Made by a program: the position numbers and the translations under genes | NCBI GenBank assembly: GCA_021801225.1 | Contig: JAJYYF010000002.1 | Location: 317-64,316, forward strand | Source: Candidatus Micrarchaeota archaeon | GTDB lineage: Archaea; Micrarchaeota; Micrarchaeia; Micrarchaeales; CABMGC01 | Length of the DNA: 64,000 nt | Reading direction: 5' to 3' | The notes under the pieces: model-generated | Database searches by the model: none | Seen by the model: the letters and a program-made list of their open reading frames with translations, nothing else | Told to the model about the DNA's origin: nothing | Part shown: positions 1-64,000 of the stretch, piece by piece | How positions within the stretch are numbered: position 1 is the first letter of the stretch | Layout: every line of letters starts with the position of its first letter

Positions 1-915
1 ATCTCTTATATTGCCAATTACTCTCCCCCACATTATTGATGGGTAGACATTACCATAACTGTCCATAAAGAGTGAGGCGTCTAAACTCCTACTTTTCATA
101 GGAGAGTTTCCAGTTAATATATATATACTCAACTTTTTAAGAAATGCATTTTCTATAAAAGGTATAGCTCCAAATTCAAATTTCCTTTTTTTAATTATAA
201 AGTCTATCTCTTTAGCTAACTCCTCCTTATCAGCTCTTATGTCCAACTCCCCATTTTTATAATAGCTATCTGATATTTGTCCTACATTAAGATGGAAATC
301 ATTATGAGTTATCCAAGGCAACTCTGCCTTAACTTCATCTATGGTCTTCTCAAGCATTCCCTGATTAAACCTGCTCATTGTATATCCAAATATAAAAAAT
401 AAGTTTTTGTATTCTTTTTTTAATTTATTTAATCTCTTTGCCATATCTATTACTTTATCATAATTTCCAGGTACTCCTCTTATTTTATCATGTAACTCCC
501 TATAACCATCTAAACTTAGAGTTATGGAAACTTTAGGAATTCCTAAAGATAAAATTTCTTTTAATTTCTTTTCAACCATATCATGATTGCACAATGAATT
601 TGTTGGCATTGTGAGAACAAAAAGATCCTTGCAGTTCTGTTGGAAAGCCTTTGCTATCTCTACAATATCATTTCTTAAAAATGGTTCTCCACCTGTTATC
701 TCAATCCATTTTAAGTAATTATTTTTAATTGAAATTTGTTTAATCTCTTCAAGTGTTAATTCATTTACTGGTTTAATCTGCCATATATTGCAGGTTAAGC
801 AACGTGATTGACACCAATATGATATCGAAAAAGTTAATTTATATGGTTTAGCTAAGCTAGAAAAGTTACTTTTTAATGCGGTCAATCCTAATTTTGTAAA
901 TTTAACGGTATTCAT
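1..915 (-). CDS. Radical SAM protein (3' end runs off the window start)
   Basis: Absent from the ORF track because truncated. Own translation from ATG (complement of 913-915): MNTVKFTKLGLTALKS..FSISYWCQSRCLTCNIW..ITGGEPFLRNDIVEIA. CxxxCxxC cluster motif plus GGEPF; frame stays open to base 1. Confidence 0.7.
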   Translation of the reverse strand, partial: MNTVKFTKLGLTALKSNFSSLAKPYKLTFSISYWCQSRCLTCNIWQIKPVNELTLEEIKQISIKNNYLKWIEITGGEPFLRNDIVEIAKAFQQNCKDLFVLTMPTNSLCNHDMVEKKLKEILSLGIPKVSITLSLDGYRELHDKIRGVPGNYDKVIDMAKRLNKLKKEYKNLFFIFGYTMSRFNQGMLEKTIDEVKAELPWITHNDFHLNVGQISDSYYKNGELDIRADKEELAKEIDFIIKKRKFEFGAIPFIENAFLKKLSIYILTGNSPMKSRSLDASLFMDSYGNVYPSIMWGRVIGNIRD

Positions 916-1027
916 CTATTACACTTACTTTTATTGTTTTTATCCTTTATTATATTATAATACTTTATATATTTGATTTATAATATTTACTGATAATATA
1001 CTTATCACTATTGATTTAGGTATTTTA

Positions 1028-1624
1028 ATGAGTCTTATAATATTTGTACGCCACGGAGAGAGTTCAGCAAATAAAAAACACATTTTATCTGATGAGTTGG
1101 GTGTTTATCCCTTGACAAAATTGGGAAGAGAGCAAGCAAATAAGACAGGAATAGACTTAAAAAAACTTAAAATAAATAAGGTTTTTTCTAGTCCTGTTTT
1201 AAGAACAATTCAAACATCTGAGATAATCTGTAAACATATTAAAAAAACAAATATAATTGATAGTCGGCTAACAGAAAGAAGGTTTAAAGAAATGAGAGGA
1301 ACAAAGGTAAAAGATAACGGTTGGAAGTTACTTTACGGATACAAAATAGAACCATTTGAACTTCTTAAAAAAAGACTTAATTCATTTATAAAATCACAAG
1401 AAAAAAACTCCTGTATTTTAGCAGTAACGCATCATGATCCGATAGTATCTGTAATAGCATCAGTATACGATGTAGATCAACTGGTTAGTTTTTCTTTTAG
1501 ACCCACCTATGCCAGTATAACCGCAGTACTTTCTGAAAACGGAAGTATAACACCTTTGTTTTTTGGTTTGAACTTTATGAATGACGAAGCTATTAAAAAA
1601 ATACCTAAAAAGTATAAATGGTAA
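1028..1624 (+). CDS. Histidine phosphatase family protein (phosphoglycerate mutase-like)
   Basis: N-terminal RHGES catalytic motif (FVRHGESSAN) and downstream VTHHDP histidine motif. Confidence 0.7.
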   Translation: MSLIIFVRHGESSANKKHILSDELGVYPLTKLGREQANKTGIDLKKLKINKVFSSPVLRTIQTSEIICKHIKKTNIIDSRLTERRFKEMRGTKVKDNGWKLLYGYKIEPFELLKKRLNSFIKSQEKNSCILAVTHHDPIVSVIASVYDVDQLVSFSFRPTYASITAVLSENGSITPLFFGLNFMNDEAIKKIPKKYKW

Positions 1625-2304
1625 TTATGAAAAAAGAACTTATTTCTGTAATTATACCGACATTAAATGAGGAAAACAACATAGAGAATGTTCTCAGAAA
1701 AGTTAATTCAATTCTTCAAGACACTGATCATGAAATAATTATTGTTGATGGCAACTCAAAAGACAAAACAGTCAAGATTGCTAAGAAATTCAATGTAAAA
1801 ATAATTTATGATAATAAAGGGAAGGGTTCAGCTTTAAGAAAAGGTTTCAAAGTTGCAAAAGGAGATATCTTAATATCTATGGACGCTGATCTTTCAAATG
1901 ATCCAAAAGAGTTAAAACTCATAATAAGCAGCATAAGAATAGGTTATGATATATGTATGGGTTCACGTTTCATGTCAGGTGGTGGAACAGAAGATATGTC
2001 TTTGTTAAGAAAGATAGGGAATAGATTTTTTGTATTTTTAGTTAACTTTTTCTTTAAATCACATTATACAGATCTTTGTTATGGCTATAGAGGTTTTAAG
2101 AAATCAGTAATAAATAAATTGGACTTAAAAGAAGATAGATTTGCAATAGAAACAGAAATAAACATAAAAGCTGCAAAGGAACATTTATCTATAATAGAGG
2201 TTCCGAGCATTGAAAAAAAACGTGATTTTGGAACAGGAAAGCTAAGGACTTTTGCAGACGGTTATAATATTCTAAAAACAATAATTAAGAATGTTTTTAA
2301 TTAA
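1618..2304 (+). CDS. Family 2 glycosyltransferase (dolichyl-phosphate sugar synthase-like)
   Basis: ISVIIPTLNEE start, DGNSKDKT, ISMDADLSNDP (DxD) and GSRF motifs typical of GT2/Dpm1-like enzymes. Overlaps the upstream gene stop; real start may be the ATG at 1627. Confidence 0.8.
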   Translation: MVIMKKELISVIIPTLNEENNIENVLRKVNSILQDTDHEIIIVDGNSKDKTVKIAKKFNVKIIYDNKGKGSALRKGFKVAKGDILISMDADLSNDPKELKLIISSIRIGYDICMGSRFMSGGGTEDMSLLRKIGNRFFVFLVNFFFKSHYTDLCYGYRGFKKSVINKLDLKEDRFAIETEINIKAAKEHLSIIEVPSIEKKRDFGTGKLRTFADGYNILKTIIKNVFN

Positions 2305-2359
2305 AATTCAAAGAAGAAAGATATTTAAGGTTTTTTATATTATGTATTGTTGTAATTAA

Positions 2360-5300
2360 ATGATATCTTCTAAAAAAATATTGAAAGATAGTAAAAACAA
2401 AAATTCAAAACAGCAATCTGCAATAGAATATGTACTTAGTTATTCATGGGCAATTATAATACTAATTGCCATAATTCTTATTTACTTTTACTACTCAAAC
2501 AATCAAGTAACCTACTCATCTTCATATTGTTATATATCGACAGAGTTTCCCTGTTACCAAATTTTAATCAACTCTAACTCATTAGGAACCTCAGCGGTAG
2601 TTGTTTTTTCAAACAATGTAAATAAACCTTTATACTTTTCATCAACTTCATTTTCAATTAAATTTACTCCAAATTCACAATATTATTTAGGGAGTTGTCA
2701 ACCAACAACCGTTCTACAAGGAGAACGTGTTACATGTACCGTTCTTGATCCTAATCTTACACTTCCTATAAGTTCTGAGGTAACTCCAGAGTTCTACTTA
2801 ACATACTCTGAGTGTATATCACAAAATTGTAACTCAAACAACAAACAAGTAATATCCTTAACTACTTCAGGAAGCGGATTATCTTATGTTTATCAATATA
2901 ATTTATCTACTAATAGTATAAAAACAACTCCTATTAAATATACATTAAATACATACTCATCTCCAGTTAGTGGAGGAAGTACCTCACCTTTAACTGGTAA
3001 TTATAATAGTGGGCAATCAGTATCAATTTCAGAAAACCCTAATGCTGGTTACACATTTAATGATTGGACCTGTACAGGTACAGGTTGCTATTCTGGAACA
3101 TCTAGTAATCCTACTATAATTATGGATTCAAACATAATAGAAACGGCAAACTTCAATCAATTACAAAGTTATACCTTAACAACAAATGCAGTTCCGAGTG
3201 ACGGTGGAACAGTATCTCCTGCTTCAGGAAGTTATTACTCTGGATCACAGGTTACAATATCAGAAACACCTGCTTCTGGCTATGTATTTACTGGTTGGTC
3301 TTGTACTGGATCTAACTGTTATTCTGGAACTACTGACTCAGCAGTTATAACAATTGACTCTAATGTAGTAGAAACCGCAAATTTCCAACAATCAGTTGCT
3401 ACTTATACACTAGCAACAAATTCAGATCCAACTAATGGTGGAACAACAACTCCGGTAAGTGGCTCTTATCAAGCAGGTAATTCAATAACAATATCTGAAA
3501 CACCAGCTTCTGGTTATGTATTTAATGGTTGGACATGTACTGGCGCAGGATGTTATGCAGGAACATCTCCATCAAACACAATAATAATCAGTGCAAACAC
3601 TGTAGAAACAGCTAACTTTAAAAAGCAAACAGGTTTTTATTATCCAGTTCCAACTTATACCTATCCATCAAAGGATACTTATTTCTACAGCAATAATAAC
3701 GGTGGACAAACGATAGGGCTAGTAAGCGATATGTACCACAACAATGTGTTGAACAGTATAGGTAGCGCATACTATGAATCTAATCACAATTACATTACAG
3801 TTTCTAGAGACGGTTATGTTTATGACTTATCTAAGTTTTATAATGATGGAAATAGCAGTTTCACAGCTGCTCTAGTAATAATAAATACATCTACTGAATC
3901 AGTAGTTAAGGAAGCTTTAATAGCAAACTCAACTGCAAATACGACTATAATTCAAGGAGTAGCTTCTGGAGATGGCTATTCAATGCAGTTTAACTCATCA
4001 GGTTCACTTTACATCTTAATAGGAGGGACATCATCAGCTTTTAATACACCAGAAGGCCCATATTTAGTAATAATCAATAAAACTGATTTGCAAGATGCTA
4101 TGACATCCTCTAATTTATTCTACACTTACAATAAAATACAAGTTAAAAACTTAACTAATATTGTCGGATCATCGGCTTCAGATGCAGCATATAATCCTTA
4201 CTTCACAAGTTTCATAATGTTAGGTAATTATGCTTTTATTTCAAACTCAACTAATTTATATGTATTAAATACCACCAAAAATAACTCAATGGCAGCAAAT
4301 ATATTAATAAACAAATTCGGACCTTCAATAGGTTCTGCTTCTGGAATAATAAATATGGTAACAGATGGAAACTTTATGTACTTTGCAATGGTCAATGGAA
4401 CATCTTCATCTGAATACAACTCGTCAATAGCATCATTTAACACAACATCGTTAAAGATAAACTACACAAACGTAGCATTATCTTTAAGTAACTATACTGT
4501 TGGTGCAACATTAAGTAGTAATCTTACTGATCTTTATGTTGTACTATCAAACGAAACCGTATACACATTTCCAGTAAGTGGAAGTGGCGTTTCCAGTGTA
4601 AAGAGTGTTCAGAACTTCAGATCCACTGATCCCTACGTTAATTATCCCGATTCTATTCCATTAGCTACGGGCTCACAATATAACTTTGTTTCAAGTGCAA
4701 ATAGTACTGATTTATATGTAAGCACAACGGTAGGTTCTGGAAACTTTTATGAAATTTATAATCTTAAATCAGGTTCTCAAGATGGTGTTCTGGGCCTAGA
4801 AAATAACTTAAATACTCCTAAAACTTATGGAAATGCAGACATTGTATACGCACCACAAAATAACTACAATATATACACAACAGGCGCTCAGAAATCAGGA
4901 AATTATTATAATCCAGGTTCTACAAACTTTGGACAGGTTAGTATTATAAGCAGTGCATACTTAATAAACAAAGAAAATGTTACATTACCATCTACATTTT
5001 CTCCTACTGCATTACTTTATGATGGAAATAACTTAAGAATTGGAGGTTATAACTACACTGGCAATACTATAAATGATGGACAAGCGTTATTGACTACTGC
5101 TAATACTACACAAAATATTGTTAACTCAAATATTGTAGCGCCAGAAGCGCAAATTTCATACTTTTATAACTCTGGTTATCCAATGACTCCTGAAACAAGT
5201 ACGTATTATTTACCAATGGTGGCTGATTTTTCACAACCAAATGGAAATTTCTTCTCAATATACCCTTCAGGAAGTGTAAATTACGAGTTTTATGCTCAAA

Positions 5301-6442
5301 CTTTATCCCAAGTGTTTCCAACAAATGTTATTTTATCTGGTATGGCTGCAACAACTAGTAATTCTCAAGCTGCAAACTGCCCTTCAGGAGGTCCTTGCGC
5401 TGCAGGAAACTTATATCTAACCCCTTATCAAACAATAGATGCTTTTTCATCTATGTCCTCATCTTCTGGTTCTGTTTGTGCTGCTGAAGCAAATTATGGT
5501 TTTGCATCAACTTCTACTGTTTATATAAATGGAATGCTTGAAAAAAATAACGATATGACTGTATTATCTTATCAAACTCAACTTCAAGATGATTATAGTG
5601 ATGCTCCTGGTCCTGCTCCTGGAGGTATGGGCGCAACGGCAGCTCAAATAGTTTTCAATTATCCATTAAATGATACTATAGCTTCAACATACAATGCAAA
5701 TGGGAATAGTGATACTCAAACCGCCGCGGGCACTGGAGATGCCGGAGCTTTTAGTTGTTCTTCGCCACCTAGTCCAAATGAGTTTATAACTTATAGTTAT
5801 TGGACAGTAACTGATTCGGGATTATTATCTCAATCAACTAACTCAATTTTAACAAATCCTCCTGTAGTTCCAGTTAATAATACACCATATGTTTACATGT
5901 TAAGTCCAGAAAACGGAGAAGTTGCAATATACAATAAGAATACAAATGCTTTCAGTACGATATCACTTCCTCATTTTAATTTCTATGATACCATTTACAA
6001 CAACAAAAGAGATGCTATGACATCTACAACTAACGGAACATTTGTTTTTGTAGGTTATTCAACTCCATTTTCTAATTGCGCAATTGCAACGATAAATACA
6101 CAACTTCAAAAAATAGTTAAAATAAACTATGATTCAGGTGCCAATGGTGGTGGTTGTTTTACGGGCGGACCTGGAGAAATGATAGTATCTCCGGATGGTA
6201 AGTACTTATATTCTGGTATTGCTAGTGTTACTAATGGAGGTTCAGTATACAGTATTTATGATCTAATTACTTATAACTCTACATTTGAAAATGGACCTAG
6301 TGGCGAGTTTAATGTTTCCTTTGCTAATACGGGCACATTCACATTGCCTATCGGAACTGAATTTGGCTATGGTTCAAACGGATTAGGCGATATGACTTAT
6401 CAAAGAATTGCAATATCTACAAATGCGCAACCTTTACCGTGA
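2360..6442 (+). CDS. Giant (1360 aa) surface protein: class III signal peptide/pilin-like N-module, 3 InlB-B-type repeats, Asn/Ser/Thr-rich beta-rich C-terminal region
   Basis: N-terminus KQQSAIEYVLSYSWAIIILIAIILIYF (Q-x3-E plus hydrophobic helix, as in archaeal class III signal peptides). Three ~76-aa repeats. C-terminal SPDGKYLY and YVxN-like segments suggest propeller blades. Many N-x-S/T sequons. Confidence 0.75.
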   Translation: MISSKKILKDSKNKNSKQQSAIEYVLSYSWAIIILIAIILIYFYYSNNQVTYSSSYCYISTEFPCYQILINSNSLGTSAVVVFSNNVNKPLYFSSTSFSIKFTPNSQYYLGSCQPTTVLQGERVTCTVLDPNLTLPISSEVTPEFYLTYSECISQNCNSNNKQVISLTTSGSGLSYVYQYNLSTNSIKTTPIKYTLNTYSSPVSGGSTSPLTGNYNSGQSVSISENPNAGYTFNDWTCTGTGCYSGTSSNPTIIMDSNIIETANFNQLQSYTLTTNAVPSDGGTVSPASGSYYSGSQVTISETPASGYVFTGWSCTGSNCYSGTTDSAVITIDSNVVETANFQQSVATYTLATNSDPTNGGTTTPVSGSYQAGNSITISETPASGYVFNGWTCTGAGCYAGTSPSNTIIISANTVETANFKKQTGFYYPVPTYTYPSKDTYFYSNNNGGQTIGLVSDMYHNNVLNSIGSAYYESNHNYITVSRDGYVYDLSKFYNDGNSSFTAALVIINTSTESVVKEALIANSTANTTIIQGVASGDGYSMQFNSSGSLYILIGGTSSAFNTPEGPYLVIINKTDLQDAMTSSNLFYTYNKIQVKNLTNIVGSSASDAAYNPYFTSFIMLGNYAFISNSTNLYVLNTTKNNSMAANILINKFGPSIGSASGIINMVTDGNFMYFAMVNGTSSSEYNSSIASFNTTSLKINYTNVALSLSNYTVGATLSSNLTDLYVVLSNETVYTFPVSGSGVSSVKSVQNFRSTDPYVNYPDSIPLATGSQYNFVSSANSTDLYVSTTVGSGNFYEIYNLKSGSQDGVLGLENNLNTPKTYGNADIVYAPQNNYNIYTTGAQKSGNYYNPGSTNFGQVSIISSAYLINKENVTLPSTFSPTALLYDGNNLRIGGYNYTGNTINDGQALLTTANTTQNIVNSNIVAPEAQISYFYNSGYPMTPETSTYYLPMVADFSQPNGNFFSIYPSGSVNYEFYAQTLSQVFPTNVILSGMAATTSNSQAANCPSGGPCAAGNLYLTPYQTIDAFSSMSSSSGSVCAAEANYGFASTSTVYINGMLEKNNDMTVLSYQTQLQDDYSDAPGPAPGGMGATAAQIVFNYPLNDTIASTYNANGNSDTQTAAGTGDAGAFSCSSPPSPNEFITYSYWTVTDSGLLSQSTNSILTNPPVVPVNNTPYVYMLSPENGEVAIYNKNTNAFSTISLPHFNFYDTIYNNKRDAMTSTTNGTFVFVGYSTPFSNCAIATINTQLQKIVKINYDSGANGGGCFTGGPGEMIVSPDGKYLYSGIASVTNGGSVYSIYDLITYNSTFENGPSGEFNVSFANTGTFTLPIGTEFGYGSNGLGDMTYQRIAISTNAQPLP
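2939..3619 (+). repeat. Three tandem ~228-bp coding repeats (divergent InlB B-repeat-like domains)
   Basis: YTLNTYSSPVSGGSTSPLTGNYNSGQSVSISENPNAGYTFNDWTCTGTGCYSG..ETANF, YTLTTNAVPSDGGTVSPASGSYYSGSQVTISETPASGYVFTGWSCTGSNCYSG..ETANF and YTLATNSDPTNGGTTTPVSGSYQAGNSITISETPASGYVFNGWTCTGAGCYAG..ETANF. Confidence 0.8.
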
Positions 6443-6445
6443 TAT

Positions 6446-7079
6446 TATGTATAACTCAAATATAAACAATATTGATTCAAAAGTAAAACACTCTAAAAAG
6501 AATGTTGCAATTGCTGTAATTTTAGTTATAGTTATTTTTTCAATAATTGCATATGTGATTAGCACTAATTACAATGTACAACATCAAAGTTCAAACGGTA
6601 TAAATAATGTTCCAATAAATGTCAAGCTTAGCTCTGCTGTTGGTTCAGGTTCATATCATTATTTTAACTTAACGAGGAGTAGTACAATTAGAAATATTAC
6701 ACTTATTAACCAATTATATAACTTAAACATCTCAAATAGAAACATAACAAGCGGAGTGAAGGTAGCATATTATGGGTCTAACTCGGTATTAGAGTTAATA
6801 TCAATTCTTAATACATCTGCTTCAAATAATTATCACAGCACTTTAAATCACGAGTTAATAACACATCAATACTCTCCAATTTACAATAAAACATACAATG
6901 GCGTAAATTATTCTGAACTTTATCGTATTTATAATGGAAATGTAAAATCATTTCTTATTTTAGGATATTATAAAAATTACTTTGCAGTTATTTTATCAAC
7001 TGGAAATTATAGCACATCTTCAGTTACAAATTACACAATTCCTGCACTAGTGAATATAATAAGTTCTCAAACAACTTAA
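6446..7079 (+). CDS. Hypothetical N-terminally anchored extracytoplasmic protein, sequon-rich
   Basis: ORF track 6408..7079. Likely start is the ATG at 6446, just after the upstream stop. Single TM (VAIAVILVIVIFSIIAYVI), then many N-x-S/T sites. No recognisable domain. Confidence 0.5.
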
Positions 7080-7117
7080 ATATTTATTTAATAAAAAAAT
7101 AAAAAGTTTACTTTATT

Positions 7118-7885
7118 CTATGCGTTTTGCATCTTGCTTTTTATTACTCTTTTTAATTTATCCCCGAACGTTTCGTAAATTCCATTTAACTTAATTATTT
7201 TAATTTCTTTTTCAGAAGATTTCACTCTAAAAGAATCCCCTTTTCTAATAGTACCAACAGTAAAGTTATCATACCTTAGAACTCCTTCATACTTTGAAAT
7301 CTCTATCTCAATTGTTTTATTTGAGTTTACTACAAGCGCGTTTCTATAAGGTCCATCGGGATTAATAAATGTAATACAAAAAAGATTATTCTCAAGAAGT
7401 ATAGGCCCTCCTGCACTTCTATTATAAGCTGTAGAACCTATTTTACTACTTATTATAACTCCATCTCCTCCTACAACAAATGGGTATATATGTTGACGCT
7501 TGTTGTTTATGATCTCATAAACTTTGAAGCTTACTTCCCCAACACTGTTTGATAAGTAACACTCGTTAATTGCATAATATTTTTTATTTTTATACGTTAA
7601 GAGAAGTTTTTTACCTAATAATTCAACATGATAATTTTTATTTTTTAATAAATGTATTACTTCATCAATTCTATCTACTCCTAAATCTGAGTAATAGCCT
7701 GTACTATCATCAGTATTATCCCGTATTAAAAGTATGGGACAGGAAGTTTTTTGTGCTGCATGAATAAATGTACCATCTCCTCCTATTACTAGGCAAATCT
7801 CTCCGTTTTTTACTACCTCAAAGTTACTTCTTATCTTTCTTTCTATTTCTGGATACTTTTTTTTAGTGAAAAGAGATACGTTCAT
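7118..7885 (-). CDS. nadK: NAD(+) kinase
   Basis: GGDGT motif (VIGGDGTFIHAA) and second motif VVGGDGVIISSKIGSTAYNRSAGGPIL typical of NAD kinases. Sits 2 nt downstream of the E3 gene. Confidence 0.85.
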   Translation of the reverse strand: MNVSLFTKKKYPEIERKIRSNFEVVKNGEICLVIGGDGTFIHAAQKTSCPILLIRDNTDDSTGYYSDLGVDRIDEVIHLLKNKNYHVELLGKKLLLTYKNKKYYAINECYLSNSVGEVSFKVYEIINNKRQHIYPFVVGGDGVIISSKIGSTAYNRSAGGPILLENNLFCITFINPDGPYRNALVVNSNKTIEIEISKYEGVLRYDNFTVGTIRKGDSFRVKSSEKEIKIIKLNGIYETFGDKLKRVIKSKMQNA

Positions 7886-7887
7886 AC

Positions 7888-9267
7888 TTATTTACCATTT
7901 TCATTATTTTTTCCATAAAAGAAATGTATTGGTCTTCCTAAACCTGCTTCTGCTACTTCCTGTATTTGTTCAGTATATGTTGGATGAGGATGTATTGTAT
8001 CTGCAATGTCTTCTAATGTTGCACCCATCTCTATGGCTAACGCAGCTTCAGCAACCATTGCATTTGCATCAGACGATACAATTTCAATACCTTTCACTAC
8101 TTTATTTTTATCATATGCAATCTTAACAAAGCCATCTGTCTTGTTCATTGCTATTGCTCTTCCAAGTGCAGTTAATGGGAACTTTTTAATGTAAATTCCT
8201 GTTTTTTCAGAAACATCTCCTGCTATTCCAATTTCTGGGTCTGAAAATACAACTGCTGGTATTACGACATTGTCGAAACCGGCATTTTTTCCAGCAGCTA
8301 CCTCTGCCGCGATGACCCCTTGTCTCATTGATTTATGTGCAAGCATCGGTTCCCCTATAACATCTCCAATTGCTAATATCTTTTCATCTGCTGTGTTTAA
8401 CGATTGTCCGACAGTTATGAAACCTTTTTGATCTACAACTACTTTAGTATTTTCTAAACCTAAATTATCAGTGTATGGTTTTAATCCTACTGCTACAACA
8501 ACTAACTCGTGCGGTATTTCTTCTCCTGACTTCAATTTAATTGAGGTTTGTGTATGTGACTCAGGAACTGAGTTTTTGTAAATTTTAACATTTAACTTTT
8601 CAAGGCTTTTTTCTATTATTGAAACAGCTTCAGGATCAAAATGTGATAGAATAGTTGATCGTGCAAGTATAGAAACAGAAACACCAAGCTTAGCATAAAG
8701 TGTAGCTAACTCTACTGCAACATATCCTGCTCCTATTATTGTTAATGTTTTAGGTATTGTTGAAAGCATTAATGCTTTTTTATAGTCAAGTATGTAGTCA
8801 TTAAACTCAAAGCCCTTTAACTCTACTGGGACAGAACCGGTTGCTATTATTGCGGTATCAAAATCAATCTCAGTTCCATTAGTTATCTGTAACTTTTGAG
8901 AGGATATGAATGTTGCTCCGCCTTTTACTATCTCTATTCCATTAGAGTTACATAAAAATTCTACACCTTTTTCTAGCTTTTCAGAAACGCCCATTCTCCA
9001 CTCTAATATTTTTTGTGCATTTATTTTTGGCTCAGCTTCTATTCCGAAGTTTTGTGAGTTCTTTGCTTTGTGGTATATATCAGCAATGTGCAATAGTGTT
9101 TTAGACGGTATACACGCATAGTTTAAGCAATGGCCACCCATCTTGTCCTTTTCTATTATAATTACTGAAAGACCTAGCTCAGCGGCGCGTATAGCCGCGA
9201 CATAACCTCCTACACCACCACCTACTATTGCAAGATTTACTTTTTCAGGTATAGAGCCCATTACCAT
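7888..9267 (-). CDS. lpdA: Dihydrolipoyl dehydrogenase (E3 of the 2-oxoacid dehydrogenase complex)
   Basis: FAD-binding GGGVGGYVAAIRAAELG, redox-active disulfide CLNYACIPSK, NAD-binding IIGAGYVAVE, C-terminal HPHPTYTE His-Glu region. Confidence 0.9.
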   Translation of the reverse strand: MVMGSIPEKVNLAIVGGGVGGYVAAIRAAELGLSVIIIEKDKMGGHCLNYACIPSKTLLHIADIYHKAKNSQNFGIEAEPKINAQKILEWRMGVSEKLEKGVEFLCNSNGIEIVKGGATFISSQKLQITNGTEIDFDTAIIATGSVPVELKGFEFNDYILDYKKALMLSTIPKTLTIIGAGYVAVELATLYAKLGVSVSILARSTILSHFDPEAVSIIEKSLEKLNVKIYKNSVPESHTQTSIKLKSGEEIPHELVVVAVGLKPYTDNLGLENTKVVVDQKGFITVGQSLNTADEKILAIGDVIGEPMLAHKSMRQGVIAAEVAAGKNAGFDNVVIPAVVFSDPEIGIAGDVSEKTGIYIKKFPLTALGRAIAMNKTDGFVKIAYDKNKVVKGIEIVSSDANAMVAEAALAIEMGATLEDIADTIHPHPTYTEQIQEVAEAGLGRPIHFFYGKNNENGK

Positions 9268-9275
9268 AAAATCAA

Positions 9276-10640
9276 CTAAGCAATTAACTCTAGAAAATCA
9301 GGATCCTCTAGATATCTTTTCAGTGCATTACCAAAAGCTACTGCATCAGCTCCATCAACTACTCTGTGATCAAATGTAAGTGAAAATGGAAGTATTTTTC
9401 TTATTTGAATCTCACCATCTTTGACTACAGGTGTATCTCTTATTAGATGTATTCCTAATATTGCAACTTCAGGATAATTTATCATTGGGACTGAAAAATC
9501 TCCTCCTCCTAAACTTCCTATATTGGTTATAGTAAATGTTGAGTCTGACATATCCTCTAATGAAACCTCTGCTTTTTTAACTTTCTCTGACAACATTTGT
9601 ATCTCTTTTGCAATATCTGAAATATTCTTCTTCTCAGAATTTTTTATAACTACAACCTTTAATCCATCAGGACCTTGTGCTGCTAATCCTATATTGTAAT
9701 ATTTTTTTAATATTATCTCAAGTTTTTCATGATCATAACTAGAGTTAAATCGTGGATTCTCTTTAATTGCTTCTATTGTTGCCTTAATTATAAATGGTAA
9801 GAAAGTAAGCTTTACATTTCTTTTAGCCATGTTCTCCTTTTCCCTTTTTACTAAATCGTAAAGATTTGTTACATCTATGTGATCCATATGCACTGCTCTT
9901 GGTATTGACCATGATAACTCCATATTCTTTGCTATTGCTTTTCTTGTTTGTGTTAATGGAACTCTTTCAATATCTTCTGTGTGTGACTTTTCTAATGTTT
10001 CTGAAAACTTAGGGATTGATGTTTTCTTATTTGTACTTATTGAAGCGGATCTAACATCATTTTCAAGTATCTTTCCATTAGGACCTGTTCCTTTTACTGT
10101 ATTTATATCAATATTCAAGTCTCTTGCAAGTTTTCTTACGCCTGGTGTTGCAATGACCTCTGTTTTTTGTTGTTGCTTTGTTGTATTCATTTGTGGTTGA
10201 ATTGTATTTGTTTGTTGTTGATTTATGTTTGTTTGCGGTTGTGTCGTAGTTTTTTGTGGCTGTGCTGTGCTAGTTGAAGGAGCATTAATTGCAGCATCAG
10301 AATCCGGCGCAAAACCAAACTCCTTGATACTTTCTTGTTCGTGTATTGCCTTACTGATAACACTACTTGATGGTCCTTGTGTTGTTTGTTGAGGTGTTGT
10401 TGTAGAAACATCATCTCCTACAAATGCTATTGTATCTCCTGTCTTAAGTGTTGTATTTTCTTTTGCAACTATCTTTAACTTACCAGATACTGGTGCAGGT
10501 ATATTTACTACTGCTTTGTCAGTTTCTATCTGTACTATAGTTGTATCTTCTTTTACCGAATCTCCGTCTTTGAACAACCATTTTTTAACATTTCCCTCTG
10601 TTATTCCTTCTCCAACATCAACAAATTTTAACTCTTTCAT
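9276..10640 (-). CDS. Dihydrolipoamide acyltransferase (E2)
   Basis: Lipoyl domain with IETDKAVVNIPAP, Q/T/P-rich linker, peripheral subunit-binding domain (ATPGVRKLARDLNIDINTVKGTGPNGKI), catalytic DHRVVDGADA. Confidence 0.9.
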   Translation of the reverse strand: MKELKFVDVGEGITEGNVKKWLFKDGDSVKEDTTIVQIETDKAVVNIPAPVSGKLKIVAKENTTLKTGDTIAFVGDDVSTTTPQQTTQGPSSSVISKAIHEQESIKEFGFAPDSDAAINAPSTSTAQPQKTTTQPQTNINQQQTNTIQPQMNTTKQQQKTEVIATPGVRKLARDLNIDINTVKGTGPNGKILENDVRSASISTNKKTSIPKFSETLEKSHTEDIERVPLTQTRKAIAKNMELSWSIPRAVHMDHIDVTNLYDLVKREKENMAKRNVKLTFLPFIIKATIEAIKENPRFNSSYDHEKLEIILKKYYNIGLAAQGPDGLKVVVIKNSEKKNISDIAKEIQMLSEKVKKAEVSLEDMSDSTFTITNIGSLGGGDFSVPMINYPEVAILGIHLIRDTPVVKDGEIQIRKILPFSLTFDHRVVDGADAVAFGNALKRYLEDPDFLELIA

Positions 10641-10643
10641 AAC

Positions 10644-11627
10644 TCAACCCTTTAACAGTTTATCCAATGCATAAGATATCTTCTTTTCATTTGGAACATA
10701 GAAGTTTTCATATCCTGGATATGGATATGGGAAACTATTTCCACCTACTCTTACAATAGGCGCATTTAATTTATAAAGCGCTTTTTCAGAAATTCTTGCT
10801 GCTATCTCCGCTCCTACGCCAAAACTTAATGATGCTTCGTGAACAATGGCAACTCTTCCTGTTTTACTAACACTTTCTAAAATAGTTTTTTCATCTATTG
10901 GATTTATAGTTCTCAAATCAATTATCTCAGCATCTAGCTTTTTCTTTTCAACAACACTTTTAACTACCGGAACCATAGTTCCATATGTAACTATACTTAA
11001 TTTACTGCCCTCTCTCACTACCTTTGCTTTTCCTATTGTAACTTCATATGGTTCTTCAGGAACTTCTTCTCTAAATAAACGGTAAAGTTTTGTTGGCTCT
11101 AAAAATACAACTGGATCATTCATTCTAGACGCTTTTATAAGCAAACCTTTTGCATCATAAGGTGTAGATGGTTCCACAACTATTAAACCACCAATGTGCG
11201 AGTAGTACGTTTCTGGACTATCTGAGTGATGTTCTAGTGTTCTGACACCTCCACTTACAGGTGTTCTTACAACCATTGGTAAACTCATATTAGATCGTGT
11301 TCTAGTTCTATATCTAGAAGCGTGATTTATTAATTGTGAAAAACCTAAGAACATAAAACCTGCGAACTGAATCTCTGATATAGGGTGTAAACCTGAAAGT
11401 GCCATCCCTATAGATGTTCCAATAATTCCTGATTCAGCTAATGGTGTATCAACTACTCTATTTTCACCATACTTTTCTAATAAACCTTCAGTAACTCTGA
11501 AAACACCACCGTCTTTTCCTACGTCTTCTCCTAAAATTAACGCTTTGTCATTTTCTTTCAATATTATATCTAATGCATTGTTAAGTGCAGAAACCATATT
11601 CATTTGCATAAAAACACCTACTGCCAA
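10644..11627 (-). CDS. 2-oxoacid dehydrogenase E1 component, beta subunit
   Basis: Transketolase-like pyrimidine-binding and C-terminal domains (LGEDVGKDGGVFRVTEGL..DTPLAESGIIG..). Overlaps E1 alpha by 10 nt; real start probably the internal MQMNM. Confidence 0.9.
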   Translation of the reverse strand: MAVGVFMQMNMVSALNNALDIILKENDKALILGEDVGKDGGVFRVTEGLLEKYGENRVVDTPLAESGIIGTSIGMALSGLHPISEIQFAGFMFLGFSQLINHASRYRTRTRSNMSLPMVVRTPVSGGVRTLEHHSDSPETYYSHIGGLIVVEPSTPYDAKGLLIKASRMNDPVVFLEPTKLYRLFREEVPEEPYEVTIGKAKVVREGSKLSIVTYGTMVPVVKSVVEKKKLDAEIIDLRTINPIDEKTILESVSKTGRVAIVHEASLSFGVGAEIAARISEKALYKLNAPIVRVGGNSFPYPYPGYENFYVPNEKKISYALDKLLKG

Positions 11628-12685
11628 AAGTTATTCGCCTCAGCTTCATCAAACTCTTCACGAAGTGTTTGTGGCATAAAGCTGTAAACTGTACTAAACA
11701 TACTTCTAGGATCTGGTTTAAATCTTTCAGCTTTTTCTACAGATTCATCAACTAATTTAGAAATTGCTTCAGTTTCTTGTTGTTCTCTTGCATCATTCCA
11801 TAATCCTTTTTTAACTAAATACTTTTTAACACGTTCAATAGGATCTTTCTTTTTCCATGTTTCTACCTCAATATCTGTTCTGTACTTTGTAGGGTCATCA
11901 GATGTAGTGTGTAAACCCATTCTGTATGTTACACACTCTATTATCATTGGGCCTTTACTTGAGTTTGTTATTGCATCTTTAGTTGCTTTATAAACAGCTA
12001 AAACATCATTTCCATCTACTTGAATAGAATCGATACCTACTGCTATAGCTTTTTGAGCTAATGTTTTTGCCATTGTTTGTTCATTTCTAGGTAGTGAAAT
12101 TGCCCATTGATTATTCTCTATTATTGTTATTAGTGGTACTTTCCAAACGCCTGCGAAGTTAATTGCTTCATAAAAATCTCCTTCTGAAGTTCCTCCATCT
12201 CCGACATAAACTAAAACGGCCGAGTCTTTTTTAAGATATCGTTGTGCAAAAGCAATTCCTGTAGCATGTGGCATCTGCGTTGCAACGGGAACTATTATTG
12301 GAAATGCATTGAGCTCTTTTGGAAAAACATTTCCTTCCTCAAAACCTCTCCAGTATAAGAATAATGAGTCCATTGGAACTCCTCTTTCTATAAATACTCC
12401 ATGTTGTCTAAAAGCTGGAACAAAGATATCTTGTTTTCTCATAGCCATTGCTGTTCCTATCTGTGTCGCTTCCTCACCTAGTAAAGGTGCATATGTTACT
12501 GCACGTCCTTGTCTTTGAAGACTAAGGACTTTAGCATCGACAGCTCTTGCAAGCATCATTCCTTTATACATCTCTAAAATCTGAGAATCACTTATGTCCT
12601 GTGGCATAACTGTCTGATCTATTTCTCCCTCTTCATTCATTATTTGAAGATATTTAACTGAGCCATTAAACGCTTCACTTATCAA
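11618..12685 (-). CDS. 2-oxoacid dehydrogenase E1 component, alpha subunit (ThDP-dependent)
   Basis: ThDP-binding motif YVGDGGTSEGDFYEAINFAGVWKVPLITIIENNQWAIS. TTG or an internal ATG start is possible. Confidence 0.9.
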   Translation of the reverse strand: MISEAFNGSVKYLQIMNEEGEIDQTVMPQDISDSQILEMYKGMMLARAVDAKVLSLQRQGRAVTYAPLLGEEATQIGTAMAMRKQDIFVPAFRQHGVFIERGVPMDSLFLYWRGFEEGNVFPKELNAFPIIVPVATQMPHATGIAFAQRYLKKDSAVLVYVGDGGTSEGDFYEAINFAGVWKVPLITIIENNQWAISLPRNEQTMAKTLAQKAIAVGIDSIQVDGNDVLAVYKATKDAITNSSKGPMIIECVTYRMGLHTTSDDPTKYRTDIEVETWKKKDPIERVKKYLVKKGLWNDAREQQETEAISKLVDESVEKAERFKPDPRSMFSTVYSFMPQTLREEFDEAEANNFWQ

Positions 12686-13059
12686 AAAAACACCGATTTA
12701 TATAAAAACAATAATACTATTTAAATACTTCTAAATGATTAAGGTAGTTTTCTATCGGTAGTTTTTTAAATAATGTTTTATTACATCGTTTAAAGACGAA
12801 TAGCAAACTTGAGTATATAAATCAGGATAAACAGAACATTTTACGATTATATGAACAATGTAATACAAGGAAAAAAACCAGTAACAGACTCTCAAAAGCA
12901 TATTGGAATAAACGTAGATCCAAGCAACTTTTCAGATTTAATAAACAGTCTTAGAGACAGAACACCTTCAAAAACAAAACCAATTCTAAGAGAAGGAAAA
13001 CGTAACTACATTAACGGAAGTAGTATATTAGAATTATAATTACTTAATTTAATTTTTTA

Positions 13060-14025
13060 TTAAGCTTTTTCTCCTAATAAAGCAAGCTTTGCTAGCATAG
13101 CTTCTAGCTGTATTCTATCATTTGCGCCTTCTACTATTCTGTAATTGCAATCTCCTATCTGTGAGATTAAACGAAGCTTCTTTTTATCATCTAAATCCAT
13201 AGAAACAGCTTCTCTATAGCATTGTACTAGTACATCTTCACCACTCATACCATGTACTAATGTTAATGTATTTAACTCTGTTCTTGCCTTTTCAAAATCT
13301 CCTGAAATTGCACATCTAAGCATTGCAATTACTTCTTTCGGACGAGCTCTAGCTGCAATTTCATAAATAGAAGCTTCTGTTATCTTTTTTTCAGTTACTG
13401 CTGCACTTTGAAGTATATTGGTTAATCTTCTTAAATCTCCTTCACATACATAAAGTAATGCTTCAACTGCCTTTTCATCAATATCCAATGATTCTGAAGC
13501 TGCAACTCTTTTTATATAAGCTTTCATCTCTTCTTCTTTCAATGGCTTAAATCTAAGAACAACACACCTACTTTGTATAGGGTCTATTATTTTACTTGAG
13601 TAGTTAGCTCCTAATATAAATCTAGTTGTAGCTGAGTACTTTTCCATAGTTCTCCTAAGTGCATGTTGTGCTTCTGGCGTGAGAGCATCGGCTTCATCAA
13701 GAAATACTATCTTAACTAAACCACTCGATAAAGGAATTGTTCTTGCAAACTCTTTTACCTTTCCTCTTACTACCTCAATACCTCTCGAGTCGCTTGCGTT
13801 TAGCTCAAGAAACGCTTCGTTTATTGATGTCCCATATAACTCCTTTGCCATTGCTATTGCAGATGTAGTTTTTCCGACTCCTGCAGGTCCTGCAAAGATC
13901 ATACTAGGAAAACTTTTAATTTTAACAAAAGCCTTTAATTTTTCAACTATCGCATCCTGACCTATTACTTCTGTTAATTTAGAAGGTCTATACTTCTCTG
14001 TCCATGAAAGATCTATCTCGGCCAT
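13060..14025 (-). CDS. rfcS: Replication factor C small subunit
   Basis: WTEKYRP box, Walker A GPAGVGKTT, DEAD-type FLDEADALT, SRC motif (QSRCVVLRF). Confidence 0.9.
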   Translation of the reverse strand: MAEIDLSWTEKYRPSKLTEVIGQDAIVEKLKAFVKIKSFPSMIFAGPAGVGKTTSAIAMAKELYGTSINEAFLELNASDSRGIEVVRGKVKEFARTIPLSSGLVKIVFLDEADALTPEAQHALRRTMEKYSATTRFILGANYSSKIIDPIQSRCVVLRFKPLKEEEMKAYIKRVAASESLDIDEKAVEALLYVCEGDLRRLTNILQSAAVTEKKITEASIYEIAARARPKEVIAMLRCAISGDFEKARTELNTLTLVHGMSGEDVLVQCYREAVSMDLDDKKKLRLISQIGDCNYRIVEGANDRIQLEAMLAKLALLGEKA

Positions 14026-14118
14026 GAAATCAATAATTATTAATTTTAAGTACTATTAAGAATACTTAGTATAATATTAAAGATAAAAATATAAAAACTA
14101 TGACATTATTTTCTACTC

Positions 14119-14751
14119 CTAACTCAACACACGTCTTATATTTTCTATGTCAAATTCAATTCTTTCTTTATCTGTAATTCCTTTATATCCAGGTAGAGGG
14201 TCTATTAATTTTATGCCATTCTCAACTATGAATATGTTTCCTCCTCCTTCTGAGTTACCCACCAATATATCTCCATGTCCGATATTATTTTGATGCAATT
14301 TGTAGATAACTGGAATTACACACTCATTAAGGTATTTTACTCTTTTATCTCTTTTTAAAGAAAGAAAAGGTGTTCCACTTACATTTTCAGCAAGATAACC
14401 TACTACATTATTTCTAAAAGTGACTAAACATATCGGTATAGCTGTACTTTCAGGCATTACTCTGTATATCTTTTCAAGTTGATTGAACTCTCCTGTTATC
14501 TCTAACTCTTTGTATCTGACCACTACTGCTCTTTCTGATCTGAATGGATGTTTAAAACTAGCTGTATCAAAAACGTCCTTTCCAAAAAGAAATCTATTAT
14601 CTTGATATATGTCTGATCTTATACACTTAAAAAATACATTATTATTTTTTAATCCTCTTTTTTCTAAACCCGAACATAACTCTACAGAATACAAATCTAT
14701 TTTTTCTAAAGGGAATTGCTTTGTTTTAAAAGCAGAAGAAGACATGTTCAT
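14119..14751 (-). CDS. Hypothetical protein, possible protein-kinase-like fold
   Basis: LHQNNIGHGDILVGNSEGGGNIFIVENGIKLIDP resembles an HxD-x4-N catalytic loop plus a DFG-like IDP. No glycine-rich loop recognised, so the functional call is weak. Confidence 0.35.
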   Translation of the reverse strand: MNMSSSAFKTKQFPLEKIDLYSVELCSGLEKRGLKNNNVFFKCIRSDIYQDNRFLFGKDVFDTASFKHPFRSERAVVVRYKELEITGEFNQLEKIYRVMPESTAIPICLVTFRNNVVGYLAENVSGTPFLSLKRDKRVKYLNECVIPVIYKLHQNNIGHGDILVGNSEGGGNIFIVENGIKLIDPLPGYKGITDKERIEFDIENIRRVLS

Positions 14752-14784
14752 ATCTAAAGTTATAAACTTTCAGATATTTAAATT

Positions 14785-14876
14785 AGCCCCAGCCAGATTC
14801 GAACTGGCGTTTGCAGGTCCAGAGCCTGCCGTCCTTTTATGTCCTAATTAAAAGGTGACCACTAGACGATGGGGCT
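14785..14876 (-). tRNA. tRNA-Gln (anticodon CUG) with a ~20-nt insertion (putative non-canonical intron) in the D-loop
   Basis: Reverse complement AGCCCCA TC GTCT AGTGGTCA[..CCTTTTAATTAGGACATAAAA..]GGAC G GCAGG CTCTGGA CCTGC AAAC GCCAG TTCGAAT CTGGC TGGGGCT. Acceptor, anticodon and T arms all pair. The D stem GTCT/GGAC is separated by 29 nt instead of 7-11. No encoded CCA. Confidence 0.8.
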
Positions 14877-14967
14877 TTAATTGTAGTTATTTTATTTATT
14901 TTGTTAAAGAGAGTTATTAAACTTTATTGTTTAAATATTAACATTTGTTTAATTAATGTGTTAATAT

Positions 14968-15660
14968 ATGGCAAACGCTAGAAGTAATATTCCCACAAAA
15001 GAAGAGCTTACTGACTTAATAATAGCAGACATAGCTTTATCTATAGCATTTTCTATTATTTTAGGATTTAAAAATTTCATATATTACTTTCCTATGGCAT
15101 TAATTGCGGTAACAGTTTCATTTATACTTCATGAATATATGCATAAAATTACTGCACAGCATTTTGGAGCTGTAGCTGCCTTTAAAAGATCTGATTTTGG
15201 TATAATAATTGCCCTTGTAACCAGTTTTATTGGATTTTTAATGGCAATGCCCGGAGCAACAATGATATACACTAACAACTTCACAAAAAGAGAAAACGGA
15301 ATAGTTTCATTAGTAGGTCCTTTAACAAACTTGATACTGTTCTTTATTGTGTTTGCATTAGCATTTCTAATACAATTTAATACATACATAGAAGCAACAT
15401 TAATTTTTACTGCATTCATTAATCTATGGTTAGCTTTCTTCAACATGCTCCCCATCTACCCACTTGATGGAAGTAAGGTTTTAAGTTGGAACAAATTAAT
15501 TTATGGGACCATGCTTATTGCAACCATTGTGCTACTTATTTATCTAACTCCGTTTATAGGATTTTCAGTAATCGGAATGATATATAACATAATCTTCTTG
15601 TTAATTATTGCGATAATAATGTCAACACTCTACAGAGGAATACTGTTTCGTGGATTTTAA
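14968..15660 (+). CDS. Site-2 protease family (M50) membrane metalloprotease
   Basis: HEYMH (HExxH) inside a TM helix, and NMLPIYPLDGSKV (NxxPxxxLDG) in a later TM. Polytopic. Confidence 0.8.
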   Translation: MANARSNIPTKEELTDLIIADIALSIAFSIILGFKNFIYYFPMALIAVTVSFILHEYMHKITAQHFGAVAAFKRSDFGIIIALVTSFIGFLMAMPGATMIYTNNFTKRENGIVSLVGPLTNLILFFIVFALAFLIQFNTYIEATLIFTAFINLWLAFFNMLPIYPLDGSKVLSWNKLIYGTMLIATIVLLIYLTPFIGFSVIGMIYNIIFLLIIAIIMSTLYRGILFRGF

Positions 15661-15707
15661 TAAGAAAGGTTTTTATATCAAATAAAATATATGCTTCTAT
15701 CGATTTT

Positions 15708-16283
15708 ATGTATTTTAATATGAAATCTGATGATGCTCAGAAATGGAGCCAAGATAAATTATCTAAATTAACAAAAAAAACTGATACGTTAGAGAATTAT
15801 ATCCATGCAGGTATAATAAAGAGGGCAAAGAGTTATTATGAAAAGGAACTAAAATGCACAACTAATCAAATAGAAATTAGTGATTTCGTAAACGCTAGAA
15901 GAGTTACTGACACTGTTGTGGTTTGCGATAACAAAATACAAGATAAACCACATCCAAAAATATTTGAGCATATATTATATAATTGCTATGGAAGTTTTAC
16001 AGAAAATTATAAAATAATGAATAAATTTTTTCAAAAATTATATGATACATTTGGTCCAAAATTAGAAAGTACTTACTCTACAAAATTATTAATTAGTAGA
16101 TTAAAAATGTTAGATGACATCTGTGAAAGTTCCTTTGATATTTACATTAAACATTTATTAGCACTTGAAACTGAAACTGAAAAGGATCAAATCAGAACAA
16201 CCTCTAATTTATTTAAGATACTTAAAAAAGAACAGGGAAAACTAACAGACGATTTAGAAGGCCTTATTGAAAAGTATAGATAA
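15708..16283 (+). CDS. Hypothetical protein (helical, cytoplasmic)
   Basis: Long ORF with coding-like composition; no motif recognised. Confidence 0.5.
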   Translation: MYFNMKSDDAQKWSQDKLSKLTKKTDTLENYIHAGIIKRAKSYYEKELKCTTNQIEISDFVNARRVTDTVVVCDNKIQDKPHPKIFEHILYNCYGSFTENYKIMNKFFQKLYDTFGPKLESTYSTKLLISRLKMLDDICESSFDIYIKHLLALETETEKDQIRTTSNLFKILKKEQGKLTDDLEGLIEKYR

Positions 16284-16292
16284 AGTGAAAAT

Positions 16293-16787
16293 ATGTCTAA
16301 TGAGCCATCAAAATTAACAAAAAATCAAAAAATAGTTAAAGATTGGCAGCAGGATACAGTAATGACAAACATAGCCTTTTTAGATAAAAGACTAACTGAC
16401 ATCGATGAACGCATTTTTATAAAATATCTTCGTGTATTAAAAAGAGAAAAAAAAGATCCTGAGTTTATTTATTGTGCACTAGAAAACTGTTCAAATGATT
16501 TAGTGAATAGTTCTAATAAAGTAATAAAAACAATCCAAGAAATATCTAATTCAACTTATACATTAGCTGATACTAAATTAAATAATAGACTTGGAGCTAT
16601 AAAATTATTGAGTAGAAATATAGACATCTTTAGGGATAGAATAGAGGAGCAAATAGTCAATATAGAAGAAAATCTCCCAAAGCTATATTTACATGAACTA
16701 ATGCACATACGCGTGAAAATATTTTCTAAAATACTTAGAAATCACTCAAAAGATTTTTCTACAGATTGTAAAAAAATAATTTCATAA
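16293..16787 (+). CDS. Hypothetical protein (helical, cytoplasmic)
   Basis: ORF 9 nt after the previous gene, preceded by AAGTGAAAAT-ATG (SD-like GTGA). No motif recognised. Confidence 0.5.
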   Translation: MSNEPSKLTKNQKIVKDWQQDTVMTNIAFLDKRLTDIDERIFIKYLRVLKREKKDPEFIYCALENCSNDLVNSSNKVIKTIQEISNSTYTLADTKLNNRLGAIKLLSRNIDIFRDRIEEQIVNIEENLPKLYLHELMHIRVKIFSKILRNHSKDFSTDCKKIIS

Positions 16788-16792
16788 AGTAA

Positions 16793-19588
16793 TTAAATCA
16801 TTTCTATGCTTGGCTTCATAGGATTTGCTCTGCTTGCTCTTTGAGAGTTTGATTCTTTCTCTTTTTGAACCTGTATTTGGACTCCTACCATTCTTGAAAT
16901 ATAATCCCTAGACGAGCTTAATAATTCATACTCTTCTTGTTCATCAACCTCGCATCTTCTTAGTTCATTTACTTTTTTGAATAACTGCGAAAGATATTTT
17001 GCTGCCTGTTCTTTATTTACATCTTCTCCCAAGGCATTTATTGTTGCATCTATTTTTTTAGTTTCAATTAACGAGTTCAGTGCATTACGTTTCCATTGAT
17101 CAGCAACAATAATATTACAAGATGAAATATTTGGTATCTTTTTCTTTGTTAACTCATATGCTTGTTTTATATCTTCTATTAAAGAGTCTAGTCCTTGCTC
17201 TTTTTCTTCCAATTTAACATCAATTAGCTCTTTATTTATATCAGGCCATTTTTCAGTAGATGTAAAGGTCGTATTACCCATAACGTGCCATAGCTCTTCA
17301 GATATGTGTGGTGCAACAGGCTGGAGCATTAAGGAAATATCTGAAAGATAGTCTTTTAGTACAATAGAGTTGTTGCCTCCCCTACTAAAATATCTTTTCA
17401 ATTCTATTGATGTATTAAATATTATATTAGTTACAATATCCCTTAATTCTAATTTCTCCATAGCATTTGTTAATATAATTTTTTTATTATTTAATTTAGA
17501 GTATAACCAATAATCAATATTTTCTAGTTTATTACTTGGAATTTCGTTTAATTTAACACAACAATCAAAAAAGAAATCTAATTTGTCTTTAATACTTTTT
17601 GCAGTTTCTACATTAAAATCTGAATCATTAAAAAGATCTGTGTTTCCTATCTCAACTAATCTTAAAATATCTGAACCATAATCTTTAACTGCATCTTTAG
17701 CTAAAAGTACATTTCCTAAACTTTTACTCATTTTCTCTCCGTTCATCATAACTAAACCGTTAACGACGATGTGTTTTGGCCAGTATTTTTTATCAAAAAT
17801 GAGCACATGATTGAAAATGTACATTGTTAAATGATTGAATATTAAATCAAGTCCTGAATGTCTTGATGTCTCAACGTACCAATACGTAAAGGATTCACGT
17901 GATTTTTTAATTATTTCATAATCAATTTTTGTATTATTTGAAACTTGCTCTATATCTCCTATGCCTCTAAATACAAAATCAAAAAATTCAGGAGTTAGTT
18001 TTTCTTCACTAACTTTTTCTATTAAATAATTTATTGTATAATATGCCATATATATCGTAGAATCAGAAAGTGACTCTATAATATAATTTTTATCTAATGG
18101 AAATTTTGTACCTAATCCCTGTGCCCTTGCTACGGCCCTTAGATTTATCCAATTTATTGCAGACAATAATGCATTTTTAGATTTTGATGGGATTACATCT
18201 ATCTCAGATAATGCCTCTATTGCTGAATTTTTCCAGTTTTGATCACCATAATTTATAAACCATTGATTATCAATTACCTTAACAACAATCTCAGTTCCGC
18301 ATCTGCACAAAACCTTTGTTTTATTTGCTAAAATATAAATAGGGAAATATTTTTTATTTGAGGATAAACTCTCCTTTATCTTTTCTCTTGTTTCCAACTC
18401 AGGCATGTTTTCATAACCTGGAAATATCATTACTCCGTTATGTGCCTCTTCTTTGTACTCTAATTTAGTTGCTTCCTCTATCTTTTCGTCAGATGAGTTG
18501 ATATCGCCAGAAACCTTTGTTAAATAATATAAAGAAGGTATTTCAGTTTGAACTCCATTTATTTTTAATACAGTTATTGGCTTAATCTCCTCTTTTAAAT
18601 AACCAGAATTATATAATTTTTTTAATGCTACATAATCAAAAGGGGCATGTGCAGGTACACTCATTACACATCCTGTACCTATATCTTCTTTTACAAAAGA
18701 TCCAGGTAATATAGGTATCTCAACTTTTGATAATGGATTAATACATTTTTTATTTAGTAACTCCTGTCCTTTTATTTCAGATATTTTTTCTAATTTTAAT
18801 TGAAAAATTAATTTTTCATACGTTTGCTGAGATACAATAATATTCTGTGAATCGTTTATTTTACATATGTAATATGTAACTTCTGGTTTAACAAAAACAT
18901 TAGTTACGCCATAAATAGTCTCGGGTCTGTATGTTGCACATATTAGACCGTATTGTTCACCTACAATATCAAAAATTATTCCTGATTCTTGTTCTATTTC
19001 AGGTTCAATGTCGCTTTTTGTATCGTGCATGCCTACTGCATTATTTTCTTTTTTACACCAACCTACAGGATGGTTTCCTTGAACTAAACAGTTCTTTTCT
19101 TTTAGAATACCAAACTGCCATTCTATAAATTTACTAAACTTTGGATCTATAGTGGTAAATACTCTTCTCCAATCCATACTAAATCCAGAAATCTTCATCC
19201 CGCTTTTTACCTCATTTGCAAAGTAAGTTCCCATATAAAGCGGATCAGACATCTTTTCAATTTCTTGATCTGGAATTCCAAAACTCCTGAAATCATTAAG
19301 TATACTTTGATCCTTATCTTTTACCTTATTTGCTTGAGCTAAAAGAGGTATTCCTGTTAAATGAAAACCGATAGGATAAAGAACATTAAAACCTCTCATT
19401 CTTTTATATCTTGCAACAGCATCTGCCGTTCCATATGTTCTAAAATGTCCTATATGTTGTGGTCCGTTAGGATATGGTATTGCTGCAGTAATCATAAATG
19501 GTTTTTTTTGATTTATTTCTGATTCAAAAAGTTTTGCGTTGTTCCATTCGCGTTGCCATTTAGCTTCAATAAAATTAATATCTAACAT
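16793..19588 (-). CDS. leuS: Leucyl-tRNA synthetase (archaeal type)
   Basis: HIGH-type motif PNGPQHIGH, KMSKS, CP1 editing insertion, archaeal-style C-terminal extension. Confidence 0.95.
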   Translation of the reverse strand: MLDINFIEAKWQREWNNAKLFESEINQKKPFMITAAIPYPNGPQHIGHFRTYGTADAVARYKRMRGFNVLYPIGFHLTGIPLLAQANKVKDKDQSILNDFRSFGIPDQEIEKMSDPLYMGTYFANEVKSGMKISGFSMDWRRVFTTIDPKFSKFIEWQFGILKEKNCLVQGNHPVGWCKKENNAVGMHDTKSDIEPEIEQESGIIFDIVGEQYGLICATYRPETIYGVTNVFVKPEVTYYICKINDSQNIIVSQQTYEKLIFQLKLEKISEIKGQELLNKKCINPLSKVEIPILPGSFVKEDIGTGCVMSVPAHAPFDYVALKKLYNSGYLKEEIKPITVLKINGVQTEIPSLYYLTKVSGDINSSDEKIEEATKLEYKEEAHNGVMIFPGYENMPELETREKIKESLSSNKKYFPIYILANKTKVLCRCGTEIVVKVIDNQWFINYGDQNWKNSAIEALSEIDVIPSKSKNALLSAINWINLRAVARAQGLGTKFPLDKNYIIESLSDSTIYMAYYTINYLIEKVSEEKLTPEFFDFVFRGIGDIEQVSNNTKIDYEIIKKSRESFTYWYVETSRHSGLDLIFNHLTMYIFNHVLIFDKKYWPKHIVVNGLVMMNGEKMSKSLGNVLLAKDAVKDYGSDILRLVEIGNTDLFNDSDFNVETAKSIKDKLDFFFDCCVKLNEIPSNKLENIDYWLYSKLNNKKIILTNAMEKLELRDIVTNIIFNTSIELKRYFSRGGNNSIVLKDYLSDISLMLQPVAPHISEELWHVMGNTTFTSTEKWPDINKELIDVKLEEKEQGLDSLIEDIKQAYELTKKKIPNISSCNIIVADQWKRNALNSLIETKKIDATINALGEDVNKEQAAKYLSQLFKKVNELRRCEVDEQEEYELLSSSRDYISRMVGVQIQVQKEKESNSQRASRANPMKPSIEMI

Positions 19589-19726
19589 TTTATCAGTTAT
19601 ATATAGATATTACTTTTTATATTCTTTTTGTTTAAAAATTTATTATTGCATTTTAATCGGCATTTTCAAAACATATCAGTATATAAATATTACTTACCTT
19701 ATATTACTATTTTAAATTTAAACTAA

Positions 19727-20092
19727 TTGATATACATGAAGGATAACATTAAAATGGATTTCACCTGCGTAAATAAGAATTTTAAAAGTGGCATTTTAAG
19801 AATTTTGATAATTAAAAAATTGGAAAACAAAAAAACACACACATACGCACTGATGAAAGAGATACAATCAAATAAGAAAATTTCTTTAAATGTTACAAAA
19901 AATGATATATATAATGTAATATTGGCAATGGAAAAATTAGGTTTGATAAAATATACATTAAACAAAAAAAATAAAACTCAGAAAGTTTTAGAACTAACTC
20001 CCAGAGGTAAATCACTATCAAAAAAATTTAAATTTATAGTTAAGAATTATTTAAAATCATTGAATGAACTAATGGTGGAAATGAATGAATGA
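19727..20092 (+). CDS. PadR-like winged-helix transcriptional regulator
   Basis: ILRILIIKKLENKKTHTYALMKEI..DIYNVILAMEKLGLIKY..LELTPRGK matches the PadR wHTH pattern. Start may be the ATG at 19736. Overlaps the ABC ATPase start. Confidence 0.6.
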   Translation: MIYMKDNIKMDFTCVNKNFKSGILRILIIKKLENKKTHTYALMKEIQSNKKISLNVTKNDIYNVILAMEKLGLIKYTLNKKNKTQKVLELTPRGKSLSKKFKFIVKNYLKSLNELMVEMNE

Positions 20093-21074
20093 TTATGCAG
20101 TAGTCATTAAAGATATTAAAAAAGTATTTGGAACCTTTCAAGCAGTTAAAGGGATATCCTTCAATATTAAAAAGGGAGAAATTTTTGGTATTTTAGGACC
20201 TAACGGAGCTGGAAAAACAACTACCTTGAATATGATATTAGGTTTACTGAAACCAACATCAGGAAGTATAACAATTGAAGGATACGATAATGTTAAAAAT
20301 TCGATCAAAGTTAAGCAGTTATTAGGCTTCATGACTCAGGAAACTGTAGTAGATGGATATCTTAAAGCTAGAGATAACTTGGAAATATTTGCAAGGTTGT
20401 ATCATGTTCCTGAAAATGAAATTGAAAAAAGAGTTAATAAGGCATTAGAAGATGCTAACTTAAAAGAATTTGCAGATAAACCAGCTGGTACATTCTCAGG
20501 AGGAATGCAAAGAAGATTGAATCTTGTAAAATCTATGTTACAAGAACCGAGTATATTAATTTTAGATGAACCTACTACAGGTTTAGATGTACAAAGCAGA
20601 GTCGGAATGTGGGATAGTATTAAGAAGTTAAATGATAAGGGCATAACTGTTATCTTAACTACTCAGTATTTAGAGGAGTCTGATGCGTTGTGCGACAGAA
20701 TAGCAATAATTGATCATGGTGAAATAAAAGCAATAGGCACTGCTTCAGAGTTAAAAAGAATGGTTTCAGAAGGAAATATACTTGAGATAACACTTAAACC
20801 AGAGGACATAGAAAAGGCAAAAAAGATTATGACAAGCAAATTTAATTTAGAGATATCTACAAGAGGAGATATAATCAGAAGTAACATTGAAAAGGACTCG
20901 ATGGGATTATCAATTAAAATTGCGCAATATTTAGAAAAAGAGAAGATAAACGTTCTTGCTTATAGTGTACATCTTCCAACAATGGATGATGTTTTCATAA
21001 AGCTTACAGGAGCTAGTTTCAGAGATGATACTTCTTCAGAAAATATTGCTTCTAAAGCTAGATTTAGGAGGTAA
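20085..21074 (+). CDS. ABC transporter ATP-binding protein (ABC-2/DrrA-like)
   Basis: Walker A GPNGAGKTT, signature FSGGMQRRL, Walker B ILILDEPTTGLD, H-loop region. Confidence 0.9.
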   Translation: MNDYAVVIKDIKKVFGTFQAVKGISFNIKKGEIFGILGPNGAGKTTTLNMILGLLKPTSGSITIEGYDNVKNSIKVKQLLGFMTQETVVDGYLKARDNLEIFARLYHVPENEIEKRVNKALEDANLKEFADKPAGTFSGGMQRRLNLVKSMLQEPSILILDEPTTGLDVQSRVGMWDSIKKLNDKGITVILTTQYLEESDALCDRIAIIDHGEIKAIGTASELKRMVSEGNILEITLKPEDIEKAKKIMTSKFNLEISTRGDIIRSNIEKDSMGLSIKIAQYLEKEKINVLAYSVHLPTMDDVFIKLTGASFRDDTSSENIASKARFRR

Positions 21075-21078
21075 TTAG

Positions 21079-22188
21079 TTGACACTTTTTAATGATTCAA
21101 TAACAATTGCAAAAAGAGAAATGTTAGTTTTCAAAAGTAATCTTAGGACTAATATTATAAGGTCACTAATGTTTCCTCTAATAATTATATTATTTTTTGG
21201 GAATTTAGGTACATCTGTGTCTAATGTTCCTGTTGCAATAGTAAACTTAGCAAATAATCAAATTTCAAATCAATTTATAAGTACTTTACAAGGACAGAAT
21301 ATTATAAATATAATTACACTTACAAATCAAGAAACGGCCCTTTCATTGCTTCAAAATGGTGAGGTCACCGCAATAATAACAATAACACCATCATTTCCTC
21401 AAAATCAGAATGGAAATCCATCTGTTTACATTTATTACTCAAATAGCGAGTTTAGTACTGTAAGTGCCATACTTCCATTTATAGAAAGCACTGCGTCAAG
21501 TTTTGGAAGTTCTGTGCAGCAAAAACAACAACAAACTGCACCAATAGTTTCTTCAAATCCTACAACAGGCGCATCAAGTAACTATCGTGACTTCATAATT
21601 GCAAGTGTAATAATAATGGCAACTGCGTTCGGTTCAATTTTTGGAAGCGGATTCTCAATAATAGTAGATAGGCAGTTGGGAACTATAAAATCATTTTTAG
21701 TAGCTCCAATAAATAAAGATGCGATTTTATTAGGAAAATTACTTGCAGGAACTCTGCAATCATTATTATACGGCATACTTGCTTTGTGTTTAGGCTTTCT
21801 GTTTGGAGCAGGGATAGCAATGGGTTTTGTAGGATTTTTATGGATTCTCGCATTGATATTTTTTGTCTCGTTATCTTTTAACGCAATCGCATTAATTGTT
21901 GCATCTAGGATAAAAACTGTTGAACTGTATGCAATTGTTGCACAAGCAATAACACTTCCAACATGGTTTCTTTCAGGAGCATTCTTCCCATCTTCATCAT
22001 TCCCTTCATTTATACAACCATTTAGTATAGGAGATCCATTAACTTATGCAACTAGTGGGATAAGGGATGTAATGCTCTCAGGTTACTTTCCATTAAACCA
22101 TATAATTACTGATTTCAGCATTATGATTATATTTTCTTTTATAATAGTGCTTATGAGTTTTAGATTATTTAAGAGTACAATAGATTAA
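21079..22188 (+). CDS. ABC-2 type transporter permease
   Basis: TTG start 6 nt after a GGAGGT SD. N-terminal TM, large extracytoplasmic loop, then 5 C-terminal TM helices, typical of ABC-2 permeases. Confidence 0.8.
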   Translation: MTLFNDSITIAKREMLVFKSNLRTNIIRSLMFPLIIILFFGNLGTSVSNVPVAIVNLANNQISNQFISTLQGQNIINIITLTNQETALSLLQNGEVTAIITITPSFPQNQNGNPSVYIYYSNSEFSTVSAILPFIESTASSFGSSVQQKQQQTAPIVSSNPTTGASSNYRDFIIASVIIMATAFGSIFGSGFSIIVDRQLGTIKSFLVAPINKDAILLGKLLAGTLQSLLYGILALCLGFLFGAGIAMGFVGFLWILALIFFVSLSFNAIALIVASRIKTVELYAIVAQAITLPTWFLSGAFFPSSSFPSFIQPFSIGDPLTYATSGIRDVMLSGYFPLNHIITDFSIMIIFSFIIVLMSFRLFKSTID

Positions 22189-22205
22189 AAAATAAATGTG
22201 ATATT

Positions 22206-23819
22206 ATGATAATAAAAAGTGATAGAATGAAAAAAATAACAAACATATGGATGCTATGTGCATTAATTATTTTAGCTATACCTACAATTGTAACTGCACA
22301 GAGTATAAATAATGCATTATCTGTGACTAATTTGCAAATTTCTCCAAATCCTATATTATCAGGTTCGCAAATACAGGTGTCATTTCAAATATATGATTCA
22401 TACTCTTCAGAGTTAACTAATGTTAATCTTCAATTACAAGGAGCTTATCCAATACTTAATTTTTCTCCAACAAACTCGTATTTGATAAATACCATGTCCC
22501 AAGGAATTTATGGTGGTTCAAATACCTACTTTAATTACAATATAAATATACCAAAAAGTACTCCGTCTGGGACATATACTCTAGATGTTTTAGCGACATA
22601 CCAAACAACTCAAAGTGTTTCTGGTGGAACTCAAACTATAACAGGTTCTTCAGTAATACCTATAACATTCTATGTGAACGGAGTTCCAAATATAACAGTA
22701 ACTTCAGAACCAAGCAGCATAATACCAGGACAGAACTTTGGGGTTTCTTTGAATGTACTAAACTCTGGTTATGGAGCAGCTAAAAATATAACAGTGTCTT
22801 TACTAAATACATCCGGATTTACTCCTGTCGGAGCAAAATCATTCAATATAGGTTATTTAAGTGCTGGTTCTTCAGTCCAGTTAACATCAACATATCAGGC
22901 AAGTAAGTTTATATCTAATGGAACATATAAAATGCCCATTGTGGTTTCATATCAAACCGTAACTGGAAAATCATATGTACAAAATCAAAATCAAAGTTTA
23001 GAAGTATTAATAAACAATCCAAATATAGTAGTGAGTGTGCTATCAGAACAACCTCAAACATTATACAAAGGATATAACCAAAGTTTAGTTTTAGGTATAA
23101 CAAATATAGGAACGGGCACTGCAGAAAATGTAACTGCTAACTTTTATTCTGGATATGGAATAAATGTTTTAAGCTCAGTTTCAAGATTTTTCATAGGTAG
23201 TATAAGTCCAAGCCAAACTGTAACTGAATCATTGTTAATTTCTGCTTCTAATTACAGTTCTGACAACGCATCTTTTTACTCCCAACTAAAGTATTTATCT
23301 GCAAACTACAGATCAATATTCGAGAAGAATCAGACCATTCCGATAACTGTAGCTTCATCATCTACATTTAACATAACCAATGGAACATACTCAATAACTC
23401 CTGGATCAACTACAGTTCCTTTAAATTTAGTTATAACAAATACTGGAAATATAGATGCAGAAAACATACAAATATCTCTACAGAGTAGTTATCCAATAAC
23501 TCCAGTAACAAGTTCGTATTACATCGCTTCATTAGCACCTGGACAGAGTGCAAATGTAAGTTTCCAAGTTAGTGCCAACTCAAACGCAAATCCAGGTTTA
23601 TATCCAATAACATTATACGAAACATGGAAGCAACCGAACGGTGCGATAGAGCAACTTTACTCAGGAACAAATGTATATTATGCAAGCATTACTAACGGGG
23701 CAGGAGGAGGATCAGGTCAGATTGTAGATGTAATCATAGTTATCATAGTAGTTATTGTGTTGATTACTGCATACAGGAGAATGAAGTCATCTAGAAAGAA
23801 GAAGGCAGAAAAGAAATAG
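22206..23819 (+). CDS. Surface protein with repeated CARDB/COG1361-like (S-layer domain) modules, C-terminal TM anchor
   Basis: Signal peptide. Repeated beta-sandwich-like units (..ISPNPILSGSQIQVSFQIYDS.., ..IIPGQNFGVSLNVLNSGYGAAKNITVSL.., ..LVITNTGNIDAENIQISL..). C-terminal TM plus a basic tail RRMKSSRKKKAEKK. Confidence 0.6.
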   Translation: MIIKSDRMKKITNIWMLCALIILAIPTIVTAQSINNALSVTNLQISPNPILSGSQIQVSFQIYDSYSSELTNVNLQLQGAYPILNFSPTNSYLINTMSQGIYGGSNTYFNYNINIPKSTPSGTYTLDVLATYQTTQSVSGGTQTITGSSVIPITFYVNGVPNITVTSEPSSIIPGQNFGVSLNVLNSGYGAAKNITVSLLNTSGFTPVGAKSFNIGYLSAGSSVQLTSTYQASKFISNGTYKMPIVVSYQTVTGKSYVQNQNQSLEVLINNPNIVVSVLSEQPQTLYKGYNQSLVLGITNIGTGTAENVTANFYSGYGINVLSSVSRFFIGSISPSQTVTESLLISASNYSSDNASFYSQLKYLSANYRSIFEKNQTIPITVASSSTFNITNGTYSITPGSTTVPLNLVITNTGNIDAENIQISLQSSYPITPVTSSYYIASLAPGQSANVSFQVSANSNANPGLYPITLYETWKQPNGAIEQLYSGTNVYYASITNGAGGGSGQIVDVIIVIIVVIVLITAYRRMKSSRKKKAEKK

Positions 23820-23962
23820 ATTAATTAGCAATAACACTTAATAATGAAAGACTCTACGCTATAGGTTAAATTATTTACTTTTATTTTTATTGTTTTTCAA
23901 AAGTTATTGTAAGAGGATTACACACTTATGTTTATTTAGAGTATGTGCTGATTTTATATTTA

Positions 23963-24742
23963 TCAGACAATTTTTTTATTTTTAATCTCTAAACTTTCTA
24001 TAGAGCTTACTACTCCTACAACTTCAGAGTTACCTTTTATTACTACTCCAGGTCCGTTTATTAAAGCGGCTCTATGAATTATAGAAAAATCTAAAATTTT
24101 GGCACCAAACACCTCTGAACTTTCAAAAACCTTCGAGTGTCCGCTTATTATTGAATCTAATATTGTAGCTTCACCAAAAACTTTTGAGTGTTCACAAATT
24201 TTAGAATGCTCAATAACTGCCTTACCATAAACCTCCGCATAATCAGTAATGCTAGAATATTTAACCTCAGCATGTCCATGGATTATTGCGTTTTTCGATA
24301 TTATAGACTTTTGTAGAATCTTTGCATATCCAAAAATCTCTGCGTTATCACATACTACTGAGTCTGTAAATACCTCTGCATTTCCATGAACTTTTGCATG
24401 TCCAGTTATTTTTCCGCCATGTATCCATGCATTTTCATATATTACTGCGTTCGGACCCACATATGCTTGTTTGTTAACTCTTGCAGTGCTTTCGACAAAC
24501 CCTCCAATCTCTCCAAAACGATTAATATGTCTAGAAAATAATCTTTCTCCAATTTTTACCTCTGTTACTTTAGTGCTTAATTTTGAAAGTCTAGCTATAA
24601 CATCAGAATTAATAAAATCCTCATTTCTTTTTAAATTTCTAAGATTCAGATCACTTCCACTTATTTTTATCATTTTTATCCCAAAAATGTTATATTTATT
24701 TAAATATTTATTTCTATCTTTAAAAGATGCTTTCAAAATCAT
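23963..24742 (-). CDS. Hexapeptide-repeat (left-handed beta-helix, YdcK-like) protein, GGF-motif family member A
   Basis: FSRHINRFGEIGGFVESTARVNKQAYVGPNAVI, then about 20 hexapeptide units (GHAKVH GNAEVF TDSVVC DNAEIF GYAKIL ..). Paralog of 25379..26002. Probable true start is M24 (24673), which is preceded by a leader resembling the family leader (TTTAAATAAATATAACATTTTTGGGATAAAA-ATG). Confidence 0.6.
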   Translation of the reverse strand: MILKASFKDRNKYLNKYNIFGIKMIKISGSDLNLRNLKRNEDFINSDVIARLSKLSTKVTEVKIGERLFSRHINRFGEIGGFVESTARVNKQAYVGPNAVIYENAWIHGGKITGHAKVHGNAEVFTDSVVCDNAEIFGYAKILQKSIISKNAIIHGHAEVKYSSITDYAEVYGKAVIEHSKICEHSKVFGEATILDSIISGHSKVFESSEVFGAKILDFSIIHRAALINGPGVVIKGNSEVVGVVSSIESLEIKNKKIV

Positions 24743-24773
24743 AATTTATATATACTAAAAAATAAATTTTATC

Positions 24774-24852
24774 AGATAAAATGATGATAAACACTGAAAT
24801 TGAAAATAAAAAAGTTGATAAGCTTTCAGATTTAATACTTATTTATTTATAA
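24774..24852 (+). pseudogene. Truncated fragment of the GGF-family gene (leader end plus 23 codons)
   Basis: CAGATAAAATG start context as in the family leader. Encoded ..NKKVDKLSDL matches SKKVHAISDL of 25379..26002, and AAAAAAGTTGATAAG recurs at 27337. Confidence 0.35.
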
Positions 24853-24880
24853 TGTATGATGTGATTTTATAATACATAAT

Positions 24881-25240
24881 ATGTCTCTAAATCCTGAGCC
24901 TTTTGAAAGTATAAAGAATGGCAATAAAACTATAGAAATACGTTTATTTGATGAAAAACGTCAAAAGGTTCAACCTAAGGATATAATAGTATTTACAAAG
25001 TTGCCAGACAAGAAAGAAAAAATAGCAGTAGAGGTGATAGATCTTGCAGTATTCTCTTCTTTTAGAGAGCTACTATCAAATTTTGATAAATCAAAATTTG
25101 GTCATTCAGATAAAATGACATTGGAGGAGCAGATAGAGCGTCAGCGAGAACATTACACCGAAGATGAAGAAAGGAGATATGGAGTTGTAGGCATTAAGAT
25201 TAAATTAATAGATAGATTGCCTGATAATGTAAATATATAA
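24881..25240 (+). CDS. ASCH domain protein
   Basis: PEPFESIKNGNKTIEIRLFDEKRQKVQPKDIIVF is the typical ASCH (ASC-1 homology) beta-barrel N-terminus, in a ~120-aa single-domain protein. Confidence 0.65.
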   Translation: MSLNPEPFESIKNGNKTIEIRLFDEKRQKVQPKDIIVFTKLPDKKEKIAVEVIDLAVFSSFRELLSNFDKSKFGHSDKMTLEEQIERQREHYTEDEERRYGVVGIKIKLIDRLPDNVNI

Positions 25241-25293
25241 TCAGAGAGATTTTTCAATCCAAGTAAACAAAATTACATTAATTTACAACTAAA

Positions 25294-25378
25294 TAATATA
25301 CTGTTGGTATTTCTAATATACTTTTAGAATAAAACAAAGCATATATATCTGAAAAATCAAAATTATTTATCTGATAAA
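25294..25378 (+). promoter_or_regulatory. Family promoter-leader module, copy 1
   Basis: TAATATACTGTTGGTATTTCTAATATACTTTTAGAATAAAACAAAGCATATATAT..CTGATAAA-ATG. Holds an A/T TATA-like box and an SD-like element before the ATG. Confidence 0.55.
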
Positions 25379-26002
25379 ATGGAGAACTTTATTAATATAA
25401 ATAAGGTGGAAACTATAACAACAAAAACTGCTCTTAACAAAACACTTAAAGGTGCAGACATCACAAACCTAAACCTCAAAAACGCATACGTCACAGATGT
25501 AAAACTTGTAAGTAAAAAAGTCCATGCTATTTCAGATCTTCAGAAGCTTAATATAAGCGTGCAGAATGCGGAGATTAGCGGCAGGGAGTTTTCCAGGCAT
25601 AAAAACCCTGATGGCACAGTAGGTGGATTTGTAGAAAAAACAGCGACGGTAGCTGAGACAGCGTATATAGGTCCAAAAGCATTAGTATTAGACAAGGCAC
25701 AGGTCTTAGATAGCGCACAAATCTTAGACAAAGCACAAATCTCCGGCGATGCGAGGGTTTCTGACGACGCAAAGGTCTACGACCGTGCAAAGGTTTACGA
25801 CTATGCATCTATCTCAGAAAAGACACAAGTTTACGGCAAAGCACAAGTCTTCGGCAAGGCACTGGTCGAAGGCAACGCACAAATCTTCGGCGACGCATTG
25901 GTCTTCGAGCATGCGGAGGTTCGCGGCGGTACACGAATATCCGACAATGTACATAGAACTAGATTAGATTTAATAGGCGCAAAGAGAATGTTGCGTAAAT
26001 AA
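25379..26002 (+). CDS. Hexapeptide-repeat (YdcK-like) protein, GGF-motif family member C
   Basis: FSRHKNPDGTVGGFVEKTATVAETAYIGPKALV, then 13 perfect-register hexapeptides (DKAQVL DSAQIL DKAQIS GDARVS DDAKVY DRAKVY DYASIS EKTQVY GKAQVF GKALVE GNAQIF GDALVF EHAEVR GG). Ends ..RMLRK. Confidence 0.65.
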   Translation: MENFININKVETITTKTALNKTLKGADITNLNLKNAYVTDVKLVSKKVHAISDLQKLNISVQNAEISGREFSRHKNPDGTVGGFVEKTATVAETAYIGPKALVLDKAQVLDSAQILDKAQISGDARVSDDAKVYDRAKVYDYASISEKTQVYGKAQVFGKALVEGNAQIFGDALVFEHAEVRGGTRISDNVHRTRLDLIGAKRMLRK

Positions 26003-26027
26003 AATTAAAGTGCGAATACCTTTAAGA

Positions 26028-26115
26028 TAATATACTTTGGGTATTTTTAATATAATTTTAGAATAAAACAAAGTATATATGTGTATTTATACAAACAAAA
26101 AAATTAAGTGATAAA
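26028..26115 (+). promoter_or_regulatory. Family promoter-leader module, copy 2
   Basis: TAATATACTTTGGGTATTTTTAATATAATTTTAGAATAAAACAAAGTATATAT..AAAAAAATTAAGTGATAAA-ATG. Preceded by the shared 3' unit TTGCGTAAATAAAATTAAAGT. Confidence 0.55.
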
Positions 26116-26331
26116 ATGACGATTAAAAAAATCAAACCTGATCTAAATAATTTGGAAGCCAAACAAACAACATTATGTTCTGATGCGATTACAAAACCAT
26201 TGGAGTCTATGCCTGAGGAGATACGTGTACCAATAGGTGGATTTTCAGTAGTGATTGCAAAGAAAGGCGACAGGATAGCTGGAGTGGATAAGATAAATGC
26301 AGTAAGTACAAAAAACATATTGCGTAAATAA
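26116..26331 (+). CDS. Small GGF-motif family member D (truncated paralog, no beta-helix)
   Basis: EEIRVPIGGFSVVIAKKG.. retains the GGF motif and the family C-terminus ..NILRK. Own leader module. Confidence 0.45.
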   Translation: MTIKKIKPDLNNLEAKQTTLCSDAITKPLESMPEEIRVPIGGFSVVIAKKGDRIAGVDKINAVSTKNILRK

Positions 26332-26355
26332 AATTATAGTCTACTGCTATTAGGG

Positions 26356-26436
26356 TAATATACTGTTGGTTTTTCTAATATAATTTTAGAAAGCAACAAG
26401 TTATATATTTAGACAAACAAAAAATTAAGTGATAAA
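26356..26436 (+). promoter_or_regulatory. Family promoter-leader module, copy 3
   Basis: TAATATACTGTTGGTTTTTCTAATATAATTTTAGAAAGCAACAAGTTATATAT..AAAAAATTAAGTGATAAA-ATG. Preceded by TTGCGTAAATAAAATTATAGT. Confidence 0.55.
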
Positions 26437-26607
26437 ATGAACACGTTCTATAACGGAAAAAAAGTGCCAAAAGAGTTTCTTATGCTTCGGCTATCTGATG
26501 GCAGGACAATAAAAGATGTTATAAAAGCTATGAAAGAAACAGAAAAAAAGCAAAGGCCCAAACCACCGCGTGTGCATTTTGAAGAGCTAGAGCCACGTTT
26601 ACTTTAA
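26437..26607 (+). CDS. Small hypothetical protein (56 aa), below the ORF-track size cutoff
   Basis: Own translation MNTFYNGKKVPKEFLMLRLSDGRTIKDVIKAMKETEKKQRPKPPRVHFEELEPRLL. Starts exactly where leader copy 3 places the ATG. Confidence 0.4.
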   Translation: MNTFYNGKKVPKEFLMLRLSDGRTIKDVIKAMKETEKKQRPKPPRVHFEELEPRLL

Positions 26608-26674
26608 ATCAGTTTTGTTTATTCAAGTAATGATATGATCTAATGCCGAAGAAGATAAATTAACCAGATGAAAA

Positions 26675-26718
26675 AAACAAGCATATTTATATTTAAATAA
26701 ATAATTTTTAGTGATAAA
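26675..26718 (+). promoter_or_regulatory. Family promoter-leader module, partial copy 4
   Basis: AACAAGCATATTTATATTTAAATAAATAATTTTTAGTGATAAA-ATG keeps only the TATA-proximal and SD part of the module. Confidence 0.4.
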
Positions 26719-27231
26719 ATGACTAGAATATCAAAAGTTGCTTCGAATGATAAGATTATACCAAAGCAACTAAGTCTAGATGAACTTATATTGCTAGCTA
26801 AAAAGGTCAGTATACCACCAACCAAGGATAGTTGGTGGACAATTAAAGAATATAATAGTACATTTGGCAGTAAATGCAAATATACTGGGAGAGTTGGAGG
26901 GTTTATAATACAAATAGAAAAAACATTTGACCTTGATTATGATATAATGGACCATGAGCATCAAAATAACTTTAATATTATGGCAATATCAATTAATAAC
27001 CAATTAGAGCTTGGCAATGAATTTTTTAGGTTCAAAGATCATCATGGTAGGTATGATTTTTCAAATCCAGAACGTTTTAAGGATAAAGCAGCATATGATA
27101 AATGGTATTTAAAAACTTATAAAGAACTTGATGAACTTTGCGATAAAATAGATAATGCTGTCCATGAGTCTTGCAATCCTGTATTAATTGATGAATTAAA
27201 AACAGTAAGAACTCTTTTACGAAATAAATAG
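26719..27231 (+). CDS. GGF-motif family member F with a different, non-repeat C-terminal domain
   Basis: KYTGRVGGFIIQIEKT shares the G-x-V-GGF motif. Ends ..TLLRNK like the LRK tails of C and D. The middle domain has no hexapeptide repeats. Confidence 0.5.
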   Translation: MTRISKVASNDKIIPKQLSLDELILLAKKVSIPPTKDSWWTIKEYNSTFGSKCKYTGRVGGFIIQIEKTFDLDYDIMDHEHQNNFNIMAISINNQLELGNEFFRFKDHHGRYDFSNPERFKDKAAYDKWYLKTYKELDELCDKIDNAVHESCNPVLIDELKTVRTLLRNK

Positions 27232-27240
27232 AAATTTATT

Positions 27241-27360
27241 TCTGATAAATAATTTACCAAATAATAAAGACTTCTCAGATCCAAAACTTCAAAGAGTAAC
27301 TATCTCTTTTGAAAATATAAAAACAATTTGTAAGTAAAAAAGTTGATAATAAGTTAAGAG
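27241..27360 (+). pseudogene. Decayed GGF-family gene start (start codon lost, stops in frame)
   Basis: AAATTTATTTCTGATAAATAA matches leader copy 1 (AAAATTATTTATCTGATAAAATGG) with ATG mutated to ATA. TTGTAAGTAAAAAAGT is identical to 25505-25520 inside gene C, and AAAAAAGTTGATAATAAG matches 24809-24823. Confidence 0.4.
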
Positions 27361-28148
27361 GCCAAACAAAGAGCTAAAAACAAATACTAAATAGTTTTTT
27401 CATTTAAATGAAATATTTAGATTTTTTAGTAACTTTAATTGATTTTCAAATATATGAAATAAAAACTTTGCTAAAAAAAGTAACTCATTTCAAAATTATG
27501 AAAATTAAGGCATAATAGTTAAGGCATCAATATTATTTGAAAAACAGTCTTAAAAAAGTTGTTACTTCCTCTGAGACCATTTTTTATACCATATTTATGA
27601 AATATTTTAATTGATTTTCATAATAATGATATTTTAAATTTCATGATTAAATTTATGTGGATTTAGAGTAAAATAAGACCTGCGACGACAAAAATATGCT
27701 TTAATTTGACCATATTTAAACGCAAATTTTTATTTTGAGTAAATGCATAATAATATAGATCGTGCGTTAAAACGTAAAATAAGAAGAAATTAGAAAAATG
27801 AGAGATAGTATTAGAAATACTAAAATAGTATGAGAATAGTTATCTGGAAGTTTTAAAATATAAGTAAATTCAAGTTTATAATTATTTTTTATTACTACCA
27901 AAAATATGTAGTAATACTAAACATCAATTACATAAAAAGTAAAAATTAAATTATAATAACTTAAAAAAGTTTATAGGATTTTTAATATTATTAATTTTCC
28001 CAGAATATCAAAAACCGTTAAAAAACCGTTAATTTTGTTTATATTATTAAATATTATATATTCTTAAAATATGTTAGAAATACCAAGATAATATAAAATA
28101 TTAAATACATTTTTATATTAAACTAAAATATTCCCAAGAAGAAAATTT

Positions 28149-30410
28149 CTAAGATGAGAAGGCTATGCCTTTAGGGCTATTAAATCCAGAGGTCCACGCA
28201 CCGATTACGTCGCCGTTTGAGGGATTGATTTCTACTACATTATTAGAGTAGTAATTAGTAACATATGCATTTCCGGAGTAGAAGGCTATGCTGTAAGGAT
28301 ACTCAATTCCAGAAGTCCACGTACCGATTACGTCGCCGTTTGAGGGATTGATTTCTACTACATTTGCCGAATTAACAACATACGCATTTCCAGAGTAGAA
28401 GGCTATGCTGTAAGGATACTCAATTCCAGAAGTCCACGTACCGATTACGTCGCCGTTTGAGGGATTGATTTCTACTACATTGTTAGAACCGGAATTAACA
28501 ACATATGCATTTCCGGAGTAAAAGGCTATGTCCGCAGGAGAACTGAATCCAGAAGTCCACGCACCGATTACGTCGCCGTTTGAGGGATTGATTTCTACTA
28601 CATTTGCTGAATTAGTAACATAAGCATTTCCGGAGTAAAAGGTTATACGTGTAGGGTCATTAAATCCAGAGTTCCACGTACCGATTACGTCGCCGTTTGA
28701 GGGATTGATTTCTATTACATTGCCAGAAAAACGATTAACAACATAAGCATTTTCTGAGTAGAATATTATGCCTTGAGGAGAATCAAATCCGGAAGTTATT
28801 GAGTCAAAAACATTTCCTGTATTTGCGTCTACAATACTTACATTATTATAATTACTAACATAAGCATAAGGGTCATTCGTTACAAGAATATTTACCGGAG
28901 TACTTGTTGCCTGATTGCCTTGATTGTCTGAAGTTTGTAAATTGAATTGGTATGTCCCAGTAGTTGCACTTGATGGAGGTGAAAATGTGAAGGTATTTGA
29001 GGTTGCACTAGATATTTGAGAGAATGATGAAGACCCAGGAGCTTCTTCATACCATTGAAAATTTGTTGCTCCACATGAAATAGATGTGAGAGTAGTACTC
29101 CTGAGACCACTTAGAAATATCTCAGAGTTAGGAGGTTGATTTATCGAAGCACATATGGGACTTGTTTGCAGATTGAAAGTATATACTTCGTAAGATACCA
29201 TGGCACTGTTTGGATAACCAAAAGCTAATATATTAAATGAGTAAGAGCCAGCAGATTGGTCATTGCAAACTATTCCTAAAACACTCTCTGCATAATCATT
29301 ATGTCCTGAAACAGAAAATTTATTAGAACATCCAGAAGGAAGATTATTTGTAATACTACAAGATCCGACGGATGAACCTTCCTCACCACATGCTACTAAA
29401 ATTACAACATAAGAAAGATGTGATAATGTATATGAGATTGAATATGAATCTCCACTTCCTTGACCTGATGATGAGGTAACTGTATAAGGAAGATTTGTTG
29501 TAACGCCTATTGCACCTATAACTACATTTGCACCAGCAATTGCAGATGCACTACAAGTTAAATCGGTCTGTTGACCAACATTTGTACTCGAGTATATGTC
29601 ATTTGTAGTTGTAGTCCAGGAAGGCGTAAGGCCTGCATTTTGACCTTGCGAGTTATATAAACCCACTGCACCTGCACAGAATATCATATTTCCAGAACTT
29701 ACTGTTGCTGAAGTAGAGGTTGTACCAAAATTAGAATTATAAGTAATTGTAGGTGATGTTGCAACACCACTTAAAGTTTCTCCCTGTGTACCGGAACTCC
29801 CTGAACCTGTGTTGCCAAGATTTATTGATGTAGATGTACCAACCTTTCCAGTGAAAACCCCTATATTAGTTTCTTGATTTGGAACTCCATGGTTTTGATA
29901 CTGAATCCATAATCTTCCTGAGAAATCTGAACCTATTGTATTTGAGGGTAATGTACATTTAAAACCAAGTGTTCCTGTAACACCATTAAAAAATGTTGGA
30001 TTATTGAGGGGTTGTTGTATCCATTGATTAGAATTTGGGGGTGCTGTTGAGTTCGTACATGCAGTAGCAGTTATTGTTATTTGTGAACCTAAGGACTGAC
30101 CAAAATTAATCAAAACATTACCACTTGTATCCATTACTGGATTACTACATAAGAAACCACTTTGTGCTACGCAAGAGGTAGGAATGCCTGAACCACTTCC
30201 ATTAAAAACACCTAACTCAAATAAAACAACAAGCGCAATCGCAATGATTAAAATTGACCACCCATATGTCATTAAGTACTCCATAGCGCTTTGAGCTTGA
30301 GAACTTTTATTCTTTGATAATGCTCCGAAAACTTTATTGTGATTAATTACCTTTTTCTGAGAAAAAGATTTTTTTAAAGGTTTCTTTGAAGTACTTGATA
30401 AATTTGACAT
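28149..30410 (-). CDS. Surface protein (753 aa): class III signal peptide/pilin-like N-module plus C-terminal six-blade YVTN-type beta-propeller
   Basis: N-terminus ..SQAQSAMEYLMTYGWSILIIAIALVVLFELGVF. Cys-paired head module; Ser/Thr/Gly-rich middle. C-terminal repeats AYV(V/T)NS..NVVEINPSNGDVIG(T/A)WTSGF..P..IAFYSGN x6. Confidence 0.8.
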   Translation of the reverse strand: MSNLSSTSKKPLKKSFSQKKVINHNKVFGALSKNKSSQAQSAMEYLMTYGWSILIIAIALVVLFELGVFNGSGSGIPTSCVAQSGFLCSNPVMDTSGNVLINFGQSLGSQITITATACTNSTAPPNSNQWIQQPLNNPTFFNGVTGTLGFKCTLPSNTIGSDFSGRLWIQYQNHGVPNQETNIGVFTGKVGTSTSINLGNTGSGSSGTQGETLSGVATSPTITYNSNFGTTSTSATVSSGNMIFCAGAVGLYNSQGQNAGLTPSWTTTTNDIYSSTNVGQQTDLTCSASAIAGANVVIGAIGVTTNLPYTVTSSSGQGSGDSYSISYTLSHLSYVVILVACGEEGSSVGSCSITNNLPSGCSNKFSVSGHNDYAESVLGIVCNDQSAGSYSFNILAFGYPNSAMVSYEVYTFNLQTSPICASINQPPNSEIFLSGLRSTTLTSISCGATNFQWYEEAPGSSSFSQISSATSNTFTFSPPSSATTGTYQFNLQTSDNQGNQATSTPVNILVTNDPYAYVSNYNNVSIVDANTGNVFDSITSGFDSPQGIIFYSENAYVVNRFSGNVIEINPSNGDVIGTWNSGFNDPTRITFYSGNAYVTNSANVVEINPSNGDVIGAWTSGFSSPADIAFYSGNAYVVNSGSNNVVEINPSNGDVIGTWTSGIEYPYSIAFYSGNAYVVNSANVVEINPSNGDVIGTWTSGIEYPYSIAFYSGNAYVTNYYSNNVVEINPSNGDVIGAWTSGFNSPKGIAFSS
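28152..28870 (-). repeat. Six tandem 117/123-bp coding repeats (propeller blades), five with an identical core
   Basis: CCGATTACGTCGCCGTTTGAGGGATTGATTTCTA(C/T)TACATT starts at 28201, 28324, 28441, 28564 and 28681 (spacing 123/117/123/117). Confidence 0.9.
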
Positions 30411-30560
30411 AAATATTATTCGGTAAAAAGATTTATATATACATATCTTTTTAAGAAGTTTTTTTGTTTTATTATTAAATTTTATTGTTTTTAATAAAGA
30501 TGGGGTAGTATATTCTAATCTGGAGCATTACAAATATCAAAATAATTCATTATAACGTAC

Positions 30561-31016
30561 TTACTTTTCCTGCTTATCTTTTTTATTTTTATTTAGAAAT
30601 AAATCATTAAAACCTAAACCAACAATAAATCCTAATAAACCAAACATGGCCATAGAATCTATCTCTGTTTTTGATCGTTGTCTATATGTATTTTTAATAC
30701 CGTTTAACTCTATTCCTTTTCTAAGAAGCATTATTTCTCTTGGAGAATAATTTTCAAGCACTTTGTCTATTTTTTCAATAGCAATTTGTTTTCTAAACGA
30801 AGATATATAATAACTAAAATAATTGCCATCAGATCTGTAAATATTTTGGGATTTTATATCGTTCAATAATGAATTATTTATATATTTTTGATTTTGTTCT
30901 GTTGCTAAATCTTTCATTGAATTATGAACATTTGTACTATGTTGCAAGTGGGTGCTTAAACCAAAAACTAAAGAAGTTCCAAAAATTCCACTAGCAATGT
31001 CCTTTTTTATGTTCAT
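30561..31016 (-). CDS. Hypothetical membrane protein (N- and C-terminal hydrophobic helices)
   Basis: ASGIFGTSLVFGL near the N-terminus and AMFGLLGFIVGLGF near the C-terminus. Directly downstream of the pentapeptide-repeat gene. Confidence 0.5.
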   Translation of the reverse strand: MNIKKDIASGIFGTSLVFGLSTHLQHSTNVHNSMKDLATEQNQKYINNSLLNDIKSQNIYRSDGNYFSYYISSFRKQIAIEKIDKVLENYSPREIMLLRKGIELNGIKNTYRQRSKTEIDSMAMFGLLGFIVGLGFNDLFLNKNKKDKQEK

Positions 31017-31051
31017 ATTATCAACGATACAGTATATTCAATATATATACA

Positions 31052-31747
31052 TTATTTATTTAAAGAACTTAGATAAACTGCTAATGGTTTCGATAAATTA
31101 TTTTTAATTACAACTGCTCCTTCTATTTTTGCCCTAGAAAAATTAGTTTTATCTATATTACAATTTTCAAATACTGCATTAGTTAGATCTGCACCTGTGA
31201 AATTAGTATAATCTAAATCGCTATTTAGGAAGTGTGTATTTCTAAATATTCCATTAGATGCATTTATATTTATGAATCTTGATTCTGCAATTTTTGATTC
31301 TGAAAAATCAGTTTTTATGCAAGTAGCCTGTCTGAGATTTGTGTTTATTAAAATAGATCCTTGTACTTTTGAGTTAGATAAATCTACATAAGCCATATAT
31401 GCGTTTGAAAGATTAGAGTTATTAAAACTACATTCTGTTGCTTTTACACCTACAAAGTTTGCACGCAGTAACTTTGATTTATTAAATATTCCACCACTCA
31501 AATCTGATCCTTCAAAGTTTGTGTTACTCAAATCAGAATCAATTATAATGAGATTTGGTAAATCACTCTTTTTAAGATCTTTACCTATTAATTTAATTTG
31601 TTTATAGTATTTGTATCCGATGGAGTACTCTCTTAATAGCTCCTCTGAACTTATCTCCTTTCTTTCTTTCCTTAAAACATTTTCTAATGGTTTTTCACCA
31701 TTTCGGGGTTTTTCTCTAAATTGGGCCATATTATCACATTTTAGCAT
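31052..31747 (-). CDS. Pentapeptide repeat protein
   Basis: Long run of A(D/N)LxX pentads: SDLSNTNFEGSDLSGGIFNKSKLLRANFVGVKATECSFNNSNLSNAYMAYVDLSNSKVQGS..ADLTNAVFENCNIDKTNFSRAKIEG. Confidence 0.8.
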   Translation of the reverse strand: MLKCDNMAQFREKPRNGEKPLENVLRKERKEISSEELLREYSIGYKYYKQIKLIGKDLKKSDLPNLIIIDSDLSNTNFEGSDLSGGIFNKSKLLRANFVGVKATECSFNNSNLSNAYMAYVDLSNSKVQGSILINTNLRQATCIKTDFSESKIAESRFININASNGIFRNTHFLNSDLDYTNFTGADLTNAVFENCNIDKTNFSRAKIEGAVVIKNNLSKPLAVYLSSLNK

Positions 31748-31950
31748 ATAATGAGTTTTTTTTTAGATATTTATAACTATCTGAGAAACAAAGGTTTGTA
31801 AATCAAATTTAGATGCCTTAAATTAATTACTTTGTGTTTAAAAATACATTTTTATATTATTTATATAAAAGGAGTTATAACTCTTCTCAAAGAGCTAAAT
31901 GCCACAAACAAACAGCTAAATATCAGAAAATTAATAATATTTTTGATTAA

Positions 31951-32730
31951 ATGACAAATTTTAACTTACAACATACATTTATGGATTTACCTGCTAAAGA
32001 GATAATGGGACTTGACCCAAATAGTACCAGACAGATTGTTTTTAGGATAACTGGAATTGTCAACTTATTCGATGTACCCAAACAAGATGCAGGATTAAGA
32101 AACTCCTTTAAGACATATTTAGATTTTGTAATAAACAATAAAAATGCATTCGAACAATTAAATAGAGATGATTTAAGATTATTGAAAGAGATAAAAAAGC
32201 CATCTCTTCAAAGAATAATCCTTTCAAGTGATAATTTTATTAATACGCTTTCTGAAGATGAATTAAGTAGATATGGAAAATGTAATGATCTTGAGTCACG
32301 TGTTTGTTGTGCAGAAAGTAAGATATTTGCCAAAAAGGTTCCGTATGAAGTTTTAGAATCTTTAATAAATGATGAGCCGGATGTAGTTTCAGCATTAGTA
32401 AATAACGAAAATGCTATTTTGAGATTAAGCAGAGAGACTATAGAAAAAATTGCAAAACGAGACGAACCGATTATTAGAAGATCACTTATCTCAAATAAAA
32501 AAGTGCCTGAAAAACTTTCGGAGGATATATTATATGGATTTTTAGTTGATCCAGAGCCTTTAGTTAAAATTGCAGCACTGAGAAATCCAGAGTTTACAAA
32601 TTTAATAGACCAGGAATATTTGAAAAAACTTTTAAAAGTTGAAACGGATTGGAGAGTAAAAGAGTGCATAAAGATGCAGATTTTGTCAAATAATGTAATA
32701 CAAAATGAAAGAAGATTATTAAGAACATAA
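31951..32730 (+). CDS. Hypothetical helical-repeat protein (LRV/HEAT-like D-x-P repeats)
   Basis: Repeating NDEPDVVSALVNNENA / RDEPIIRRSLISNKKV / VDPEPLVKIAALRNPEF units resemble leucine-rich-repeat-variant/HEAT-like repeats. Preferred over the antisense 32208..32669 ORF on length and composition. Confidence 0.5.
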   Translation: MTNFNLQHTFMDLPAKEIMGLDPNSTRQIVFRITGIVNLFDVPKQDAGLRNSFKTYLDFVINNKNAFEQLNRDDLRLLKEIKKPSLQRIILSSDNFINTLSEDELSRYGKCNDLESRVCCAESKIFAKKVPYEVLESLINDEPDVVSALVNNENAILRLSRETIEKIAKRDEPIIRRSLISNKKVPEKLSEDILYGFLVDPEPLVKIAALRNPEFTNLIDQEYLKKLLKVETDWRVKECIKMQILSNNVIQNERRLLRT

Positions 32731-32776
32731 TGACTTGTGGTGTTTTATACTTTTCTTGTTATAATAATATGATTCA

Positions 32777-33043
32777 ATGATAAGCGGAATAGTAACATCT
32801 TTAGATGAAAATCAATTATTAGTGATACCTTCCTCAAGTACTCCCTTAGAAGAACTTGTTGGTAAAAAGGCTCGTTATGTAGATAAATCTGGAAAGGTTT
32901 GGAAAGCTGAGGTGTATGCAGTAGAAGATCCTGGAGTACTGATAAAATTTGAGTTATTCCCTAGCGGATTAGGACAAGGACAGATAATAGATATTATAGA
33001 AAATGAGGATAATGAAGCTGCATTTTTATCAGGAGAGATATAA
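32777..33043 (+). CDS. Small acidic beta-barrel-like protein (Gar1/L35Ae-like pattern, tentative)
   Basis: ISGIVTSL..LLVIPSS..LVGKKARYVDKSGKVWKAEVYAVEDPGVLIKFE..GLGQGQIIDI resembles the L35Ae/Gar1 barrel pattern. The protein is clearly acidic, which argues against a bona fide r-protein. Confidence 0.3.
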   Translation: MISGIVTSLDENQLLVIPSSSTPLEELVGKKARYVDKSGKVWKAEVYAVEDPGVLIKFELFPSGLGQGQIIDIIENEDNEAAFLSGEI

Positions 33044-33655
33044 TTATTTTTTCTTAAATGCTGCTTTTAATCTATCAAAACCTTCTGAAACAATAACATA
33101 ACTGCCACTTATTGTTATTATTGCAGGGATAGGATTCAATGTAAGTACAGATGTAGCTATCCCTGATGCAATTAAAGTTTTTGATATTGGCGCTGATAGT
33201 ATATCTGCAAATATTTGTTTTTTTGAAGTGGATAACTTTGTAGATGAGTCAATATCAAAAATACATATACCACTTTTAAATGCACGTGTGTGTTTATCTT
33301 CTTCACTAGATAATATAGAGACTATCTCTGGTATTTTTTTACTTGTTCCTAATGCAAATGCATGTCTTTTTCCATGACCTACGAACTTATCTGAATAAAT
33401 TAATGTAGCGCCATAATGTAATAATCTCCCTTTTTTGTCTATAATCATTGCTCCATCAAGTGATGCTAAATGCTTTATTGTTGTTTTATCTTTTTTATTT
33501 AATACTGATAAGTGTTTACCATTTTTTTTAAATATATCAGAGTTATAGTCTTTGTAGTATTTTGTCTTTACTTTTTCCGTCTCTACTACAAAACAACAGC
33601 CCTCCTTTTGATTTGTAGATAAATTTAAACACTCCTCTATAATCTTATCCATCAT
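33044..33655 (-). CDS. DAC (DisA_N, diadenylate cyclase-like) domain protein with C-terminal TM anchor
   Basis: LASLDGAMIIDKKGRLLHYGATL..GHGKRHAFALGTSKKIPEIVSILSSEEDKHTRAFKSG aligns by eye with the CdaA core HDGAVII..LGTRHRAALGISE..IVVSEETGGIS. The DGA motif is kept and RHR is RHA. C-terminal hydrophobic stretch TLIASGIATSVLTLNPIPAIITISGSYVIV. Confidence 0.55.
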   Translation of the reverse strand: MMDKIIEECLNLSTNQKEGCCFVVETEKVKTKYYKDYNSDIFKKNGKHLSVLNKKDKTTIKHLASLDGAMIIDKKGRLLHYGATLIYSDKFVGHGKRHAFALGTSKKIPEIVSILSSEEDKHTRAFKSGICIFDIDSSTKLSTSKKQIFADILSAPISKTLIASGIATSVLTLNPIPAIITISGSYVIVSEGFDRLKAAFKKK

Positions 33656-33782
33656 GTCGCCGATTAAATAAAGAAGTAATATTTTATAAATCTTTCTTTA
33701 AAAAAAGAAATAGTGGAAAACTAAAGTATATGAAAATTTATATAAGATTAATCTAAAAAATAATTTAAGAATAAATATAAAT

Positions 33783-34481
33783 TTAACAAGACGTATAAAT
33801 TAAATCTCGCTGGGTTATTTTTAAAGCTTTTTCTAATGAAAGTTCGTTTAACCTAATACACATTTCATTTTCCATTGATTTAGATAATTCAGGATTAGTA
33901 TGCCTTACAAAAGACATGTATTTATTGAATAAATCTTCACTATCGTTATCAAAAACTACTCTATTTCCAGCTGTTGAAATAGATTTAGGTATATGTAGAC
34001 CGTATGCAAAATTAACAGACATTGATTTGCCATTACCTATTTGAGTAACGATTTCATCTAAATACGAATAATGAATTCTATCTTTTTTATTTTTTATTGC
34101 TTCAGAAAAAAAAGTTACCGAAGTTTCAGGATATCCTAATAAGAGTCCAATTGAATTATGGTCCTGATTCTCAAGTTTATGGATTAATAAATTTAATTTA
34201 TCTAAATCATTTGATATTGCTAAAGAGGTAAATTGTGATCCTGTTTTACCTTTTTCAGTTTTAGCATAAATACCAAATTCTGATAGAGTATCTATTATAT
34301 TATTAAAGTTAGTTTCTATAGAGAGAGTTATTATTGCGCATGGCTTTTTTGATTTTGCAACAAGATAAGCTGAGAGATTATCTCTATGGTCTTTAAATAG
34401 AGTTTTAAGTGAAGCTTGTAATAAATTATTATTCGAATTAGTTTTTGTTTTTGATAATTTTATAAGTTGTTCTGAATCCAT
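33783..34481 (-). CDS. Hypothetical protein
   Basis: Long ORF; contains GLLLGYPETSVTFF. No confident family assignment. Confidence 0.5.
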   Translation of the reverse strand: MDSEQLIKLSKTKTNSNNNLLQASLKTLFKDHRDNLSAYLVAKSKKPCAIITLSIETNFNNIIDTLSEFGIYAKTEKGKTGSQFTSLAISNDLDKLNLLIHKLENQDHNSIGLLLGYPETSVTFFSEAIKNKKDRIHYSYLDEIVTQIGNGKSMSVNFAYGLHIPKSISTAGNRVVFDNDSEDLFNKYMSFVRHTNPELSKSMENEMCIRLNELSLEKALKITQRDLIYTSC

Positions 34482-34561
34482 TTTAACCTATAAAATTATA
34501 GCTTTTTAGATATTTAAGTATTTGTTTATTTTAGTTGGCTTAATAATTGAGATTCTAACAA

Positions 34562-35032
34562 TTAATTTCTTAAGGTATCTAAATATAAAAGAGTATCAAT
34601 TCTATAAATTATACTGTCTTTTTTTACTCTTAAATTAAAATGATTTGGATATTTGGAATTGCAATCAGGATACTCTAATTTATTATATGGATTTTTTATA
34701 AAATTACTTAAGATTAAAACCTCATCATTCATGCATTCTTTATCTGTTTTTATAACTTCTTTTATTAATTTTATTCCTAATTTATCATTGTTTTTTTTAA
34801 AGAATTTTACTAGAGTATTAAGTTGATAATATAAAGTAGCTCTACGATTAAAAACCACACTTATTGGATTTAGATAATCTTCAACACCGATATTTTTGAA
34901 AGCTTTAATATAAATTTTAAAAGATTTTAAAAACTCGTTTTCAAACTCTGACAACTCGGATTTTCTGGAATATCTTTTTGAGATTATAAGTAATTTTTTG
35001 AGATTTTCTGGTTTTCTATATTCTATTTGCAT
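34562..35032 (-). CDS. Hypothetical protein
   Basis: ORF with coding-like composition; no motif recognised. Confidence 0.45.
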   Translation of the reverse strand: MQIEYRKPENLKKLLIISKRYSRKSELSEFENEFLKSFKIYIKAFKNIGVEDYLNPISVVFNRRATLYYQLNTLVKFFKKNNDKLGIKLIKEVIKTDKECMNDEVLILSNFIKNPYNKLEYPDCNSKYPNHFNLRVKKDSIIYRIDTLLYLDTLRN

Positions 35033-35202
35033 ATGTATGAATTTCTTTTTTATGATATATATACTTTATTAAATCTGGATTTTATAAGAAGTATTGCTAA
35101 AGAGGTATGATTTACAAATCAATAATTGTATTAATGTAAAAAATTATTTTTACTGCAGTTTTGATATACTTTCTTAAATAAATGTTTTAAATAAGATAAG
35201 TA

Positions 35203-36711
35203 TTATGCCATCTCTATTTTTGGTTCAGTTATGTTAGGATACTGTGGTTTTTCAGATCTCACATGTTTTCCTCTGGTTATAGAGGCTATTCCTGCAATTA
35301 TTAGTATAAATATCAGTACAATTAATGAAACCTGCATTCCAGATACAAAACCTGCAGACTCAACTGCATTTAAAGAGGAGCTGCCTACAAATATCTCAAA
35401 TGCAAGTGAACTTGGTATTGAGGAAGCAGCAGCTACAATTACAATTACAAAACTACTAACTAATCCAATGTTAGATACTAGTCTTAATAAACCTGAAGCA
35501 GCACCGTATGAAGATTTTTCTGCATTTGACATTATTGCATTGCTATTTGCAGGATAAAACATTGCACCGCCTATTCCAACTAAGCCTGAGCCGAGAACCA
35601 CTAGATAAATTGAGGAATTGAGAGTTATAGTATATAGATAAACACCTATGCCGATTATGATTAGCATAATTCCAATTGTTGCTATCTCCCTAGCGCCGTA
35701 TTTATCGGATAGTTTTCCCATTTTAGGTGCAAATATTGCACTGAGTATATACCCCGGTACAAGTAGCAAAGATGCAAAAAATGGAGAGAAACCCCTTACA
35801 CCTTGTAAATACATTATAAGCATAAATGTTGCTCCGATAAATCCCATACTTTGAAAGAACGATGCAATTAAAGAGTTTCTAAATATTTTATTTTTAAATG
35901 ATTTGAAGTCTATAGTAGGATCCTTTGATCTCTTTTCACTATAAATAAATAGTAATAGGAAAACTAATCCTATAATTAAGAGTGAGATTACTAGTAAAGA
36001 TAAGCCAGTTACTGCTACTTCTATGCCTCCATATACAAGTAATGTTATTGCTACAGTTAATAAAAGCATTCCGAGTAAATCTATCTTTGATTTTATTTTG
36101 TTCGTATCCTTAATATATTTAAGTCCTAATGCAAATGCTATTATTCCGATAGGAACATTTATGAAGAAAATATATTGATAACCTAAGAAAGTAGTTATGA
36201 AGCCTCCTAAAATAATACCTAAAACTGCGCCTAAACTCCAACCTATTGCAGTAAATCCAAATGCTCTTCCTATGCCTCCTTTTTTAAATGTGTCGGCAAT
36301 TATAGCCGTACTTGTTGATTGTAATAATGCGCCGCCTACAGCTTGTATTGCTCTGAAAAATATTAATATTATTGCGGTTGGTGCCAAGCCACAAAACAAT
36401 GAAGCGATTGTAAATATCGCAAAGCCTAAATTAAACATCTTGCTTCTTCCGAATATGTCTCCTACTCTTCCCAACTGCATCGAGAGTATGGCAGTTACAA
36501 GTATGTATATTAAGATTACCCAGATTATTGTTGCAAAGTTAGAGTGTAGAGCAGAAGTTATGGCAGGAAAAGCAAGAAGTACTATAGTACTGTCTATAGA
36601 TGCCATAATGACACCTATGGTAATTACAAAGAGTATTATATTCTCATGAACTGGCTTTTCATTTGTTTTAATACTTTCTTTTGTTTTTGTATTTTGATTT
36701 TTTTCAGGCAT
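35203..36711 (-). CDS. MFS transporter (14-TM DHA2/EmrB-like)
   Basis: About 14 hydrophobic segments. MFS motif A-like GRVGDIFGRSKM between TM2 and TM3. Confidence 0.85.
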   Translation of the reverse strand: MPEKNQNTKTKESIKTNEKPVHENIILFVITIGVIMASIDSTIVLLAFPAITSALHSNFATIIWVILIYILVTAILSMQLGRVGDIFGRSKMFNLGFAIFTIASLFCGLAPTAIILIFFRAIQAVGGALLQSTSTAIIADTFKKGGIGRAFGFTAIGWSLGAVLGIILGGFITTFLGYQYIFFINVPIGIIAFALGLKYIKDTNKIKSKIDLLGMLLLTVAITLLVYGGIEVAVTGLSLLVISLLIIGLVFLLLFIYSEKRSKDPTIDFKSFKNKIFRNSLIASFFQSMGFIGATFMLIMYLQGVRGFSPFFASLLLVPGYILSAIFAPKMGKLSDKYGAREIATIGIMLIIIGIGVYLYTITLNSSIYLVVLGSGLVGIGGAMFYPANSNAIMSNAEKSSYGAASGLLRLVSNIGLVSSFVIVIVAAASSIPSSLAFEIFVGSSSLNAVESAGFVSGMQVSLIVLIFILIIAGIASITRGKHVRSEKPQYPNITEPKIEMA

Positions 36712-36733
36712 AAATTCGACTCATTCTTAATAT

Positions 36734-37903
36734 TTAAGTATAAACTTTACCTTCCTTTAATGTTTTAGTAACTATTTTGCTTAATTGAATTTTTTTAAGT
36801 TGTTCCTTGAACTGATTCAGATTTACCGAGGTGGTTGAGTTTCTGTAATTTAATGTGCATACATCTTTATATTCTTTTGCTGAAATTTCAAATGTCTCTA
36901 TTTTTCTAGCTATCTTTACTATTTCATCTTTATCCAAACCTATTAGTGGACGAAGGATCTCGCTTTTAATTCCATAACTTTCAGCTAGGAGATTCCAAGC
37001 AGTTTGAGATGAAACCTGGCCCAAACTTTCTCCAGTGTATATTATAGGTGTTTTTTCTAGTTTGCTGATTTTATCAGCTATTTTTAGCATGAATGCCTTT
37101 AGAATTACAGTGTTGTTCCTACCTAAATCATACTGTGCAGTATAAGCTTGAAAGATACTAGATGGGAAGATATACAGCTTTGATTTTGTTGTGTAACATG
37201 AAAGTATTTTATATAACTGACCTATTTTAAGGTTATAAGCTTCATCGTTTGTATTATAAGCGTGTATATGTACAAAAATTGGCTGCAGACCTCTTTTCAT
37301 AGCAAACCAAGATGCTACCGGAGAGTCTATACCTCCAGATAAAAGGATTATACATTTCCCACTTGTACCAACAGGTAGACCGCCTAACGCTTTCTTTTTA
37401 TCTGTATATACAAATGCATGCTCCTTGGCTATACTTACATAAATCTCAGAATCAAAACCCTTGGTTGAGACCTCTATATTATTTTCATTGAGTAGTGTGG
37501 TTAGATCTTTTATTACATCTATAGAGTTAAATTGATGTTCTTTATATGATCTATGAGAGTTTATCTTTATTTTTTTAACGTTCTTTTCCTTTAGTTCTTT
37601 TATAAATCCTTCTGTTGTTTTCCTTATGCTTTTTATTGAAGGTGCAGTGACTATAGCAACCTCATATGCACTTAAACCAAAAACAGTTGAGATTTTTCTT
37701 TGTATTGATTCTGGGTCTGAGTCTTTTAATAACTTCAATATTATTCTGTCATAATAATATAACATAGAGTAATTTTCATTGATTAATGAATTTTTAATAT
37801 TTTTGATCAAGGACATTATGTATCTATTTCTATTTCTTCCCCTTAGCCATAGCTCACCAAAATGTAAAATAATCACTTTATCATTTAAAGCTAATTCTTC
37901 CAA
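36734..37903 (-). CDS. thiI: tRNA 4-thiouridine synthase ThiI
   Basis: N-terminal ferredoxin-like/THUMP region, and a PP-loop LLSGGIDSPVA (SGGxDS). TTG start in the ORF track. Confidence 0.85.
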   Translation of the reverse strand: MEELALNDKVIILHFGELWLRGRNRNRYIMSLIKNIKNSLINENYSMLYYYDRIILKLLKDSDPESIQRKISTVFGLSAYEVAIVTAPSIKSIRKTTEGFIKELKEKNVKKIKINSHRSYKEHQFNSIDVIKDLTTLLNENNIEVSTKGFDSEIYVSIAKEHAFVYTDKKKALGGLPVGTSGKCIILLSGGIDSPVASWFAMKRGLQPIFVHIHAYNTNDEAYNLKIGQLYKILSCYTTKSKLYIFPSSIFQAYTAQYDLGRNNTVILKAFMLKIADKISKLEKTPIIYTGESLGQVSSQTAWNLLAESYGIKSEILRPLIGLDKDEIVKIARKIETFEISAKEYKDVCTLNYRNSTTSVNLNQFKEQLKKIQLSKIVTKTLKEGKVYT

Positions 37904-38015
37904 TTTATCACATAATTGCGTACAATAAATATAATTAGTATAGTTAACACATTACTTAAAAGTATCTTTAAACCTTTTTATAACACTTTTAAATAAAATT
38001 AATAAATAAAAAAAA

Positions 38016-38171
38016 TTAGACGTGTTGCTCCTTAGGTCTTATCTTCCTTTTGAAAACGATGTCGAATTTGTAACATCTTCTAGAACAAAAGTATCTTGCT
38101 ACACCACTTTTTCTGATGAAAGCAAAACCAGTTCCTTGTTCTATTTCTTTTTGACAGTATGAACATTTCAT
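38016..38171 (-). CDS. rpl24e: 50S ribosomal protein L24e
   Basis: Below ORF-track cutoff. Own translation MKCSYCQKEIEQGTGFAFIRKSGVARYFCSRRCYKFDIVFKRKIRPKEQHV, a C-x2-C..C-x2-C zinc ribbon typical of L24e, in the canonical position after S28e. Confidence 0.8.
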   Translation of the reverse strand: MKCSYCQKEIEQGTGFAFIRKSGVARYFCSRRCYKFDIVFKRKIRPKEQHV

Positions 38172-38175
38172 TAAA

Positions 38176-38487
38176 TTACCTTGCCATTATTCTTTTATCT
38201 TCTCTGCTAGTGTCAGGTAACCTGATGATATCTCCTTTTTGTATTTTACCGGCAAAGTTTCGTCTTATAACTCTGCCTTTGTCTTTACCTTGAAGTATCT
38301 TACACATAGCCTGCTTTATCTCTCCATATATGCCAGTCCTACCTTTAACTACATCTACAACTTCACACAGATAACCTTCAAAATTATCTTCAGTGTTTTT
38401 ATTTTCAGAAGGTTTTTGTTGCTGTGAAGTATTAGATTCGTTTTCTGGTTTTTTTATGTTTACATCTTCAACTTTTTTTTCTGGCAT
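38176..38487 (-). CDS. rps28e: 30S ribosomal protein S28e with ~40-aa N-terminal extension
   Basis: Core CEVVDVVKGRTGIYGEIKQAMCKILQGKDKGRVIRRNFAGKIQKGDIIRLPDTSRE matches S28e. It is preceded by a polar E/K/N/Q-rich extension with no internal ATG. Confidence 0.85.
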   Translation of the reverse strand: MPEKKVEDVNIKKPENESNTSQQQKPSENKNTEDNFEGYLCEVVDVVKGRTGIYGEIKQAMCKILQGKDKGRVIRRNFAGKIQKGDIIRLPDTSREDKRIMAR

Positions 38488-38496
38488 TTATATCAC

Positions 38497-38955
38497 TTAC
38501 TCTGTCTTTTCTTCTTGCTTTTCCTTTTTAACCTCTTTCTTTTCCTTTTTTACCTCTGGTTTTTTCTCTTGTGTTGCTTCAGATTTAGCTGAACTCTTTC
38601 CTGTTACTCTTGAGATAACATCATTTATTGTTGATTGAGCGTCTCCTGGTTTCTCTATTGCAACTGATGAACAAGGAACTGTCATTCCTAATGCTTTTCC
38701 TAACTCAAGCTTTGTAGGAACATACACATAACTGATTTTCTTTTGATCACAAAGTGTAGGTATATGCATAACAACCTCTTCTGGATCTATGTCCTCTGCT
38801 AATATTACGAGTGTTGAAAGTCCTCTTTCTATGCTTTTTGTAACCTCATTTACTCCTTTTCTTACAGTTCCATTCTGCTTTGCAAGCCTTACAGCTTCAA
38901 GCGCTTTTTCAGATACTTCCTTAGATACTTCGAATTTCACGTACGATTTTGCCAT
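38497..38955 (-). CDS. rpl7ae: 50S ribosomal protein L7Ae with K/E-rich C-terminal tail
   Basis: VRKGVNEVTKSIERGLSTLVILAEDIDPEEVVMHIPTLCDQKKISYVYVPTKLELGKA core. Extra tail ..EKKPEVKKEKKEVKKEKQEEKTE. Confidence 0.9.
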   Translation of the reverse strand: MAKSYVKFEVSKEVSEKALEAVRLAKQNGTVRKGVNEVTKSIERGLSTLVILAEDIDPEEVVMHIPTLCDQKKISYVYVPTKLELGKALGMTVPCSSVAIEKPGDAQSTINDVISRVTGKSSAKSEATQEKKPEVKKEKKEVKKEKQEEKTE

Positions 38956-38993
38956 TTTATTACCTCATTTCATTGGTTTAACCATATTTAATA

Positions 38994-41186
38994 TTAATCC
39001 ATAAACTGTTGTGGTGTTGGGGGTTCTGGTGTTTGACCTTTTCTTTTTCTTATTTCTCTTACTATCTTTTCTTGTAAATCTTTTGGTAGTTTTTCATACC
39101 CTGCATATTCTGGATACCAGATAGCTTTTCCTGCAGTCAGTCCACGTATTTCATTTGAGAAGCCTTTTATTACTTCAGATACAGGCATCTTTGCAATTAT
39201 TGTTGCTTGTTCTGCTTCTTGTTGTATCTCTACTACTTGGCCTCTTTTACCTTGTACAAATGTAATTATATCAGACATATACTCTTGAGGTATGTTTATT
39301 GTAAACTTCTGTTTAGGCTCTAGCAATGATACATTTGACATTAGCATACCTGCATAAATTGGTCTTCTTATAGCAGGAAGTATCTGTGCTGGACCTCTGT
39401 GTACTGGATCTTCGTGTATTGTTGCATCTTTTATGAGAACCTTTACTCCTGAACATTTTTCACGTGCTAATGGACCATCGTGCATTGCATCTTCGAAACC
39501 TTGTATAAGAAGTTCCATTACCTCATCAAGATATTGGACACCGTGAGTTGCATTTATTAATACATTTCCATTTGCTATATCGACTACTCCTCTTGCTTCA
39601 TCTCTTACCATTCCTGCTTTTATTAGATCCTCCCAGTATTGTTTGCCCTTTGGTTTTCCATTTTTAATAGTTCCGTTTTCTATTAACTCTAAGACTCCTG
39701 GCTCTAAAGGTTTAACATCAATATAGAAACGAGTATGTCTGTTAGGAGTTTTACCTTCTACATCTTTTGCTTCTCCCTCAATGGTTTCACGATAAACTAC
39801 TATTGGTTCTGAGGTTGTTATTGGTACTTTATAATCGTCCCTTATGTGTGTTTCTATTATTTCTAGATGTAACTCTCCCATACCGCTAACTAAATGCTCT
39901 CCTGTTTCTTGATTAAGTTCTACAAGTATTGTTTGGTCCTCTTTTGATAACTGTCTTAAAGCCTCGATTAACTTCATCAAATCTCTTGTATCCTTTGCCT
40001 CAATTGCTTTTGTAACTACTGGTTGTGAGTAGTGTTTTATTTGTTCAAATGGCTCTATATCATCTTCACTTGCAGTATCTCCTATTGAGATATTTTTTAA
40101 ACCGACCAATGCAGCTATATTTCCAGCAGAGATCTGTTCTACAGTAACTCTTTCTGGACCCATATAGATACCTACTTGTTGTACCCTTTGTGGTTCTAAA
40201 ACACCAGTAGTGTGAAGCAGTGTACCTTTTTTAACTGTTCCAGAGAATATTCTTCCTATTGCAATCTCTCCGCTGTGTGGATCATTTGCAATTCCAAAAA
40301 TTACTGCGTTGACCTTTGCATTTGGATCAACATTTACCATTGCTTTTCCATTTTCACTTTCTAAATCTCCTTTCCATAACTTTTGAATTCTGTATGGTTG
40401 TGCTTCTTTTGGATTTGGTAAATGTTCAATCATCATAGAAAGAGTAGCTTCATCGATAGGTGCTACCTCTTGGAGCTTTGCTTCATTTTGTTCCTGAGTT
40501 AATTTAAAAATATCCTTAAATGTTACCTTATACTTTGACATTATTCTAGTTGAAATTGCCCATTTTTTATAAGCAGAACCAAAACAGACACTTCCGTTTT
40601 CTACACTTACCTGCCATTTTTCACCATAACCTTCAGGTGCGAATCTTTTTATTAATGTGTTAACATCTCCTATAAGTTTTAACAATCTTTCAAATGTCTG
40701 TTCTTGTGTTAATCTTAACTCGTTTAATAATCTGTCAGTTTTATTTACAAATAATACTGGTTTTGCTCTTTCTTGTAATGCCTGCCTTAATACAGTTTCT
40801 GTTTGAGGCATTATACCTTCTACAGGATCAACAACTAAAACTACTCCGTCTACTGCTCTCATTGATCTTGTTACATGACCACCGAAATCTACGTGTCCTG
40901 GTGTATCTATTAAATTTATAATAAAATCTTGTCCATTATAGTTGAAAGAAAGTGATATATCTGCTGATTTGATTGTCATTCTTCTATCTTTTTCTATAGC
41001 TTCGTAGTTTGTATATAATGCATCTCCTGCAACACTTTTTGAGATTATTCCTGCTCTAGCAAGTAATGAATCAGTAAGTGTTGTTTTTCCGTGGTGAACG
41101 TGTGCTATAATGGCTACATTTCGTATTCTCTCCTTATTGTGCATTATTTTTGCTACTTCTTCAGCTACAAACTCTTTTCTTACCAT
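38994..41186 (-). CDS. fusA: Elongation factor 2 (aEF-2)
   Basis: G1 AHVHHGKTT, G3 DTPGHVDF, NKTDR, diphthamide-loop region HEDPVHRGPAQ. Confidence 0.95.
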   Translation of the reverse strand: MVRKEFVAEEVAKIMHNKERIRNVAIIAHVHHGKTTLTDSLLARAGIISKSVAGDALYTNYEAIEKDRRMTIKSADISLSFNYNGQDFIINLIDTPGHVDFGGHVTRSMRAVDGVVLVVDPVEGIMPQTETVLRQALQERAKPVLFVNKTDRLLNELRLTQEQTFERLLKLIGDVNTLIKRFAPEGYGEKWQVSVENGSVCFGSAYKKWAISTRIMSKYKVTFKDIFKLTQEQNEAKLQEVAPIDEATLSMMIEHLPNPKEAQPYRIQKLWKGDLESENGKAMVNVDPNAKVNAVIFGIANDPHSGEIAIGRIFSGTVKKGTLLHTTGVLEPQRVQQVGIYMGPERVTVEQISAGNIAALVGLKNISIGDTASEDDIEPFEQIKHYSQPVVTKAIEAKDTRDLMKLIEALRQLSKEDQTILVELNQETGEHLVSGMGELHLEIIETHIRDDYKVPITTSEPIVVYRETIEGEAKDVEGKTPNRHTRFYIDVKPLEPGVLELIENGTIKNGKPKGKQYWEDLIKAGMVRDEARGVVDIANGNVLINATHGVQYLDEVMELLIQGFEDAMHDGPLAREKCSGVKVLIKDATIHEDPVHRGPAQILPAIRRPIYAGMLMSNVSLLEPKQKFTINIPQEYMSDIITFVQGKRGQVVEIQQEAEQATIIAKMPVSEVIKGFSNEIRGLTAGKAIWYPEYAGYEKLPKDLQEKIVREIRKRKGQTPEPPTPQQFMD

Positions 41187-41205
41187 AATAAAACCATAAA
41201 ATTTT

Positions 41206-41979
41206 TTATCTAGCTCTCTTTGCTATTCTTTCTCCTTCTAATCTCTTCTTTATTGCATAGCTATCTTGTGCTTTTGAAGAAGCAAGAATCAGCTCATCTG
41301 CAAGAGCATCAGAAAGATTCTTTTTTTTGTTAAAGGCATTGATAAGTGCCGCTAACGCTATATTTCTTAAGGCAACATCAACTCTTCTGTTTGAGCTTAT
41401 TCCCACAGCTACATTATACGAGATACCACCATATCTTACTCTAGTAGTATCCTCAATTGGTGCTGCATTTTGTAAAGCATCTATAAAAACCTGAACTGGA
41501 TTTTTGCCTGTTTTTTTGTTTATTGTATCAAAAGAGTCTTCAACTATATGTAATAATTTCAATTTTTTACCTTGTAATCTTCCTTTTGTTCTTATTACCT
41601 TTCCGCCTACCTTTTTACCTGTACCTCCTCGCATCATTTTATTTACTAATCTTTCAATTATATCAAGATGTGTTAAGTAATAAGCATGATTTTTTCGTCT
41701 TCCGAAAATATTTGGAAACATCTGTCCATTAAATCTAACGTAATTTTTTATACTCTCATCATTTACCTGTATATTAGATATGTCATACTTTCCAAATAAT
41801 TTTAAGTTCAAGGTTCTTGTCGGAGCTTCAACTCTTTTTGGTGATGACTCCATATTTTGATATTTTCTTTTACTCCTTTGAGGTCTCTCTTGAACATCTG
41901 CCTTAGCTTCTGAGATTTGTTGTGCGTCTTTTTTAGCAACATCTTCGTTTTTAATATCAGCTTCGATTGTATCTACCAT
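41206..41979 (-). CDS. rps7: 30S ribosomal protein S7 with ~60-aa charged N-terminal extension
   Basis: Core from LKLFGKYD..VNKMMRGGTGKKVGGK..FIDALQNAAPIEDTTRVRYGGISY matches archaeal S7. The N-terminal E/K/Q-rich stretch is extra. Confidence 0.9.
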   Translation of the reverse strand: MVDTIEADIKNEDVAKKDAQQISEAKADVQERPQRSKRKYQNMESSPKRVEAPTRTLNLKLFGKYDISNIQVNDESIKNYVRFNGQMFPNIFGRRKNHAYYLTHLDIIERLVNKMMRGGTGKKVGGKVIRTKGRLQGKKLKLLHIVEDSFDTINKKTGKNPVQVFIDALQNAAPIEDTTRVRYGGISYNVAVGISSNRRVDVALRNIALAALINAFNKKKNLSDALADELILASSKAQDSYAIKKRLEGERIAKRAR

Positions 41980-41984
41980 GAAAT

Positions 41985-42422
41985 TTACCTCTTAGGCTTC
42001 TCTTTTTTACCCTTTACTACCTGAAAGATGTCTGCACCGTTAACCGCTATTACTTTATATTTTAATCCAGGTATACAGCCCATCTGACCTCTCTGTGAAC
42101 CTCCTAAACCTTGTATAGTTACCTCGTCGTGTTCCTCAATCATGTTTATTGAACCGTCGTATGGTACAAAGGCTCCTACTATCTTTCCATTTTTAATTAA
42201 TTGGACTCTTACACACTTTATAAGACCGCTGTGAGGCTGCTTTTGTTGTAATACGAATTTTTTTAATACTAATGCTTTTGCCATAGGCACTGTTCCTACA
42301 GGATCATACTTTTGTTTCAACTTAAAGTACTTCCTCTTCCACCACTTTTTAAGTAGTCTTTGTTTTTTTCTTTTTCTTATAACTTCCTTTGCAGCGAACT
42401 CTCCATTTGGCAAAAATAACAC
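41985..42422 (-). CDS. rps12: 30S ribosomal protein S12
   Basis: KQPHSGLIKCVRVQLIKNGKIVGAFVPYDGSINMIEEHDEVTIQGLGG..IPGLKYKVIAVNG. Confidence 0.9.
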   Translation of the reverse strand: MLFLPNGEFAAKEVIRKRKKQRLLKKWWKRKYFKLKQKYDPVGTVPMAKALVLKKFVLQQKQPHSGLIKCVRVQLIKNGKIVGAFVPYDGSINMIEEHDEVTIQGLGGSQRGQMGCIPGLKYKVIAVNGADIFQVVKGKKEKPKR

Positions 42423-42725
42423 CTAATTATATTCCTCGTTTAAAATATTAGAGTTTCCAGGCTCAAGTACAGCTACTACATTAACTGAGTATGGTTTACC
42501 GCACAATGTACCTAACTCTAATGAATTACCATTATATTGTATAACACGTATATCGGCTACCTTACAAAGATGTAAAATATCTTCTACTATCTCTTTTTTA
42601 CCTCTTGAAGCCAGTATTATTGTTTTTGCTTTATTTTCAGTTATTGATTTAACTACCTCTCTATTTCCAAGAGTATACTTACCTGTATCTATAACAAGTC
42701 TAAGGTCATTATTAAGGTCACTCAT
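42423..42725 (-). CDS. rpl30e: 50S ribosomal protein L30e
   Basis: 100-aa L7Ae/L30e-fold protein (DTGKYTLGNREVVKSI..AKTIILASRGKKEIVEDI..). First gene of the operon, abutting S12. Confidence 0.85.
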   Translation of the reverse strand: MSDLNNDLRLVIDTGKYTLGNREVVKSITENKAKTIILASRGKKEIVEDILHLCKVADIRVIQYNGNSLELGTLCGKPYSVNVVAVLEPGNSNILNEEYN

Positions 42726-43291
42726 TTAATCAATCTTTTGGTTTGGCTTTAAAAGCCTCATTACCAAGAGCGTTGCATTGCAACTACCCAGAGTATAAAG
42801 CAAATAATAATTTAGATAAAAAAGTATTTAAACCTTTATATACATTTTAAGTAAAAATGATACCATAGTTAATTAGCTAGTCAGTAGTTAATTGAATAAA
42901 AAGAAAAACATAAATGAATAGAATTTTTTCTATTAGGTTTTTAGTTTTTTACAATACTGAAGTTATTCTATTTTAAAATAAGTAAAAGAATAAGAATTTT
43001 GTTTAGCCGCAAAAACACTTAAGATCTCAAAATAAATTCTTAAAAAGTAATTTTTAATTTCTTAATCAAATGTTAGATCAAGGATGTTTTTATTTATATA
43101 TTTTTTAAATATAACGGCCTTAAGAAAAAGCTGTGAAAGCTGTACTTAAATTTTGTTAAACATTAACTCTTATTCATATATATTATATACTAACTATTAT
43201 TTATAACCATACTGTACTGTTATGAATTTTTTGAAAATAGTAAATAAAACAAAAAATAATTGCAGAATTTATTGCAATTTTTAAAAATTAG

Positions 43292-43774
43292 TTATTTTAA
43301 TGTTTTTAAGGTTTTTTTAATTAGAGCCTCTATTTCTTCTCTTTTTGAAAATACATTTTTGTAATTTATCTCATTAAAAATATCGTCAGGTAAAGCCCAC
43401 CGATAAGATGAGTTTTCATAACTCAACTTTATATCCGCTCTATCAGTTAAAAAGATAAATAAATGATTATACCACCTTTTACCAGACCTTATGTCTTTTA
43501 TAAGTGTTCTGACTGGTTTAAAAATTAGTTTTAAATCATTTTTTTCGAATGATATCTCTTCATGTATCTCCCTATAAGCTGTTTCTAAGTATGTTTCATT
43601 TTCCTCTTTGCCACCAAAAAGAAAAGACCAGATACCTCTATTTTGTATAATAGGAAGATTTCTTCTTTTAATTAATAATATTCGCTGGGTTTTTTTATTT
43701 ATTATGACAGCTGCAATGCCTGGATGTGTCTCAGGTCTTGAATTTTTATTTTTTTTGCTTAACATATGACTCAA
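43292..43774 (-). CDS. NUDIX hydrolase
   Basis: Nudix box GGKEENETYLETAYREIHEEISF (G-x5-E-x7-REUxEExGU pattern). Confidence 0.8.
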   Translation of the reverse strand: MSHMLSKKNKNSRPETHPGIAAVIINKKTQRILLIKRRNLPIIQNRGIWSFLFGGKEENETYLETAYREIHEEISFEKNDLKLIFKPVRTLIKDIRSGKRWYNHLFIFLTDRADIKLSYENSSYRWALPDDIFNEINYKNVFSKREEIEALIKKTLKTLK

Positions 43775-43849
43775 ATTTAAATGTTAGACAGATAACTAAC
43801 TAAGGAGTAGGTATATTAATATTTTCAATAAAAAAGAGTATTTGATTTT

Positions 43850-44899
43850 ATGGCAGGTATTGTAGGTTACGGAGTCCATGTTCCGCGTTACAGAATTAAG
43901 GTTGAAGAAATTGCTAAGGTATGGAATGATGATCCTGAAAGTATTAAAAAAGGATTGAATATTATTGAAAAAAGTGTTCCTGCAATTGATGAAGATGCTG
44001 CAACAATAGCAGTAGAAGCCGCTAGACGAGCAGTAACTCATAGTGGAATTAATGCTAATGATATAGGTGCTTTGTATGTTGGATCTGAGTCACATCCATA
44101 CGCAGTAAAACCTACAGCTACAATAGTTTCACAAGCTATATTGACAGGAAATAAATTAACAGCTGCTGATTTAGAGTTTGCATGTAAAGCAGGAACAGCT
44201 GGAATACAGATGTGTGCTGGATTAGTAGATAGTAAAATGATTAAGTATGGTATGGCCATAGGAAGTGATACCTCACAAGGAAGACCTAGTGATGCATTAG
44301 AGTATACAGCAAGTGCAGGAGGAGGTGCTTTTATAATAGGTAGTGATAAATCAGAACAGATAGCTGAGATACTTAAAACAACAAGTTATACCTCAGACAC
44401 ACCAGATTTCTGGAGAAGAGAAGGTGCAGCATTTCCTTCACACGGAGGAAGATTCACTGGAGAACCAGCATACTTCAAACATATAACAAATGCAACAAAG
44501 CAGTTATTTGAGATGACAGGATTCAAGGCCAGCGACTTTAATTATGCAGTTTTTCATCAACCGAATGGAAAGTTCCCCATAGTAGTTTCAAAGGCTCTTG
44601 GTTTTGAAGAAAAACAGATTAAGGATGGATTATTAACACCAGTTATAGGAAATACTTATTCAGGAGCTTCGATGTTGGGTTTGGCAGCAGTTTTAGATAT
44701 TGCAAAGCCAAATGAAAAGATACTTTTGACAAGTTTTGGTTCAGGAGCTGGTAGCGACTCCTTTGCTATTGAGGTCAAGGATAAAATAGATGAAAAAAGA
44801 AGTAGATTAACTAAGGTAAATGATATAATTAATACAAGAAAGATCTACATAGATTACTCAAATTATCTAAAAAATAGAGGAGGAATTAAAAAAATGTGA
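43850..44899 (+). CDS. Hydroxymethylglutaryl-CoA synthase (archaeal type)
   Basis: [16 protein letters not shown] start, catalytic Cys region [22 protein letters not shown] His motif, C-terminal SFGSGAGSD. Confidence 0.9.
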
Positions 44900-44900
44900 T

Positions 44901-46067
44901 TTGATGAGAGATGTTGCAATAATTGGAATAGGATTAACAAAGTTTGGAGAGCGCTGGGAGCACGGAATGCGTGAGTTAATGGCAGAGGCAGGTGTAAAGG
45001 CCATAACAGATGCCAACATAGGTAGTAAGGATGTTGAGATAGTTTATGGTAGTACTATGGCTTCTGGGAGATTCGTAGGTCAGGAGCACATGGCTGCATT
45101 GCTTGCAGATCAGCTAGGTTTCAAGAACATACCAGCAGTAAGAATTGAGAATGCTTGTGCTAGCGGCGGAAGTGCATTGAGACAGGGATACATGGCCGTA
45201 GCTAGTGGAATGCACAATATAGTGGTTGTAGGGGGTGTAGAGAAGATGACAGACGTAACTACATCAGAGGCTACAACAGCGCTAGGAGGAGCTGGTGATC
45301 AAGAATGGGAGTTATCTCAAGGAATAACATTCCCAGGATTATATGCACTCATGGCTAAAAGACATATGTATGAGTATGGAACTACAGAGGAGCAGCTAGC
45401 AAGCGTAGCTGTAAAGAATCATGAAAATGCGACAAAGAATGAGTATGCACAGTTTAGAAAACCAATCACAATACAAGATGTACTAAACTCAAAGATGGTT
45501 GCCGAGCCATTAAAGGTTTTTGATTGTTCGCCAATATCTGATGGAGCTGCTGTTGTTGTGCTTGCACCTTTAGAGATAGCAAAGAAGTATAATGATACGC
45601 CTATAAAAATAGTAGCCAGTGAACAGGCAAGCGATACTTTAGGATTATCTGAAAGACAGTCATTAACTGAGATAAAGGCTACAAAAATATCTGCACTTAA
45701 TGCGTATAAAAATGCAGGAGTAAAACCATCAGATATAGATGTTGTTGAGGTTCATGACTGCTTTACAATAGCAGAGATCCTTGCGATGGAGGATTTAGGT
45801 TTTTATGAAAAAGGAAAAGCAGCTAAAGCGATATTTGACGGTGAGACAAGGTTAAACTCTAAACTTTCTGTAAACACAAGCGGTGGCTTAAAGGGTTGCG
45901 GACATCCAGTAGGAGCTACAGGAATAAAACAAGCAGTTGAGATTACAATGCAGCTAAGAGGAGAGGCTAAGGGAAGACAGGTGAATGGAGCCGAGATTGG
46001 TATGACCCATAATGTTGGAGGAAGTGGTGCAACTGCTGTTGTCCACATAATGAAAAGAGTTAATTAG
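44901..46067 (+). CDS. Acetyl-CoA C-acetyltransferase (thiolase)
   Basis: Active-site Cys ENACASGGSAL, EVHDCFT, GGLKGCGHPVGATG, NVGGSGAT. ATG at 44904 (the ORF track begins at a TTG). Confidence 0.9.
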   Translation: MMRDVAIIGIGLTKFGERWEHGMRELMAEAGVKAITDANIGSKDVEIVYGSTMASGRFVGQEHMAALLADQLGFKNIPAVRIENACASGGSALRQGYMAVASGMHNIVVVGGVEKMTDVTTSEATTALGGAGDQEWELSQGITFPGLYALMAKRHMYEYGTTEEQLASVAVKNHENATKNEYAQFRKPITIQDVLNSKMVAEPLKVFDCSPISDGAAVVVLAPLEIAKKYNDTPIKIVASEQASDTLGLSERQSLTEIKATKISALNAYKNAGVKPSDIDVVEVHDCFTIAEILAMEDLGFYEKGKAAKAIFDGETRLNSKLSVNTSGGLKGCGHPVGATGIKQAVEITMQLRGEAKGRQVNGAEIGMTHNVGGSGATAVVHIMKRVN

Positions 46068-46074
46068 TGATAAA

Positions 46075-46470
46075 ATGGAAAAAGCATCTGCAAGCGCATG
46101 GAGAAAGTTCAGCGCTAGATATAATATGATAGGCAATGTTTGTAAAACATGCAATACCAAGTACTTTCCACCGAGAATAGTTTGTAAGAATTGTGGAAGG
46201 AACACAAAAATGGAAAGTTTTGCGTTTACAGGAAATGGAGAGATATTTTCATTTACTAAAATACATGTTCCATCCGAAGCATTCAAAGAAAGTGCGCCTT
46301 ATGTCATAGGAGTTATAAAACTGGATGAAGGACCATTAGTAGAGGGACATATAGTCGAGAGTTCAAAAGAGCCACAGATAGGTGCAAAGGTAAAACAGGT
46401 GTTCAGAAGGATGTATACAGACGGAGAGGAAGGCCTTATAACTTATCACTTTAAGTTTGAACTTATTTGA
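46075..46470 (+). CDS. DUF35 OB-fold/zinc-ribbon protein (thiolase/HMGCS complex scaffold)
   Basis: Zn ribbon CKTCNTKYFPPRIVCKNCG followed by an OB-fold. Conserved third gene of the archaeal trio. SD AGTGATAAA-ATG. Confidence 0.85.
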   Translation: MEKASASAWRKFSARYNMIGNVCKTCNTKYFPPRIVCKNCGRNTKMESFAFTGNGEIFSFTKIHVPSEAFKESAPYVIGVIKLDEGPLVEGHIVESSKEPQIGAKVKQVFRRMYTDGEEGLITYHFKFELI

Positions 46471-46506
46471 ATTATACAGAATTAATTATTTCATTTTTAT
46501 TTTTTA

Positions 46507-47349
46507 TTAATTCCTTTTTATAGACAACATGTTTAAAACAGTAAAGGCATGAAAAGCTTCCGTAAGAACTCCCTCTAAAGTATCAAACGTTGAGATTGAA
46601 GAGCTTAGTAAATACCCCTCACTTTTTACAATGCCCTCTGTAAAAAGCTTTAATGTCGCAACCGTTATTACTACATCAGGATATATTCTTTTGTTATCGT
46701 TTGAAACATAAAGTATACCTGATTCATTTTTACCTACCTTTTCTTCTAATGTATTTAATATTTTTTGAGCTTTTTTAGGTTGTCCATTGATTGCTTCTGC
46801 TATTCCTTTGATTAAATTTGGATATGAAAGGACTGTGTACTGATTATTAACACTGGTGAACAGACCATTTCTGTCCTTTTGATAACCATTTAATTTCATT
46901 AATCTAATTGATTCATCTTTGTTTCCTGAAAAGAACTCAAGAATAGAAACAAATAAATCTGCAACCTGACTCCTGTCTTCAGATGAGATATTTAAAGGAT
47001 AATGCCCTTTTTTATCCTTTTGCTTATGTATGCTTTCAAGAATATTTTTAGATTCTTCTTTATTATCATTAAAATAATTTATAACTCCAATTAATGCATT
47101 CAGATGTATCTTCTTTTCTTTGGTTCCTGCTGTTGCATAAAGCCCATCAGAATCCTTATAAAATAATTTTTGGATTTCATTTAAAGAGCTTGAAACTTTA
47201 TCCATATACTTTTCATTTATTTCTATAGTCCTACTAAGAATGGCTTCAATCTCGCTAGTGCTGTGCCTTTGAAGAGACTGAATATCTTTAGTTTTAGATT
47301 CTTTATCCTCCAAACTTCTTAAATTTGAAGATACACTACTCACTACCAT
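46507..47349 (-). CDS. Hypothetical protein with about four ~47-aa repeats (alpha/alpha-toroid, prenyltransferase-like pattern, tentative)
   Basis: KDSDGLYATAG..LNALIGVINYF / KDKKGHYPLN..VADLFVSILEFF / KDRNGLFTSV..PNLIKGIAEAI / KNESGILYVS..VVITVATLKLF. Confidence 0.45.
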   Translation of the reverse strand: MVVSSVSSNLRSLEDKESKTKDIQSLQRHSTSEIEAILSRTIEINEKYMDKVSSSLNEIQKLFYKDSDGLYATAGTKEKKIHLNALIGVINYFNDNKEESKNILESIHKQKDKKGHYPLNISSEDRSQVADLFVSILEFFSGNKDESIRLMKLNGYQKDRNGLFTSVNNQYTVLSYPNLIKGIAEAINGQPKKAQKILNTLEEKVGKNESGILYVSNDNKRIYPDVVITVATLKLFTEGIVKSEGYLLSSSISTFDTLEGVLTEAFHAFTVLNMLSIKRN

Positions 47350-47571
47350 TTACCCACCGAATATAATCCCCAGTATTAATTGAGTAGAAAAAATTAAATA
47401 GCTATTTATTTCTGTTTTTTTGTTGATTTTGATTTTATAGATAAATCTTTGAGTAAAGTCTCTTTAGACTTCATTCCCTTAAAAACTATTATAGCCGCTT
47501 TATTTTTTTTAATAATGGACATATTATCAATTTTTATACAATAAAAAGGTATTTAAACTTAAATTAAAAAT

Positions 47572-49785
47572 TCATAAACTTAAAAATTTTCTAAATAAAC
47601 CAATATTTAACATGGCTAGATTTCTTATCCTTGGATTAGTATTGTTGAATAAATAAGTTATGTCGTTGTCACTAAGAATCTCCTCTACACCATTTCTTGA
47701 GACTATTGCTTCTACCATTTTTGTATTAGGAGTTTTAATATACATAGATAACTCATCGTAATTGAATACTACTCCTTTATTTTTTATTAAACCGGTTATT
47801 ATAGACTCTAACTCTTTTGTTCTTTTATTGACATCGAGATAATCTGTTATAAATTGATTTAATTTATCAGTACCTAATTTTTTGATAACAGATTCATTAG
47901 ACATTAAAATTGATAAGGTATTTTCAAACTTTGAAAAGTTACTTCCAGGTGCAATTAATGAATTGATATTGCTTTTACTGAGAACATTTAGTAACGCTGG
48001 ATTACCGGATATATAATTAGCAACATCGTATTTATTCAAAAAAACCATTACTTTAGATTTTGTGATGTACTTAATAAGTTCAGGATTTAAAAATGCATTA
48101 AATAGGTTGTTATCAATTTGTGATGGAGCTGTTTTTTCATTAAAATTTGCTAAGATAAATTGATTGGCTAATCTTCTTTTCAATTTTTCAGATAAATTGC
48201 TATTCGGACCGAAAAGATCTACATTATTTGAGATAAAAAATGGATTAGTTGTTCTAAATAGGAAGTTACTACTATTAACATCTAAATAAGTTTCATTTAT
48301 TTTGTCTAAGAATTTATTTTGTGCTAAACCTACTTTATTAAGAGTAGGATTTGATAATAAAACGCCTAAACTTGATTCCGGAATTTTATTTAAAAGTTCG
48401 TGATTCATAGTAACTAGTTCATTTGACATATTATTAGTGAATAACTCTATTGCCTGCATTCTATTCAGATTTTTTGCTGCCATAGGAGTCTCTGAGACAA
48501 ATTTTCTTAAGGATGGTATTTTTAGTGTAGAGTCTAATTGATTACTATTGATAGAACTCCAAAACATTTCAGATCCTTTTAAACCATTGACAAATGAGTT
48601 TGCATTAAATCGTATAAAATTACTATTACTTGAAGGACTATTAAATTTCTGAACTGCATCGTTAAATAACTTGAATATGTCATGATTATTTTTAACTAGT
48701 ATCTCTATTGTTTTTTTGTTCTTTGCAAGACCATTTATGGCTTCTGCGGAATACTTCCCACCGGCTAACTTAGATACTTTACCTTCTGAAGCTGATTTGA
48801 AAATGCTAAATATCTTTTGGGCCGCTAACTCCTCTATTTTTTCTTGAGTTCTTGGACCACTTATGTTTTTCTTTTTGAATTGTGACTCTCCTATAGTATT
48901 AATAATATCAGGATTAGAAAAAACTCCTTCGATTACTCCAGGACTTACTGCTTTTTTATCTATAGTGCCTTTGTTTAATAAGGTTAAAATATCATCTTGT
49001 CCTAAAAGTTTAATTACTGGACTTTCAGATACCATTTTTGAAATTCTAGGATTTTTATTTATTAATAATTCCTTTACTGTATCCTTAGTTAGTGCAGAGT
49101 TCATATCGGATGAGTTTACAATAGATCCTACTAATTTTTCATCATTTGCATTTTTTAAAATGTCATTTAATTTAACTTTTTCTTGATTAGATAACTCGTG
49201 TAATCTTCCTTTATCTTCTCTTTCTGGATTACTTACAACTTCAGAGCTTCTACGAAGTTCATTTAATTCCAATAAACCTTTTAAAAATAACTCAGAATCT
49301 CCATTAAGAAGTAACTCTTTATCTAGATTTATTTTAGTTAGAGCTTTGTTAACTTGTGTAGGTAATAATGAAACAAATGATTGAGCATCTGATGCTTTTT
49401 CTAAAACATCATTAAGGTGCATATGTAATTTTTTTGTAACTCCATTTGCAGTGACATTTATATTCCTTATATCTACATAATCCACTTTCATGGAGTGTGT
49501 TTTTGCAGCGGCTTCTACACCTTTATTTGCTTCGTTTTGAAGTTTCTCTAATTCTTTAGCATCAACAGGTTTCATGTTTTCTGATAGAATTGAGATTTTA
49601 GCGTGCATGTGTAAGTTTAATTCATTAATTTTATCTGCAATTTTTTCATCTTTATTTTGTTGATAAGCACTACAAAGCTTAAGTATTGCTTCTTTTTCTT
49701 TTTCCAACTCAGCATATAAGTTTTTATGAATCTGTGCTATGCCTTGATCTGCTTTTGGTCCTTTTGTTGGAGTTACGGTTGCCAT
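47572..49785 (-). CDS. Large hypothetical helical protein (737 aa), no signal peptide
   Basis: Coiled-coil-like N-terminus, then many x-NP-x-(I/L) helical units (NKNPRISKMV, FSNPDIINTI, LSNPTLNKVG, FLNPELIKYI, SGNPALLNVL, NTNPRIRNLA). Confidence 0.55.
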   Translation of the reverse strand: MATVTPTKGPKADQGIAQIHKNLYAELEKEKEAILKLCSAYQQNKDEKIADKINELNLHMHAKISILSENMKPVDAKELEKLQNEANKGVEAAAKTHSMKVDYVDIRNINVTANGVTKKLHMHLNDVLEKASDAQSFVSLLPTQVNKALTKINLDKELLLNGDSELFLKGLLELNELRRSSEVVSNPEREDKGRLHELSNQEKVKLNDILKNANDEKLVGSIVNSSDMNSALTKDTVKELLINKNPRISKMVSESPVIKLLGQDDILTLLNKGTIDKKAVSPGVIEGVFSNPDIINTIGESQFKKKNISGPRTQEKIEELAAQKIFSIFKSASEGKVSKLAGGKYSAEAINGLAKNKKTIEILVKNNHDIFKLFNDAVQKFNSPSSNSNFIRFNANSFVNGLKGSEMFWSSINSNQLDSTLKIPSLRKFVSETPMAAKNLNRMQAIELFTNNMSNELVTMNHELLNKIPESSLGVLLSNPTLNKVGLAQNKFLDKINETYLDVNSSNFLFRTTNPFFISNNVDLFGPNSNLSEKLKRRLANQFILANFNEKTAPSQIDNNLFNAFLNPELIKYITKSKVMVFLNKYDVANYISGNPALLNVLSKSNINSLIAPGSNFSKFENTLSILMSNESVIKKLGTDKLNQFITDYLDVNKRTKELESIITGLIKNKGVVFNYDELSMYIKTPNTKMVEAIVSRNGVEEILSDNDITYLFNNTNPRIRNLAMLNIGLFRKFLSL

Positions 49786-49824
49786 TTAATCAATAATATT
49801 AATAATAAAGTATATGCTATTTAA

Positions 49825-50733
49825 ATGTTTGTATATATGTATATTGCTGTTTTGATGAAGCTACTTAGAAAACTTAAAAGCATCTTGAAGCTTACTAGAG
49901 CAGAGCATAGTTTTATGCTGATAATCGCAGTTCTTGCTGGAGAGTTGATAGTTTATAACAATAACTTTCCAGGGTATATTGCAGTTATAGCAAGTTTAAT
50001 AACACCTATTTTTATAAGCATGGCTTCATTTGCAATAAATGATTACTTTGATATTGAGGTAGATAAAGAAAATAATAAAAAAACAGCACCGTTAGTTTCC
50101 GGCGAGTTAACAAAAAATGATGCGCTATTGATAACAATAATTACACTGATTATTGGAGTTCTTGCCAGTGTTTTCATAAATTATTATGCACTTATTATTG
50201 CGATTATTTTTGCGGTACTTGCAGTACTTTATAGTTATAAACTTAAAGAGATACTTTTAGTAGGTAATATATACATTGCATTTTCTATGGCAATCCCGTT
50301 TATATATGGTAATTTTGTTATAACAGATAAACTATCAACTACTATTTTAATAGTCAGCTTTATGGTTTTCCTAAGCGGATTAGCAAGGGAGATACACGGC
50401 ACAATTAGAGATTTGAAAGGAGATATTAAAAGAAAGGTTAACTCACTTCCTAGAGTAATAGGTATTGAATTATCTGCTGTTGTTGCCGCATTATTATACG
50501 TCATTGCGATATTTCTAAGTTTTTACTTATTTCTTTTTGAATTAAAGTTCCACAGTTTTGTTTATTTAGGATTTATAATAATTACAGATTTAATGGTATT
50601 ATATGTGTCAATAGTATATTTAACAAGAAAGAGAAATAAATTTTATAAGTTATTAAGAAATATATCTTTACTTGCACTTACTATAGCATTGTTTGGAATA
50701 CTTTTTGCGCCTATTACATTTTTTGCTTTTTAG
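49825..50733 (+). CDS. UbiA-family prenyltransferase, likely digeranylgeranylglyceryl phosphate synthase
   Basis: First Asp-rich motif NDYFDIEVDKEN; second region REIHGTIRDLKGD; 8-9 TM helices. Start could be 49825, 49837 or 49855. Confidence 0.7.
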   Translation: MFVYMYIAVLMKLLRKLKSILKLTRAEHSFMLIIAVLAGELIVYNNNFPGYIAVIASLITPIFISMASFAINDYFDIEVDKENNKKTAPLVSGELTKNDALLITIITLIIGVLASVFINYYALIIAIIFAVLAVLYSYKLKEILLVGNIYIAFSMAIPFIYGNFVITDKLSTTILIVSFMVFLSGLAREIHGTIRDLKGDIKRKVNSLPRVIGIELSAVVAALLYVIAIFLSFYLFLFELKFHSFVYLGFIIITDLMVLYVSIVYLTRKRNKFYKLLRNISLLALTIALFGILFAPITFFAF

Positions 50734-51181
50734 GTAGTTTATCCTGAGATTTATATTTGAACACTTTTCTTAATCTTTCTACTTCTTCTTTGTATTTTTC
50801 TGGACTAAGACGAGTTACCTTTTCTATATTTTTATAAACATTGTTTACATCTTCGCTTTCTTTTTTATTTCGAGGAAGTATGTGGGTATGTAAATGAGGT
50901 ATACTCATTCCTGAAAAAGGACCGACCTGTGTTATTAAGTTATAAGATATTGATTCGTCTCCGTAAATACTAATTAACTTAGGTATAACAATTTTTAATA
51001 TATAAAGCATATCTTGTATCTCGTCTTTTGTTAAATCAATAAAAGAAACAACATGTCTTTTAGGTATCAATAAAGAATGACCCTCTACAACAGGCGAGAT
51101 GTCATATGCAACTATAAAGTAATTACTTTCGAAGTACACACCGTCATAGATTGCATTAGTACAAAAGACATCATCTTTCAA
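50714..51181 (-). CDS. HIT family (histidine triad) hydrolase
   Basis: HSLLIPKRH and the histidine triad IPHLHTHILPR. The 3' end overlaps the convergent UbiA gene by 20 nt. Confidence 0.85.
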   Translation of the reverse strand: MKDDVFCTNAIYDGVYFESNYFIVAYDISPVVEGHSLLIPKRHVVSFIDLTKDEIQDMLYILKIVIPKLISIYGDESISYNLITQVGPFSGMSIPHLHTHILPRNKKESEDVNNVYKNIEKVTRLSPEKYKEEVERLRKVFKYKSQDKLPKKQKM

Positions 51182-51187
51182 AAGTAC

Positions 51188-53086
51188 TTACCTTTTTATA
51201 GTATTTTTTTTGCTTTTGTTTTGAGTTGATGGTTTATTTTGCGCCAATACCAATGCTTTTCTTAATGAAAATTCTTTTGCTATTGAGTATATTAATGCAA
51301 TTAATAGAACCACTACCATTAATATTATCAACTCGATAGATGTTTGTATATTTGATATTGATTGCTTTAGTGAGTTTATTTGATTTGCTTCTTGTCCTAT
51401 TAACCCAAGAAGTTGATCCTCTTGTAATGATGATGACAATGGAGTAGTTGCATTAATTGTAGTCATATTGTTTTCAAGAACATTATCTAAATTACTTATA
51501 CTTCTTGCAATTAAGCCTAACTGATATGCAGTAGTTAGATATGATGTTGATGTTAAGTTTTTAGTTAATGCTGCTTGTTCTGCATAAAATGCAGCAGAGT
51601 TTCCATAAGCTACAGGCCAGATACCATTTAATGAGTTATTTAATGAAGACAATAGTGTTGAGGTATTGTATTGGGATGCATTGGTAAAGTTATTCTGTGC
51701 AATCAAATAGTATAAGGAGTATAAAGCAGAACCATACTCACTATTGTTATAGCTATTGAGTGCAGCTCCATAATACATAGATTGAGAGTCATTAAGACCT
51801 GTTATTTTTAAATATTTATTTGTTAATTGTTTTATCCCTGAGTTAAAAATATATGGAGTAGTACTGTTTGAGATATTGTTTATTTGTGATGCCTGGGAAA
51901 ATAAGTTGTTTGTTGCGCCACACCAAGCGATTGATTCTCCTATTGTTCCTATTGCTTCAACTATATTATCTGTTGATTGTGATGCATTCAACTCTTGATT
52001 TGCAGTTATAAGATTCTGCTGTGCCCATGACTGTCTAGCCTCACCACCTATTATATATTGATAATTTTCCGGTGTCATTATTGGAGGCGTTAAACTATTA
52101 CAATAATTCAAAACTGTATTATAGAGTTTATATGCTTTTGGTAAAGTGTAATTATCTGAGTTTGCATAGATAAATGCATTTATGTATTCGATAAATGATG
52201 AATCTGCTGCAGTGTAACCATAACCTTTTAATGCTATTTTTTTATAAGTCGATAACTCAGAATAAAATTGAGTTTTTAGTGAAGAAAAGTTGTTTGGTAT
52301 ACTATTTATTTCAGAGGTTGTTGTGTTTATTGTGTAGTTGACTAAATTGTTAAAGTATGATTCATTGCAGTTGCAATTGAATGGTGCATTTGGAATCTGA
52401 GTTAGTGAAAAATTACTTGCAGAGATATTATAATTTAATGGGGATACTTTTGGAGATTGTCCATAAAATACATAAGGTATTGCCTGCGAGACATTAGCTA
52501 CTTCTATAATAGGTATATTGTTTAATTGCTGAGCTATATAATAAAGTGTATCCTCAAAACTACCATTTTGAACATATGGTGCAAGGACATAGCTTAAACC
52601 ATAACTTTTTGCTGAAGAAACTTTATCAGTTATTCCACCAATAGGACCTACATCACCATTACTTGATATTGTTCCGGTCAATGTGAAGTTTTGTTTTATA
52701 GGTTTACTGCTTAGACCCGATATTGCAAGAACTGTGAATGCTAAACCACCGCTTGGTCCAGTGACGTTTGACGTGTTATCATTTATAGTATATGTAAAAT
52801 TAAAGTTAGATTCATTCAGATTCAAATATTTTGTAGCATAGTTAACTCCTGTAATCGCTGATTGAATAGTACTTTGACCTACGTGTTGTGGCCCTAATAT
52901 TTTAACACTGCCATTTCCAGAACTTACATTAAGGGTGATTATGCTTATTATGCCAGTATCAGTATTTCCTAAAACTGCTGGAACATGTATTGATGTAGTA
53001 TATGCTTGCGTTAATCCAAAAAATAAAGTTGCAAAAAGTATCGAGATAAAAAACAAGCTAATCCTAGGTATATATAATTTTGACAT
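51188..53086 (-). CDS. Membrane-bound extracytoplasmic protein with Lon/S16-like serine protease domain
   Basis: N-terminal TM. VTGPSGGLAFTVLAISGLSSKPIKQNFTLTGTISSNGDVGPIGGITDKVSSAKSYGLSYVLAP aligns by eye with Lon proteolytic-domain DGPSAG..MTGEI..G.V.PIGG..EK..AA (Ser-Lys dyad candidates present). Long sequon-rich region; C-terminal TM plus basic tail. Confidence 0.65.
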   Translation of the reverse strand: MSKLYIPRISLFFISILFATLFFGLTQAYTTSIHVPAVLGNTDTGIISIITLNVSSGNGSVKILGPQHVGQSTIQSAITGVNYATKYLNLNESNFNFTYTINDNTSNVTGPSGGLAFTVLAISGLSSKPIKQNFTLTGTISSNGDVGPIGGITDKVSSAKSYGLSYVLAPYVQNGSFEDTLYYIAQQLNNIPIIEVANVSQAIPYVFYGQSPKVSPLNYNISASNFSLTQIPNAPFNCNCNESYFNNLVNYTINTTTSEINSIPNNFSSLKTQFYSELSTYKKIALKGYGYTAADSSFIEYINAFIYANSDNYTLPKAYKLYNTVLNYCNSLTPPIMTPENYQYIIGGEARQSWAQQNLITANQELNASQSTDNIVEAIGTIGESIAWCGATNNLFSQASQINNISNSTTPYIFNSGIKQLTNKYLKITGLNDSQSMYYGAALNSYNNSEYGSALYSLYYLIAQNNFTNASQYNTSTLLSSLNNSLNGIWPVAYGNSAAFYAEQAALTKNLTSTSYLTTAYQLGLIARSISNLDNVLENNMTTINATTPLSSSLQEDQLLGLIGQEANQINSLKQSISNIQTSIELIILMVVVLLIALIYSIAKEFSLRKALVLAQNKPSTQNKSKKNTIKR

Positions 53087-53136
53087 AATTATTTATTTAC
53101 AAGGAATATTTAAATTACTTTCTATTAATATAGGTA

Positions 53137-54537
53137 TTGAATAAGATGAAATTAAATTATAGAGGACAAAAAAAGATAAAACTGCAAAGTGTTATGGAGT
53201 ATTTAATAACGCATATGTGGGCTTTATTAATAATAGCAATAGCTTTGGCCGCTCTTTTTGAACTTGGAATTTTTACACCATCTCCACCACAGCAATGTAT
53301 ATTATCAGACGGATTAGTTTGTAAAAATTTTTTTATCAACTCACAAGGTTCATTGACCATTCAGGTATTTAATAGCGGTACAACTCCAATGAACATAACA
53401 GGAGTAGCTTGTTATCAGAATTCTTCAGATATAGTCTATCAAAAAGAAGGAAATATAAATGGACAGGTGGCTTTGTCTCCAGGAGGTACTGTTATATTAT
53501 ATACAAATTGCTATGGAAGTAACAATAACGTCTATACATCAAGTTATGGCTCTTTTTATGGAGGTGATTTATCCATAACATTTATAGATTCTAGAACAGG
53601 TATTTCAGGAGATAGTTATGGGAGTATATCTGTAATTACAAAAAACGGAGCTGTAAATAACCAAGCAGGTATTATGTATTCTGTTTCAGTTACTTTAACA
53701 AATACAGAGAGTTCACCAACGCCTAATAACTTTCAACAAGAAATAGTAATAAACCCATCAAGTTATGCGCAGTACGGACTAAACGCAAACTTAAGTAATT
53801 TAGAGTTTAGTACCAATCCATATGGAGGTGGTACGCCTATATATTCTTGGATTGCAAATGGTTCAAGTATTACCTCAACAAAATCAGTAATTTGGGTTAA
53901 TTTACCAAGTGTTATATCTGCAAATGGTGGTACAGAAACTATTTACATGAACTTCTTTTCCAATAACAATCCGATATTATCTGGTTATACAGGTTACGCA
54001 CCGCAACTTTACTGTTCAACCGGTTGTTTCCAGACTGCGTATGGAGAGTATGACAATGGTGGAGATGTTTTCCCTACATATAGTAATTTTAAAGGGACAA
54101 CGTTAAGCTCTATATTTTACTCACCGCAAAGTTGTTCTAGTGGTTTAAGTATAGACAATGGTTACACTATGAATACATTTTATTGTGGAAATTATCAATA
54201 TCAAGCGTTAGCACATTTAAATTTACCACAAGGATATGGTGGAATTCTTCTATCGAATGTTGAGTCCATTAGTGGACCAAGTGGTGGAAGTGGAGTTATC
54301 TGGTGTTGGTTATTAAATGGAGGTTGTCAAGCGGGTGGAGAGGTAACTCAGGACCCAGTTCAAATAATTTCAGAACCGCCAACATCTGGAGAATCACTTT
54401 ATACAATAGACTCACTTTCAGCAAACTCTATAACCGATTACAGAACATTTACACTGAGTTATTTAGGTATTGCAAGTTATCCACCAAGTGGTCAGATGCC
54501 TAATGTAAATTGTAATGTAGGCGTATGCAGCAATTAA
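53137..54537 (+). CDS. Surface protein: class III signal peptide/pilin-like N-module plus DUF2341-like domain
   Basis: KKIKLQSVMEYLITHMWALLIIAIALAALFELGIF. Cys-paired head module. Then QQEIVINPSSYAQYGLNANLSNLEFS..PIYSWIANGSS..SVIWVNLPSVISANGGTETIYMNFFSNNNP, the DUF2341-type pattern. Confidence 0.7.
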   Translation: MNKMKLNYRGQKKIKLQSVMEYLITHMWALLIIAIALAALFELGIFTPSPPQQCILSDGLVCKNFFINSQGSLTIQVFNSGTTPMNITGVACYQNSSDIVYQKEGNINGQVALSPGGTVILYTNCYGSNNNVYTSSYGSFYGGDLSITFIDSRTGISGDSYGSISVITKNGAVNNQAGIMYSVSVTLTNTESSPTPNNFQQEIVINPSSYAQYGLNANLSNLEFSTNPYGGGTPIYSWIANGSSITSTKSVIWVNLPSVISANGGTETIYMNFFSNNNPILSGYTGYAPQLYCSTGCFQTAYGEYDNGGDVFPTYSNFKGTTLSSIFYSPQSCSSGLSIDNGYTMNTFYCGNYQYQALAHLNLPQGYGGILLSNVESISGPSGGSGVIWCWLLNGGCQAGGEVTQDPVQIISEPPTSGESLYTIDSLSANSITDYRTFTLSYLGIASYPPSGQMPNVNCNVGVCSN

Positions 54538-54557
54538 TTATAGTTTTTTAAAAAAAA

Positions 54558-55904
54558 TTAAAAATCAGATATGCTTGATTGTTTCCCTAATTTTTTTTCT
54601 TCTGGTTTTCTAGAAAGAATATCAATTACACCAAAAATTCCATCGTAACCTGGTTTTATCTTAATGTTTCCAGAACGAATTGATTCGATTGCTTTTGAAA
54701 GTTCTGGATCTATTATTCTTATTTTTTCTATATCTGCTTTTATCAAGACATTAAACTCTGTACCAAATGTATTTAGTAGTTTTGAGTAACTGTCATAAAC
54801 TTTTTTTGTTGCTACTCCTTTTGAGTAAACATAAGATAAAACTTCTAACAAAGGAACTGCTTTTATATAACCAGGTGCTCCTTTTAGAATATAATCTTCA
54901 TCCCTATCTGCAAGCTCCTCGACTCTGTTTAAAACACCTAGAGTTAGTTTCTTTCTACATTTCGGACACAGATAATTAAATTTTTTAGCCTCTGTAGGAT
55001 TTAATGATATATTACAATTTCTATGTCCATCGTAATGATACTTGCCTTCTTCTGGAAAGAACTCAATTGTATAAGAGATTGATTTTGATTTTATGGAACT
55101 TATTAATTTGCTATATGATAACTCATCTTTTTTAAGATTTAGAACTACCGCTTCTCTTCCTAACTTTTGTGGAGAGTGTGCATCGCTTCCTGATAATAAA
55201 GCATATTTATCGTTTGAAGAGACCCGCCAGTTCATAGACGGATCACTGCTTAAACCTGTTTCTAGTGCATAGATATGTTTTGCTTGATCTTGATATGCAT
55301 CTTTTATTGAGTCGTAGCCAGATATTGAACCGAAAACACCGAACCATGGAGTCCAAGCATGAGCTGGAAATATGAATATATCTTTATTTATTGCCATTAA
55401 TTTTTCTACGAGTTCAGGAGTTGAGATATTAAGTAAAGGTCTGCCATCTAATGATAAATTCCCATATTTACTTAATTCAGAATTTATTTCTTCTACTATT
55501 TCAATACTTGGAGATAGTATACAGTTATGGACTTTTTTAATCCCTGGAGCTTTTGAAAAAATATTTTTTGAGTTTCCTTTTTCATCAAATACTGTGCATA
55601 CTTCAGTACCTAAAACAAATAATGTACCGTTACTTTGATTTTTAAGTGAGTATATCCCACCTTTTGTTTCAAGTAATTTTTCTTTTATATCTTTAAACCA
55701 TAAAGGATGAGTAAAATCTCCTGTACTGATTAAGTTGATTCCTTTTTCGATACAGGTTTGATTGATATTTTCAAATGTTAAGTTTTCACTGCATGCACCT
55801 GCATACTTAGAGTGTGTATGTAGATCAGTTATTATCTCAGTAACATTAGTAGAGGATTCAATGTCTTTTTCTTGCATTGATGTTTTTTGATTTGTCATTA
55901 TCAA
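54558..55904 (-). CDS. Endonuclease Q-like PHP-domain nuclease with zinc ribbon (COG1379)
   Basis: TDLHTHSKYAGACS, LISTGDFTHPLW, FPAHAWTPWFG, GSDAHSP PHP-type metal motifs, plus YLCPKCRKKLTLGVLNRVEELAD. Confidence 0.65.
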   Translation of the reverse strand: MIMTNQKTSMQEKDIESSTNVTEIITDLHTHSKYAGACSENLTFENINQTCIEKGINLISTGDFTHPLWFKDIKEKLLETKGGIYSLKNQSNGTLFVLGTEVCTVFDEKGNSKNIFSKAPGIKKVHNCILSPSIEIVEEINSELSKYGNLSLDGRPLLNISTPELVEKLMAINKDIFIFPAHAWTPWFGVFGSISGYDSIKDAYQDQAKHIYALETGLSSDPSMNWRVSSNDKYALLSGSDAHSPQKLGREAVVLNLKKDELSYSKLISSIKSKSISYTIEFFPEEGKYHYDGHRNCNISLNPTEAKKFNYLCPKCRKKLTLGVLNRVEELADRDEDYILKGAPGYIKAVPLLEVLSYVYSKGVATKKVYDSYSKLLNTFGTEFNVLIKADIEKIRIIDPELSKAIESIRSGNIKIKPGYDGIFGVIDILSRKPEEKKLGKQSSISDF

Positions 55905-55946
55905 ACACAGATTTACTTATTAAAATTTAAAGATTTGGACTGAAAA

Positions 55947-57245
55947 TTAAGGTACAAGACGCGTCCTGTCTCTAGGAAATAGAGCACACTCACGTATGTT
56001 GCTTGAGTTTGTAAGACGCATTACGAATCTTTCCAATCCTATCGACCAGCCAGCGTGTGGTGGTGCTCCGTTTTTAAAAGCATTAATATAAAACTCAAAA
56101 TTTTTAGGGTCATTTCCTCTTTTTAGCAGTGCTTTCTCAAGAAGCTCTGGAATGTGAATTCTTTGTGCACCGCTTGAAAGCTCTAAACCTTTATAAATGA
56201 AATCAAACGAATTAGATAAATCAGGATTCTTTTCATTAGGCATACTGTAAAAAGCTCTTATATCCGTAGGATACTCTTTAACTATTAGTAAATCTCCAAA
56301 TATTTTGCCAAGGGCTAACTCGTCTTCTTTTGAAAAATCGTTTCCATAATCAATTTTTACTCCGTTTTTATTTAACTCAGATATTGCTTTTTTATAAGTA
56401 ATTTCTTTTATTTTACTTTTAGATATCTCTACACCTAAAATTGAGAGTTCATTTGCATTTTCTTTCTTTACTGTATCTATTATTTTGCTTACTGTTTTTT
56501 TAAGCAATTTTATTACATCATTATGATCTGCAAATCCCATCTCTATATCCATTTGAGTTATCTCATTTAAATGAAATGTAGTATTGTGTTTTTCTGCTCT
56601 AAATACAGGGCTTATCATGAATACTTTATCAAAGCCTCCTATTACTGAAAGTTGTTTATAAAGCTGTGGCGACTGTGCTAAATATGCGTTTTCTTCAAAA
56701 TAATTTACCTTGAAAAGATCTGTACCGCCTTCGGTAGCTTCCTTCACTAATGAAGGAGTTCTTATCTCAATAAAACCCTCTTTTTCAATTGTTTTTCTAA
56801 ATGTTTTCAAAACTGTTGACTCTATTTTGAATATTGCTGTGCTTTGTAATCTTCTTAAATCAATATATCTATAATTTAATCGCACATCTAACTCTGCAGG
56901 AACCTTACCCGTTACCTCAAATGGTATTACACTTTGTAATGGATTAAGGTTATTTACTTCAATAGGTATTACTTCTATTCCTTTTTTAGATTGCTTATTT
57001 TCAACTACAGTGCCCGTGACTGATATGACGCTTTCCTTTGGAATTAACATTGATTTTATAACATCATCAGAAACAGAACCTTTTTTTGCAGTTATTTGTA
57101 TAATTCCTGTGTTATCTCTTAAGAGTAAAAAAACTATATTCCCTATATCTCTTACTTCGTGAACCCAGCCTGCAATTTTTACTTCTTTCCCAGAAAATGA
57201 GTTAGATAACTCTGAAACATAATTAGTTCTGTAAATATTAATCAA
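55947..57245 (-). CDS. aspS: Aspartyl-tRNA synthetase (archaeal type)
   Basis: N-terminal OB anticodon-binding domain (VKIAGWVHEVRDIGNIVFLLLRD), class II motif 2 FRAEKHNTTFHLNE, motif 3 GAPPHAGWSIGLERFVM. TTG start. Confidence 0.95.
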   Translation of the reverse strand: MINIYRTNYVSELSNSFSGKEVKIAGWVHEVRDIGNIVFLLLRDNTGIIQITAKKGSVSDDVIKSMLIPKESVISVTGTVVENKQSKKGIEVIPIEVNNLNPLQSVIPFEVTGKVPAELDVRLNYRYIDLRRLQSTAIFKIESTVLKTFRKTIEKEGFIEIRTPSLVKEATEGGTDLFKVNYFEENAYLAQSPQLYKQLSVIGGFDKVFMISPVFRAEKHNTTFHLNEITQMDIEMGFADHNDVIKLLKKTVSKIIDTVKKENANELSILGVEISKSKIKEITYKKAISELNKNGVKIDYGNDFSKEDELALGKIFGDLLIVKEYPTDIRAFYSMPNEKNPDLSNSFDFIYKGLELSSGAQRIHIPELLEKALLKRGNDPKNFEFYINAFKNGAPPHAGWSIGLERFVMRLTNSSNIRECALFPRDRTRLVP

Positions 57246-57323
57246 GTAAACACCAATATTATTTGAATAAGAAGATTTATAACAATTATTAAAAAAAGAA
57301 AAAGAAAAAGAAGAATATTAAAA

Positions 57324-57620
57324 TTACTTTGCAAGCATTATCTCTATAGAACTAACCTTCGATTTAGTACCGTCTTCATTTGAAAGTTCTTCTGATCCTA
57401 TTGCTATGCTAGATACCTTCACATCTGTTACAAATCGATTTCTTGCTATTTCGGCTACATCCACAGCTCTAGATATTGCGTTTCCTCTAGCTCTGACCTT
57501 TACATTTTTGGCACCGCTGTTGAACTGTGTTACCACAGCAAGAACGTAGTTCATTGCAGGTTTTTTACCTATTAGAACAATATTTTCGCCTGTCGTTGTT
57601 TCAATTTTTTCTTCTGCCAT
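57324..57620 (-). CDS. albA: Alba DNA/RNA-binding protein
   Basis: [51 protein letters not shown]. Confidence 0.9.
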
Positions 57621-57704
57621 GTTTTCACCATTGTATTTAGCGTAATTACCTTTAATTTTTTTAGTTATTAATATATTTAAACACGTAATTTATTTAAAGC
57701 TTTT

Positions 57705-59105
57705 TTATTAAGAGGATATTTGTACTTCTTTTGTGATATCCTCCAACGACTAAAAGTCGTTGGCTTCTAGAGTGGTTATGATTGGTCGTCATGAAATCAC
57801 TCGTGTAGTTCCTCCTTCTATGATTCTACTTGCATCCTCCTGTTGAGGTGTAGAGGTAAAATCTCCAGAGGCGTAACTTCCCCCTTGTCCAGAGGTAGAT
57901 TTGACAGTTTTGCTGTCAAAATTTGAACTCGTAGAGTTCAAAGCTCTATTGAGTATATTTATTGATGCATTTAAATCTCTGTCTTTTGACATTCCACATT
58001 TTTTACAGTTGAATGTCCTTTTAGACAAAGGCATATTTTGTATATTTCCACATTTACTACATGTTTTTGAGGTATCTTTAGGATTTACACCAACTACTAC
58101 GCAACCAGCACTTTCAGCCTTGTATTGCAGATAGTTTATGAAATTGCCCCAAGATTCTTCACCTATGCTTCTTGCAAGATTATGATTTTTCATCATATTT
58201 GCAATTTTCAGTTCCTCGTATGCAATGAATGAGTATGAATTTACAAGATTATATGATAATTTATGAAGCCAGTCTTCTTTTATACGTAGAATATGCTCAT
58301 ATTTTCTTGAAAAATTTAGAACTGCTTTTCTTCTATTATGAGAACCTTTCTTTTTTCTTGAAATTATTTTTTGAAGTTTTTTAAGTTTAATTCTGTCCTT
58401 CTTTGAAATGTGTTTATTTTGAAGAATTGAACTATCAGATAAAACAGCATATTGATCTATACCTAAATCCATGCCTACTTTAGATTTATCATTTGATACA
58501 AAAGGTTTATCCTCCTTTTCAACTGCGATGGTGACATACCATTCCTGCGACTTTGTTTTCTTTATTGTGCACGTCTTTACCTCTCTTCAATTTCTCTATG
58601 ATTCACAAAGTTTATTCTACCTACTTTCGAGAGCTCTACCTTTTTCTTCTCTATTTTAAAGCCATTAGTTTGAGGATATGTTAGAGAAGATACAAAATTT
58701 TTATATCTCGGAAATCCAACTTTTACTTTTTTTCCCTGTTTCTTTTCTTTGCATCTTCTAAAGAAATGCCTATACGCATCTGATACTCTTTTTGAAACAT
58801 TTTGTAGAACCTGTGAATGTAGTTCTGAAAATTCTGGTCTTTCCTTTTTAATCTGCGTAAGCCAAATATTCATTCTATATTCAGTTAGAGTTTTACCTGT
58901 TCCCATGTAGTAGGTTTTTGATTTTTCAAGAAGAAGATTATAGAGCTCTTTTGAAAGAAACATCTGTCTGTTCAGAGTTTCCTTCTGCTCTTTTGAAGGA
59001 TATGCACGATATTTATATGCAATTTTCATTTATCACGACCATATTTAATATATTGTTAATGTTTGTATATATTCGCTTTCATCCCACGATTAAAATCGTG
59101 GGTTT
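57705..59105 (-). mobile_element. IS200/IS605-family element, TnpB-only (IS1341-like), decayed
   Basis: Related subterminal hairpins at both ends: 59083-59102 (CCCACGATTAAAATCGTGGG) and 57743-57763 (CCAACGACTAAAAGTCGTTGG), plus a second hairpin at 57712-57743 (GAGGATAT..ATATCCTC). They enclose a split tnpB. No tnpA. Boundaries approximate. Confidence 0.75.
57789..59029 (-). pseudogene. tnpB: tnpB (RNA-guided nuclease family) interrupted by two frameshifts
   Basis: N-part 58577..59029 (MKIAYKYRAYPSKEQKETLNRQM..). The middle 35 codons are readable only in a third frame (EVKTCTIKKTKSQEWYVTIAVEKEDKP). C-part 57789..58472 has RuvC D (MDLGID), E (YEELKI), a zinc finger CSKCG..CKKCG and DRDLNASINI. 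Confidence 0.8.
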
Positions 59106-59110
59106 TCTCG

Positions 59111-59707
59111 CTATGATTTTATAAGAGGTTTTCTTGAAAAAACTAAGTATGCAGTATGCCATACTCCTTTTGTTGAGGGACGCATTCCTTCTTTTCTAAC
59201 TAGTATATCTCTAAGTATACACTCTACTATATATGGTTCCTCGAAACTCATCATAGATAATTTTTTACAGTACTTTATTACCTGTTCTGCATGAGGTATG
59301 TATGCAACAACAGTACCGCCTGGTTTTAATGATTTTTTAACAGTTTTAAGTGCTTTTTCAGAACTAGGAAGATCAAGAGTAAAAATATCTACATTTTTTT
59401 CAGAAATGTTTTTTGTTATATCGCCTATCTTTAAGGTTACATTTTTAAGATTTAGTAAGGAAATATTTTTTTCAGCTATTTTTGAGAACTCCTCTCTAAT
59501 ATCATAAGAATAGACATGTTTTGCAATTAAACCTAACGAGACTGTTAACCAACCACTTCCTGTCCCAGCATCGACGCAGATAGAGTCTTTATTTACTCCA
59601 GAATAGGCAATTATTATGCCTATATCCTTAGGAAGAATTACCTGTGGGCCTCTTTTTAATTTTTTATACATTGTGGGATAAATAAACATTTTTCTCATAA
59701 AAATCAA
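59111..59707 (-). CDS. trmI: tRNA (adenine-N1)-methyltransferase, TrmI/Gcd14-like
   Basis: RGPQVILPKDIGIIIAYSGV followed by SAM-binding VDAGTGSGWLTVSL and a class I MTase fold. Its stop lies 3 nt from the approximate IS boundary (59105) and 9 nt from the left-end hairpin (59083-59102). Confidence 0.7.
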   Translation of the reverse strand: MIFMRKMFIYPTMYKKLKRGPQVILPKDIGIIIAYSGVNKDSICVDAGTGSGWLTVSLGLIAKHVYSYDIREEFSKIAEKNISLLNLKNVTLKIGDITKNISEKNVDIFTLDLPSSEKALKTVKKSLKPGGTVVAYIPHAEQVIKYCKKLSMMSFEEPYIVECILRDILVRKEGMRPSTKGVWHTAYLVFSRKPLIKS

Positions 59708-59718
59708 TTGATTATCAA

Positions 59719-61191
59719 TTAGCTAATTAATCCTAAAATATCGACTGATGGCATCTGACCGTCAGGTGGATATACCCGTGTTCGAACCCAGTCCGCTGTT
59801 ACCGTAACGCCACTACCACTTTGACTGACAAGCCATATCTGTGCAGGTGAAGTAAGATATGTTGTGCCGCTTATTAAATTACTATAATCATACTCACTAC
59901 TTAACAAACCATTAGTTGGTATTATTAAACTCCAAACATGGTATTCGGAACTTGAAGGTTGTGTTGGGAAATCAAAACTATAGGGAGTATTAGGATATTG
60001 AGTTGAACCATAACCAGTTATTGCAGTTGCTGCGCCGGTTTCATATGATGGATCTATGGCAATACCTCCAAAGAAACAGCTTTCAGATACTGCACCCCTA
60101 GTTATTAAAGCATACATATCAATTACGTTTCCATCTCCAAAGCTTTGTGATGTTATAATGGAGTTATAAGGTCCTAATGATATTTGATTATCAACATTTA
60201 CATTATCACCCCCACAGTTGGTGTAATCCTGCCATTTATTAGCGTTAAGTGTAGTTCCTGCAAAGTTATCGTAAAAATTAAACACATCTCCACCATTATC
60301 ATACTGCGCGTAAGAGGTCTGGAAACAACCGCTTGAACAGTAAAGTTGCGGTGCGTAACCTGTATAACCAGATAACACGGGATTTTTGTTAGCAAAAAAG
60401 TTCATGTAGATAATCTGTGTTCCTCCGTTAGATGTTATTCCAGCTGGAAGCTTAAGCCAAATTACTGCTGATGTTGCAGTATTACTTGCGCCGCTTTCTA
60501 TCCACGAATATATTGGAGAACCGCTACCATACTCACCAGTAGTAAACTCTAGATTACTTAAGTTTGCGTTTAGTCCGTACTGCGCATAACTCGATGGGTT
60601 TATTACTATTTCTTGTTGAAAGCCTTGATAAACTGGTTGTGATGTCGTATCAATTAACTTAATTGCAACTGTATTAAGATTACTTGGATTCCCATTAGTT
60701 AAAATTTGTTGAGTAGTAGTTACAGGAAGTATTAATGATCCTACCGCAAGTTCAGTCAGATGAGTTATTGCATCTTTATAATATATTGCTATCGAACCAT
60801 GAAAGTATGAGCCTAAATTTCCAGAAAATTCGTTATTTTGTGAAGAGAAACATTGAACATAAAATGTAGTTGATGAACCAACAGGCATGAATACTTGATT
60901 AGATGGAGGGTTATAAGGAGCTTGACCAGCAAGAAGTGTTCCATTTTCATAACACGCTATCCCAGTTATGTTAACTGGGTGGCTAGTTTGTTGATTTAAT
61001 GTAAAGGCTAAAACTCCTTGACTATTAAGAGTATAACCAGAACAACTAAAACCAGCTTCTATGATACATTGAGTATCTGGTTTAGGCGTAAAAATTCCTA
61101 ACTCAAATAATGTAACTAAAGCTACAGCTATTATTAATATTGCCCAACCATAAGTGGTTAAGTACTCAAGTGCACTTTGGAGCTTTAACAT
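59719..61191 (-). CDS. Surface protein: class III signal peptide/pilin-like N-module plus DUF2341-like domain plus extra C-terminal beta-rich domain (inverted paralog of 53137..54537)
   Basis: MLKLQSALEYLTTYGWAILIIAVALVTLFELGIF. QQEIVINPSSYAQYGLNANLSNLEFT..PIYSWIESGAS..AVIWLKLPAGITSNGGTQIIYMNFFANKNP. TGYAPQLYCSSGCFQTSYAQYDNGGDVF. Confidence 0.7.
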   Translation of the reverse strand: MLKLQSALEYLTTYGWAILIIAVALVTLFELGIFTPKPDTQCIIEAGFSCSGYTLNSQGVLAFTLNQQTSHPVNITGIACYENGTLLAGQAPYNPPSNQVFMPVGSSTTFYVQCFSSQNNEFSGNLGSYFHGSIAIYYKDAITHLTELAVGSLILPVTTTQQILTNGNPSNLNTVAIKLIDTTSQPVYQGFQQEIVINPSSYAQYGLNANLSNLEFTTGEYGSGSPIYSWIESGASNTATSAVIWLKLPAGITSNGGTQIIYMNFFANKNPVLSGYTGYAPQLYCSSGCFQTSYAQYDNGGDVFNFYDNFAGTTLNANKWQDYTNCGGDNVNVDNQISLGPYNSIITSQSFGDGNVIDMYALITRGAVSESCFFGGIAIDPSYETGAATAITGYGSTQYPNTPYSFDFPTQPSSSEYHVWSLIIPTNGLLSSEYDYSNLISGTTYLTSPAQIWLVSQSGSGVTVTADWVRTRVYPPDGQMPSVDILGLIS

Positions 61192-61209
61192 GAATATACC
61201 TATTACTTA

Positions 61210-61692
61210 TTATCTTATAAATCTTCCATTTTGAATTCCTAGACATGCTTCTTTGAATGATGATTTTTTGATGACAAGTGCCTTTATCTCGTCTATATAC
61301 TCGATATTATTTTTTCTTGCCATTCTTTCAATTTGATTTAATTTATTTGAATATGCATTGTAAGCCGTAATTGCAGCTGTTAAGGCATCTCTTTCATGTA
61401 AAGTAGATACATTATTATTTGATAAAAATGTATCCTTTTTTTCTACACTTATATCGTATTTAGGAGTAAACAAAACAGAGTCAAAAATAGCTGCCAACTT
61501 TGCAACAGTTTGATTAGCTCTTTTTTTATCAGTAGCTATTATAACTGGAGAGCCTAACTCTTTTATTTTGTCTACAAACCAACGTATGCCTACATATTTC
61601 ATAGTAATACTTCCGATTACACGGCCATTTAAATCAACACCGGCTATTGATGAGGCCTTACCTGTATCTATGCCAACTATTATATGACGCAT
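61210..61692 (-). CDS. DUF460/COG2433 RNase H-fold (RuvC/YqgF-like) putative nuclease, short form
   Basis: IIVGIDTGKASSIAGVDLNGRV..GSPVIIATDKKRANQTVAKLAAIFDSVLFTPKYDISVEKK..LHERDALTAAITAYNAY matches the DUF460 N-terminal domain pattern. Confidence 0.65.
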   Translation of the reverse strand: MRHIIVGIDTGKASSIAGVDLNGRVIGSITMKYVGIRWFVDKIKELGSPVIIATDKKRANQTVAKLAAIFDSVLFTPKYDISVEKKDTFLSNNNVSTLHERDALTAAITAYNAYSNKLNQIERMARKNNIEYIDEIKALVIKKSSFKEACLGIQNGRFIR

Positions 61693-61696
61693 TGAC

Positions 61697-62770
61697 TCAG
61701 CAGTTCATACTTTTTATAGAACATAATGTTTGATATGCAGTTTGTGGTATTGCTTGATATTTACAACCTATTATTACAGAAGAACTTGAGGTTACATTGT
61801 AGTAATCTGCAAGAACAGATTGTCTGTTTATAACTGTTTGTGAAGAAGAGATACACTGAGTTAATTGGGATATATTTAACTCAGAATTTTTAGCTATTGA
61901 GTTCAGTTCATTTGGAGAGACGTATTGATTTTGATAGCTTGCATTTAGAGTAAATACAAATTTATTGAAGTTTGGTTGTTTTGATGAACAGAAAAGATAC
62001 TTGCCGATTAATGTAGCGTTCTGAAGACCGTACTGATTTGCAACTTCTTGTGATGACTGTGTATATAAAATATCTATCTCTGGAGCTACTGTTGTATTGA
62101 ACTTATTTTGTATATTCTCCAAGTATGACAAACCTGAGATACTTCCAGCAGCATACGGATCTATAAACCAGTAGATTGGCGTAGAGTTGCTAGTTATACA
62201 AGAGGTCTTGTTCAGTAATGATATATATCCATAACCAGAAACTGAATTTTTAGATGACAGTGTGGGTTTTATTGTTTGAACAGAAGGCAATATCTGAGTA
62301 ACATTAAGGTCATTTATTATTGCTGAAAATATAAATGTAGAATTAGTATTAAGGTATTTTTCAGGCACTGTTAATATCCATGTTTTTGTATTTGGTGAGT
62401 AGTATTCTTTTATCTGATTAACCTCAGATGTATAGGGTATTACTGACAAAGATGTATTCGTATAGGTATAACTTGCTAAAAAGTTTTCAAATATTTTTTT
62501 AATTTGAGTTGCGTTATGTAAAGGAGTTATACATGAGTTATTAGAGTAACCATATTGACAATTAGTTAAATTTAATGTTTGATTTGATGAACTTTGATTT
62601 GTTAATACAATTATTGATTGTTTTGCATATGTAATGTATAATAAAATAATTAAAGCGAGTACTAGCAGTATGATTAGAGTAATGTGTATTCCATCAAGAC
62701 CTCCTAACTTACCTAAGGGTTTTATAACCACGCTTGGTTCTTTTATTTTTTTATTTTGATTTTTTGCCAA
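61697..62770 (-). CDS. N-terminally anchored extracytoplasmic protein, possible degenerate DsbA/thioredoxin-like domain
   Basis: TM GIHITLIILLVLALIILLYI. The C-terminal half PIYWFIDPYAAGSIS..LFCSSKQPNFNKFVFTL..SPNELNSIAKNSELNISQLTQCISS..VIIGCKY resembles the DsbA-like (Thioredoxin_4) layout, but the CxxC position reads YAAG. Confidence 0.35.
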   Translation of the reverse strand: MAKNQNKKIKEPSVVIKPLGKLGGLDGIHITLIILLVLALIILLYITYAKQSIIVLTNQSSSNQTLNLTNCQYGYSNNSCITPLHNATQIKKIFENFLASYTYTNTSLSVIPYTSEVNQIKEYYSPNTKTWILTVPEKYLNTNSTFIFSAIINDLNVTQILPSVQTIKPTLSSKNSVSGYGYISLLNKTSCITSNSTPIYWFIDPYAAGSISGLSYLENIQNKFNTTVAPEIDILYTQSSQEVANQYGLQNATLIGKYLFCSSKQPNFNKFVFTLNASYQNQYVSPNELNSIAKNSELNISQLTQCISSSQTVINRQSVLADYYNVTSSSSVIIGCKYQAIPQTAYQTLCSIKSMNC

Positions 62771-62793
62771 CTTAACACCTTATTAATATAAAC

Positions 62794-62867
62794 GGGTCTG
62801 ACGGGATTTGAACCCGTGACCTTCGCCTTAGGACGGCGCCGCTCTATCCAAACTGAGCTACAGACCC
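62794..62867 (-). tRNA. tRNA-Arg (anticodon CCU)
   Basis: Reverse complement GGGTCTG TA GCTC AGTTTGGATA GAGC G GCGCC GTCCTAA GGCGA AGGTC ACGGG TTCAAAT CCCGT CAGACCC. 74 nt; all stems pair except one G-A at the base of the anticodon stem. No encoded CCA. Confidence 0.8.
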
Positions 62868-62885
62868 TCCTAATTTTAATTTTTA

Positions 62886-64000
<1,115 letters not shown>

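What the first reader, a model, noticed from the sequence alone, without database searches (positions are those of the whole stretch)
23963..27360. Birth-and-death array of GGF-motif / hexapeptide (YdcK-like) genes, each rebuilt on the same ~85-bp promoter-leader module
Seen directly: four proteins share a short motif, G-x-(V/I)-GGF. They are A 23963-24742(-) GEIGGFVESTARV, C 25379-26002 GTVGGFVEKTATV, D 26116-26331 PIGGFSVV and F 26719-27231 GRVGGFIIQIEKT. Three of them end in the same tail (MLRK, ILRK, LLRNK). What follows the motif differs. A and C have a long left-handed-beta-helix hexapeptide run, D has almost nothing, and F has an unrelated domain. Three consecutive genes (C, D and the 56-aa ORF at 26437) sit behind near-identical upstream modules: TAATATACTGTTGG(T)(A/T)TTT(C/T)TAATATAATTTTAGAA..AACAA(A)G.ATATAT..AAGTGATAAA-ATG. 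F and the probable true start of A (24673) keep the TATA/SD-proximal part. The repeat unit also covers the last codons and stop of the preceding gene (TTGCGTAAATAAAATTA at 25991 and 26320), so whole gene-plus-leader units were copied and then given different payloads. Two dead copies bracket the block. One is a 23-codon stub at 24774-24852. The other is a copy at 27241 whose ATG is now ATA. Inference: this is a fast-turnover, modular family with a constant N-terminal handle, constant expression signals and a variable C-terminal payload. Formally that resembles polymorphic-effector or cassette loci, and I know of no described archaeal system of this kind. An ASCH-domain gene and small ORFs are interleaved.
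Basis: partly seen in the sequence, partly recalled or inferred. Interest (0 to 1): 0.72.

Follow-up and report, generated by a model that had tools for sequence, protein, structure and literature searches.

The report
Archaeal solenoid-gene array sharing one promoter
In an uncultivated AT-rich archaeon, a cluster of small beta-helix (YdcK-type) genes has been duplicated, truncated and partly overwritten by unrelated genes that all reuse the same ~135-base "gene-end plus promoter" unit; it is a clear example of a recombining gene-cassette array, but not a new kind of genetic system.

Summary
The sequence features are real. Three ~135-nt modules (25250-25384, 25976-26120, 26306-26440) precede C, D and E, and two dead solenoid-gene copies bracket the block. 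The proposed shared handle does not hold. G-x-x-GG-F is the N-terminal cap motif of the YdcK beta-helix family (A and C only). D shares only the family's 3' tail, E shares nothing, and F's GGF is not conserved in its only distant homolog. The module has three parts: the native 3' end of a solenoid gene (..LRK*), a ~45-nt family-specific upstream element, and this organism's generic BRE/TATA box and Shine-Dalgarno sequence. It has no conserved hairpin and no integrase lies nearby, so it is not an integron. The same module heads at least seven unrelated protein families in related archaeal contigs. Two cassette-level differences from a sister strain lie at modules (a VapBC unit and a 97-aa gene). 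ASCH and VapBC sit inside shells of dead solenoid genes. The module-bearing cassettes have GC3 well above host genes. Best reading: a recombination-prone, partly horizontally exchanged cassette array built on a tandem YdcK-type family. Protein function is unknown. Moderate interest; new variant of a known kind.

The parts
23963..24673 (-). Gene A: divergent YdcK-type left-handed beta-helix paralog (236 aa from the ATG at 24673; the ORF is open to 24742). It has its own generic promoter and SD, no family module and no LRK tail.
   Evidence: BLASTP to C gives 35% identity, E=3e-25. Family HMM 9.6e-74. NCBIfam YdcK_fam 1.2e-13 and phrog_5070 7.8e-29. GC3 is host-like at 0.19. Start 24673 fits the family alignment and the TATA/SD geometry.
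24744..24852 (+). Dead solenoid-gene 5' end: BRE/TATA plus SD (24744-24780), then a 23-codon stub ORF (24781-24852) whose first ~17 codons match the family N-terminus (..KKVDKLSDL).
   Evidence: Local alignment to the promoter plus 5' coding region of paralog L017a has z=9.1, 0/300 shuffles. The head DNA-HMM hit at 24798-24831 is marginal, E=0.54.
24881..25240 (+). ASCH-domain gene lodged between the 5' stub and the 3' tail relic of a dead solenoid gene.
   Evidence: Pfam ASCH 6.9e-13. phrog_19935 2.3e-20. Host-like GC3 of 0.225. The tail relic lies at the start of module c1 (model position 8 onward).
25250..25384 (+). Module copy c1: degenerate tail relic, core at 25307-25322, AAAG plus TATATATA at ~25336-25348, SD CTGAT, ATG at 25379. 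It is a chimera of the two modules that flank the VapBC insert in strain L008, with the crossover inside 25293-25331.
   Evidence: nhmmer E=1.5e-23. Window 25293-25331 aligns to both L008 8755-8793 and L008 9921-9959. Junction alignment.
25379..26002 (+). Gene C: YdcK-type beta-helix protein (207 aa) with a disordered N-terminal extension, a GGF cap, ~6 helix turns and a C-terminal helix ending ..RLDLIGAKRMLRK*.
   Evidence: Pfam B_solenoid_ydck 1.2e-11, 44 bits against a cutoff of 30. PDB YdcK 2f9c E=1.7e-18 with the family profile. AF2 pLDDT 82.6, beta-helix at residues 45-190. GC3 of 0.41 is the highest of 58 window ORFs. dS 0.155 against L008, compared with 0.02-0.07 in the flanks.
25976..26120 (+). 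Module copy c2 (C tail, spacer, core at 26041-26056, TATA, SD, ATG of D).
   Evidence: nhmmer E=1.8e-26..
26116..26331 (+). Gene D: 71-aa species-restricted orphan. Its last ~12 codons and stop are a solenoid-gene tail (..NILRK*).
   Evidence: Tail DNA-HMM hit at 26294-26331, E=0.0015. hhalign matches the tail only, E=0.015. Only a 97% ortholog exists among 5.8 billion proteins. No Pfam, NCBIfam or PHROG hit.
26306..26440 (+). Module copy c3 (D tail, spacer, core at 26369-26384, TATA, SD, ATG of E).
   Evidence: nhmmer E=1.1e-25..
26437..26607 (+). Gene E: 56-aa basic orphan (pI 10) behind a full module. It has no family tail.
   Evidence: 98% conserved in L008, with 1 nonsynonymous and 2 synonymous changes.
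26676..27231 (+). Gene F (26719-27231, 170 aa) with a generic TATA/SD promoter (26676-26718) that lacks the family core. F belongs to a two-member orphan family. Its homolog in L210 does carry the full module.
   Evidence: Only P0106 (93%) and P0107 (45%) are found among 5.8 billion and 1.84 billion proteins. L210 module E=2.4e-16. The upstream similarity is weak, z=2.9. Host-like GC3 of 0.20.
27232..27360 (+). Dead copy after F: SD-like CTGATAAATAA at 27242-27252 (the ATG is lost), and a 25-nt relic of the family 5' coding region at 27325-27349 interrupted by stops.
   Evidence: 23/25 nt identical to L017a, z=5.2, 0/300 shuffles. Head HMM hit at model positions 17-41. The repeat finder D5, D9 and D17.
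28059..28092 (-). Minus-strand module core remnant (core at 28068-28083). In strain L008 the equivalent full module drives a 97-aa minus-strand gene that the window lacks.
   Evidence: nhmmer E=0.0023. Core pattern with 1 mismatch. Alignment with L008. Window 27707-28062 is non-homologous to L008 12337-12856.

Best explanation
The locus is a recombination-prone cassette array built on a lineage-specific tandem family of small YdcK-type left-handed beta-helix genes.

Each unit is an ORF preceded by a ~135-nt module with three parts:
- (i) the last ~25 nt and stop of a solenoid gene (K-R/S-x-L-R-K*);
- (ii) a ~45-nt family-specific upstream element, with the invariant heart GTATTTCnAAyATAAT;
- (iii) the organism's ordinary BRE/TATA (AAAG plus TATATATA, ~35 nt before the ATG) and Shine-Dalgarno sequence (GTGAT).

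Shown:
- The modules and conserved gene ends are dispersed direct repeats, and homologous recombination between them adds and removes units. Window module c1 is a crossover product of the two modules flanking VapBC in the sister strain.
- The array carries dead heads and tails.
- Unrelated genes (ASCH, VapBC) sit inside the shells of former solenoid genes.

Inferred:
- D, E and F arrived by the same route. D carries a family tail, but E and F show no detectable family relic.
- The captured genes are transcribed from the family promoter.
- Element (ii) is a protein-binding site that co-regulates the set, vapBC included.
- The cassettes form a pool exchanged between arrays and genomes. The basis is high GC3 in three different AT-rich hosts, and a VapBC unit 86-95% identical in three different neighbourhoods.
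- The solenoid proteins are non-enzymatic beta-helix scaffolds or binders. Their cellular role is unknown.
For: Module is real and locus-specific:
-.
- Its 3' half is generic. The same SD and AAAG-TATA geometry occur before many window genes.
- Its tail is the native family C-terminus.

Same module before at least 7 unrelated families in related contigs:
- YdcK-type solenoids, pentapeptide-repeat proteins, VapB-PIN, the F family, an 81-aa family, D and E.

Recombination at modules:
- The VapBC indel junctions lie inside the core.
- A second indel (97-aa gene) lies at a minus-strand module.

Shells:
- 55 codons of solenoid 3' end follow directly after the PIN stop in L008.
- Stub and tail relics lie around ASCH.
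- A relic follows F.

Chimeric proteins:
- A 42-aa N-terminus is shared by a left-handed beta-helix protein and a pentapeptide protein.

Pool-like behaviour:
- VapBC coding DNA is 93-95% identical, and the whole unit ~86%, across L008, L014 and L055, while neighbouring solenoids are 66-80% identical.
- GC3 is 0.41 for C and 0.33-0.44 for cassettes, against 0.215+/-0.042 for host genes, in three hosts.
- C is more diverged than the flanks (dS 0.155 against 0.02-0.07).

DNA-level element, not a structured one:
- RNAalifold finds 0 pairs.
- ssDNA folds have z of +0.3 to -1.6 for 8 of 10 strands.
- The palindrome is paired in 57.6% of cells, against 57.6% in shuffles.
- No Rfam family.

Family identity:
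-.
- Tandem arrays are a general habit of the family.
Against: - No transcription data: promoter activity, the TSS and the role of the core are inferred from sequence geometry only.
- Within the species the array order is fixed in at least 15 contigs, and only two cassette-level differences separate the two haplotypes. Turnover is slow, and the pattern could reflect a few old accidents rather than an ongoing process.
- Whether L014, L017 and L210 are different organisms or other loci of close relatives is not established, because no housekeeping genes are shared between the contigs. The VapBC similarity could therefore be intragenomic paralogy.
- High GC3 might reflect GC-biased gene conversion or amino-acid and codon constraints of the repeats rather than horizontal transfer.
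- A genome-wide census of the module was not possible.
- D, E and F may not all be functional genes (dN/dS 0.57 for D and 0.70 for F, on few substitutions).
Confidence: 0.6

Rival explanations
1. Polymorphic-effector or cassette locus as proposed by the first reader. Proteins A, C, D and F share a translated N-terminal handle (G-x-V/I-GGF) and a common tail, and differ in a swapped C-terminal payload.
For: - GGF is locally enriched: 4 of 6 occurrences in the window.
- LRK-like tails occur on C, D and F.
- D's tail is homologous at the DNA level.
- In related loci, a 42-aa N-terminus is shared by two different solenoid types.
Against: - GGF is the YdcK family cap, aligned to GGW of 2f9c and invariant in 42 homologs.
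- D, E and F show no profile homology to the family head and no DNA-level head homology.
- F's motif is GDF in its homolog and NDF in a weakly similar repeat.
- No toxin, effector or immunity domains are present.
Confidence: 0.08
2. Integron-like array (CALIN). The inter-ORF repeats are attC-type recombination sites used by an integron integrase encoded elsewhere.
For: - Short ORFs lie mostly in one orientation, separated by ~100-140-nt repeats.
- TA and hexapeptide-type cassettes are typical integron cargo, and archaeal integrons and CALINs exist (PMC9668308).
- The VapBC cassette indel is bounded by the repeats.
Against: - No conserved hairpin: RNAalifold finds 0 pairs.
- ssDNA folding is not better than shuffles for 8 of 10 strands.
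- The best palindrome is paired no more often than in shuffled or slid controls.
- The repeat contains each gene's own BRE/TATA and SD in fixed register with the ATG, and includes coding sequence of the upstream gene.
- No tyrosine recombinase appears in any of the loci.
Confidence: 0.03
3. Static co-regulated gene cluster. The module is simply the operator and promoter of a regulon. Its similarity among genes is maintained by selection for a common regulator, not by a cassette dynamic, and the relics are ordinary pseudogene debris.
For: - The core is conserved as an asymmetric sequence, with invariant positions, across genomes at the same distance from the TATA box.
- It is also present at vapB promoters.
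- Gene order is invariant within the species.
- Paralogous modules within a genome are as diverged (78%) as modules between genomes (75-82%), so there has been no recent homogenisation.
Against: - Conservation extends into the preceding gene's coding tail, and non-solenoid ORFs inherit that tail.
- Indel junctions lie inside the module.
- The same cassettes occur in different orders and neighbourhoods.
- The cassettes have anomalous GC3.

This rival is compatible with the regulatory half of the best explanation. It differs only in denying exchange.
Confidence: 0.2
4. Remnant of an integrated virus or plasmid accessory region. The solenoid, ASCH and TA genes are morons from a mobile element, and the module is that element's promoter type.
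For: - A and C hit phrog_5070 and phrog_7964 at ~1e-28, and ASCH hits phrog_19935 at 2e-20.
- YdcK-type genes lie in accessory or early regions of 8 viral contigs.
- The cassettes are compositionally foreign.
- The locus is adjacent to hypervariable surface-protein genes.
Against: - No integrase, capsid, terminase or replication genes occur in or near any array.
- No tRNA or att-like boundary is present.
- The module is absent from IMG/VR viral contigs and from the 8 viral YdcK loci.
- A, ASCH and F have host-like GC3.
Confidence: 0.09

Closest known systems
YdcK family (E. coli/Salmonella YdcK; PDB 2F9C/2PIG; Pfam PF18836 B_solenoid_ydck; NCBIfam NF040481)
   Same: - Left-handed beta-helix of YdcK-type repeats, preceded by a G-x-x-GG-[FW]-V cap.
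- Function is uncharacterised in both. No functional paper was found.
   Different: - The archaeal proteins are shorter (168-258 aa against 326 aa).
- They have their own conserved head (GR.FSRHKN.DGT.GGFVEKTA) and a C-terminal helix ending LRK.
- They score far below the NCBIfam equivalog cutoff (38-51 bits against 350).
- They occur as tandem arrays behind a dedicated promoter module.
Integrons / CALINs, including archaeal ones (Ghaly et al. 2022, PMC9668308)
   Same: - Arrays of short, mostly co-oriented ORFs separated by ~100-nt repeats.
- TA cassettes are present.
- Cassette presence/absence is bounded by the repeats.
   Different: - No attC hairpin.
- No IntI.
- Every cassette has its own promoter and SD.
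- The repeat overlaps coding sequence.
- Exchange looks like homologous recombination rather than site-specific recombination.
Orphan-module arrays of polymorphic toxin loci (Rhs, CDI) that swap by homologous recombination at a conserved junction (own knowledge, not tested here)
   Same: - Truncated 'orphan' gene ends with short conserved junction sequences lie next to an intact gene.
- Recombination at the conserved segment can replace a gene body.
   Different: - No toxin/immunity pairs.
- The conserved segment is mostly non-coding promoter DNA plus ~8 tail codons, not a translated pre-toxin domain.
- Payloads are whole unrelated genes.
Tandem contingency or multigene families with conserved 5' promoter-leader regions, e.g. 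Mycoplasma vsp/vlp lipoprotein loci (own knowledge, not tested here)
   Same: - Tandem paralogs have highly conserved upstream and 5' regions and variable repeat bodies.
- Repeat number changes by intragenic recombination.
   Different: - No signal peptide or lipobox, and no evidence of phase-variable switches.
- The proteins appear cytoplasmic.
- Unrelated genes are captured into the slots.
VapBC (PIN-domain) toxin-antitoxin modules
   Same: In sister strain L008 and in L014, L017 and L210, VapB (PF02697) plus PIN (PF01850) pairs are integral cassettes of the arrays, and their promoters carry the module core.
   Different: The window haplotype has lost, or never gained, the VapBC cassette. 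The TA pair is cargo, not the organising principle.

Membership tests
YdcK family / PF18836 | Score above Pfam's gathering threshold for B_solenoid_ydck | tested here: met
   C scores 44 bits against a cutoff of 30. A scores only 15 bits and is below the cutoff, but A is homologous to C (E=3e-25).
YdcK family / PF18836 | Left-handed beta-helix fold | tested here: met
   The AF2 model of C has pLDDT 95-99 over residues 50-180 with a regular beta-helix. Foldseek hits are all left-handed beta-helix proteins.
YdcK family / PF18836 | N-terminal cap motif G-x-x-G-G-[FW]-V aligned with that of solved YdcK | tested here: met
   The profile alignment pairs dGtiGGFvek with AGTSGGWVDA of 2f9c. G79, G82 and G83 are invariant in 42 sequences.
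YdcK family (NCBIfam NF040481 equivalog) | Full-length equivalog score (at least 350 bits) | tested here: not met
   A scores 50.7 bits and C 38.2 bits. They are members of the broad superfamily, not YdcK orthologs.
Hexapeptide acyltransferases (LpxA/LpxD/GlmU/PglD type) | Pfam Hexapep (PF00132) above threshold | tested here: not met
   A scores 22.9 bits and C 13 bits against a cutoff of 27. NCBIfam transferase models score 14-36 bits against cutoffs above 200.
Hexapeptide acyltransferases (LpxA/LpxD/GlmU/PglD type) | Conserved catalytic or substrate-binding residues | tested here: inconclusive
   In 42 homologs only the three cap glycines are invariant, and the near-invariant columns are repeat Ala/Val. 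No conserved His, Asp or Glu is evident. Oligomeric active sites cannot be assessed from sequence.
Integron / CALIN | attC sites that fold as imperfect single-stranded hairpins | tested here: not met
   RNAalifold finds 0 pairs. ssDNA z-scores are +0.3 to -1.6 for 8 of 10 strands. The candidate palindrome is 57.6% paired against 57.6% in shuffles.
Integron / CALIN | IntI tyrosine recombinase adjacent (optional for CALIN) | tested here: not met
   No recombinase domain appears among the genes of the window neighbourhood or the related loci. The rest of the genome was not available.
Integron / CALIN | Cassettes generally promoterless, expressed from Pc | tested here: not met
   Each unit carries AAAG plus TATATATA and an SD in fixed register with its ATG, like other genes of this genome. 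Activity was not tested.
Polymorphic toxin / effector loci | Conserved translated N-terminal domain shared by all variants | tested here: not met
   hhalign of D, E and F against the family gives only a 12-residue tail match for D and nothing for E and F. F's GGF is not conserved.
Polymorphic toxin / effector loci | C-terminal toxin domain with adjacent immunity gene | tested here: not met
   No toxin or immunity family is found in Pfam, NCBIfam, PHROGs or PADLOC for A, C, D, E or F.
MITE / mobile promoter-bearing repeat | Terminal inverted repeats and target-site duplications; insertion independent of gene register | tested here: not met
   No conserved inverted repeat. All strong copies lie on the gene's strand in fixed register with the ATG, and they include the upstream gene's tail.
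Anti-phage defence systems (PADLOC) | Match to a known or candidate defence protein model | tested here: not met
   No hits for A, ASCH, C, D, E or F at E<=0.01.

The most novel reading that the evidence does not exclude
The module is a portable adapter. It is a promoter-plus-gene-end unit whose copies serve as homology arms. Solenoid, toxin-antitoxin and orphan genes would then be exchanged between arrays and between genomes of these small AT-rich archaea by ordinary homologous recombination, without any dedicated integrase. That would be an integrase-free functional analogue of an integron in which every captured gene is automatically given expression signals and placed in a common regulon. 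The high GC3 of cassettes in three hosts, and the 86-95% identical VapBC unit in three different neighbourhoods, would be footprints of that traffic.
Probability: 0.2. Interest if true: 0.65.

Novelty: new variant of a known kind. Interest (0 to 1): 0.4.

Why it matters
If the reading is right, the locus shows how small, streamlined archaeal genomes can assemble and reshuffle accessory genes using only a repeated promoter/gene-end unit and homologous recombination. It also shows how orphan ORFs can be born in, or captured into, the slots of decaying paralogs with ready-made expression signals.

It supplies two concrete things:
- a conserved archaeal cis-element (GTATTTCnAAyATAAT, upstream of BRE/TATA) shared by solenoid genes and vapBC operons, which is testable for a regulator;
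- evidence that tandem amplification is a general property of the uncharacterised YdcK-type beta-helix family, which is also frequent in phages.

It does not reveal a new molecular machine, and the function of the proteins remains unknown.

Tried and rejected
1. Genome-collection scan with the IUPAC pattern TAATANNNTNTNRGTWTTTNNAANATANT. The pattern was too AT-rich. All but one were chance singletons in AT-rich bacteria (HMM re-screen). Only the Marsarchaeota contig L055 (the same contig as L017) was real.
2. Module on viruses. 27 hits, all chance.
3. Module in 73 other YdcK-encoding loci. None found, so the module is clade-specific.
4. Structured RNA leader, riboswitch or sRNA. RNAalifold found 0 pairs, and Rfam gave only a snoRNA hit at E=0.76. 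Rejected.
5. attC-like ssDNA hairpin. Rejected.
6. Dyad-symmetric operator. Not supported.
7. F as a family member. hhalign, DNA HMMs, its homolog and a deep profile search were all negative. The F structure model was unusable (pLDDT 46.7), so no fold search was run on it.
8. DNA-mimic idea for the solenoids. Their pI is 6.5-9.5, not acidic. Dropped.
9. Defence-system membership. PADLOC was negative.
10. Phage context of YdcK-like genes. Heterogeneous accessory regions, with no functional lead.
11. Organism naming by exact-sequence cluster look-up. No names were returned.
12. Literature on YdcK and PF18836. No functional study was found.

Full report
**What is in the sequence.**
A repeat search finds a 72-nt direct repeat in three copies (25294, 26028, 26356; 78% identity). 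It also finds an identical 22-mer at the starts of D and E, and a 47-nt repeat covering the last codons and stop of C and D. A 36-nt consensus of the repeat occurs three times in the 64-kb window against 0.00 expected. An iterated nucleotide HMM defines the unit as ~135 nt: 25250-25384, 25976-26120 and 26306-26440, all on the + strand (E=1e-23 to 1e-26).

**What the proteins are.**
C passes Pfam's threshold for the YdcK beta-solenoid repeat (44 bits against 30). A gives sub-threshold left-handed beta-helix hits and is 35% identical to C (E=3e-25). Both hit NCBIfam YdcK_fam, far below its equivalog cutoff, and two phage families of unknown function (phrog_5070 and phrog_7964, ~1e-28). Nothing matches PADLOC. 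A profile of the archaeal subfamily finds Salmonella YdcK (2F9C/2PIG) as the closest solved structure (E=1.7e-18), and the alignment pairs dGtiGGFvek with AGTSGGWVDA. In a 42-sequence alignment the only invariant residues are G79, G82 and G83.

AlphaFold2 predicts C as a confident beta-helix over residues ~45-190, with a disordered N-terminus and a short C-terminal helix (pLDDT 82.6). Foldseek returns only generic left-handed beta-helix proteins at TM~0.45. No conserved catalytic residue is evident, and no functional study of YdcK was found.

The subfamily has three regions:
- a conserved head, ..GR.FSRHKN.DGT.GGFVEKTA..;
- a variable number of helix turns;
- a conserved tail, ..STAQVEEYLKS..L..RLD.IGAKSILRK*.

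The shared LRK tail is therefore the native C-terminus of the solenoid genes.

**D, E and F are not family members.**
Profile-profile comparison matches D only over its last 12 residues (E=0.015) and does not match E or F. DNA-level HMMs confirm D's tail (26294-26331, E=0.0015) but find no family head in D or F. D has only a 97% ortholog among 5.8 billion proteins. F has one 93% ortholog and one 45% homolog, P0107, and a profile search of 1.84 billion representatives adds nothing credible. In P0107 the motif reads GDF. In the weak repeat match in a phage tail-fibre-like protein it reads NDF. GGF is locally enriched (4 of 6 occurrences in the window), so D's copy may be a relic, but it is not a conserved handle. 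The F model was unusable (pLDDT 46.7).

**Anatomy of the module.**
Aligning 20 non-redundant copies shows four blocks:
1. ..AAGAGnnTnTTGCGTAAATAA, the tail codons and stop;
2. a core, ATAATATAnTGTTGGTATTTCnAAyATAATTnnAGAAtgCAaCAAAG;
3. TATATATAT;
4. ..AAAATTAAnGTGATAAAATG.

The upstream regions of 58 other window genes show that GTGAT/GGTG/TTGAT at -10 to -5 is this genome's ordinary Shine-Dalgarno sequence. They also show that AAAG plus TATATATA or TTTAAATA, centred 29-37 nt before the ATG, is its ordinary BRE/TATA promoter. Blocks 3 and 4 are therefore generic, and what F and A 'keep' is generic. The family-specific parts are the tail and the ~45-nt core upstream of the TATA box.

The first genes of arrays in related loci keep the core but not the tail. 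vapB promoters keep the core alone. So the core belongs to the downstream promoter.

The module has no conserved secondary structure:
- RNAalifold predicts 0 pairs on 13 copies.
- ssDNA folds are no better than shuffles for 8 of 10 strands.
- The weak palindrome seen in the window copies is paired in 57.6% of cells, against 57.6% in shuffles.
- There is no Rfam match.

**Comparative evidence.**
The window haplotype (A-ASCH-C-D-E-F) recurs unchanged in at least 15 metagenome contigs. A sister lineage (L008-L013; flanks 98-99% identical) carries a ~1.1-kb insert between ASCH and C. The insert holds vapB, a PIN toxin, and directly after the PIN stop the last 55 codons of a solenoid gene. Window 25293-25331 aligns to both modules flanking that insert, so window module c1 is a left/right crossover product.

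A second difference lies past F. L008 has a 97-aa minus-strand gene behind a minus-strand module, while the window keeps only the core (28068-28083) next to non-homologous AT-rich DNA.

More distant contigs (L014/L015, L017=L055 labelled Ca. Marsarchaeota, and L210) carry 2-7 module copies each, at 75-82% identity. The modules stand in front of YdcK-type genes, two pentapeptide-repeat genes, vapBC pairs, an 81-aa family, the F homolog and other orphans, which makes at least seven unrelated families. A YdcK-type protein and a pentapeptide protein share their first 42 residues (69%, E=2e-13) and nothing else. The unit 'vapB promoter, vapBC, solenoid 3' fragment, module' occurs in three arrays with different neighbours. 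Its vapBC coding DNA is 93-95% identical and the whole unit ~86%, while the solenoid genes around it are 66-80% identical.

The module is absent from 65 other metagenome loci and 8 viral loci that encode YdcK-like proteins. Several of those loci also hold tandem arrays of the family (L164 has six genes in 2.7 kb).

**Relics in the window.**
The 24735-24860 segment aligns over ~90 nt to the TATA/SD plus first 17 codons of a short-N-terminus paralog (z=9.1, 0/300 shuffles). 27325-27349 matches 23/25 nt of the same codons (z=5.2, 0/300). Controls give z~0. ASCH thus sits between the head and the tail relic of a dead solenoid gene, and a further dead copy follows F.

**Evolutionary signals.**
Against L008, flanking genes have dS 0.02-0.07 and dN/dS of 0.33 or less (0.16 or less for all but the short PadR gene). 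C has dS 0.155 and dN 0.059. D and F have dN/dS 0.57 and 0.70, on few changes.

GC3 separates host-like genes from module-bearing cassettes:
- Host-like: LeuRS, ABC, CARDB, A, ASCH and F at 0.19-0.23. The window mean is 0.215+/-0.042.
- Cassettes: C 0.41 (the highest of 58 ORFs), E 0.33, D 0.28, VapBC 0.35-0.38, and the L014 and L017 solenoid and pentapeptide genes 0.33-0.42.
- The housekeeping flanks of the L014 and L017 arrays are at 0.18-0.30.

**Interpretation.**
The best-supported account is a tandem, lineage-specific YdcK-type family. Its conserved gene ends and promoter modules act as dispersed direct repeats. Recombination between them deletes and inserts units (shown at one junction, and very likely at a second), leaves heads and tails behind, makes chimeras, and lets unrelated genes occupy solenoid slots and use the family promoter.

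The core is most simply a protein-binding upstream element that places solenoid genes and vapBC under common control. This is inference, because no transcription data are available. The GC3 contrast and the near-identical VapBC unit suggest a cassette pool exchanged between arrays or genomes. GC-biased gene conversion and intragenomic paralogy are not excluded.

**What it is not.**
- It is not an integron or CALIN: there is no hairpin and no IntI, and each unit has its own promoter (compare the features in PMC9668308).
- It is not a polymorphic-toxin locus: there is no shared translated handle and no toxin or immunity domains.
- It is not a MITE, a structured RNA, or a known defence system.
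- No integrase or transposase lies nearby.
- The module is not on catalogued viral contigs.
- Phage homologs of the solenoid sit in heterogeneous accessory regions.

**Limits.**
The genome-collection scan was wasted on an over-AT-rich pattern, so a genome-wide census of the module is missing. The organism is known only through a related contig labelled Ca. Marsarchaeota. Promoter activity, the regulator, translation of D, E and F, and the biochemical role of the solenoids are untested.

**Verdict.**
The birth-and-death and shared-expression-signal reading is supported, while the GGF handle and polymorphic-effector reading is not. The locus is a new variant of a known kind, a recombining tandem multigene family or variable islet, with an unusually clear portable promoter/gene-end module. 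Interest is moderate.

Noticed in passing
window 25379-26002 (C); also 26116-26607 (D, E); L008 9084-9732; L014 and L017 arrays: The module-bearing cassettes have far higher third-position GC than host genes. C has GC3 0.41, the highest of 58 window ORFs (mean 0.215, sd 0.042). The same contrast with housekeeping flanks is seen in L014 and L017. A, ASCH and F are host-like.
   Followed up: partly
window 28149-30410 (-): The 753-aa pilin-like, NHL/PQQ-repeat surface protein is only ~76% identical (nt) to its counterpart in the sister strain (761 aa), and it is 714 aa in another contig. The left-flank genes are 98-99% identical. This is a hypervariable surface gene with internal ~120-nt repeats directly beside the array.
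   Followed up: partly
window 27232-28148: A ~900-nt non-coding stretch at 18-21% GC. Several independent metagenome contigs end at about window 27502. Window 27707-28062 is non-homologous to the sister strain, which has a 97-aa minus-strand gene there. The stretch holds two minus-strand core-like sites (27805-27820 and 28068-28083) and a conserved 35-aa ORF (27408-27515).
   Followed up: partly
L014 6001-6126 and L017 5157-5282: A YdcK-type left-handed-helix protein and a pentapeptide-repeat protein share their first 42 residues (69% identity, E=2e-13) and the upstream module, then diverge completely. This is a real case of one N-terminal segment fused to two different solenoid bodies.
   Followed up: yes
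L008 8976-10009; L014 4945-6008; L055 4631-5792: A ~1.1-kb unit (vapB promoter with module core, vapB, PIN, 55-codon solenoid 3' fragment, module) occurs in three arrays with different upstream and downstream genes. Its vapBC coding DNA is 93-95% identical and the whole unit ~86%.
   Followed up: partly
window 31052-31747 (-): A pentapeptide-repeat protein gene (Pfam 5e-32) lies ~4 kb from the array without any module. Pentapeptide genes are module-driven cassettes in the related L017 array, and the two are 25% identical.
   Followed up: partly
L164, L170, L150, L165, L169, L177 (metagenome loci): Tandem arrays of 3-6 YdcK-like genes occur in unrelated organisms (GC 40-68%) without this module. 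Tandem amplification seems a general property of the family. YdcK-type repeats also occur inside giant 1200-1500-aa ORFs (L181, L184-L190, L194, L196).
   Followed up: no
window 26851-26937 (F residues 45-73); P0115: F's beta-hairpin segment weakly resembles a unit repeated 7 times in an 1872-aa phage tail-fibre-like protein (Mtd_N plus Chlorovirus glycoprotein repeats), E=2e-4.
   Followed up: partly
window 33044-33655 (-): A DisA-type diadenylate cyclase (DAC) domain protein lies ~6 kb downstream of the array (Pfam 1.2e-9).
   Followed up: no
window 27212-27231 (end of F) compared with 25988-26002: F's tail ..TTACGAAATAAATAG (L-R-N-K-stop) equals the solenoid tail ..TTGCGTAAATAAAAT (L-R-K-stop) with a 1-nt deletion. 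The LLRNK tail is conserved in F's distant homolog. This suggests F's 3' end also derives from a solenoid tail, but the match is too short to test.
   Followed up: partly

Follow-up and report, generated by a model that had tools for sequence, protein, structure and literature searches.

Knowledge of c-di-AMP biology in archaea so far rests on a few euryarchaeal DacZ enzymes, among which the DacZ of Haloferax volcanii is an experimentally active cyclase (PMC6741144). Characterised diadenylate cyclases (DACs) fall into five classes, CdaA, DacZ, CdaM, CdaS and DisA; the Galperin 2023 census splits the DAC classes into 22 families and reportedly includes candidate archaeal phyla. According to a 2025 paper, dacZ is absent from DPANN (PMC12699388). 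No paper on c-di-AMP in DPANN or Micrarchaeota was found in the searchable literature, which agrees with an earlier note on this DNA that called c-di-AMP signalling unexplored in small-genome, AT-rich archaea. The gene itself has not gone unnoticed, as NCBI labels its relatives ‘diadenylate cyclase’ or ‘DisA nucleotide-binding domain protein’, and the architecture presented here, a DAC domain followed by a predicted C-terminal hairpin, may have been described earlier.

Here we analysed a 64-kb stretch of DNA from a Micrarchaeota archaeon (hereafter the window), which carries a single dac gene at 33044..33655 on the minus strand. Its 203-aa product combines a DAC domain with a predicted C-terminal membrane hairpin. 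From sequence comparison and structural models we consider it moderately likely that this product is a functional diadenylate cyclase (c-di-AMP synthase) that is tethered to the membrane and belongs to a DPANN-specific class.

The dac gene and its upstream region

All coordinates refer to the window and those of dac features to its minus strand. The reading frame ends with the stop codon at 33044-33046. Close homologues open with MDK or MDR, and translation may therefore start at the second ATG (33652) instead. Direct reading of the upstream sequence revealed a TATA-like box, TTTATAAA, at 33683..33690, approximately 31 nt upstream of the dac ATG and preceded by a purine-rich stretch; since the intergenic region is very AT-rich, the box counts as weak evidence and its assignment to dac is tentative. 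No Shine-Dalgarno sequence was seen upstream of dac when the sequence was read directly, so that a near-leaderless transcript is possible. The GC content of the window is 28-35%, and it contains the archaeal markers RFC small subunit, Alba, L7Ae and EF-2. An identical DAC protein is present on contigs of up to 114 kb. Pairwise comparison with three relatives (loci L006, L007 and L008) gave dN/dS values of 0.06-0.07 for dac; the gene is under strong purifying selection.

Identity and fold of the DAC domain

The product is a genuine DAC-domain protein, as had been proposed from the letters of the sequence. The Pfam DAC family PF02457 matches residues 14-127 (model positions 8-115 of 119) with an E-value of 1.2e-9; its score of 38.2 bits exceeds the gathering score of 27, and all 72 full-length homologues carry PF02457 or align to it. 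AlphaFold2, run twice with alignments of 34 and of 149 sequences, modelled residues 1-140 with pLDDT above 90-94 in both models, and residues 1-130 with pLDDT above 94 in the 149-sequence model. In a Foldseek search of the PDB, which gave 70 matches at E <= 0.001, the best 50 were all DACs (CdaA, DacM and CdaM) with target-normalised TM-scores of 0.57-0.75; the lowest E-value was obtained for CdaA (6hvm, 1.2e-7) and the highest TM-score for DacM (7dg0, 0.75). Pfam, AlphaFold2 and Foldseek together place the DAC (DisA_N) catalytic domain at residues 1-140 (33236..33655). In the AlphaFold2 models the helix formed by residues 2-13 is the first helix of this domain, and the protein therefore has no N-terminal module; the separate short N-terminal region described in the earlier note dissolves into the DAC domain itself.

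Distribution and phylogeny

We scanned one genome per GTDB species with a profile, and this search returned the Micrarchaeota clade only. Of its 25 loci, the majority bear the label Micrarchaeota, Micrarchaeia or Micrarchaeaceae, a few have just ‘uncultured archaeon’ and a single one has Marsarchaeota. The nearest relatives are proteins of Micrarchaeota MAGs with 91% and 90% protein identity. Three assemblies, one of them a complete chromosome of 852,977 bp (L010 and L028), have two unlinked dac copies, and a tandem dac pair is found at locus L022. A profile search of 1.84 billion cluster representatives yielded 566 matches at E <= 1e-3, of which the best 60 or so are approximately 190-240 aa long, with alignments that span profile positions 4-200 and take in the hydrophobic tail. 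The next matches beyond this tail-bearing family are proteins of 260-450 aa for which the best full-length NCBIfam match is DacZ. A second profile search, with distant members included, gave 268 proteins at E <= 1e-10; where named, these come from Pacearchaeota, Nanoarchaeota or ‘archaeon’ MAGs, and one is labelled Nitrososphaerales. The match P0124, a protein of 1930 aa with 22 matched stretches, was rejected as a family member, being repetitive and artefact-like.

In a neighbour-joining tree of sampled proteins, built from the DAC-domain columns only and without bootstrap, a single branch divides the set without exception into 95 tail-bearing and 54 DacZ-like proteins, and the Micrarchaeota proteins form one clade inside the tail-bearing group of the same unbootstrapped tree. 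Because architecture and DAC phylogeny agree, the tail-bearing proteins are, as judged from their sequences, a distinct DPANN class, a separate clade of proteins of about 200 aa. Micrarchaeota and, by homology, Pacearchaeota and Nanoarchaeota thus have a different, minimal DAC that is predicted to be membrane-bound, sometimes in two copies.

Active-site residues

Motif positions were assigned by aligning the profile of 34 homologues to solved CdaA chains, and the codons were checked in the DNA. The earlier description of an intact DGA motif and of GKRHA in place of GTRHR holds on both counts. The DGA motif, which forms the ribose and metal site in characterised DACs, corresponds to D67-G68-A69 (33449..33457); by HMM column counts the Micrarchaeota clade has D in 71/73, G in 71/73 and A in 72/73 proteins, and all three residues are kept in the wider tail-bearing family and in DacZ-like proteins. 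The counterpart of G-T-R-H-R is G95-K96-R97-H98-A99 (33359..33373), with K in 73/73, R in 72/73, H in 73/73 and A in 70/73 members of the clade, while the motif of the wider tail-bearing family reads G-T-R-H-[SA]. Finally, S117-E118-E119-D120 (33296..33307) is the counterpart of the CdaA S-E-E-T, the phosphate and metal site (S117 in 73/73, E118 in 73/73 and E119 in 71/73). D67, G68, A69, R97, H98, S117, E118 and E119 are thus nearly invariant in the HMM alignment, and the residues common to characterised DACs and DacZ (D67, G68, A69, R97, H98, S117 and E118) are all present.

The change from RHR to RHA had been taken as a possible sign of altered activity or of a binding-only role, and this interpretation is not supported by comparison with other archaeal proteins. 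At the position of the second Arg, the Micrarchaeota clade has Ala in 70/73 and Glu in 3/73 proteins; the wider tail-bearing family has Ser in 34, Ala in 23 and Arg in none of 66; and DacZ-like proteins (n=81) have A in 20, R in 10, L in 9, S in 8, I in 8 and V in 6, with other residues in the rest. Moreover, eight haloarchaeal proteins named DacZ by NCBI, from Haloferacaceae, Halorubrum, Haloarcula, Haloterrigena and Halalkalicoccus, all read K-G-L-G-A-R-H-M-A-G-G-A-I-T; the H. volcanii sequence is not among these eight. Given this GARHM motif in haloarchaeal DacZ and the activity of the H. volcanii enzyme, neither the missing Thr nor the missing second Arg is disqualifying. In the readable papers, single-residue mutants of the second Arg were not found, only triple RHR-to-AAA mutants, and these do not show that the residue matters by itself. 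On the column counts and the GARHM motif, ‘RHR’ is a bacterial consensus and archaeal DAC domains conserve only R-H of it, which corrects a common assumption about the motif. As far as these residues go, catalytic competence of the DAC domain is the default reading.

Two pocket residues, K96 and T84, are unusual. In Staphylococcus aureus DacA, the Thr before R-H contacts phosphate (PMC6368335). Haloarchaeal DacZ has Ala at the same position and most DPANN members have Thr; in the Micrarchaeota clade, the only group with an invariant Lys96, it is always Lys. In the window protein T84 takes the place of the Tyr that stacks on adenine in CdaA; this position is mostly aromatic in CdaA and DacZ-like proteins and is M, K, R, N or Q in the wider tail-bearing family, and the stacking Tyr is absent also from the active DisA and CdaS. 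It is unlikely that the protein is a pseudo-enzyme or receptor, a membrane DAC domain that binds ATP or c-di-AMP without cyclisation. Its pocket does differ from that of bacterial DACs, with K96 for Thr, A99 for Arg and T84 for the stacking Tyr, and turnover or receptor genes are absent from the 64-kb window; yet the positions of A99 and of the Thr vary in DacZ-type domains, including the named haloarchaeal DacZ proteins with GARHM, the stacking Tyr is dispensed with by DisA and CdaS, and a mere binder would not need the full set of D67, R97, H98, S117, E118 and E119, which is nearly invariant. Furthermore, a receptor would require a separate cyclase, whereas dacZ is the gene reported absent from DPANN (PMC12699388), and DGA and KRH are intact in each of the paralogues P0024 and P0062, whose genes share a contig.

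The same pocket could belong to an active cyclase with changed chemistry, one that uses ADP or another NTP as substrate or releases a linear or mixed dinucleotide. The residue facing the base would be T84, at a site that is mostly aromatic in CdaA and DacZ-like proteins and is occupied by M, K, R, N or Q in the wider family; no group but the Micrarchaeota clade has an invariant Lys96, and the DisA of Mycobacterium tuberculosis accepts ADP as well as ATP. We nevertheless regard this as quite unlikely, as the residues that contact ribose and phosphate are canonical, c-di-AMP is made by DisA and CdaS without the stacking Tyr and no positive sign of another product was seen. The preferred reading of the domain stays that of a diadenylate cyclase.

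One family member, P0121, has an insertion of about 340 aa exactly between G-T-R-H and S-A-A. Its sequence runs from CLSSDTEIL to ITGN|S, with a TNEH block and LAGLIDADG-like motifs in between. These features resemble those of an intein, for which Ser would be the +1 residue; a Pfam search gave no match to intein domains in P0121. Inteins favour sites in functionally critical motifs, and the position of this intein-like insertion inside the GTRH/S motif speaks for a working cyclase.

The C-terminal tail

The DAC domain is joined to the hydrophobic segment by a linker helix at residues 143-158 (33182..33229), where AlphaFold2 places helices at 143-154 and 157-170 with pLDDT of 74-89; conservation along the protein is lowest in this linker. 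It is followed by an uncharged hydrophobic segment of residues 160-190 (TLIASGIATSVLTLNPIPAIITISGSYVIVS, 33086..33178), predicted to form a membrane helical hairpin, with N174-P-I-P177 (33125-33136) at the putative turn, and by an amphipathic basic C-terminal end of residues 191-203 (SEGFDRLKAAFKKK, 33047..33085), in which AlphaFold2 models a helix at 191-201. Residues 165-192 have pLDDT below 50 in both AlphaFold2 runs. The best 19-residue Kyte-Doolittle (KD) window of the protein, 1.56, is borderline. Measured over 149 family members, the uncharged stretch is 29-58 aa long (median 37), about half of it being Gly, Ala, Ser or Thr, usually with two Pro near the middle, and the best KD window has a median of 2.04 and is at least 1.6 in 132 members. 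The C-terminal end beyond this stretch has a median length of 10 aa, with a median of four K/R against one D/E (up to 15 residues counted). In P0099, P0112, P0116, P0127 and P0128, two clear TM helices follow the tail after a K/R-rich loop.

Given the length of the stretch, its central turn and, by the positive-inside rule, its K/R-rich end, a two-helix hairpin with both ends cytoplasmic most likely fits better than a single span. Since the two arms would have only some 14-17 residues each, a re-entrant arrangement is possible. Thus, of the earlier view of a tail-anchored protein with one or two C-terminal helices, the hydrophobic segment at 160-190 is real, and a strict single span is less likely than a hairpin. 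The hydrophobic stretch ends 13 aa before the C-terminus, from which we infer that insertion would be largely post-translational.

The tail is also unusually constrained. Residues 159-195 are the most conserved region in the Micrarchaeota alignment, with a mean majority fraction of 0.77 against 0.69 for the catalytic core, and compared with L006 and L007 the tail shows no or almost no non-synonymous changes (dN/dS 0-0.02, dS 0.6-1.0). As it is more conserved than the catalytic core and rich in small residues, the hairpin is probably more than an anchor and may provide a specific lateral contact that controls the pairing of DAC domains. Such extreme conservation, atypical of a simple anchor, together with the KD window of only 1.56 and the 40-50% content of Gly, Ala, Ser or Thr, could also be read as the buried oligomerisation core of a soluble oligomeric cyclase, comparable to the helical bundles of CdaS and DisA. 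This is very unlikely in view of the family as a whole, where the KD median lies at 2.04 and the 1.6 mark is reached by 132/149 proteins, where no charge is found over 29-58 positions before the K/R-rich end, and where some members continue with two unambiguous TM helices.

Genomic context

The neighbourhood of dac is as described in the earlier note, with a pentapeptide-repeat protein (31052-31747), an MFS transporter (35203-36711) and two ORFs (33783-34481 and 34562-35032) for which no significant Pfam family was found. An 88-aa ORF (32777-33043) convergent with dac directly abuts it and is also conserved in L006 to L009. The neighbourhoods vary between loci and consist mainly of housekeeping genes. 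In six of the 25 Micrarchaeota loci (L007, L008, L009, L024, L028 and L030), which span DAC identities down to about 45%, a cluster of padR, ABC ATPase, ABC-2 permease and an approximately 530-aa CARDB-NPCBM_assoc protein is found immediately upstream of dac and in its orientation. In the window the padR/ABC-2/CARDB cluster is located at 19736-23819 on the plus strand, 9.2 kb from dac and on the opposite strand to it, and L006, the closest relative, has the same arrangement.

Pfam searches of the approximately 60 window ORFs gave no c-di-AMP phosphodiesterase or receptor domains (DHH-DHHA1, HD/PgpH, RCK_C, CBS, PII-like, USP), a scan that covers 64 kb of a genome of about 0.85 Mb or more and is little informative genome-wide. 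Rfam gave one tRNA and no c-di-AMP riboswitch in the window.

The Galperin 2023 census of DACs reportedly links some dac genes to defence systems, and the protein could accordingly be imagined as the signalling cyclase of an anti-virus system with a CBASS-like use of DAC. This is extremely improbable here: PADLOC gave no match for the dac product or its neighbours, which are housekeeping genes that differ between loci, no conserved effector gene stands beside dac in most genomes, and the family is near-universal within its own clade and under strong purifying selection. The wide distribution of the tail-bearing family in DPANN, in single or double copy, among housekeeping genes and without defence context, speaks for a working diadenylate cyclase.

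Proposed mechanism and implications

If the gene encodes a working, membrane-tethered cyclase, the whole cytoplasmic part would be one DAC domain of residues 1-140. If solved DACs are a guide, D67/G68, R97/H98, S117 and E118/E119 would bind ATP and a divalent metal, the clade-specific K96 possibly standing in for the phosphate-contacting Thr. The DAC domains of two protomers would then meet face to face and convert two ATP to c-di-AMP. The short linker helix would lead into the 31-residue uncharged segment, inserted as a two-helix hairpin that turns at N-P-I-P and leaves both the Lys-rich C-terminus and the DAC domain on the cytoplasmic side. Through a specific lateral contact, either self-association or a membrane partner, the hairpin might govern DAC pairing. 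By analogy with other c-di-AMP systems, the physiological output would probably be ion and osmolyte homeostasis.

Should the enzyme be active, c-di-AMP signalling would operate in some of the smallest known cellular genomes, which would help to define a minimal c-di-AMP circuit, and the protein would be a very small, regulator-free DAC with a membrane hairpin of 30-40 residues as its control element. A bolder extension is that the DAC domain with a C-terminal hairpin represents a sixth, DPANN-wide class of c-di-AMP synthase in which the hairpin is a sensor or docking element, reading the state of the membrane or binding a partner such as the PadR-regulated ABC-2 exporter/CARDB cluster. We hold this to be doubtful; if true, c-di-AMP, at present assumed to be lacking from genome-reduced and host-dependent archaea, would be one of their core signals.

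Comparison with known DAC classes

The window protein is outside all five characterised classes. The architecture had been called unlike those of CdaA and DacZ, and this is borne out by a DAC domain with a predicted C-terminal membrane segment and no N-terminal module. By profile search, DacZ/CdaZ (H. volcanii HVO_1660 and Methanocaldococcus jannaschii CdaZ) is the nearest relative of the DAC domain, and both share DGA, S-E and G-x-R-H-x followed by A-A without the second Arg. DacZ is soluble and carries the N-terminal DACZ_N domain (pyruvate-kinase-C-like), whereas the window protein has no N-terminal domain and a predicted C-terminal membrane hairpin. Identity with DacZ was rejected, since NF041371 scores 27.2 bits against a cut-off of 430, PF19294 does not match and the protein has no room for the N-terminal domain; it is also separated from the 54 DacZ-like proteins in the unbootstrapped neighbour-joining tree. 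No DacZ structure was found in the PDB.

The best PDB matches in fold and sequence are to CdaA/DacA, likewise a membrane-tethered DAC facing the cytoplasm, as is predicted here. CdaA has three N-terminal TM helices, G-T-R-H-R and the stacking Tyr, whereas the window protein has a predicted C-terminal anchor, G-K-R-H-A and T84; with 14.9 bits against the 188.8 of TIGR00159 and a hydrophilic N-terminus, it is not a CdaA. The mycoplasmal CdaM/DacM resembles it in being minimal (about 200 aa), with one membrane element and a DAC domain, and DacM 7dg0 is the best match by TM-score (0.75). In CdaM the single TM helix is N-terminal and the motif is RHR, whereas the hydrophobic segment of the window protein is C-terminal; CdaM identity was rejected, NF038327 giving no match at E up to 1. 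In DisA a helical linker and, at the C-terminus, an HhH DNA-binding domain come after the DAC domain; DisA identity was likewise rejected (203 aa against about 360 aa, no HhH domain and no NF010009 match). CdaS has an N-terminal two-helix autoinhibitory domain before its DAC domain, and the window protein, with no N-terminal extension and no NF038328 match, does not belong to that class either.

With tail-anchored proteins the window protein shares a cytosolic N-terminal domain, the lack of a signal peptide and a sole hydrophobic segment near the C-terminus. In contrast to their single span with an exoplasmic C-terminus, the segment here is 31-37 residues long, with central prolines and a basic end. 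By analogy, the window protein would thus work most like CdaA and CdaM, as a predicted membrane-tethered DAC, while its DAC domain appears closest to that of DacZ.

Gene neighbourhood of the DAC-domain gene

Among the 25 Micrarchaeota loci carrying a homologue of dac, the predicted c-di-AMP synthase gene, six (L007, L008, L009, L024, L028 and L030) have a cluster of padR, an ABC ATPase, an ABC-2 permease and a 537-aa CARDB-NPCBM_assoc protein directly upstream of dac in the same orientation. The DAC identities across these loci range from ~45 to 90%. The window also contains the cluster (19736-23819, plus strand), 9.2 kb away from dac and on the opposite strand. The adjacency of the cluster and dac may reflect a functional link or simply ancestral synteny.

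In the window, dac (33044-33655, minus strand) is convergent with an 88-aa ORF on the plus strand (32777-33043), the spacer being zero so that the two stop codons abut. Loci L006 to L009 have conserved counterparts of this ORF, sharing 57-82% identity with it; searches of Pfam and NCBIfam assigned it to no family. Upstream of dac lies a gene for a 232-aa protein (33783-34481, minus strand), of which the closest related locus, L006, holds two paralogues (4066-4773 and 9036-9737). DUF483 was its sole match, below threshold, and the protein represents an uncharacterised, lineage-specific family.

At the Pacearchaeota locus L031 (contig JAVZCO010000001.1), the dac homologue is followed immediately 3' by a gene for a 299-aa metallo-beta-lactamase-fold protein (6789-7688) with a precomputed match to the Anti-Pycsar Apyc1 family of cyclic-nucleotide phosphodiesterases. 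This protein may simply be RNase Z, and an Apyc1-matching neighbour of a dac homologue was found at this one locus only.

Paralogues and unusual homologues

Several Micrarchaeota genomes encode two dac paralogues: L010 and L028 (OY969902.1), L019 and L029 (JAGWHK010000001.1), L017 and L018 (JACWAL01), and a tandem pair within L022 (5172-6606). In the L019/L029 pair, the only one with aligned proteins (P0024 and P0062), the active-site motifs DGA and KRH and the hydrophobic C-terminal tail are kept in both.

In a metagenomic homologue of 527 aa (P0121), the active-site motif of the DAC domain is interrupted by an intein-like insertion of ~340 aa, located precisely at the junction of G-T-R-H and S-A-A. 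The insertion begins with CLSSDTEIL and closes with ITGN|S, and within it lie LAGLIDADG-like motifs as well as a TNEH block; Pfam detected no intein domains in P0121. Another metagenomic protein (P0124, 1930 aa) is highly repetitive, with 22 short stretches matching the family profile; its sequence resembles the translation of a tandem repeat, and the match was treated as spurious.

Other genes of the window

The 1360-aa protein encoded at 2360-6442 (plus strand) contains three divergent InlB B-repeat (Flg_new_2) domains and is probably a large surface protein. An IS605-family OrfB/TnpB gene (57789-59029, minus strand) is divided between two ORFs: one, of 150 aa, covers the HTH_OrfB_IS605 domain, and the other, of 227 aa, has OrfB_IS605 together with the Cas12f1-like TNB domain. 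The gene probably represents a frameshifted or decaying transposon-encoded nuclease. The window further encodes a complete 2-oxoacid (pyruvate-type) dehydrogenase operon (7888-12640, minus strand), comprising E1 alpha, E1 beta, E2 with a lipoyl domain and E3, a notable feature for a genome-reduced DPANN archaeon.

Follow-up and report, generated by a model that had tools for sequence, protein, structure and literature searches.

Why should two long-diverged pilin-like genes, set in opposite orientation around a 5-kb block of housekeeping genes, carry short stretches in which even silent sites are almost identical? The pair, here called paralog A and paralog B, lies in a window of 64,000 nt, the whole stretch of DNA analysed, from a tiny symbiotic DPANN archaeon of the Micrarchaeota (Table 1). 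The pattern very probably reflects segmental concerted evolution, in which interlocus gene conversion has acted repeatedly, over short tracts and in both directions. An earlier note on this DNA had proposed conversion between the paralogs, and the proposal finds strong support: core domains group by genome and N-terminal domains by paralog type, the positions of low silent divergence differ between species, and changes among strains match the state of the other paralog.

Table 1. Positions, within the window, of the two paralogs, their shared segments and their neighbours (rc, reverse complement).
Feature	Position	Strand	Remarks
Paralog A	53146..54537	+	463 aa from ATG 53146; alternative start TTG 53137 (ORF list)
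Paralog B	59719..61191	-	490 aa (ORF list)
Leader + hydrophobic-helix coding region, A	53177..53279	+	72% identical to 61085-61187
Leader + hydrophobic-helix coding region, B	61085..61187	-	partner of 53177-53279
Core of A (FQQ...DNGGDVF, DUF2341 region)	53731..54072	+	segment probably under concerted evolution
Core of B	60280..60621	-	partner of 53731-54072
Tract 1, A	53731..53808	+	76/78 identical to rc 60544-60621
Tract 1, B	60544..60621	-	partner of 53731-53808
Tract 2, A	53977..54035	+	58/59 identical to rc 60317-60375
Tract 2, B	60317..60375	-	partner of 53977-54035
Tract 3, A	54049..54068	+	TATGA[CT]AATGGTGGAGATGT, 20 nt
Tract 3, B	60284..60303	-	TATGA[CT]AATGGTGGAGATGT
3' motif YPPxGQMP, A	54478..54500	+	conserved; 83% complementary to 59750-59772
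3' motif YPPxGQMP, B	59750..59772	-	conserved; partner of 54478-54500
Intervening block	54558..59707	-	PHP/EndoQ-like gene, AspRS, Alba, IS605/TnpB insertion, TrmI/GCD14-like methyltransferase
IS605/TnpB insertion	57733-59116		strain-specific; split TnpB remnants (Pfam)
DUF460 gene, upstream of B	61210..61692	-	Pfam E = 6.7e-29

The two proteins share one architecture. A class-III (type IV pilin-like) leader and its helix are followed by a β-sandwich and the DUF2341 core, and the variable C-terminal domain at the end closes with the YPPxGQMP motif. They align at 52% amino acid identity over 316 aa (E = 6e-110). Paralog A, whose protein is identical to P0122 in a by-eye comparison, combines an A-type β-sandwich with an A-type C-terminal domain, and B combines a B-type N-terminal domain with a ConA/GH16-like C-terminal domain. 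Pfam DUF2341 (PF10102) scores 33.2 bits in B, above the cutoff of 23.4, and 19.5 bits in A, under that cutoff, with the A core aligning gap-free to the B core. An AF2 model of B (pLDDT 83.6) comprises a helix at residues 7-30 and β-domains at 41-159, 171-~310 and 320-485; Foldseek matched B to GH16/ConA-like folds. At the N-terminus (K-L-QSALEYLTTYGWAILIIAVALVTLF in B, KIKLQSVMEYLITHMWALLIIAIAL in A), both proteins have a short charged leader, Q(+1)...E(+5) and a hydrophobic helix of ~20 residues, and Q5, S6 and E9 vary little or not at all across 60 homologs. Residue -1 of the leader is L/Q/A where G/A is usual, and the N-terminal 70-78 aa matched no curated class-III signal or pilin model in Pfam (E <= 10) or NCBIfam. 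No type IV pilus (T4P) assembly gene (ATPase, platform protein or prepilin peptidase) was found among the immediate neighbours and the 10 largest other ORFs of the window. Judged by its saturated silent sites, the leader and helix similarity between A and B reflects protein-level conservation only. Both are probably minor-pilin or tip-adhesin-type surface proteins, for which we infer an adhesin role. A side result, and to us the more interesting one, is a mosaicism that runs through the family, in which N- and C-terminal modules are swapped and the conserved core serves as the junction.

Orthologs of A are present in 5 species, and in five Micrarchaeota species an inverted A/B pair encloses this housekeeping block, always in one orientation. 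The gene order ArgRS-p357-(DUF460)-B-TrmI-Alba-AspRS-(HhH-GPD)-EndoQ-like-A(inverted)-LonC-HIT recurs in the window, L003, L040/L005, L006+L008, L004 and L037-39. The neighbour genes had been named correctly from the sequence: DUF460 beside B, and EndoQ-like, AspRS, Alba, IS605 TnpB remnants and a TrmI-type gene between the copies. DUF460 adjoins B in 4/5 species and is absent upstream of B in L004. Pfam searches of all neighbours found no site-specific recombinase, only the split IS605 TnpB and DUF460, an Rfam search of the locus gave no match, and no G4 motif, (G3+N1-7)x4, occurs in 52-62 kb.

The cores of A and B are collinear and gap-free over 342 nt and 81% identical, while the remainder of the two genes is ~50% identical (50.5% at the nucleotide level over the N-terminal 187 codons). 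All tracts fall on a single diagonal (posA+posB = 114352), and in shuffled versions of the window the expected number of matches to a 78-nt pattern with <=3 mismatches is 0.00. Direct comparison reproduced the tracts first reported from the sequence alone, with 73/75 identities for 53734-53808 against the reverse complement of 60544-60618, 58/59 for 53977-54035 against that of 60317-60375, and 20 nt for a further tract put at ~20 nt. The identity extends, as had been claimed, to synonymous sites: pS in the window pair is 0.125 in tract 1, whereas the N-terminal domain has 0.606 and the sequence separating the tracts 0.645. Among codons for the same amino acid, the identical ones are clustered, with longest runs of 18, 24 and 27 codons at 0, 1 and 2 mismatches (permutation p = 0.011, 0.005 and 0.011; borderline, p 0.04-0.11, when the test is restricted to the core). 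The tracts share G/C-ending codons (GCG, CAG, TAC, CTA, AAC, CCG), and this in genes with a third-position GC of only ~15-30%.

Comparison across species separates the history of the core from that of its flanks. We used strains of the window species (L003, L048, L049/L050 and L051) and four other species (L005/L040, L006+L008, L004 and L037-39); in DRTY, A and B come from two separate contigs of a single bin. In the N-terminal domain, A and B are ~50% identical at the nucleotide level in every genome and orthologs 55-82%. Neighbour-joining trees of this domain split A from B with 100% bootstrap, and the two subtrees are congruent in species order. So clean a split shows that the duplication is older than these Micrarchaeota species, at least five in number. 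The core gives a different picture. A and B are 80.7, 78.4, 73.1, 77.2, 81.6 and 89.8% identical within genomes and orthologs 60-79%, and in the core tree each A joins the B of its own genome (bootstrap 100% in L004, 100% in L037, 82% in DRTY; for window+L003 and for L040 support is moderate, at 48% and 54%), with the A/B split in 0% of replicates. Lineage-specific amino acid states are common to both paralogs, such as INPSAFAQYGLNQNMSNLIF in the L004 pair and NIFSNNDPVLLGY in the DRTY pair. Permutation of silent runs with 1 and 2 mismatches gave p <=0.003 in DRTY, L004 and L037, and was not significant in L040; the L004 pair carries a 138-nt tract with one mismatch.

The earlier note had named a flat dS profile, equal conservation of the tracts in distant orthologs and a lack of mosaic alleles as observations that would speak against conversion. 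We found instead dS troughs at positions that differ among species (alignment columns 231-251 and 311-331 in the window pair, 296-341 in DRTY, 236-286 and 321-346 in L004, 251-346 in L037), distant orthologs that lack the tracts, and mosaic alleles among assembled strain sequences. Among strains of the window species, differences come in clusters of several nucleotides, with one of the alleles matching the other paralog. Tract 2 of L003 has five more mismatches than that of the window, so part of the identity in the window is very recent. Codons 305-307 of A equal B in 5/6 alleles, with L003 retaining the ancestral A state, and in tract 3 the A gene of the window reads GGT GGA GAT, as B does, where L003 reads GGA GTA AAT and equals A_DRTY at those three sites, which suggests a B-to-A micro-conversion. 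At codons 284-287 of B, the window has the A state and L003 and L051 have TAT GCT CCA GAA. Codons 297-298 of A equal B in L048 and L051, and at codons 205.3, 233.3 and 292.2 A and B segregate for the same pair of alleles. Some changes come from donors other than the partner copy, either third paralogs or other strains: allele L051 has a cluster of 5 substitutions with no match to B, and the distant paralog L012 has a 129-nt stretch 92% identical to A_L37. All data are metagenome assemblies, in which a strain haplotype may be a mixed consensus; single swapped SNPs therefore weigh less as evidence than the pattern across species.

Could the tracts be kept because their nucleotide sequence is itself functional, as an embedded RNA, a binding site or a target of codon-level selection, with no recombination involved? 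They do fall on the protein motifs that are best conserved (FQQ..INPS..Y..YG.N.N.SN..F and GYTGYAPQL.C..GC.QT.Y), but orthologs encode the same motifs with other codons, troughs shift from species to species, and Rfam has no match. In the L040 pair, silent divergence over these motifs is saturated: there is no dS trough, and the tract-1 region has a pS of 0.66 despite a pN of 0.11, which excludes a nucleotide-motif constraint. We hold this reading to be extremely improbable, and give still less credence to an assembly artefact or a recent duplication with uneven divergence. Several MAG contigs do break within the core, a sign that assemblers struggle with the repeat; nevertheless, at <=140 nt the tracts would fit within a typical read, and the pattern recurs across independent assemblies and assemblers (k141 and NODE contigs). 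B is identical in three data sets, and L001 and L002 carry the identical B gene. Recent duplication is excluded by N-terminal divergence and five-species synteny.

Two further readings accept recombination and give it a purpose or a product. One sees a dedicated variation system like that of Neisseria pilE/pilS, in which conversion is promoted, possibly by the DUF460 nuclease, for surface diversity. The proteins are pilin-like and exposed, conserved mini-tracts lie beside divergent segments, conversion brings amino acid polymorphism (I/L, S/T, A/S, GVN/GGD) to the population, the core differs more between strains (2.9% in A, 3.8% in B) than the locus does on average (1.8%), and the DUF460 gene is adjacent in 4/5 species. 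Yet A and B are full-length ORFs, each with its own start codon and leader, rather than promoterless cassettes; the conserved domain is what is exchanged, while the variable N- and C-terminal domains remain distinct within each species; no G4-type initiator occurs in 52-62 kb; and the implied rate is evolutionary, with a few events per ~2-3% strain divergence. The analogy to bacterial pilin variation drawn at the outset is thus superficial, and a dedicated system is unlikely. The link to DUF460 also lacks support, since L004, with its long tract, converts strongly without the gene upstream of B; the gene is dispensable, and we regard it as a neighbour of B. The other reading, which we judge very unlikely, takes the inverted tracts as a substrate for inversion of the 5-kb block, a recombinational switch through which A and B would trade their 3' halves and hence their C-terminal domains. 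Because the repeats are in frame as well as inverted, crossing over between them would yield intact chimeric genes. Codons 205.3 and 292.2 are swapped across strains (A_win = B_L3, A_L3 = B_win), as two successive inversions with different crossover points could bring about, and A_L37, an A-type gene, bears a C-terminal module otherwise found on B-type genes. Non-swapped sites, however, lie between the two swapped ones, and the tracts are only 59-78 nt long. The L037 block is not inverted and B_L37 lacks an A-type C-terminus, so the A_L37 swap was not a reciprocal inversion. The earlier suggestion that the tracts could mediate inversion finds no counterpart in the data: the orientation of the block relative to the ArgRS and LonC flanks is the same in every spanning contig of the five species, no chimera of an A N-terminus with a B C-terminus and an inverted block occurs among the assembled contigs of these species, and no invertase or tyrosine/serine recombinase gene adjoins the locus.

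Gene conversion would account for the pattern as follows. Protein-level constraint may keep the DUF2341 core alike, so that it remains a substrate for homologous recombination. Non-crossover events of tens to ~140 nt would copy pieces of the core repeatedly and in both directions, each renewing a tract of near identity that then decays, leaving patchy mini-tracts, silent sites included, between segments of saturated silent divergence. The N- and C-terminal domains would not convert because they are too divergent (~50% at the nucleotide level). The enzymology is presumably general RadA-type homologous recombination without crossover and without dedicated machinery. On sequence grounds we consider established the ancient duplication, a concerted evolution restricted to one segment, the lineage-specific tract positions and conversion-like differences between strains in both directions.

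Known systems resemble this locus in different respects. One group of modular type IV pilins and tip-adhesin candidates comprises Streptococcus sanguinis PilB (PMC8179133), archaeal DUF2341 proteins of Methanococcus-type T4P loci (Makarova 2016, PMC4858521) and LamG-domain proteins, which are expanded in the micrarchaeon Mia14 (PMC5498576). Taken together, this group shares with A and B a pilin-like N-terminus joined to globular domains, the DUF2341 domain, a lectin-like ConA/LamG-type fold and expansion in Micrarchaeota. A and B differ in having no T4P assembly genes alongside them or among the ORFs checked in the window.

In Neisseria antigenic variation, as in A and B, a pilin-type gene undergoes non-reciprocal transfer between paralogs, and short conserved tracts border divergent segments. 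There, however, the pilS copies are promoterless and truncated, variable segments are transferred at high frequency, and the process depends on a G4 element with an sRNA; none of these features was found for A and B. Shufflons (Rci), phage tail-fibre segments (Gin/Cin/Hin) and phase-variable type I hsdS loci shuffle C-termini by inversion. They too place inverted repeats within paralogous ORFs, where a crossover would exchange C-terminal (specificity) domains, but a site-specific recombinase lies next to them and the two orientations occur together, whereas the A/B locus has no recombinase, one orientation in five species and housekeeping genes in between.

The nearest relatives are cases of segmental concerted evolution. 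Salmonella tufA/tufB form an inverted pair under concerted evolution, in the same orientation to each other as A and B. Duplicated mtrA genes of methanogens evolve in concert, segment by segment, through interlocus gene conversion (PMC4632066), and long-lasting conversion between prokaryotic paralogs has been catalogued (Wang & Chen 2018, PMC6053082). All these cases, like A and B, involve old paralogs with a segment closer within a genome than to its orthologs, recur over long times and are ascribed to general homologous recombination. Gene conversion is thus a well-known process, and what is new is the gene family: a surface, pilin-like DPANN protein rather than interchangeable housekeeping proteins, in which homogenisation is confined to very short tracts of the middle domain, while the N- and C-terminal domains on either side diverge strongly.

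The DUF2341 core of the inverted, pilin-like paralogs A and B follows the genome in which it resides and not the type of paralog, despite the greater age of the duplication. Across the first ~316 residues the two proteins share 52% identity (E = 6e-110); apart from a short common tail motif, nothing in their C-terminal thirds is significantly similar. Direct comparison reproduced exactly the near-identical tracts reported in the earlier note (73/75, 58/59 and a further 20-nt tract). All lie on a single diagonal within a 342-nt gap-free core that is 81% identical, and the N-terminal 187 codons have only 50.5% nucleotide identity. At synonymous sites, divergence (pS) falls to 0.125 within tract 1, against 0.645 between tracts and 0.606 across the N-terminal domain. 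Identical codons are clustered among those encoding the same amino acid (permutation p about 0.005-0.01), and the codons that A and B have in common include G/C-ending ones, in genes with a GC3 of only ~15-30% and a window of low GC content (~31%). By its homologs and gene order, the window belongs to a Candidatus Micrarchaeota (DPANN) archaeon. Exact look-ups with A from three candidate starts returned no match; reached via a cluster listing, the window's A is apparently the family protein P0122.

Positions of features in the window and, where an L number is given, in loci of other strains, species and MAGs
Feature	Position	Strand	Remarks
ORF A	53137/53146-54537	+	paralog of B
ORF B	59719-61191	-	paralog of A
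Core in A	53731-54072
Core in B	60280-60621
IS200/IS605-type insertion	57733-59116		1384 bp, between Alba and TrmI-like gene; absent in L003, L048, L051; subterminal hairpins CCAACGACTAAAAGTCGTTGG and CCCACGATTAAAATCGTGGG
TnpB of IS element, split ORF	58577-59029		HTH
TnpB of IS element, split ORF	57789-58472		OrfB_IS605 + TNB
Arginyl-tRNA synthetase	62886-63884	-	11 consecutive asparagines (KINNNNNNNNNNNLLND)
HhH-GPD DNA glycosylase	L004:13924-14568; L037:12800-13507; L040:12684-13340		between AspRS and EndoQ-like gene
Same site, window species	55904-55947		no HhH-GPD gene
Third leader-bearing protein	28149-30410	-	753 aa; leader QSAMEYLMTYGWSILIIAIALV
Flg_new_2 protein	2360-6442	+	1360 aa; three Flg_new_2 (InlB B-repeat-like) stretches
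Weak tblastn match to A/B leader	2372-2449		within Flg_new_2 protein gene
A allele of L051	L051:10001-11392
L037 tracts	L037:10586-10927; L037:16456-16797
Distant paralog, another MAG	L012:9763-9891
Contig end inside core	L005:16458

The locus was retrieved, by look-ups of exact proteins and a single GTDB genome scan, from strains L001-L003 and L048-L051 of the window species and from four further species (L005/L040, L006+L008, L004 and L037-L039); a scan of metagenome contigs yielded only 7 loci, which were left out of the comparisons. Gene order in all loci is ArgRS-p357-(DUF460)-B-TrmI-Alba-AspRS-(HhH-GPD)-EndoQ-like-A(inverted)-LonC-HIT, with identical relative orientations in all strains and species recovered.

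For 12 genes from six genomes, a codon alignment was made and NJ trees were built per segment. In the N-terminal domain, A and B of the same genome are ~50% identical at the nucleotide level in every genome, orthologs are 55-82% identical, and the tree separates A from B with 100% bootstrap and congruent subtrees. In the core, identity is 73-90% between A and B of the same genome and 60-79% between orthologs. Here the tree pairs genes by genome (100% in L004, 100% in L037, 82% in DRTY, an other-species genome with A and B on different contigs of one bin, 54% in L040 and 48% in the window species), and the A/B split is found in 0%. These segment identities and trees place the duplication before the origin of all five species. 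Paralogs of the same genome have lineage-specific substitutions and codons in common; in L004 they share a 138-nt stretch with one mismatch, which differs from the window tract by many silent and several replacement changes. Plotted along the A/B pair, dS is not flat, and its troughs are genome-specific: they fall at alignment columns 231-251 and 311-331 in the window, 296-341 in DRTY, 236-286 and 321-346 in L004, 251-346 in L037 and nowhere in L040. The differing positions show independent events with different end points.

The exchange also appears to reach down to individual strains. Across ~19 kb the window shares 98.2% identity with L003, and between-strain differences in the core are clustered, with one allele typically equal to the state of the paralog. 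At A codons 305-307, the window and four other A alleles read GGT GGA GAT, as does B, and L003 retains GGA GTA AAT, which matches A of DRTY at the three sites. The A state is present at B codons 284-287 in the window and not in L003 or L051, and A codons 297-298 have the B state in L048 and L051. In addition, A and B segregate the same pair of alleles at three sites, with a swap between strains at two of these; because the coincidence at third codon positions (3 observed vs ~1.1 expected) is not significant alone, this shared polymorphism is supporting evidence only. Mosaicism between strains thus takes the form of clustered, paralog-matching changes in both genes, from which we infer that conversion is ongoing, bidirectional and short-tract, the metagenome-assembled strain haplotypes being weaker evidence than the cross-species pattern. 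The A allele of L051 additionally has five substitutions in 16 nt at codons 228-233 (GGA GGT ACA CAG ATA TAC). Their origin in the co-occurring species L040 was rejected, only two of the five sites matching, and the cluster does not match B either.

Gene conversion between A and B, as the earlier note had proposed, agrees with a core that pairs by genome, with lineage-specific dS troughs and with paralog-matching strain alleles. At the level of sequence, recurrent interlocus gene conversion, amounting to segmental concerted evolution between the two genes, is the best explanation. It would be carried out by the general homologous-recombination machinery, and would be confined to the single domain in which protein constraint preserves enough similarity for pairing. 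The analogy to bacterial pilin variation fares poorly, and a programmed system resembling pilE/pilS is unlikely: neither A nor B is truncated, it is the conserved part that is exchanged, a G-quadruplex search of 52-62 kb found no G4 motif, and the implied rate is evolutionary. Inversion of the intervening block had also been envisaged; no lineage has a fixed or assembled inversion, and no recombinase gene is adjacent. Nor was a reciprocal chimera found in L037, where a C-terminal swap had occurred. The suspected link to the nuclease-like DUF460 gene falls away with L004, which lacks that gene upstream of B yet shows strong conversion, so it is not required there.

Further candidates were also rejected. 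The pair in L040 has the same protein motifs with saturated silent divergence, which together with the differing trough positions excludes selection on a nucleotide motif. A nucleotide-level function of the tracts is likewise contradicted by codon differences, by this silent divergence and by an Rfam scan of 52.5-62 kb, whose single match is sub-threshold, due to chance and within the IS element. An assembly artefact or a recent duplication is contradicted by the comparative data. Within the conversion reading, the most strongly homogenised pair, that of L037, has tracts with GC3 of 0.47-0.50 vs 0.21-0.22 in its N-terminal domains (Fisher p < 1e-4), and the distant paralog in L012 is 92% identical to the L037 tract across 129 nt. 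GC-biased conversion, or else a donor from outside, may lie behind this high GC3 and likeness; we make no general claim of GC-biased conversion because DRTY differs, its tracts having no strongly raised GC3.

At the N-terminus of both proteins, a short basic leader precedes QS(A/V)(L/M)EYL and a ~22-residue hydrophobic segment. The glutamine (Q) at +1 and the glutamate (E) at +5, nearly invariant among 60 homologs, resemble those of class-III/type IV pilin-like signals; Pfam and NCBIfam scans matched no class-III or pilin model to these N-termini. B matches Pfam DUF2341 above the cutoff and A weakly. In the AlphaFold2 model of B (pLDDT 83.6), residues 7-30 form an N-terminal helix and residues 41-159 a β-sandwich; the DUF2341 region spans 171 to ~310 and is followed by a C-terminal β-jelly-roll. 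Foldseek with this model retrieved GH16/ConA-like lectin-glucanase folds of ~210-300 residues, and a profile search against PDB sequences gave no match; the C-terminal domain of B is predicted to be of ConA/GH16-like class, a placement by fold comparison only. No T4P assembly genes were found near A and B, which sit amid housekeeping genes, or among the window ORFs checked. For class-III-signal DUF2341 proteins encoded in archaeal T4P loci, a role as pilus tip adhesins has been suggested (PMC4858521), and in the micrarchaeote Mia14 LamG-type proteins were reported as expanded, some linked to T4P loci (PMC5498576). A third window protein bears the same class-III-type leader and has PKD/Big_13/PQQ-like matches without DUF2341; the 5′ end of its gene is 75% nucleotide-identical to that of B across 97 nt. 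The Flg_new_2 protein is probably another surface protein.

Across the family, modules on either side of the core have separate histories. N-domains of B orthologs are 72-85% identical and their C-domains lack detectable similarity; the same holds for P0001 and P0002 (N-domains 85% identical). A of L037 has the C-module of B of L040 (49% identical), which is also present on P0008. Several pairs combine C-domains 70-100% identical with N-domains unrelated or 33-39% identical: P0015/P0023 and P0002/P0029 have C-domains ~70% identical and N-domains only 33-39% (70% and 33% in the former), and P0036 and P0052 share one sequence that starts shortly upstream of the core and runs through to the C-terminus, on unrelated N-domains. 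Mosaic breakpoints are located at the core edges. Many MAG contigs end inside the core (L005, L014, L018, L025, L031, L032 and L033), which fits a near-repeat present in multiple copies and disrupting short-read assembly. Breakpoints and contig breaks together suggest, short of proof, that modules reassort with the conserved core as their junction. Rather tentatively, we speculate that the core and its YPPxGxMP tail might form a family-wide junction reassorting N-terminal β-sandwich and C-terminal lectin-like modules, with the A/B tracts as its trace, and that this tunes host-cell attachment.

The locus offers a clean, multi-species demonstration, at sequence level, of homologous recombination active in genome-reduced DPANN archaea. 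It acts on inverted repeats that are dispersed and just tens of nucleotides long, and it shapes surface proteins. The locus also carries a practical warning, in that the middle domain tracks neither species nor paralog history and breaks MAG assemblies. If module shuffling is true, it marks the protein family and junction sequences most likely to govern host recognition by these episymbionts. The literature searched contained no report of gene conversion in surface or pilin-like genes of Micrarchaeota. Concerted evolution of prokaryotic paralogs is documented, including partial, long-lasting and archaeal cases (PMC6053082, PMC4632066). The conversion between A and B is a solidly supported instance of this known process, to which module shuffling of putative host-attachment proteins would add an unproven extension.
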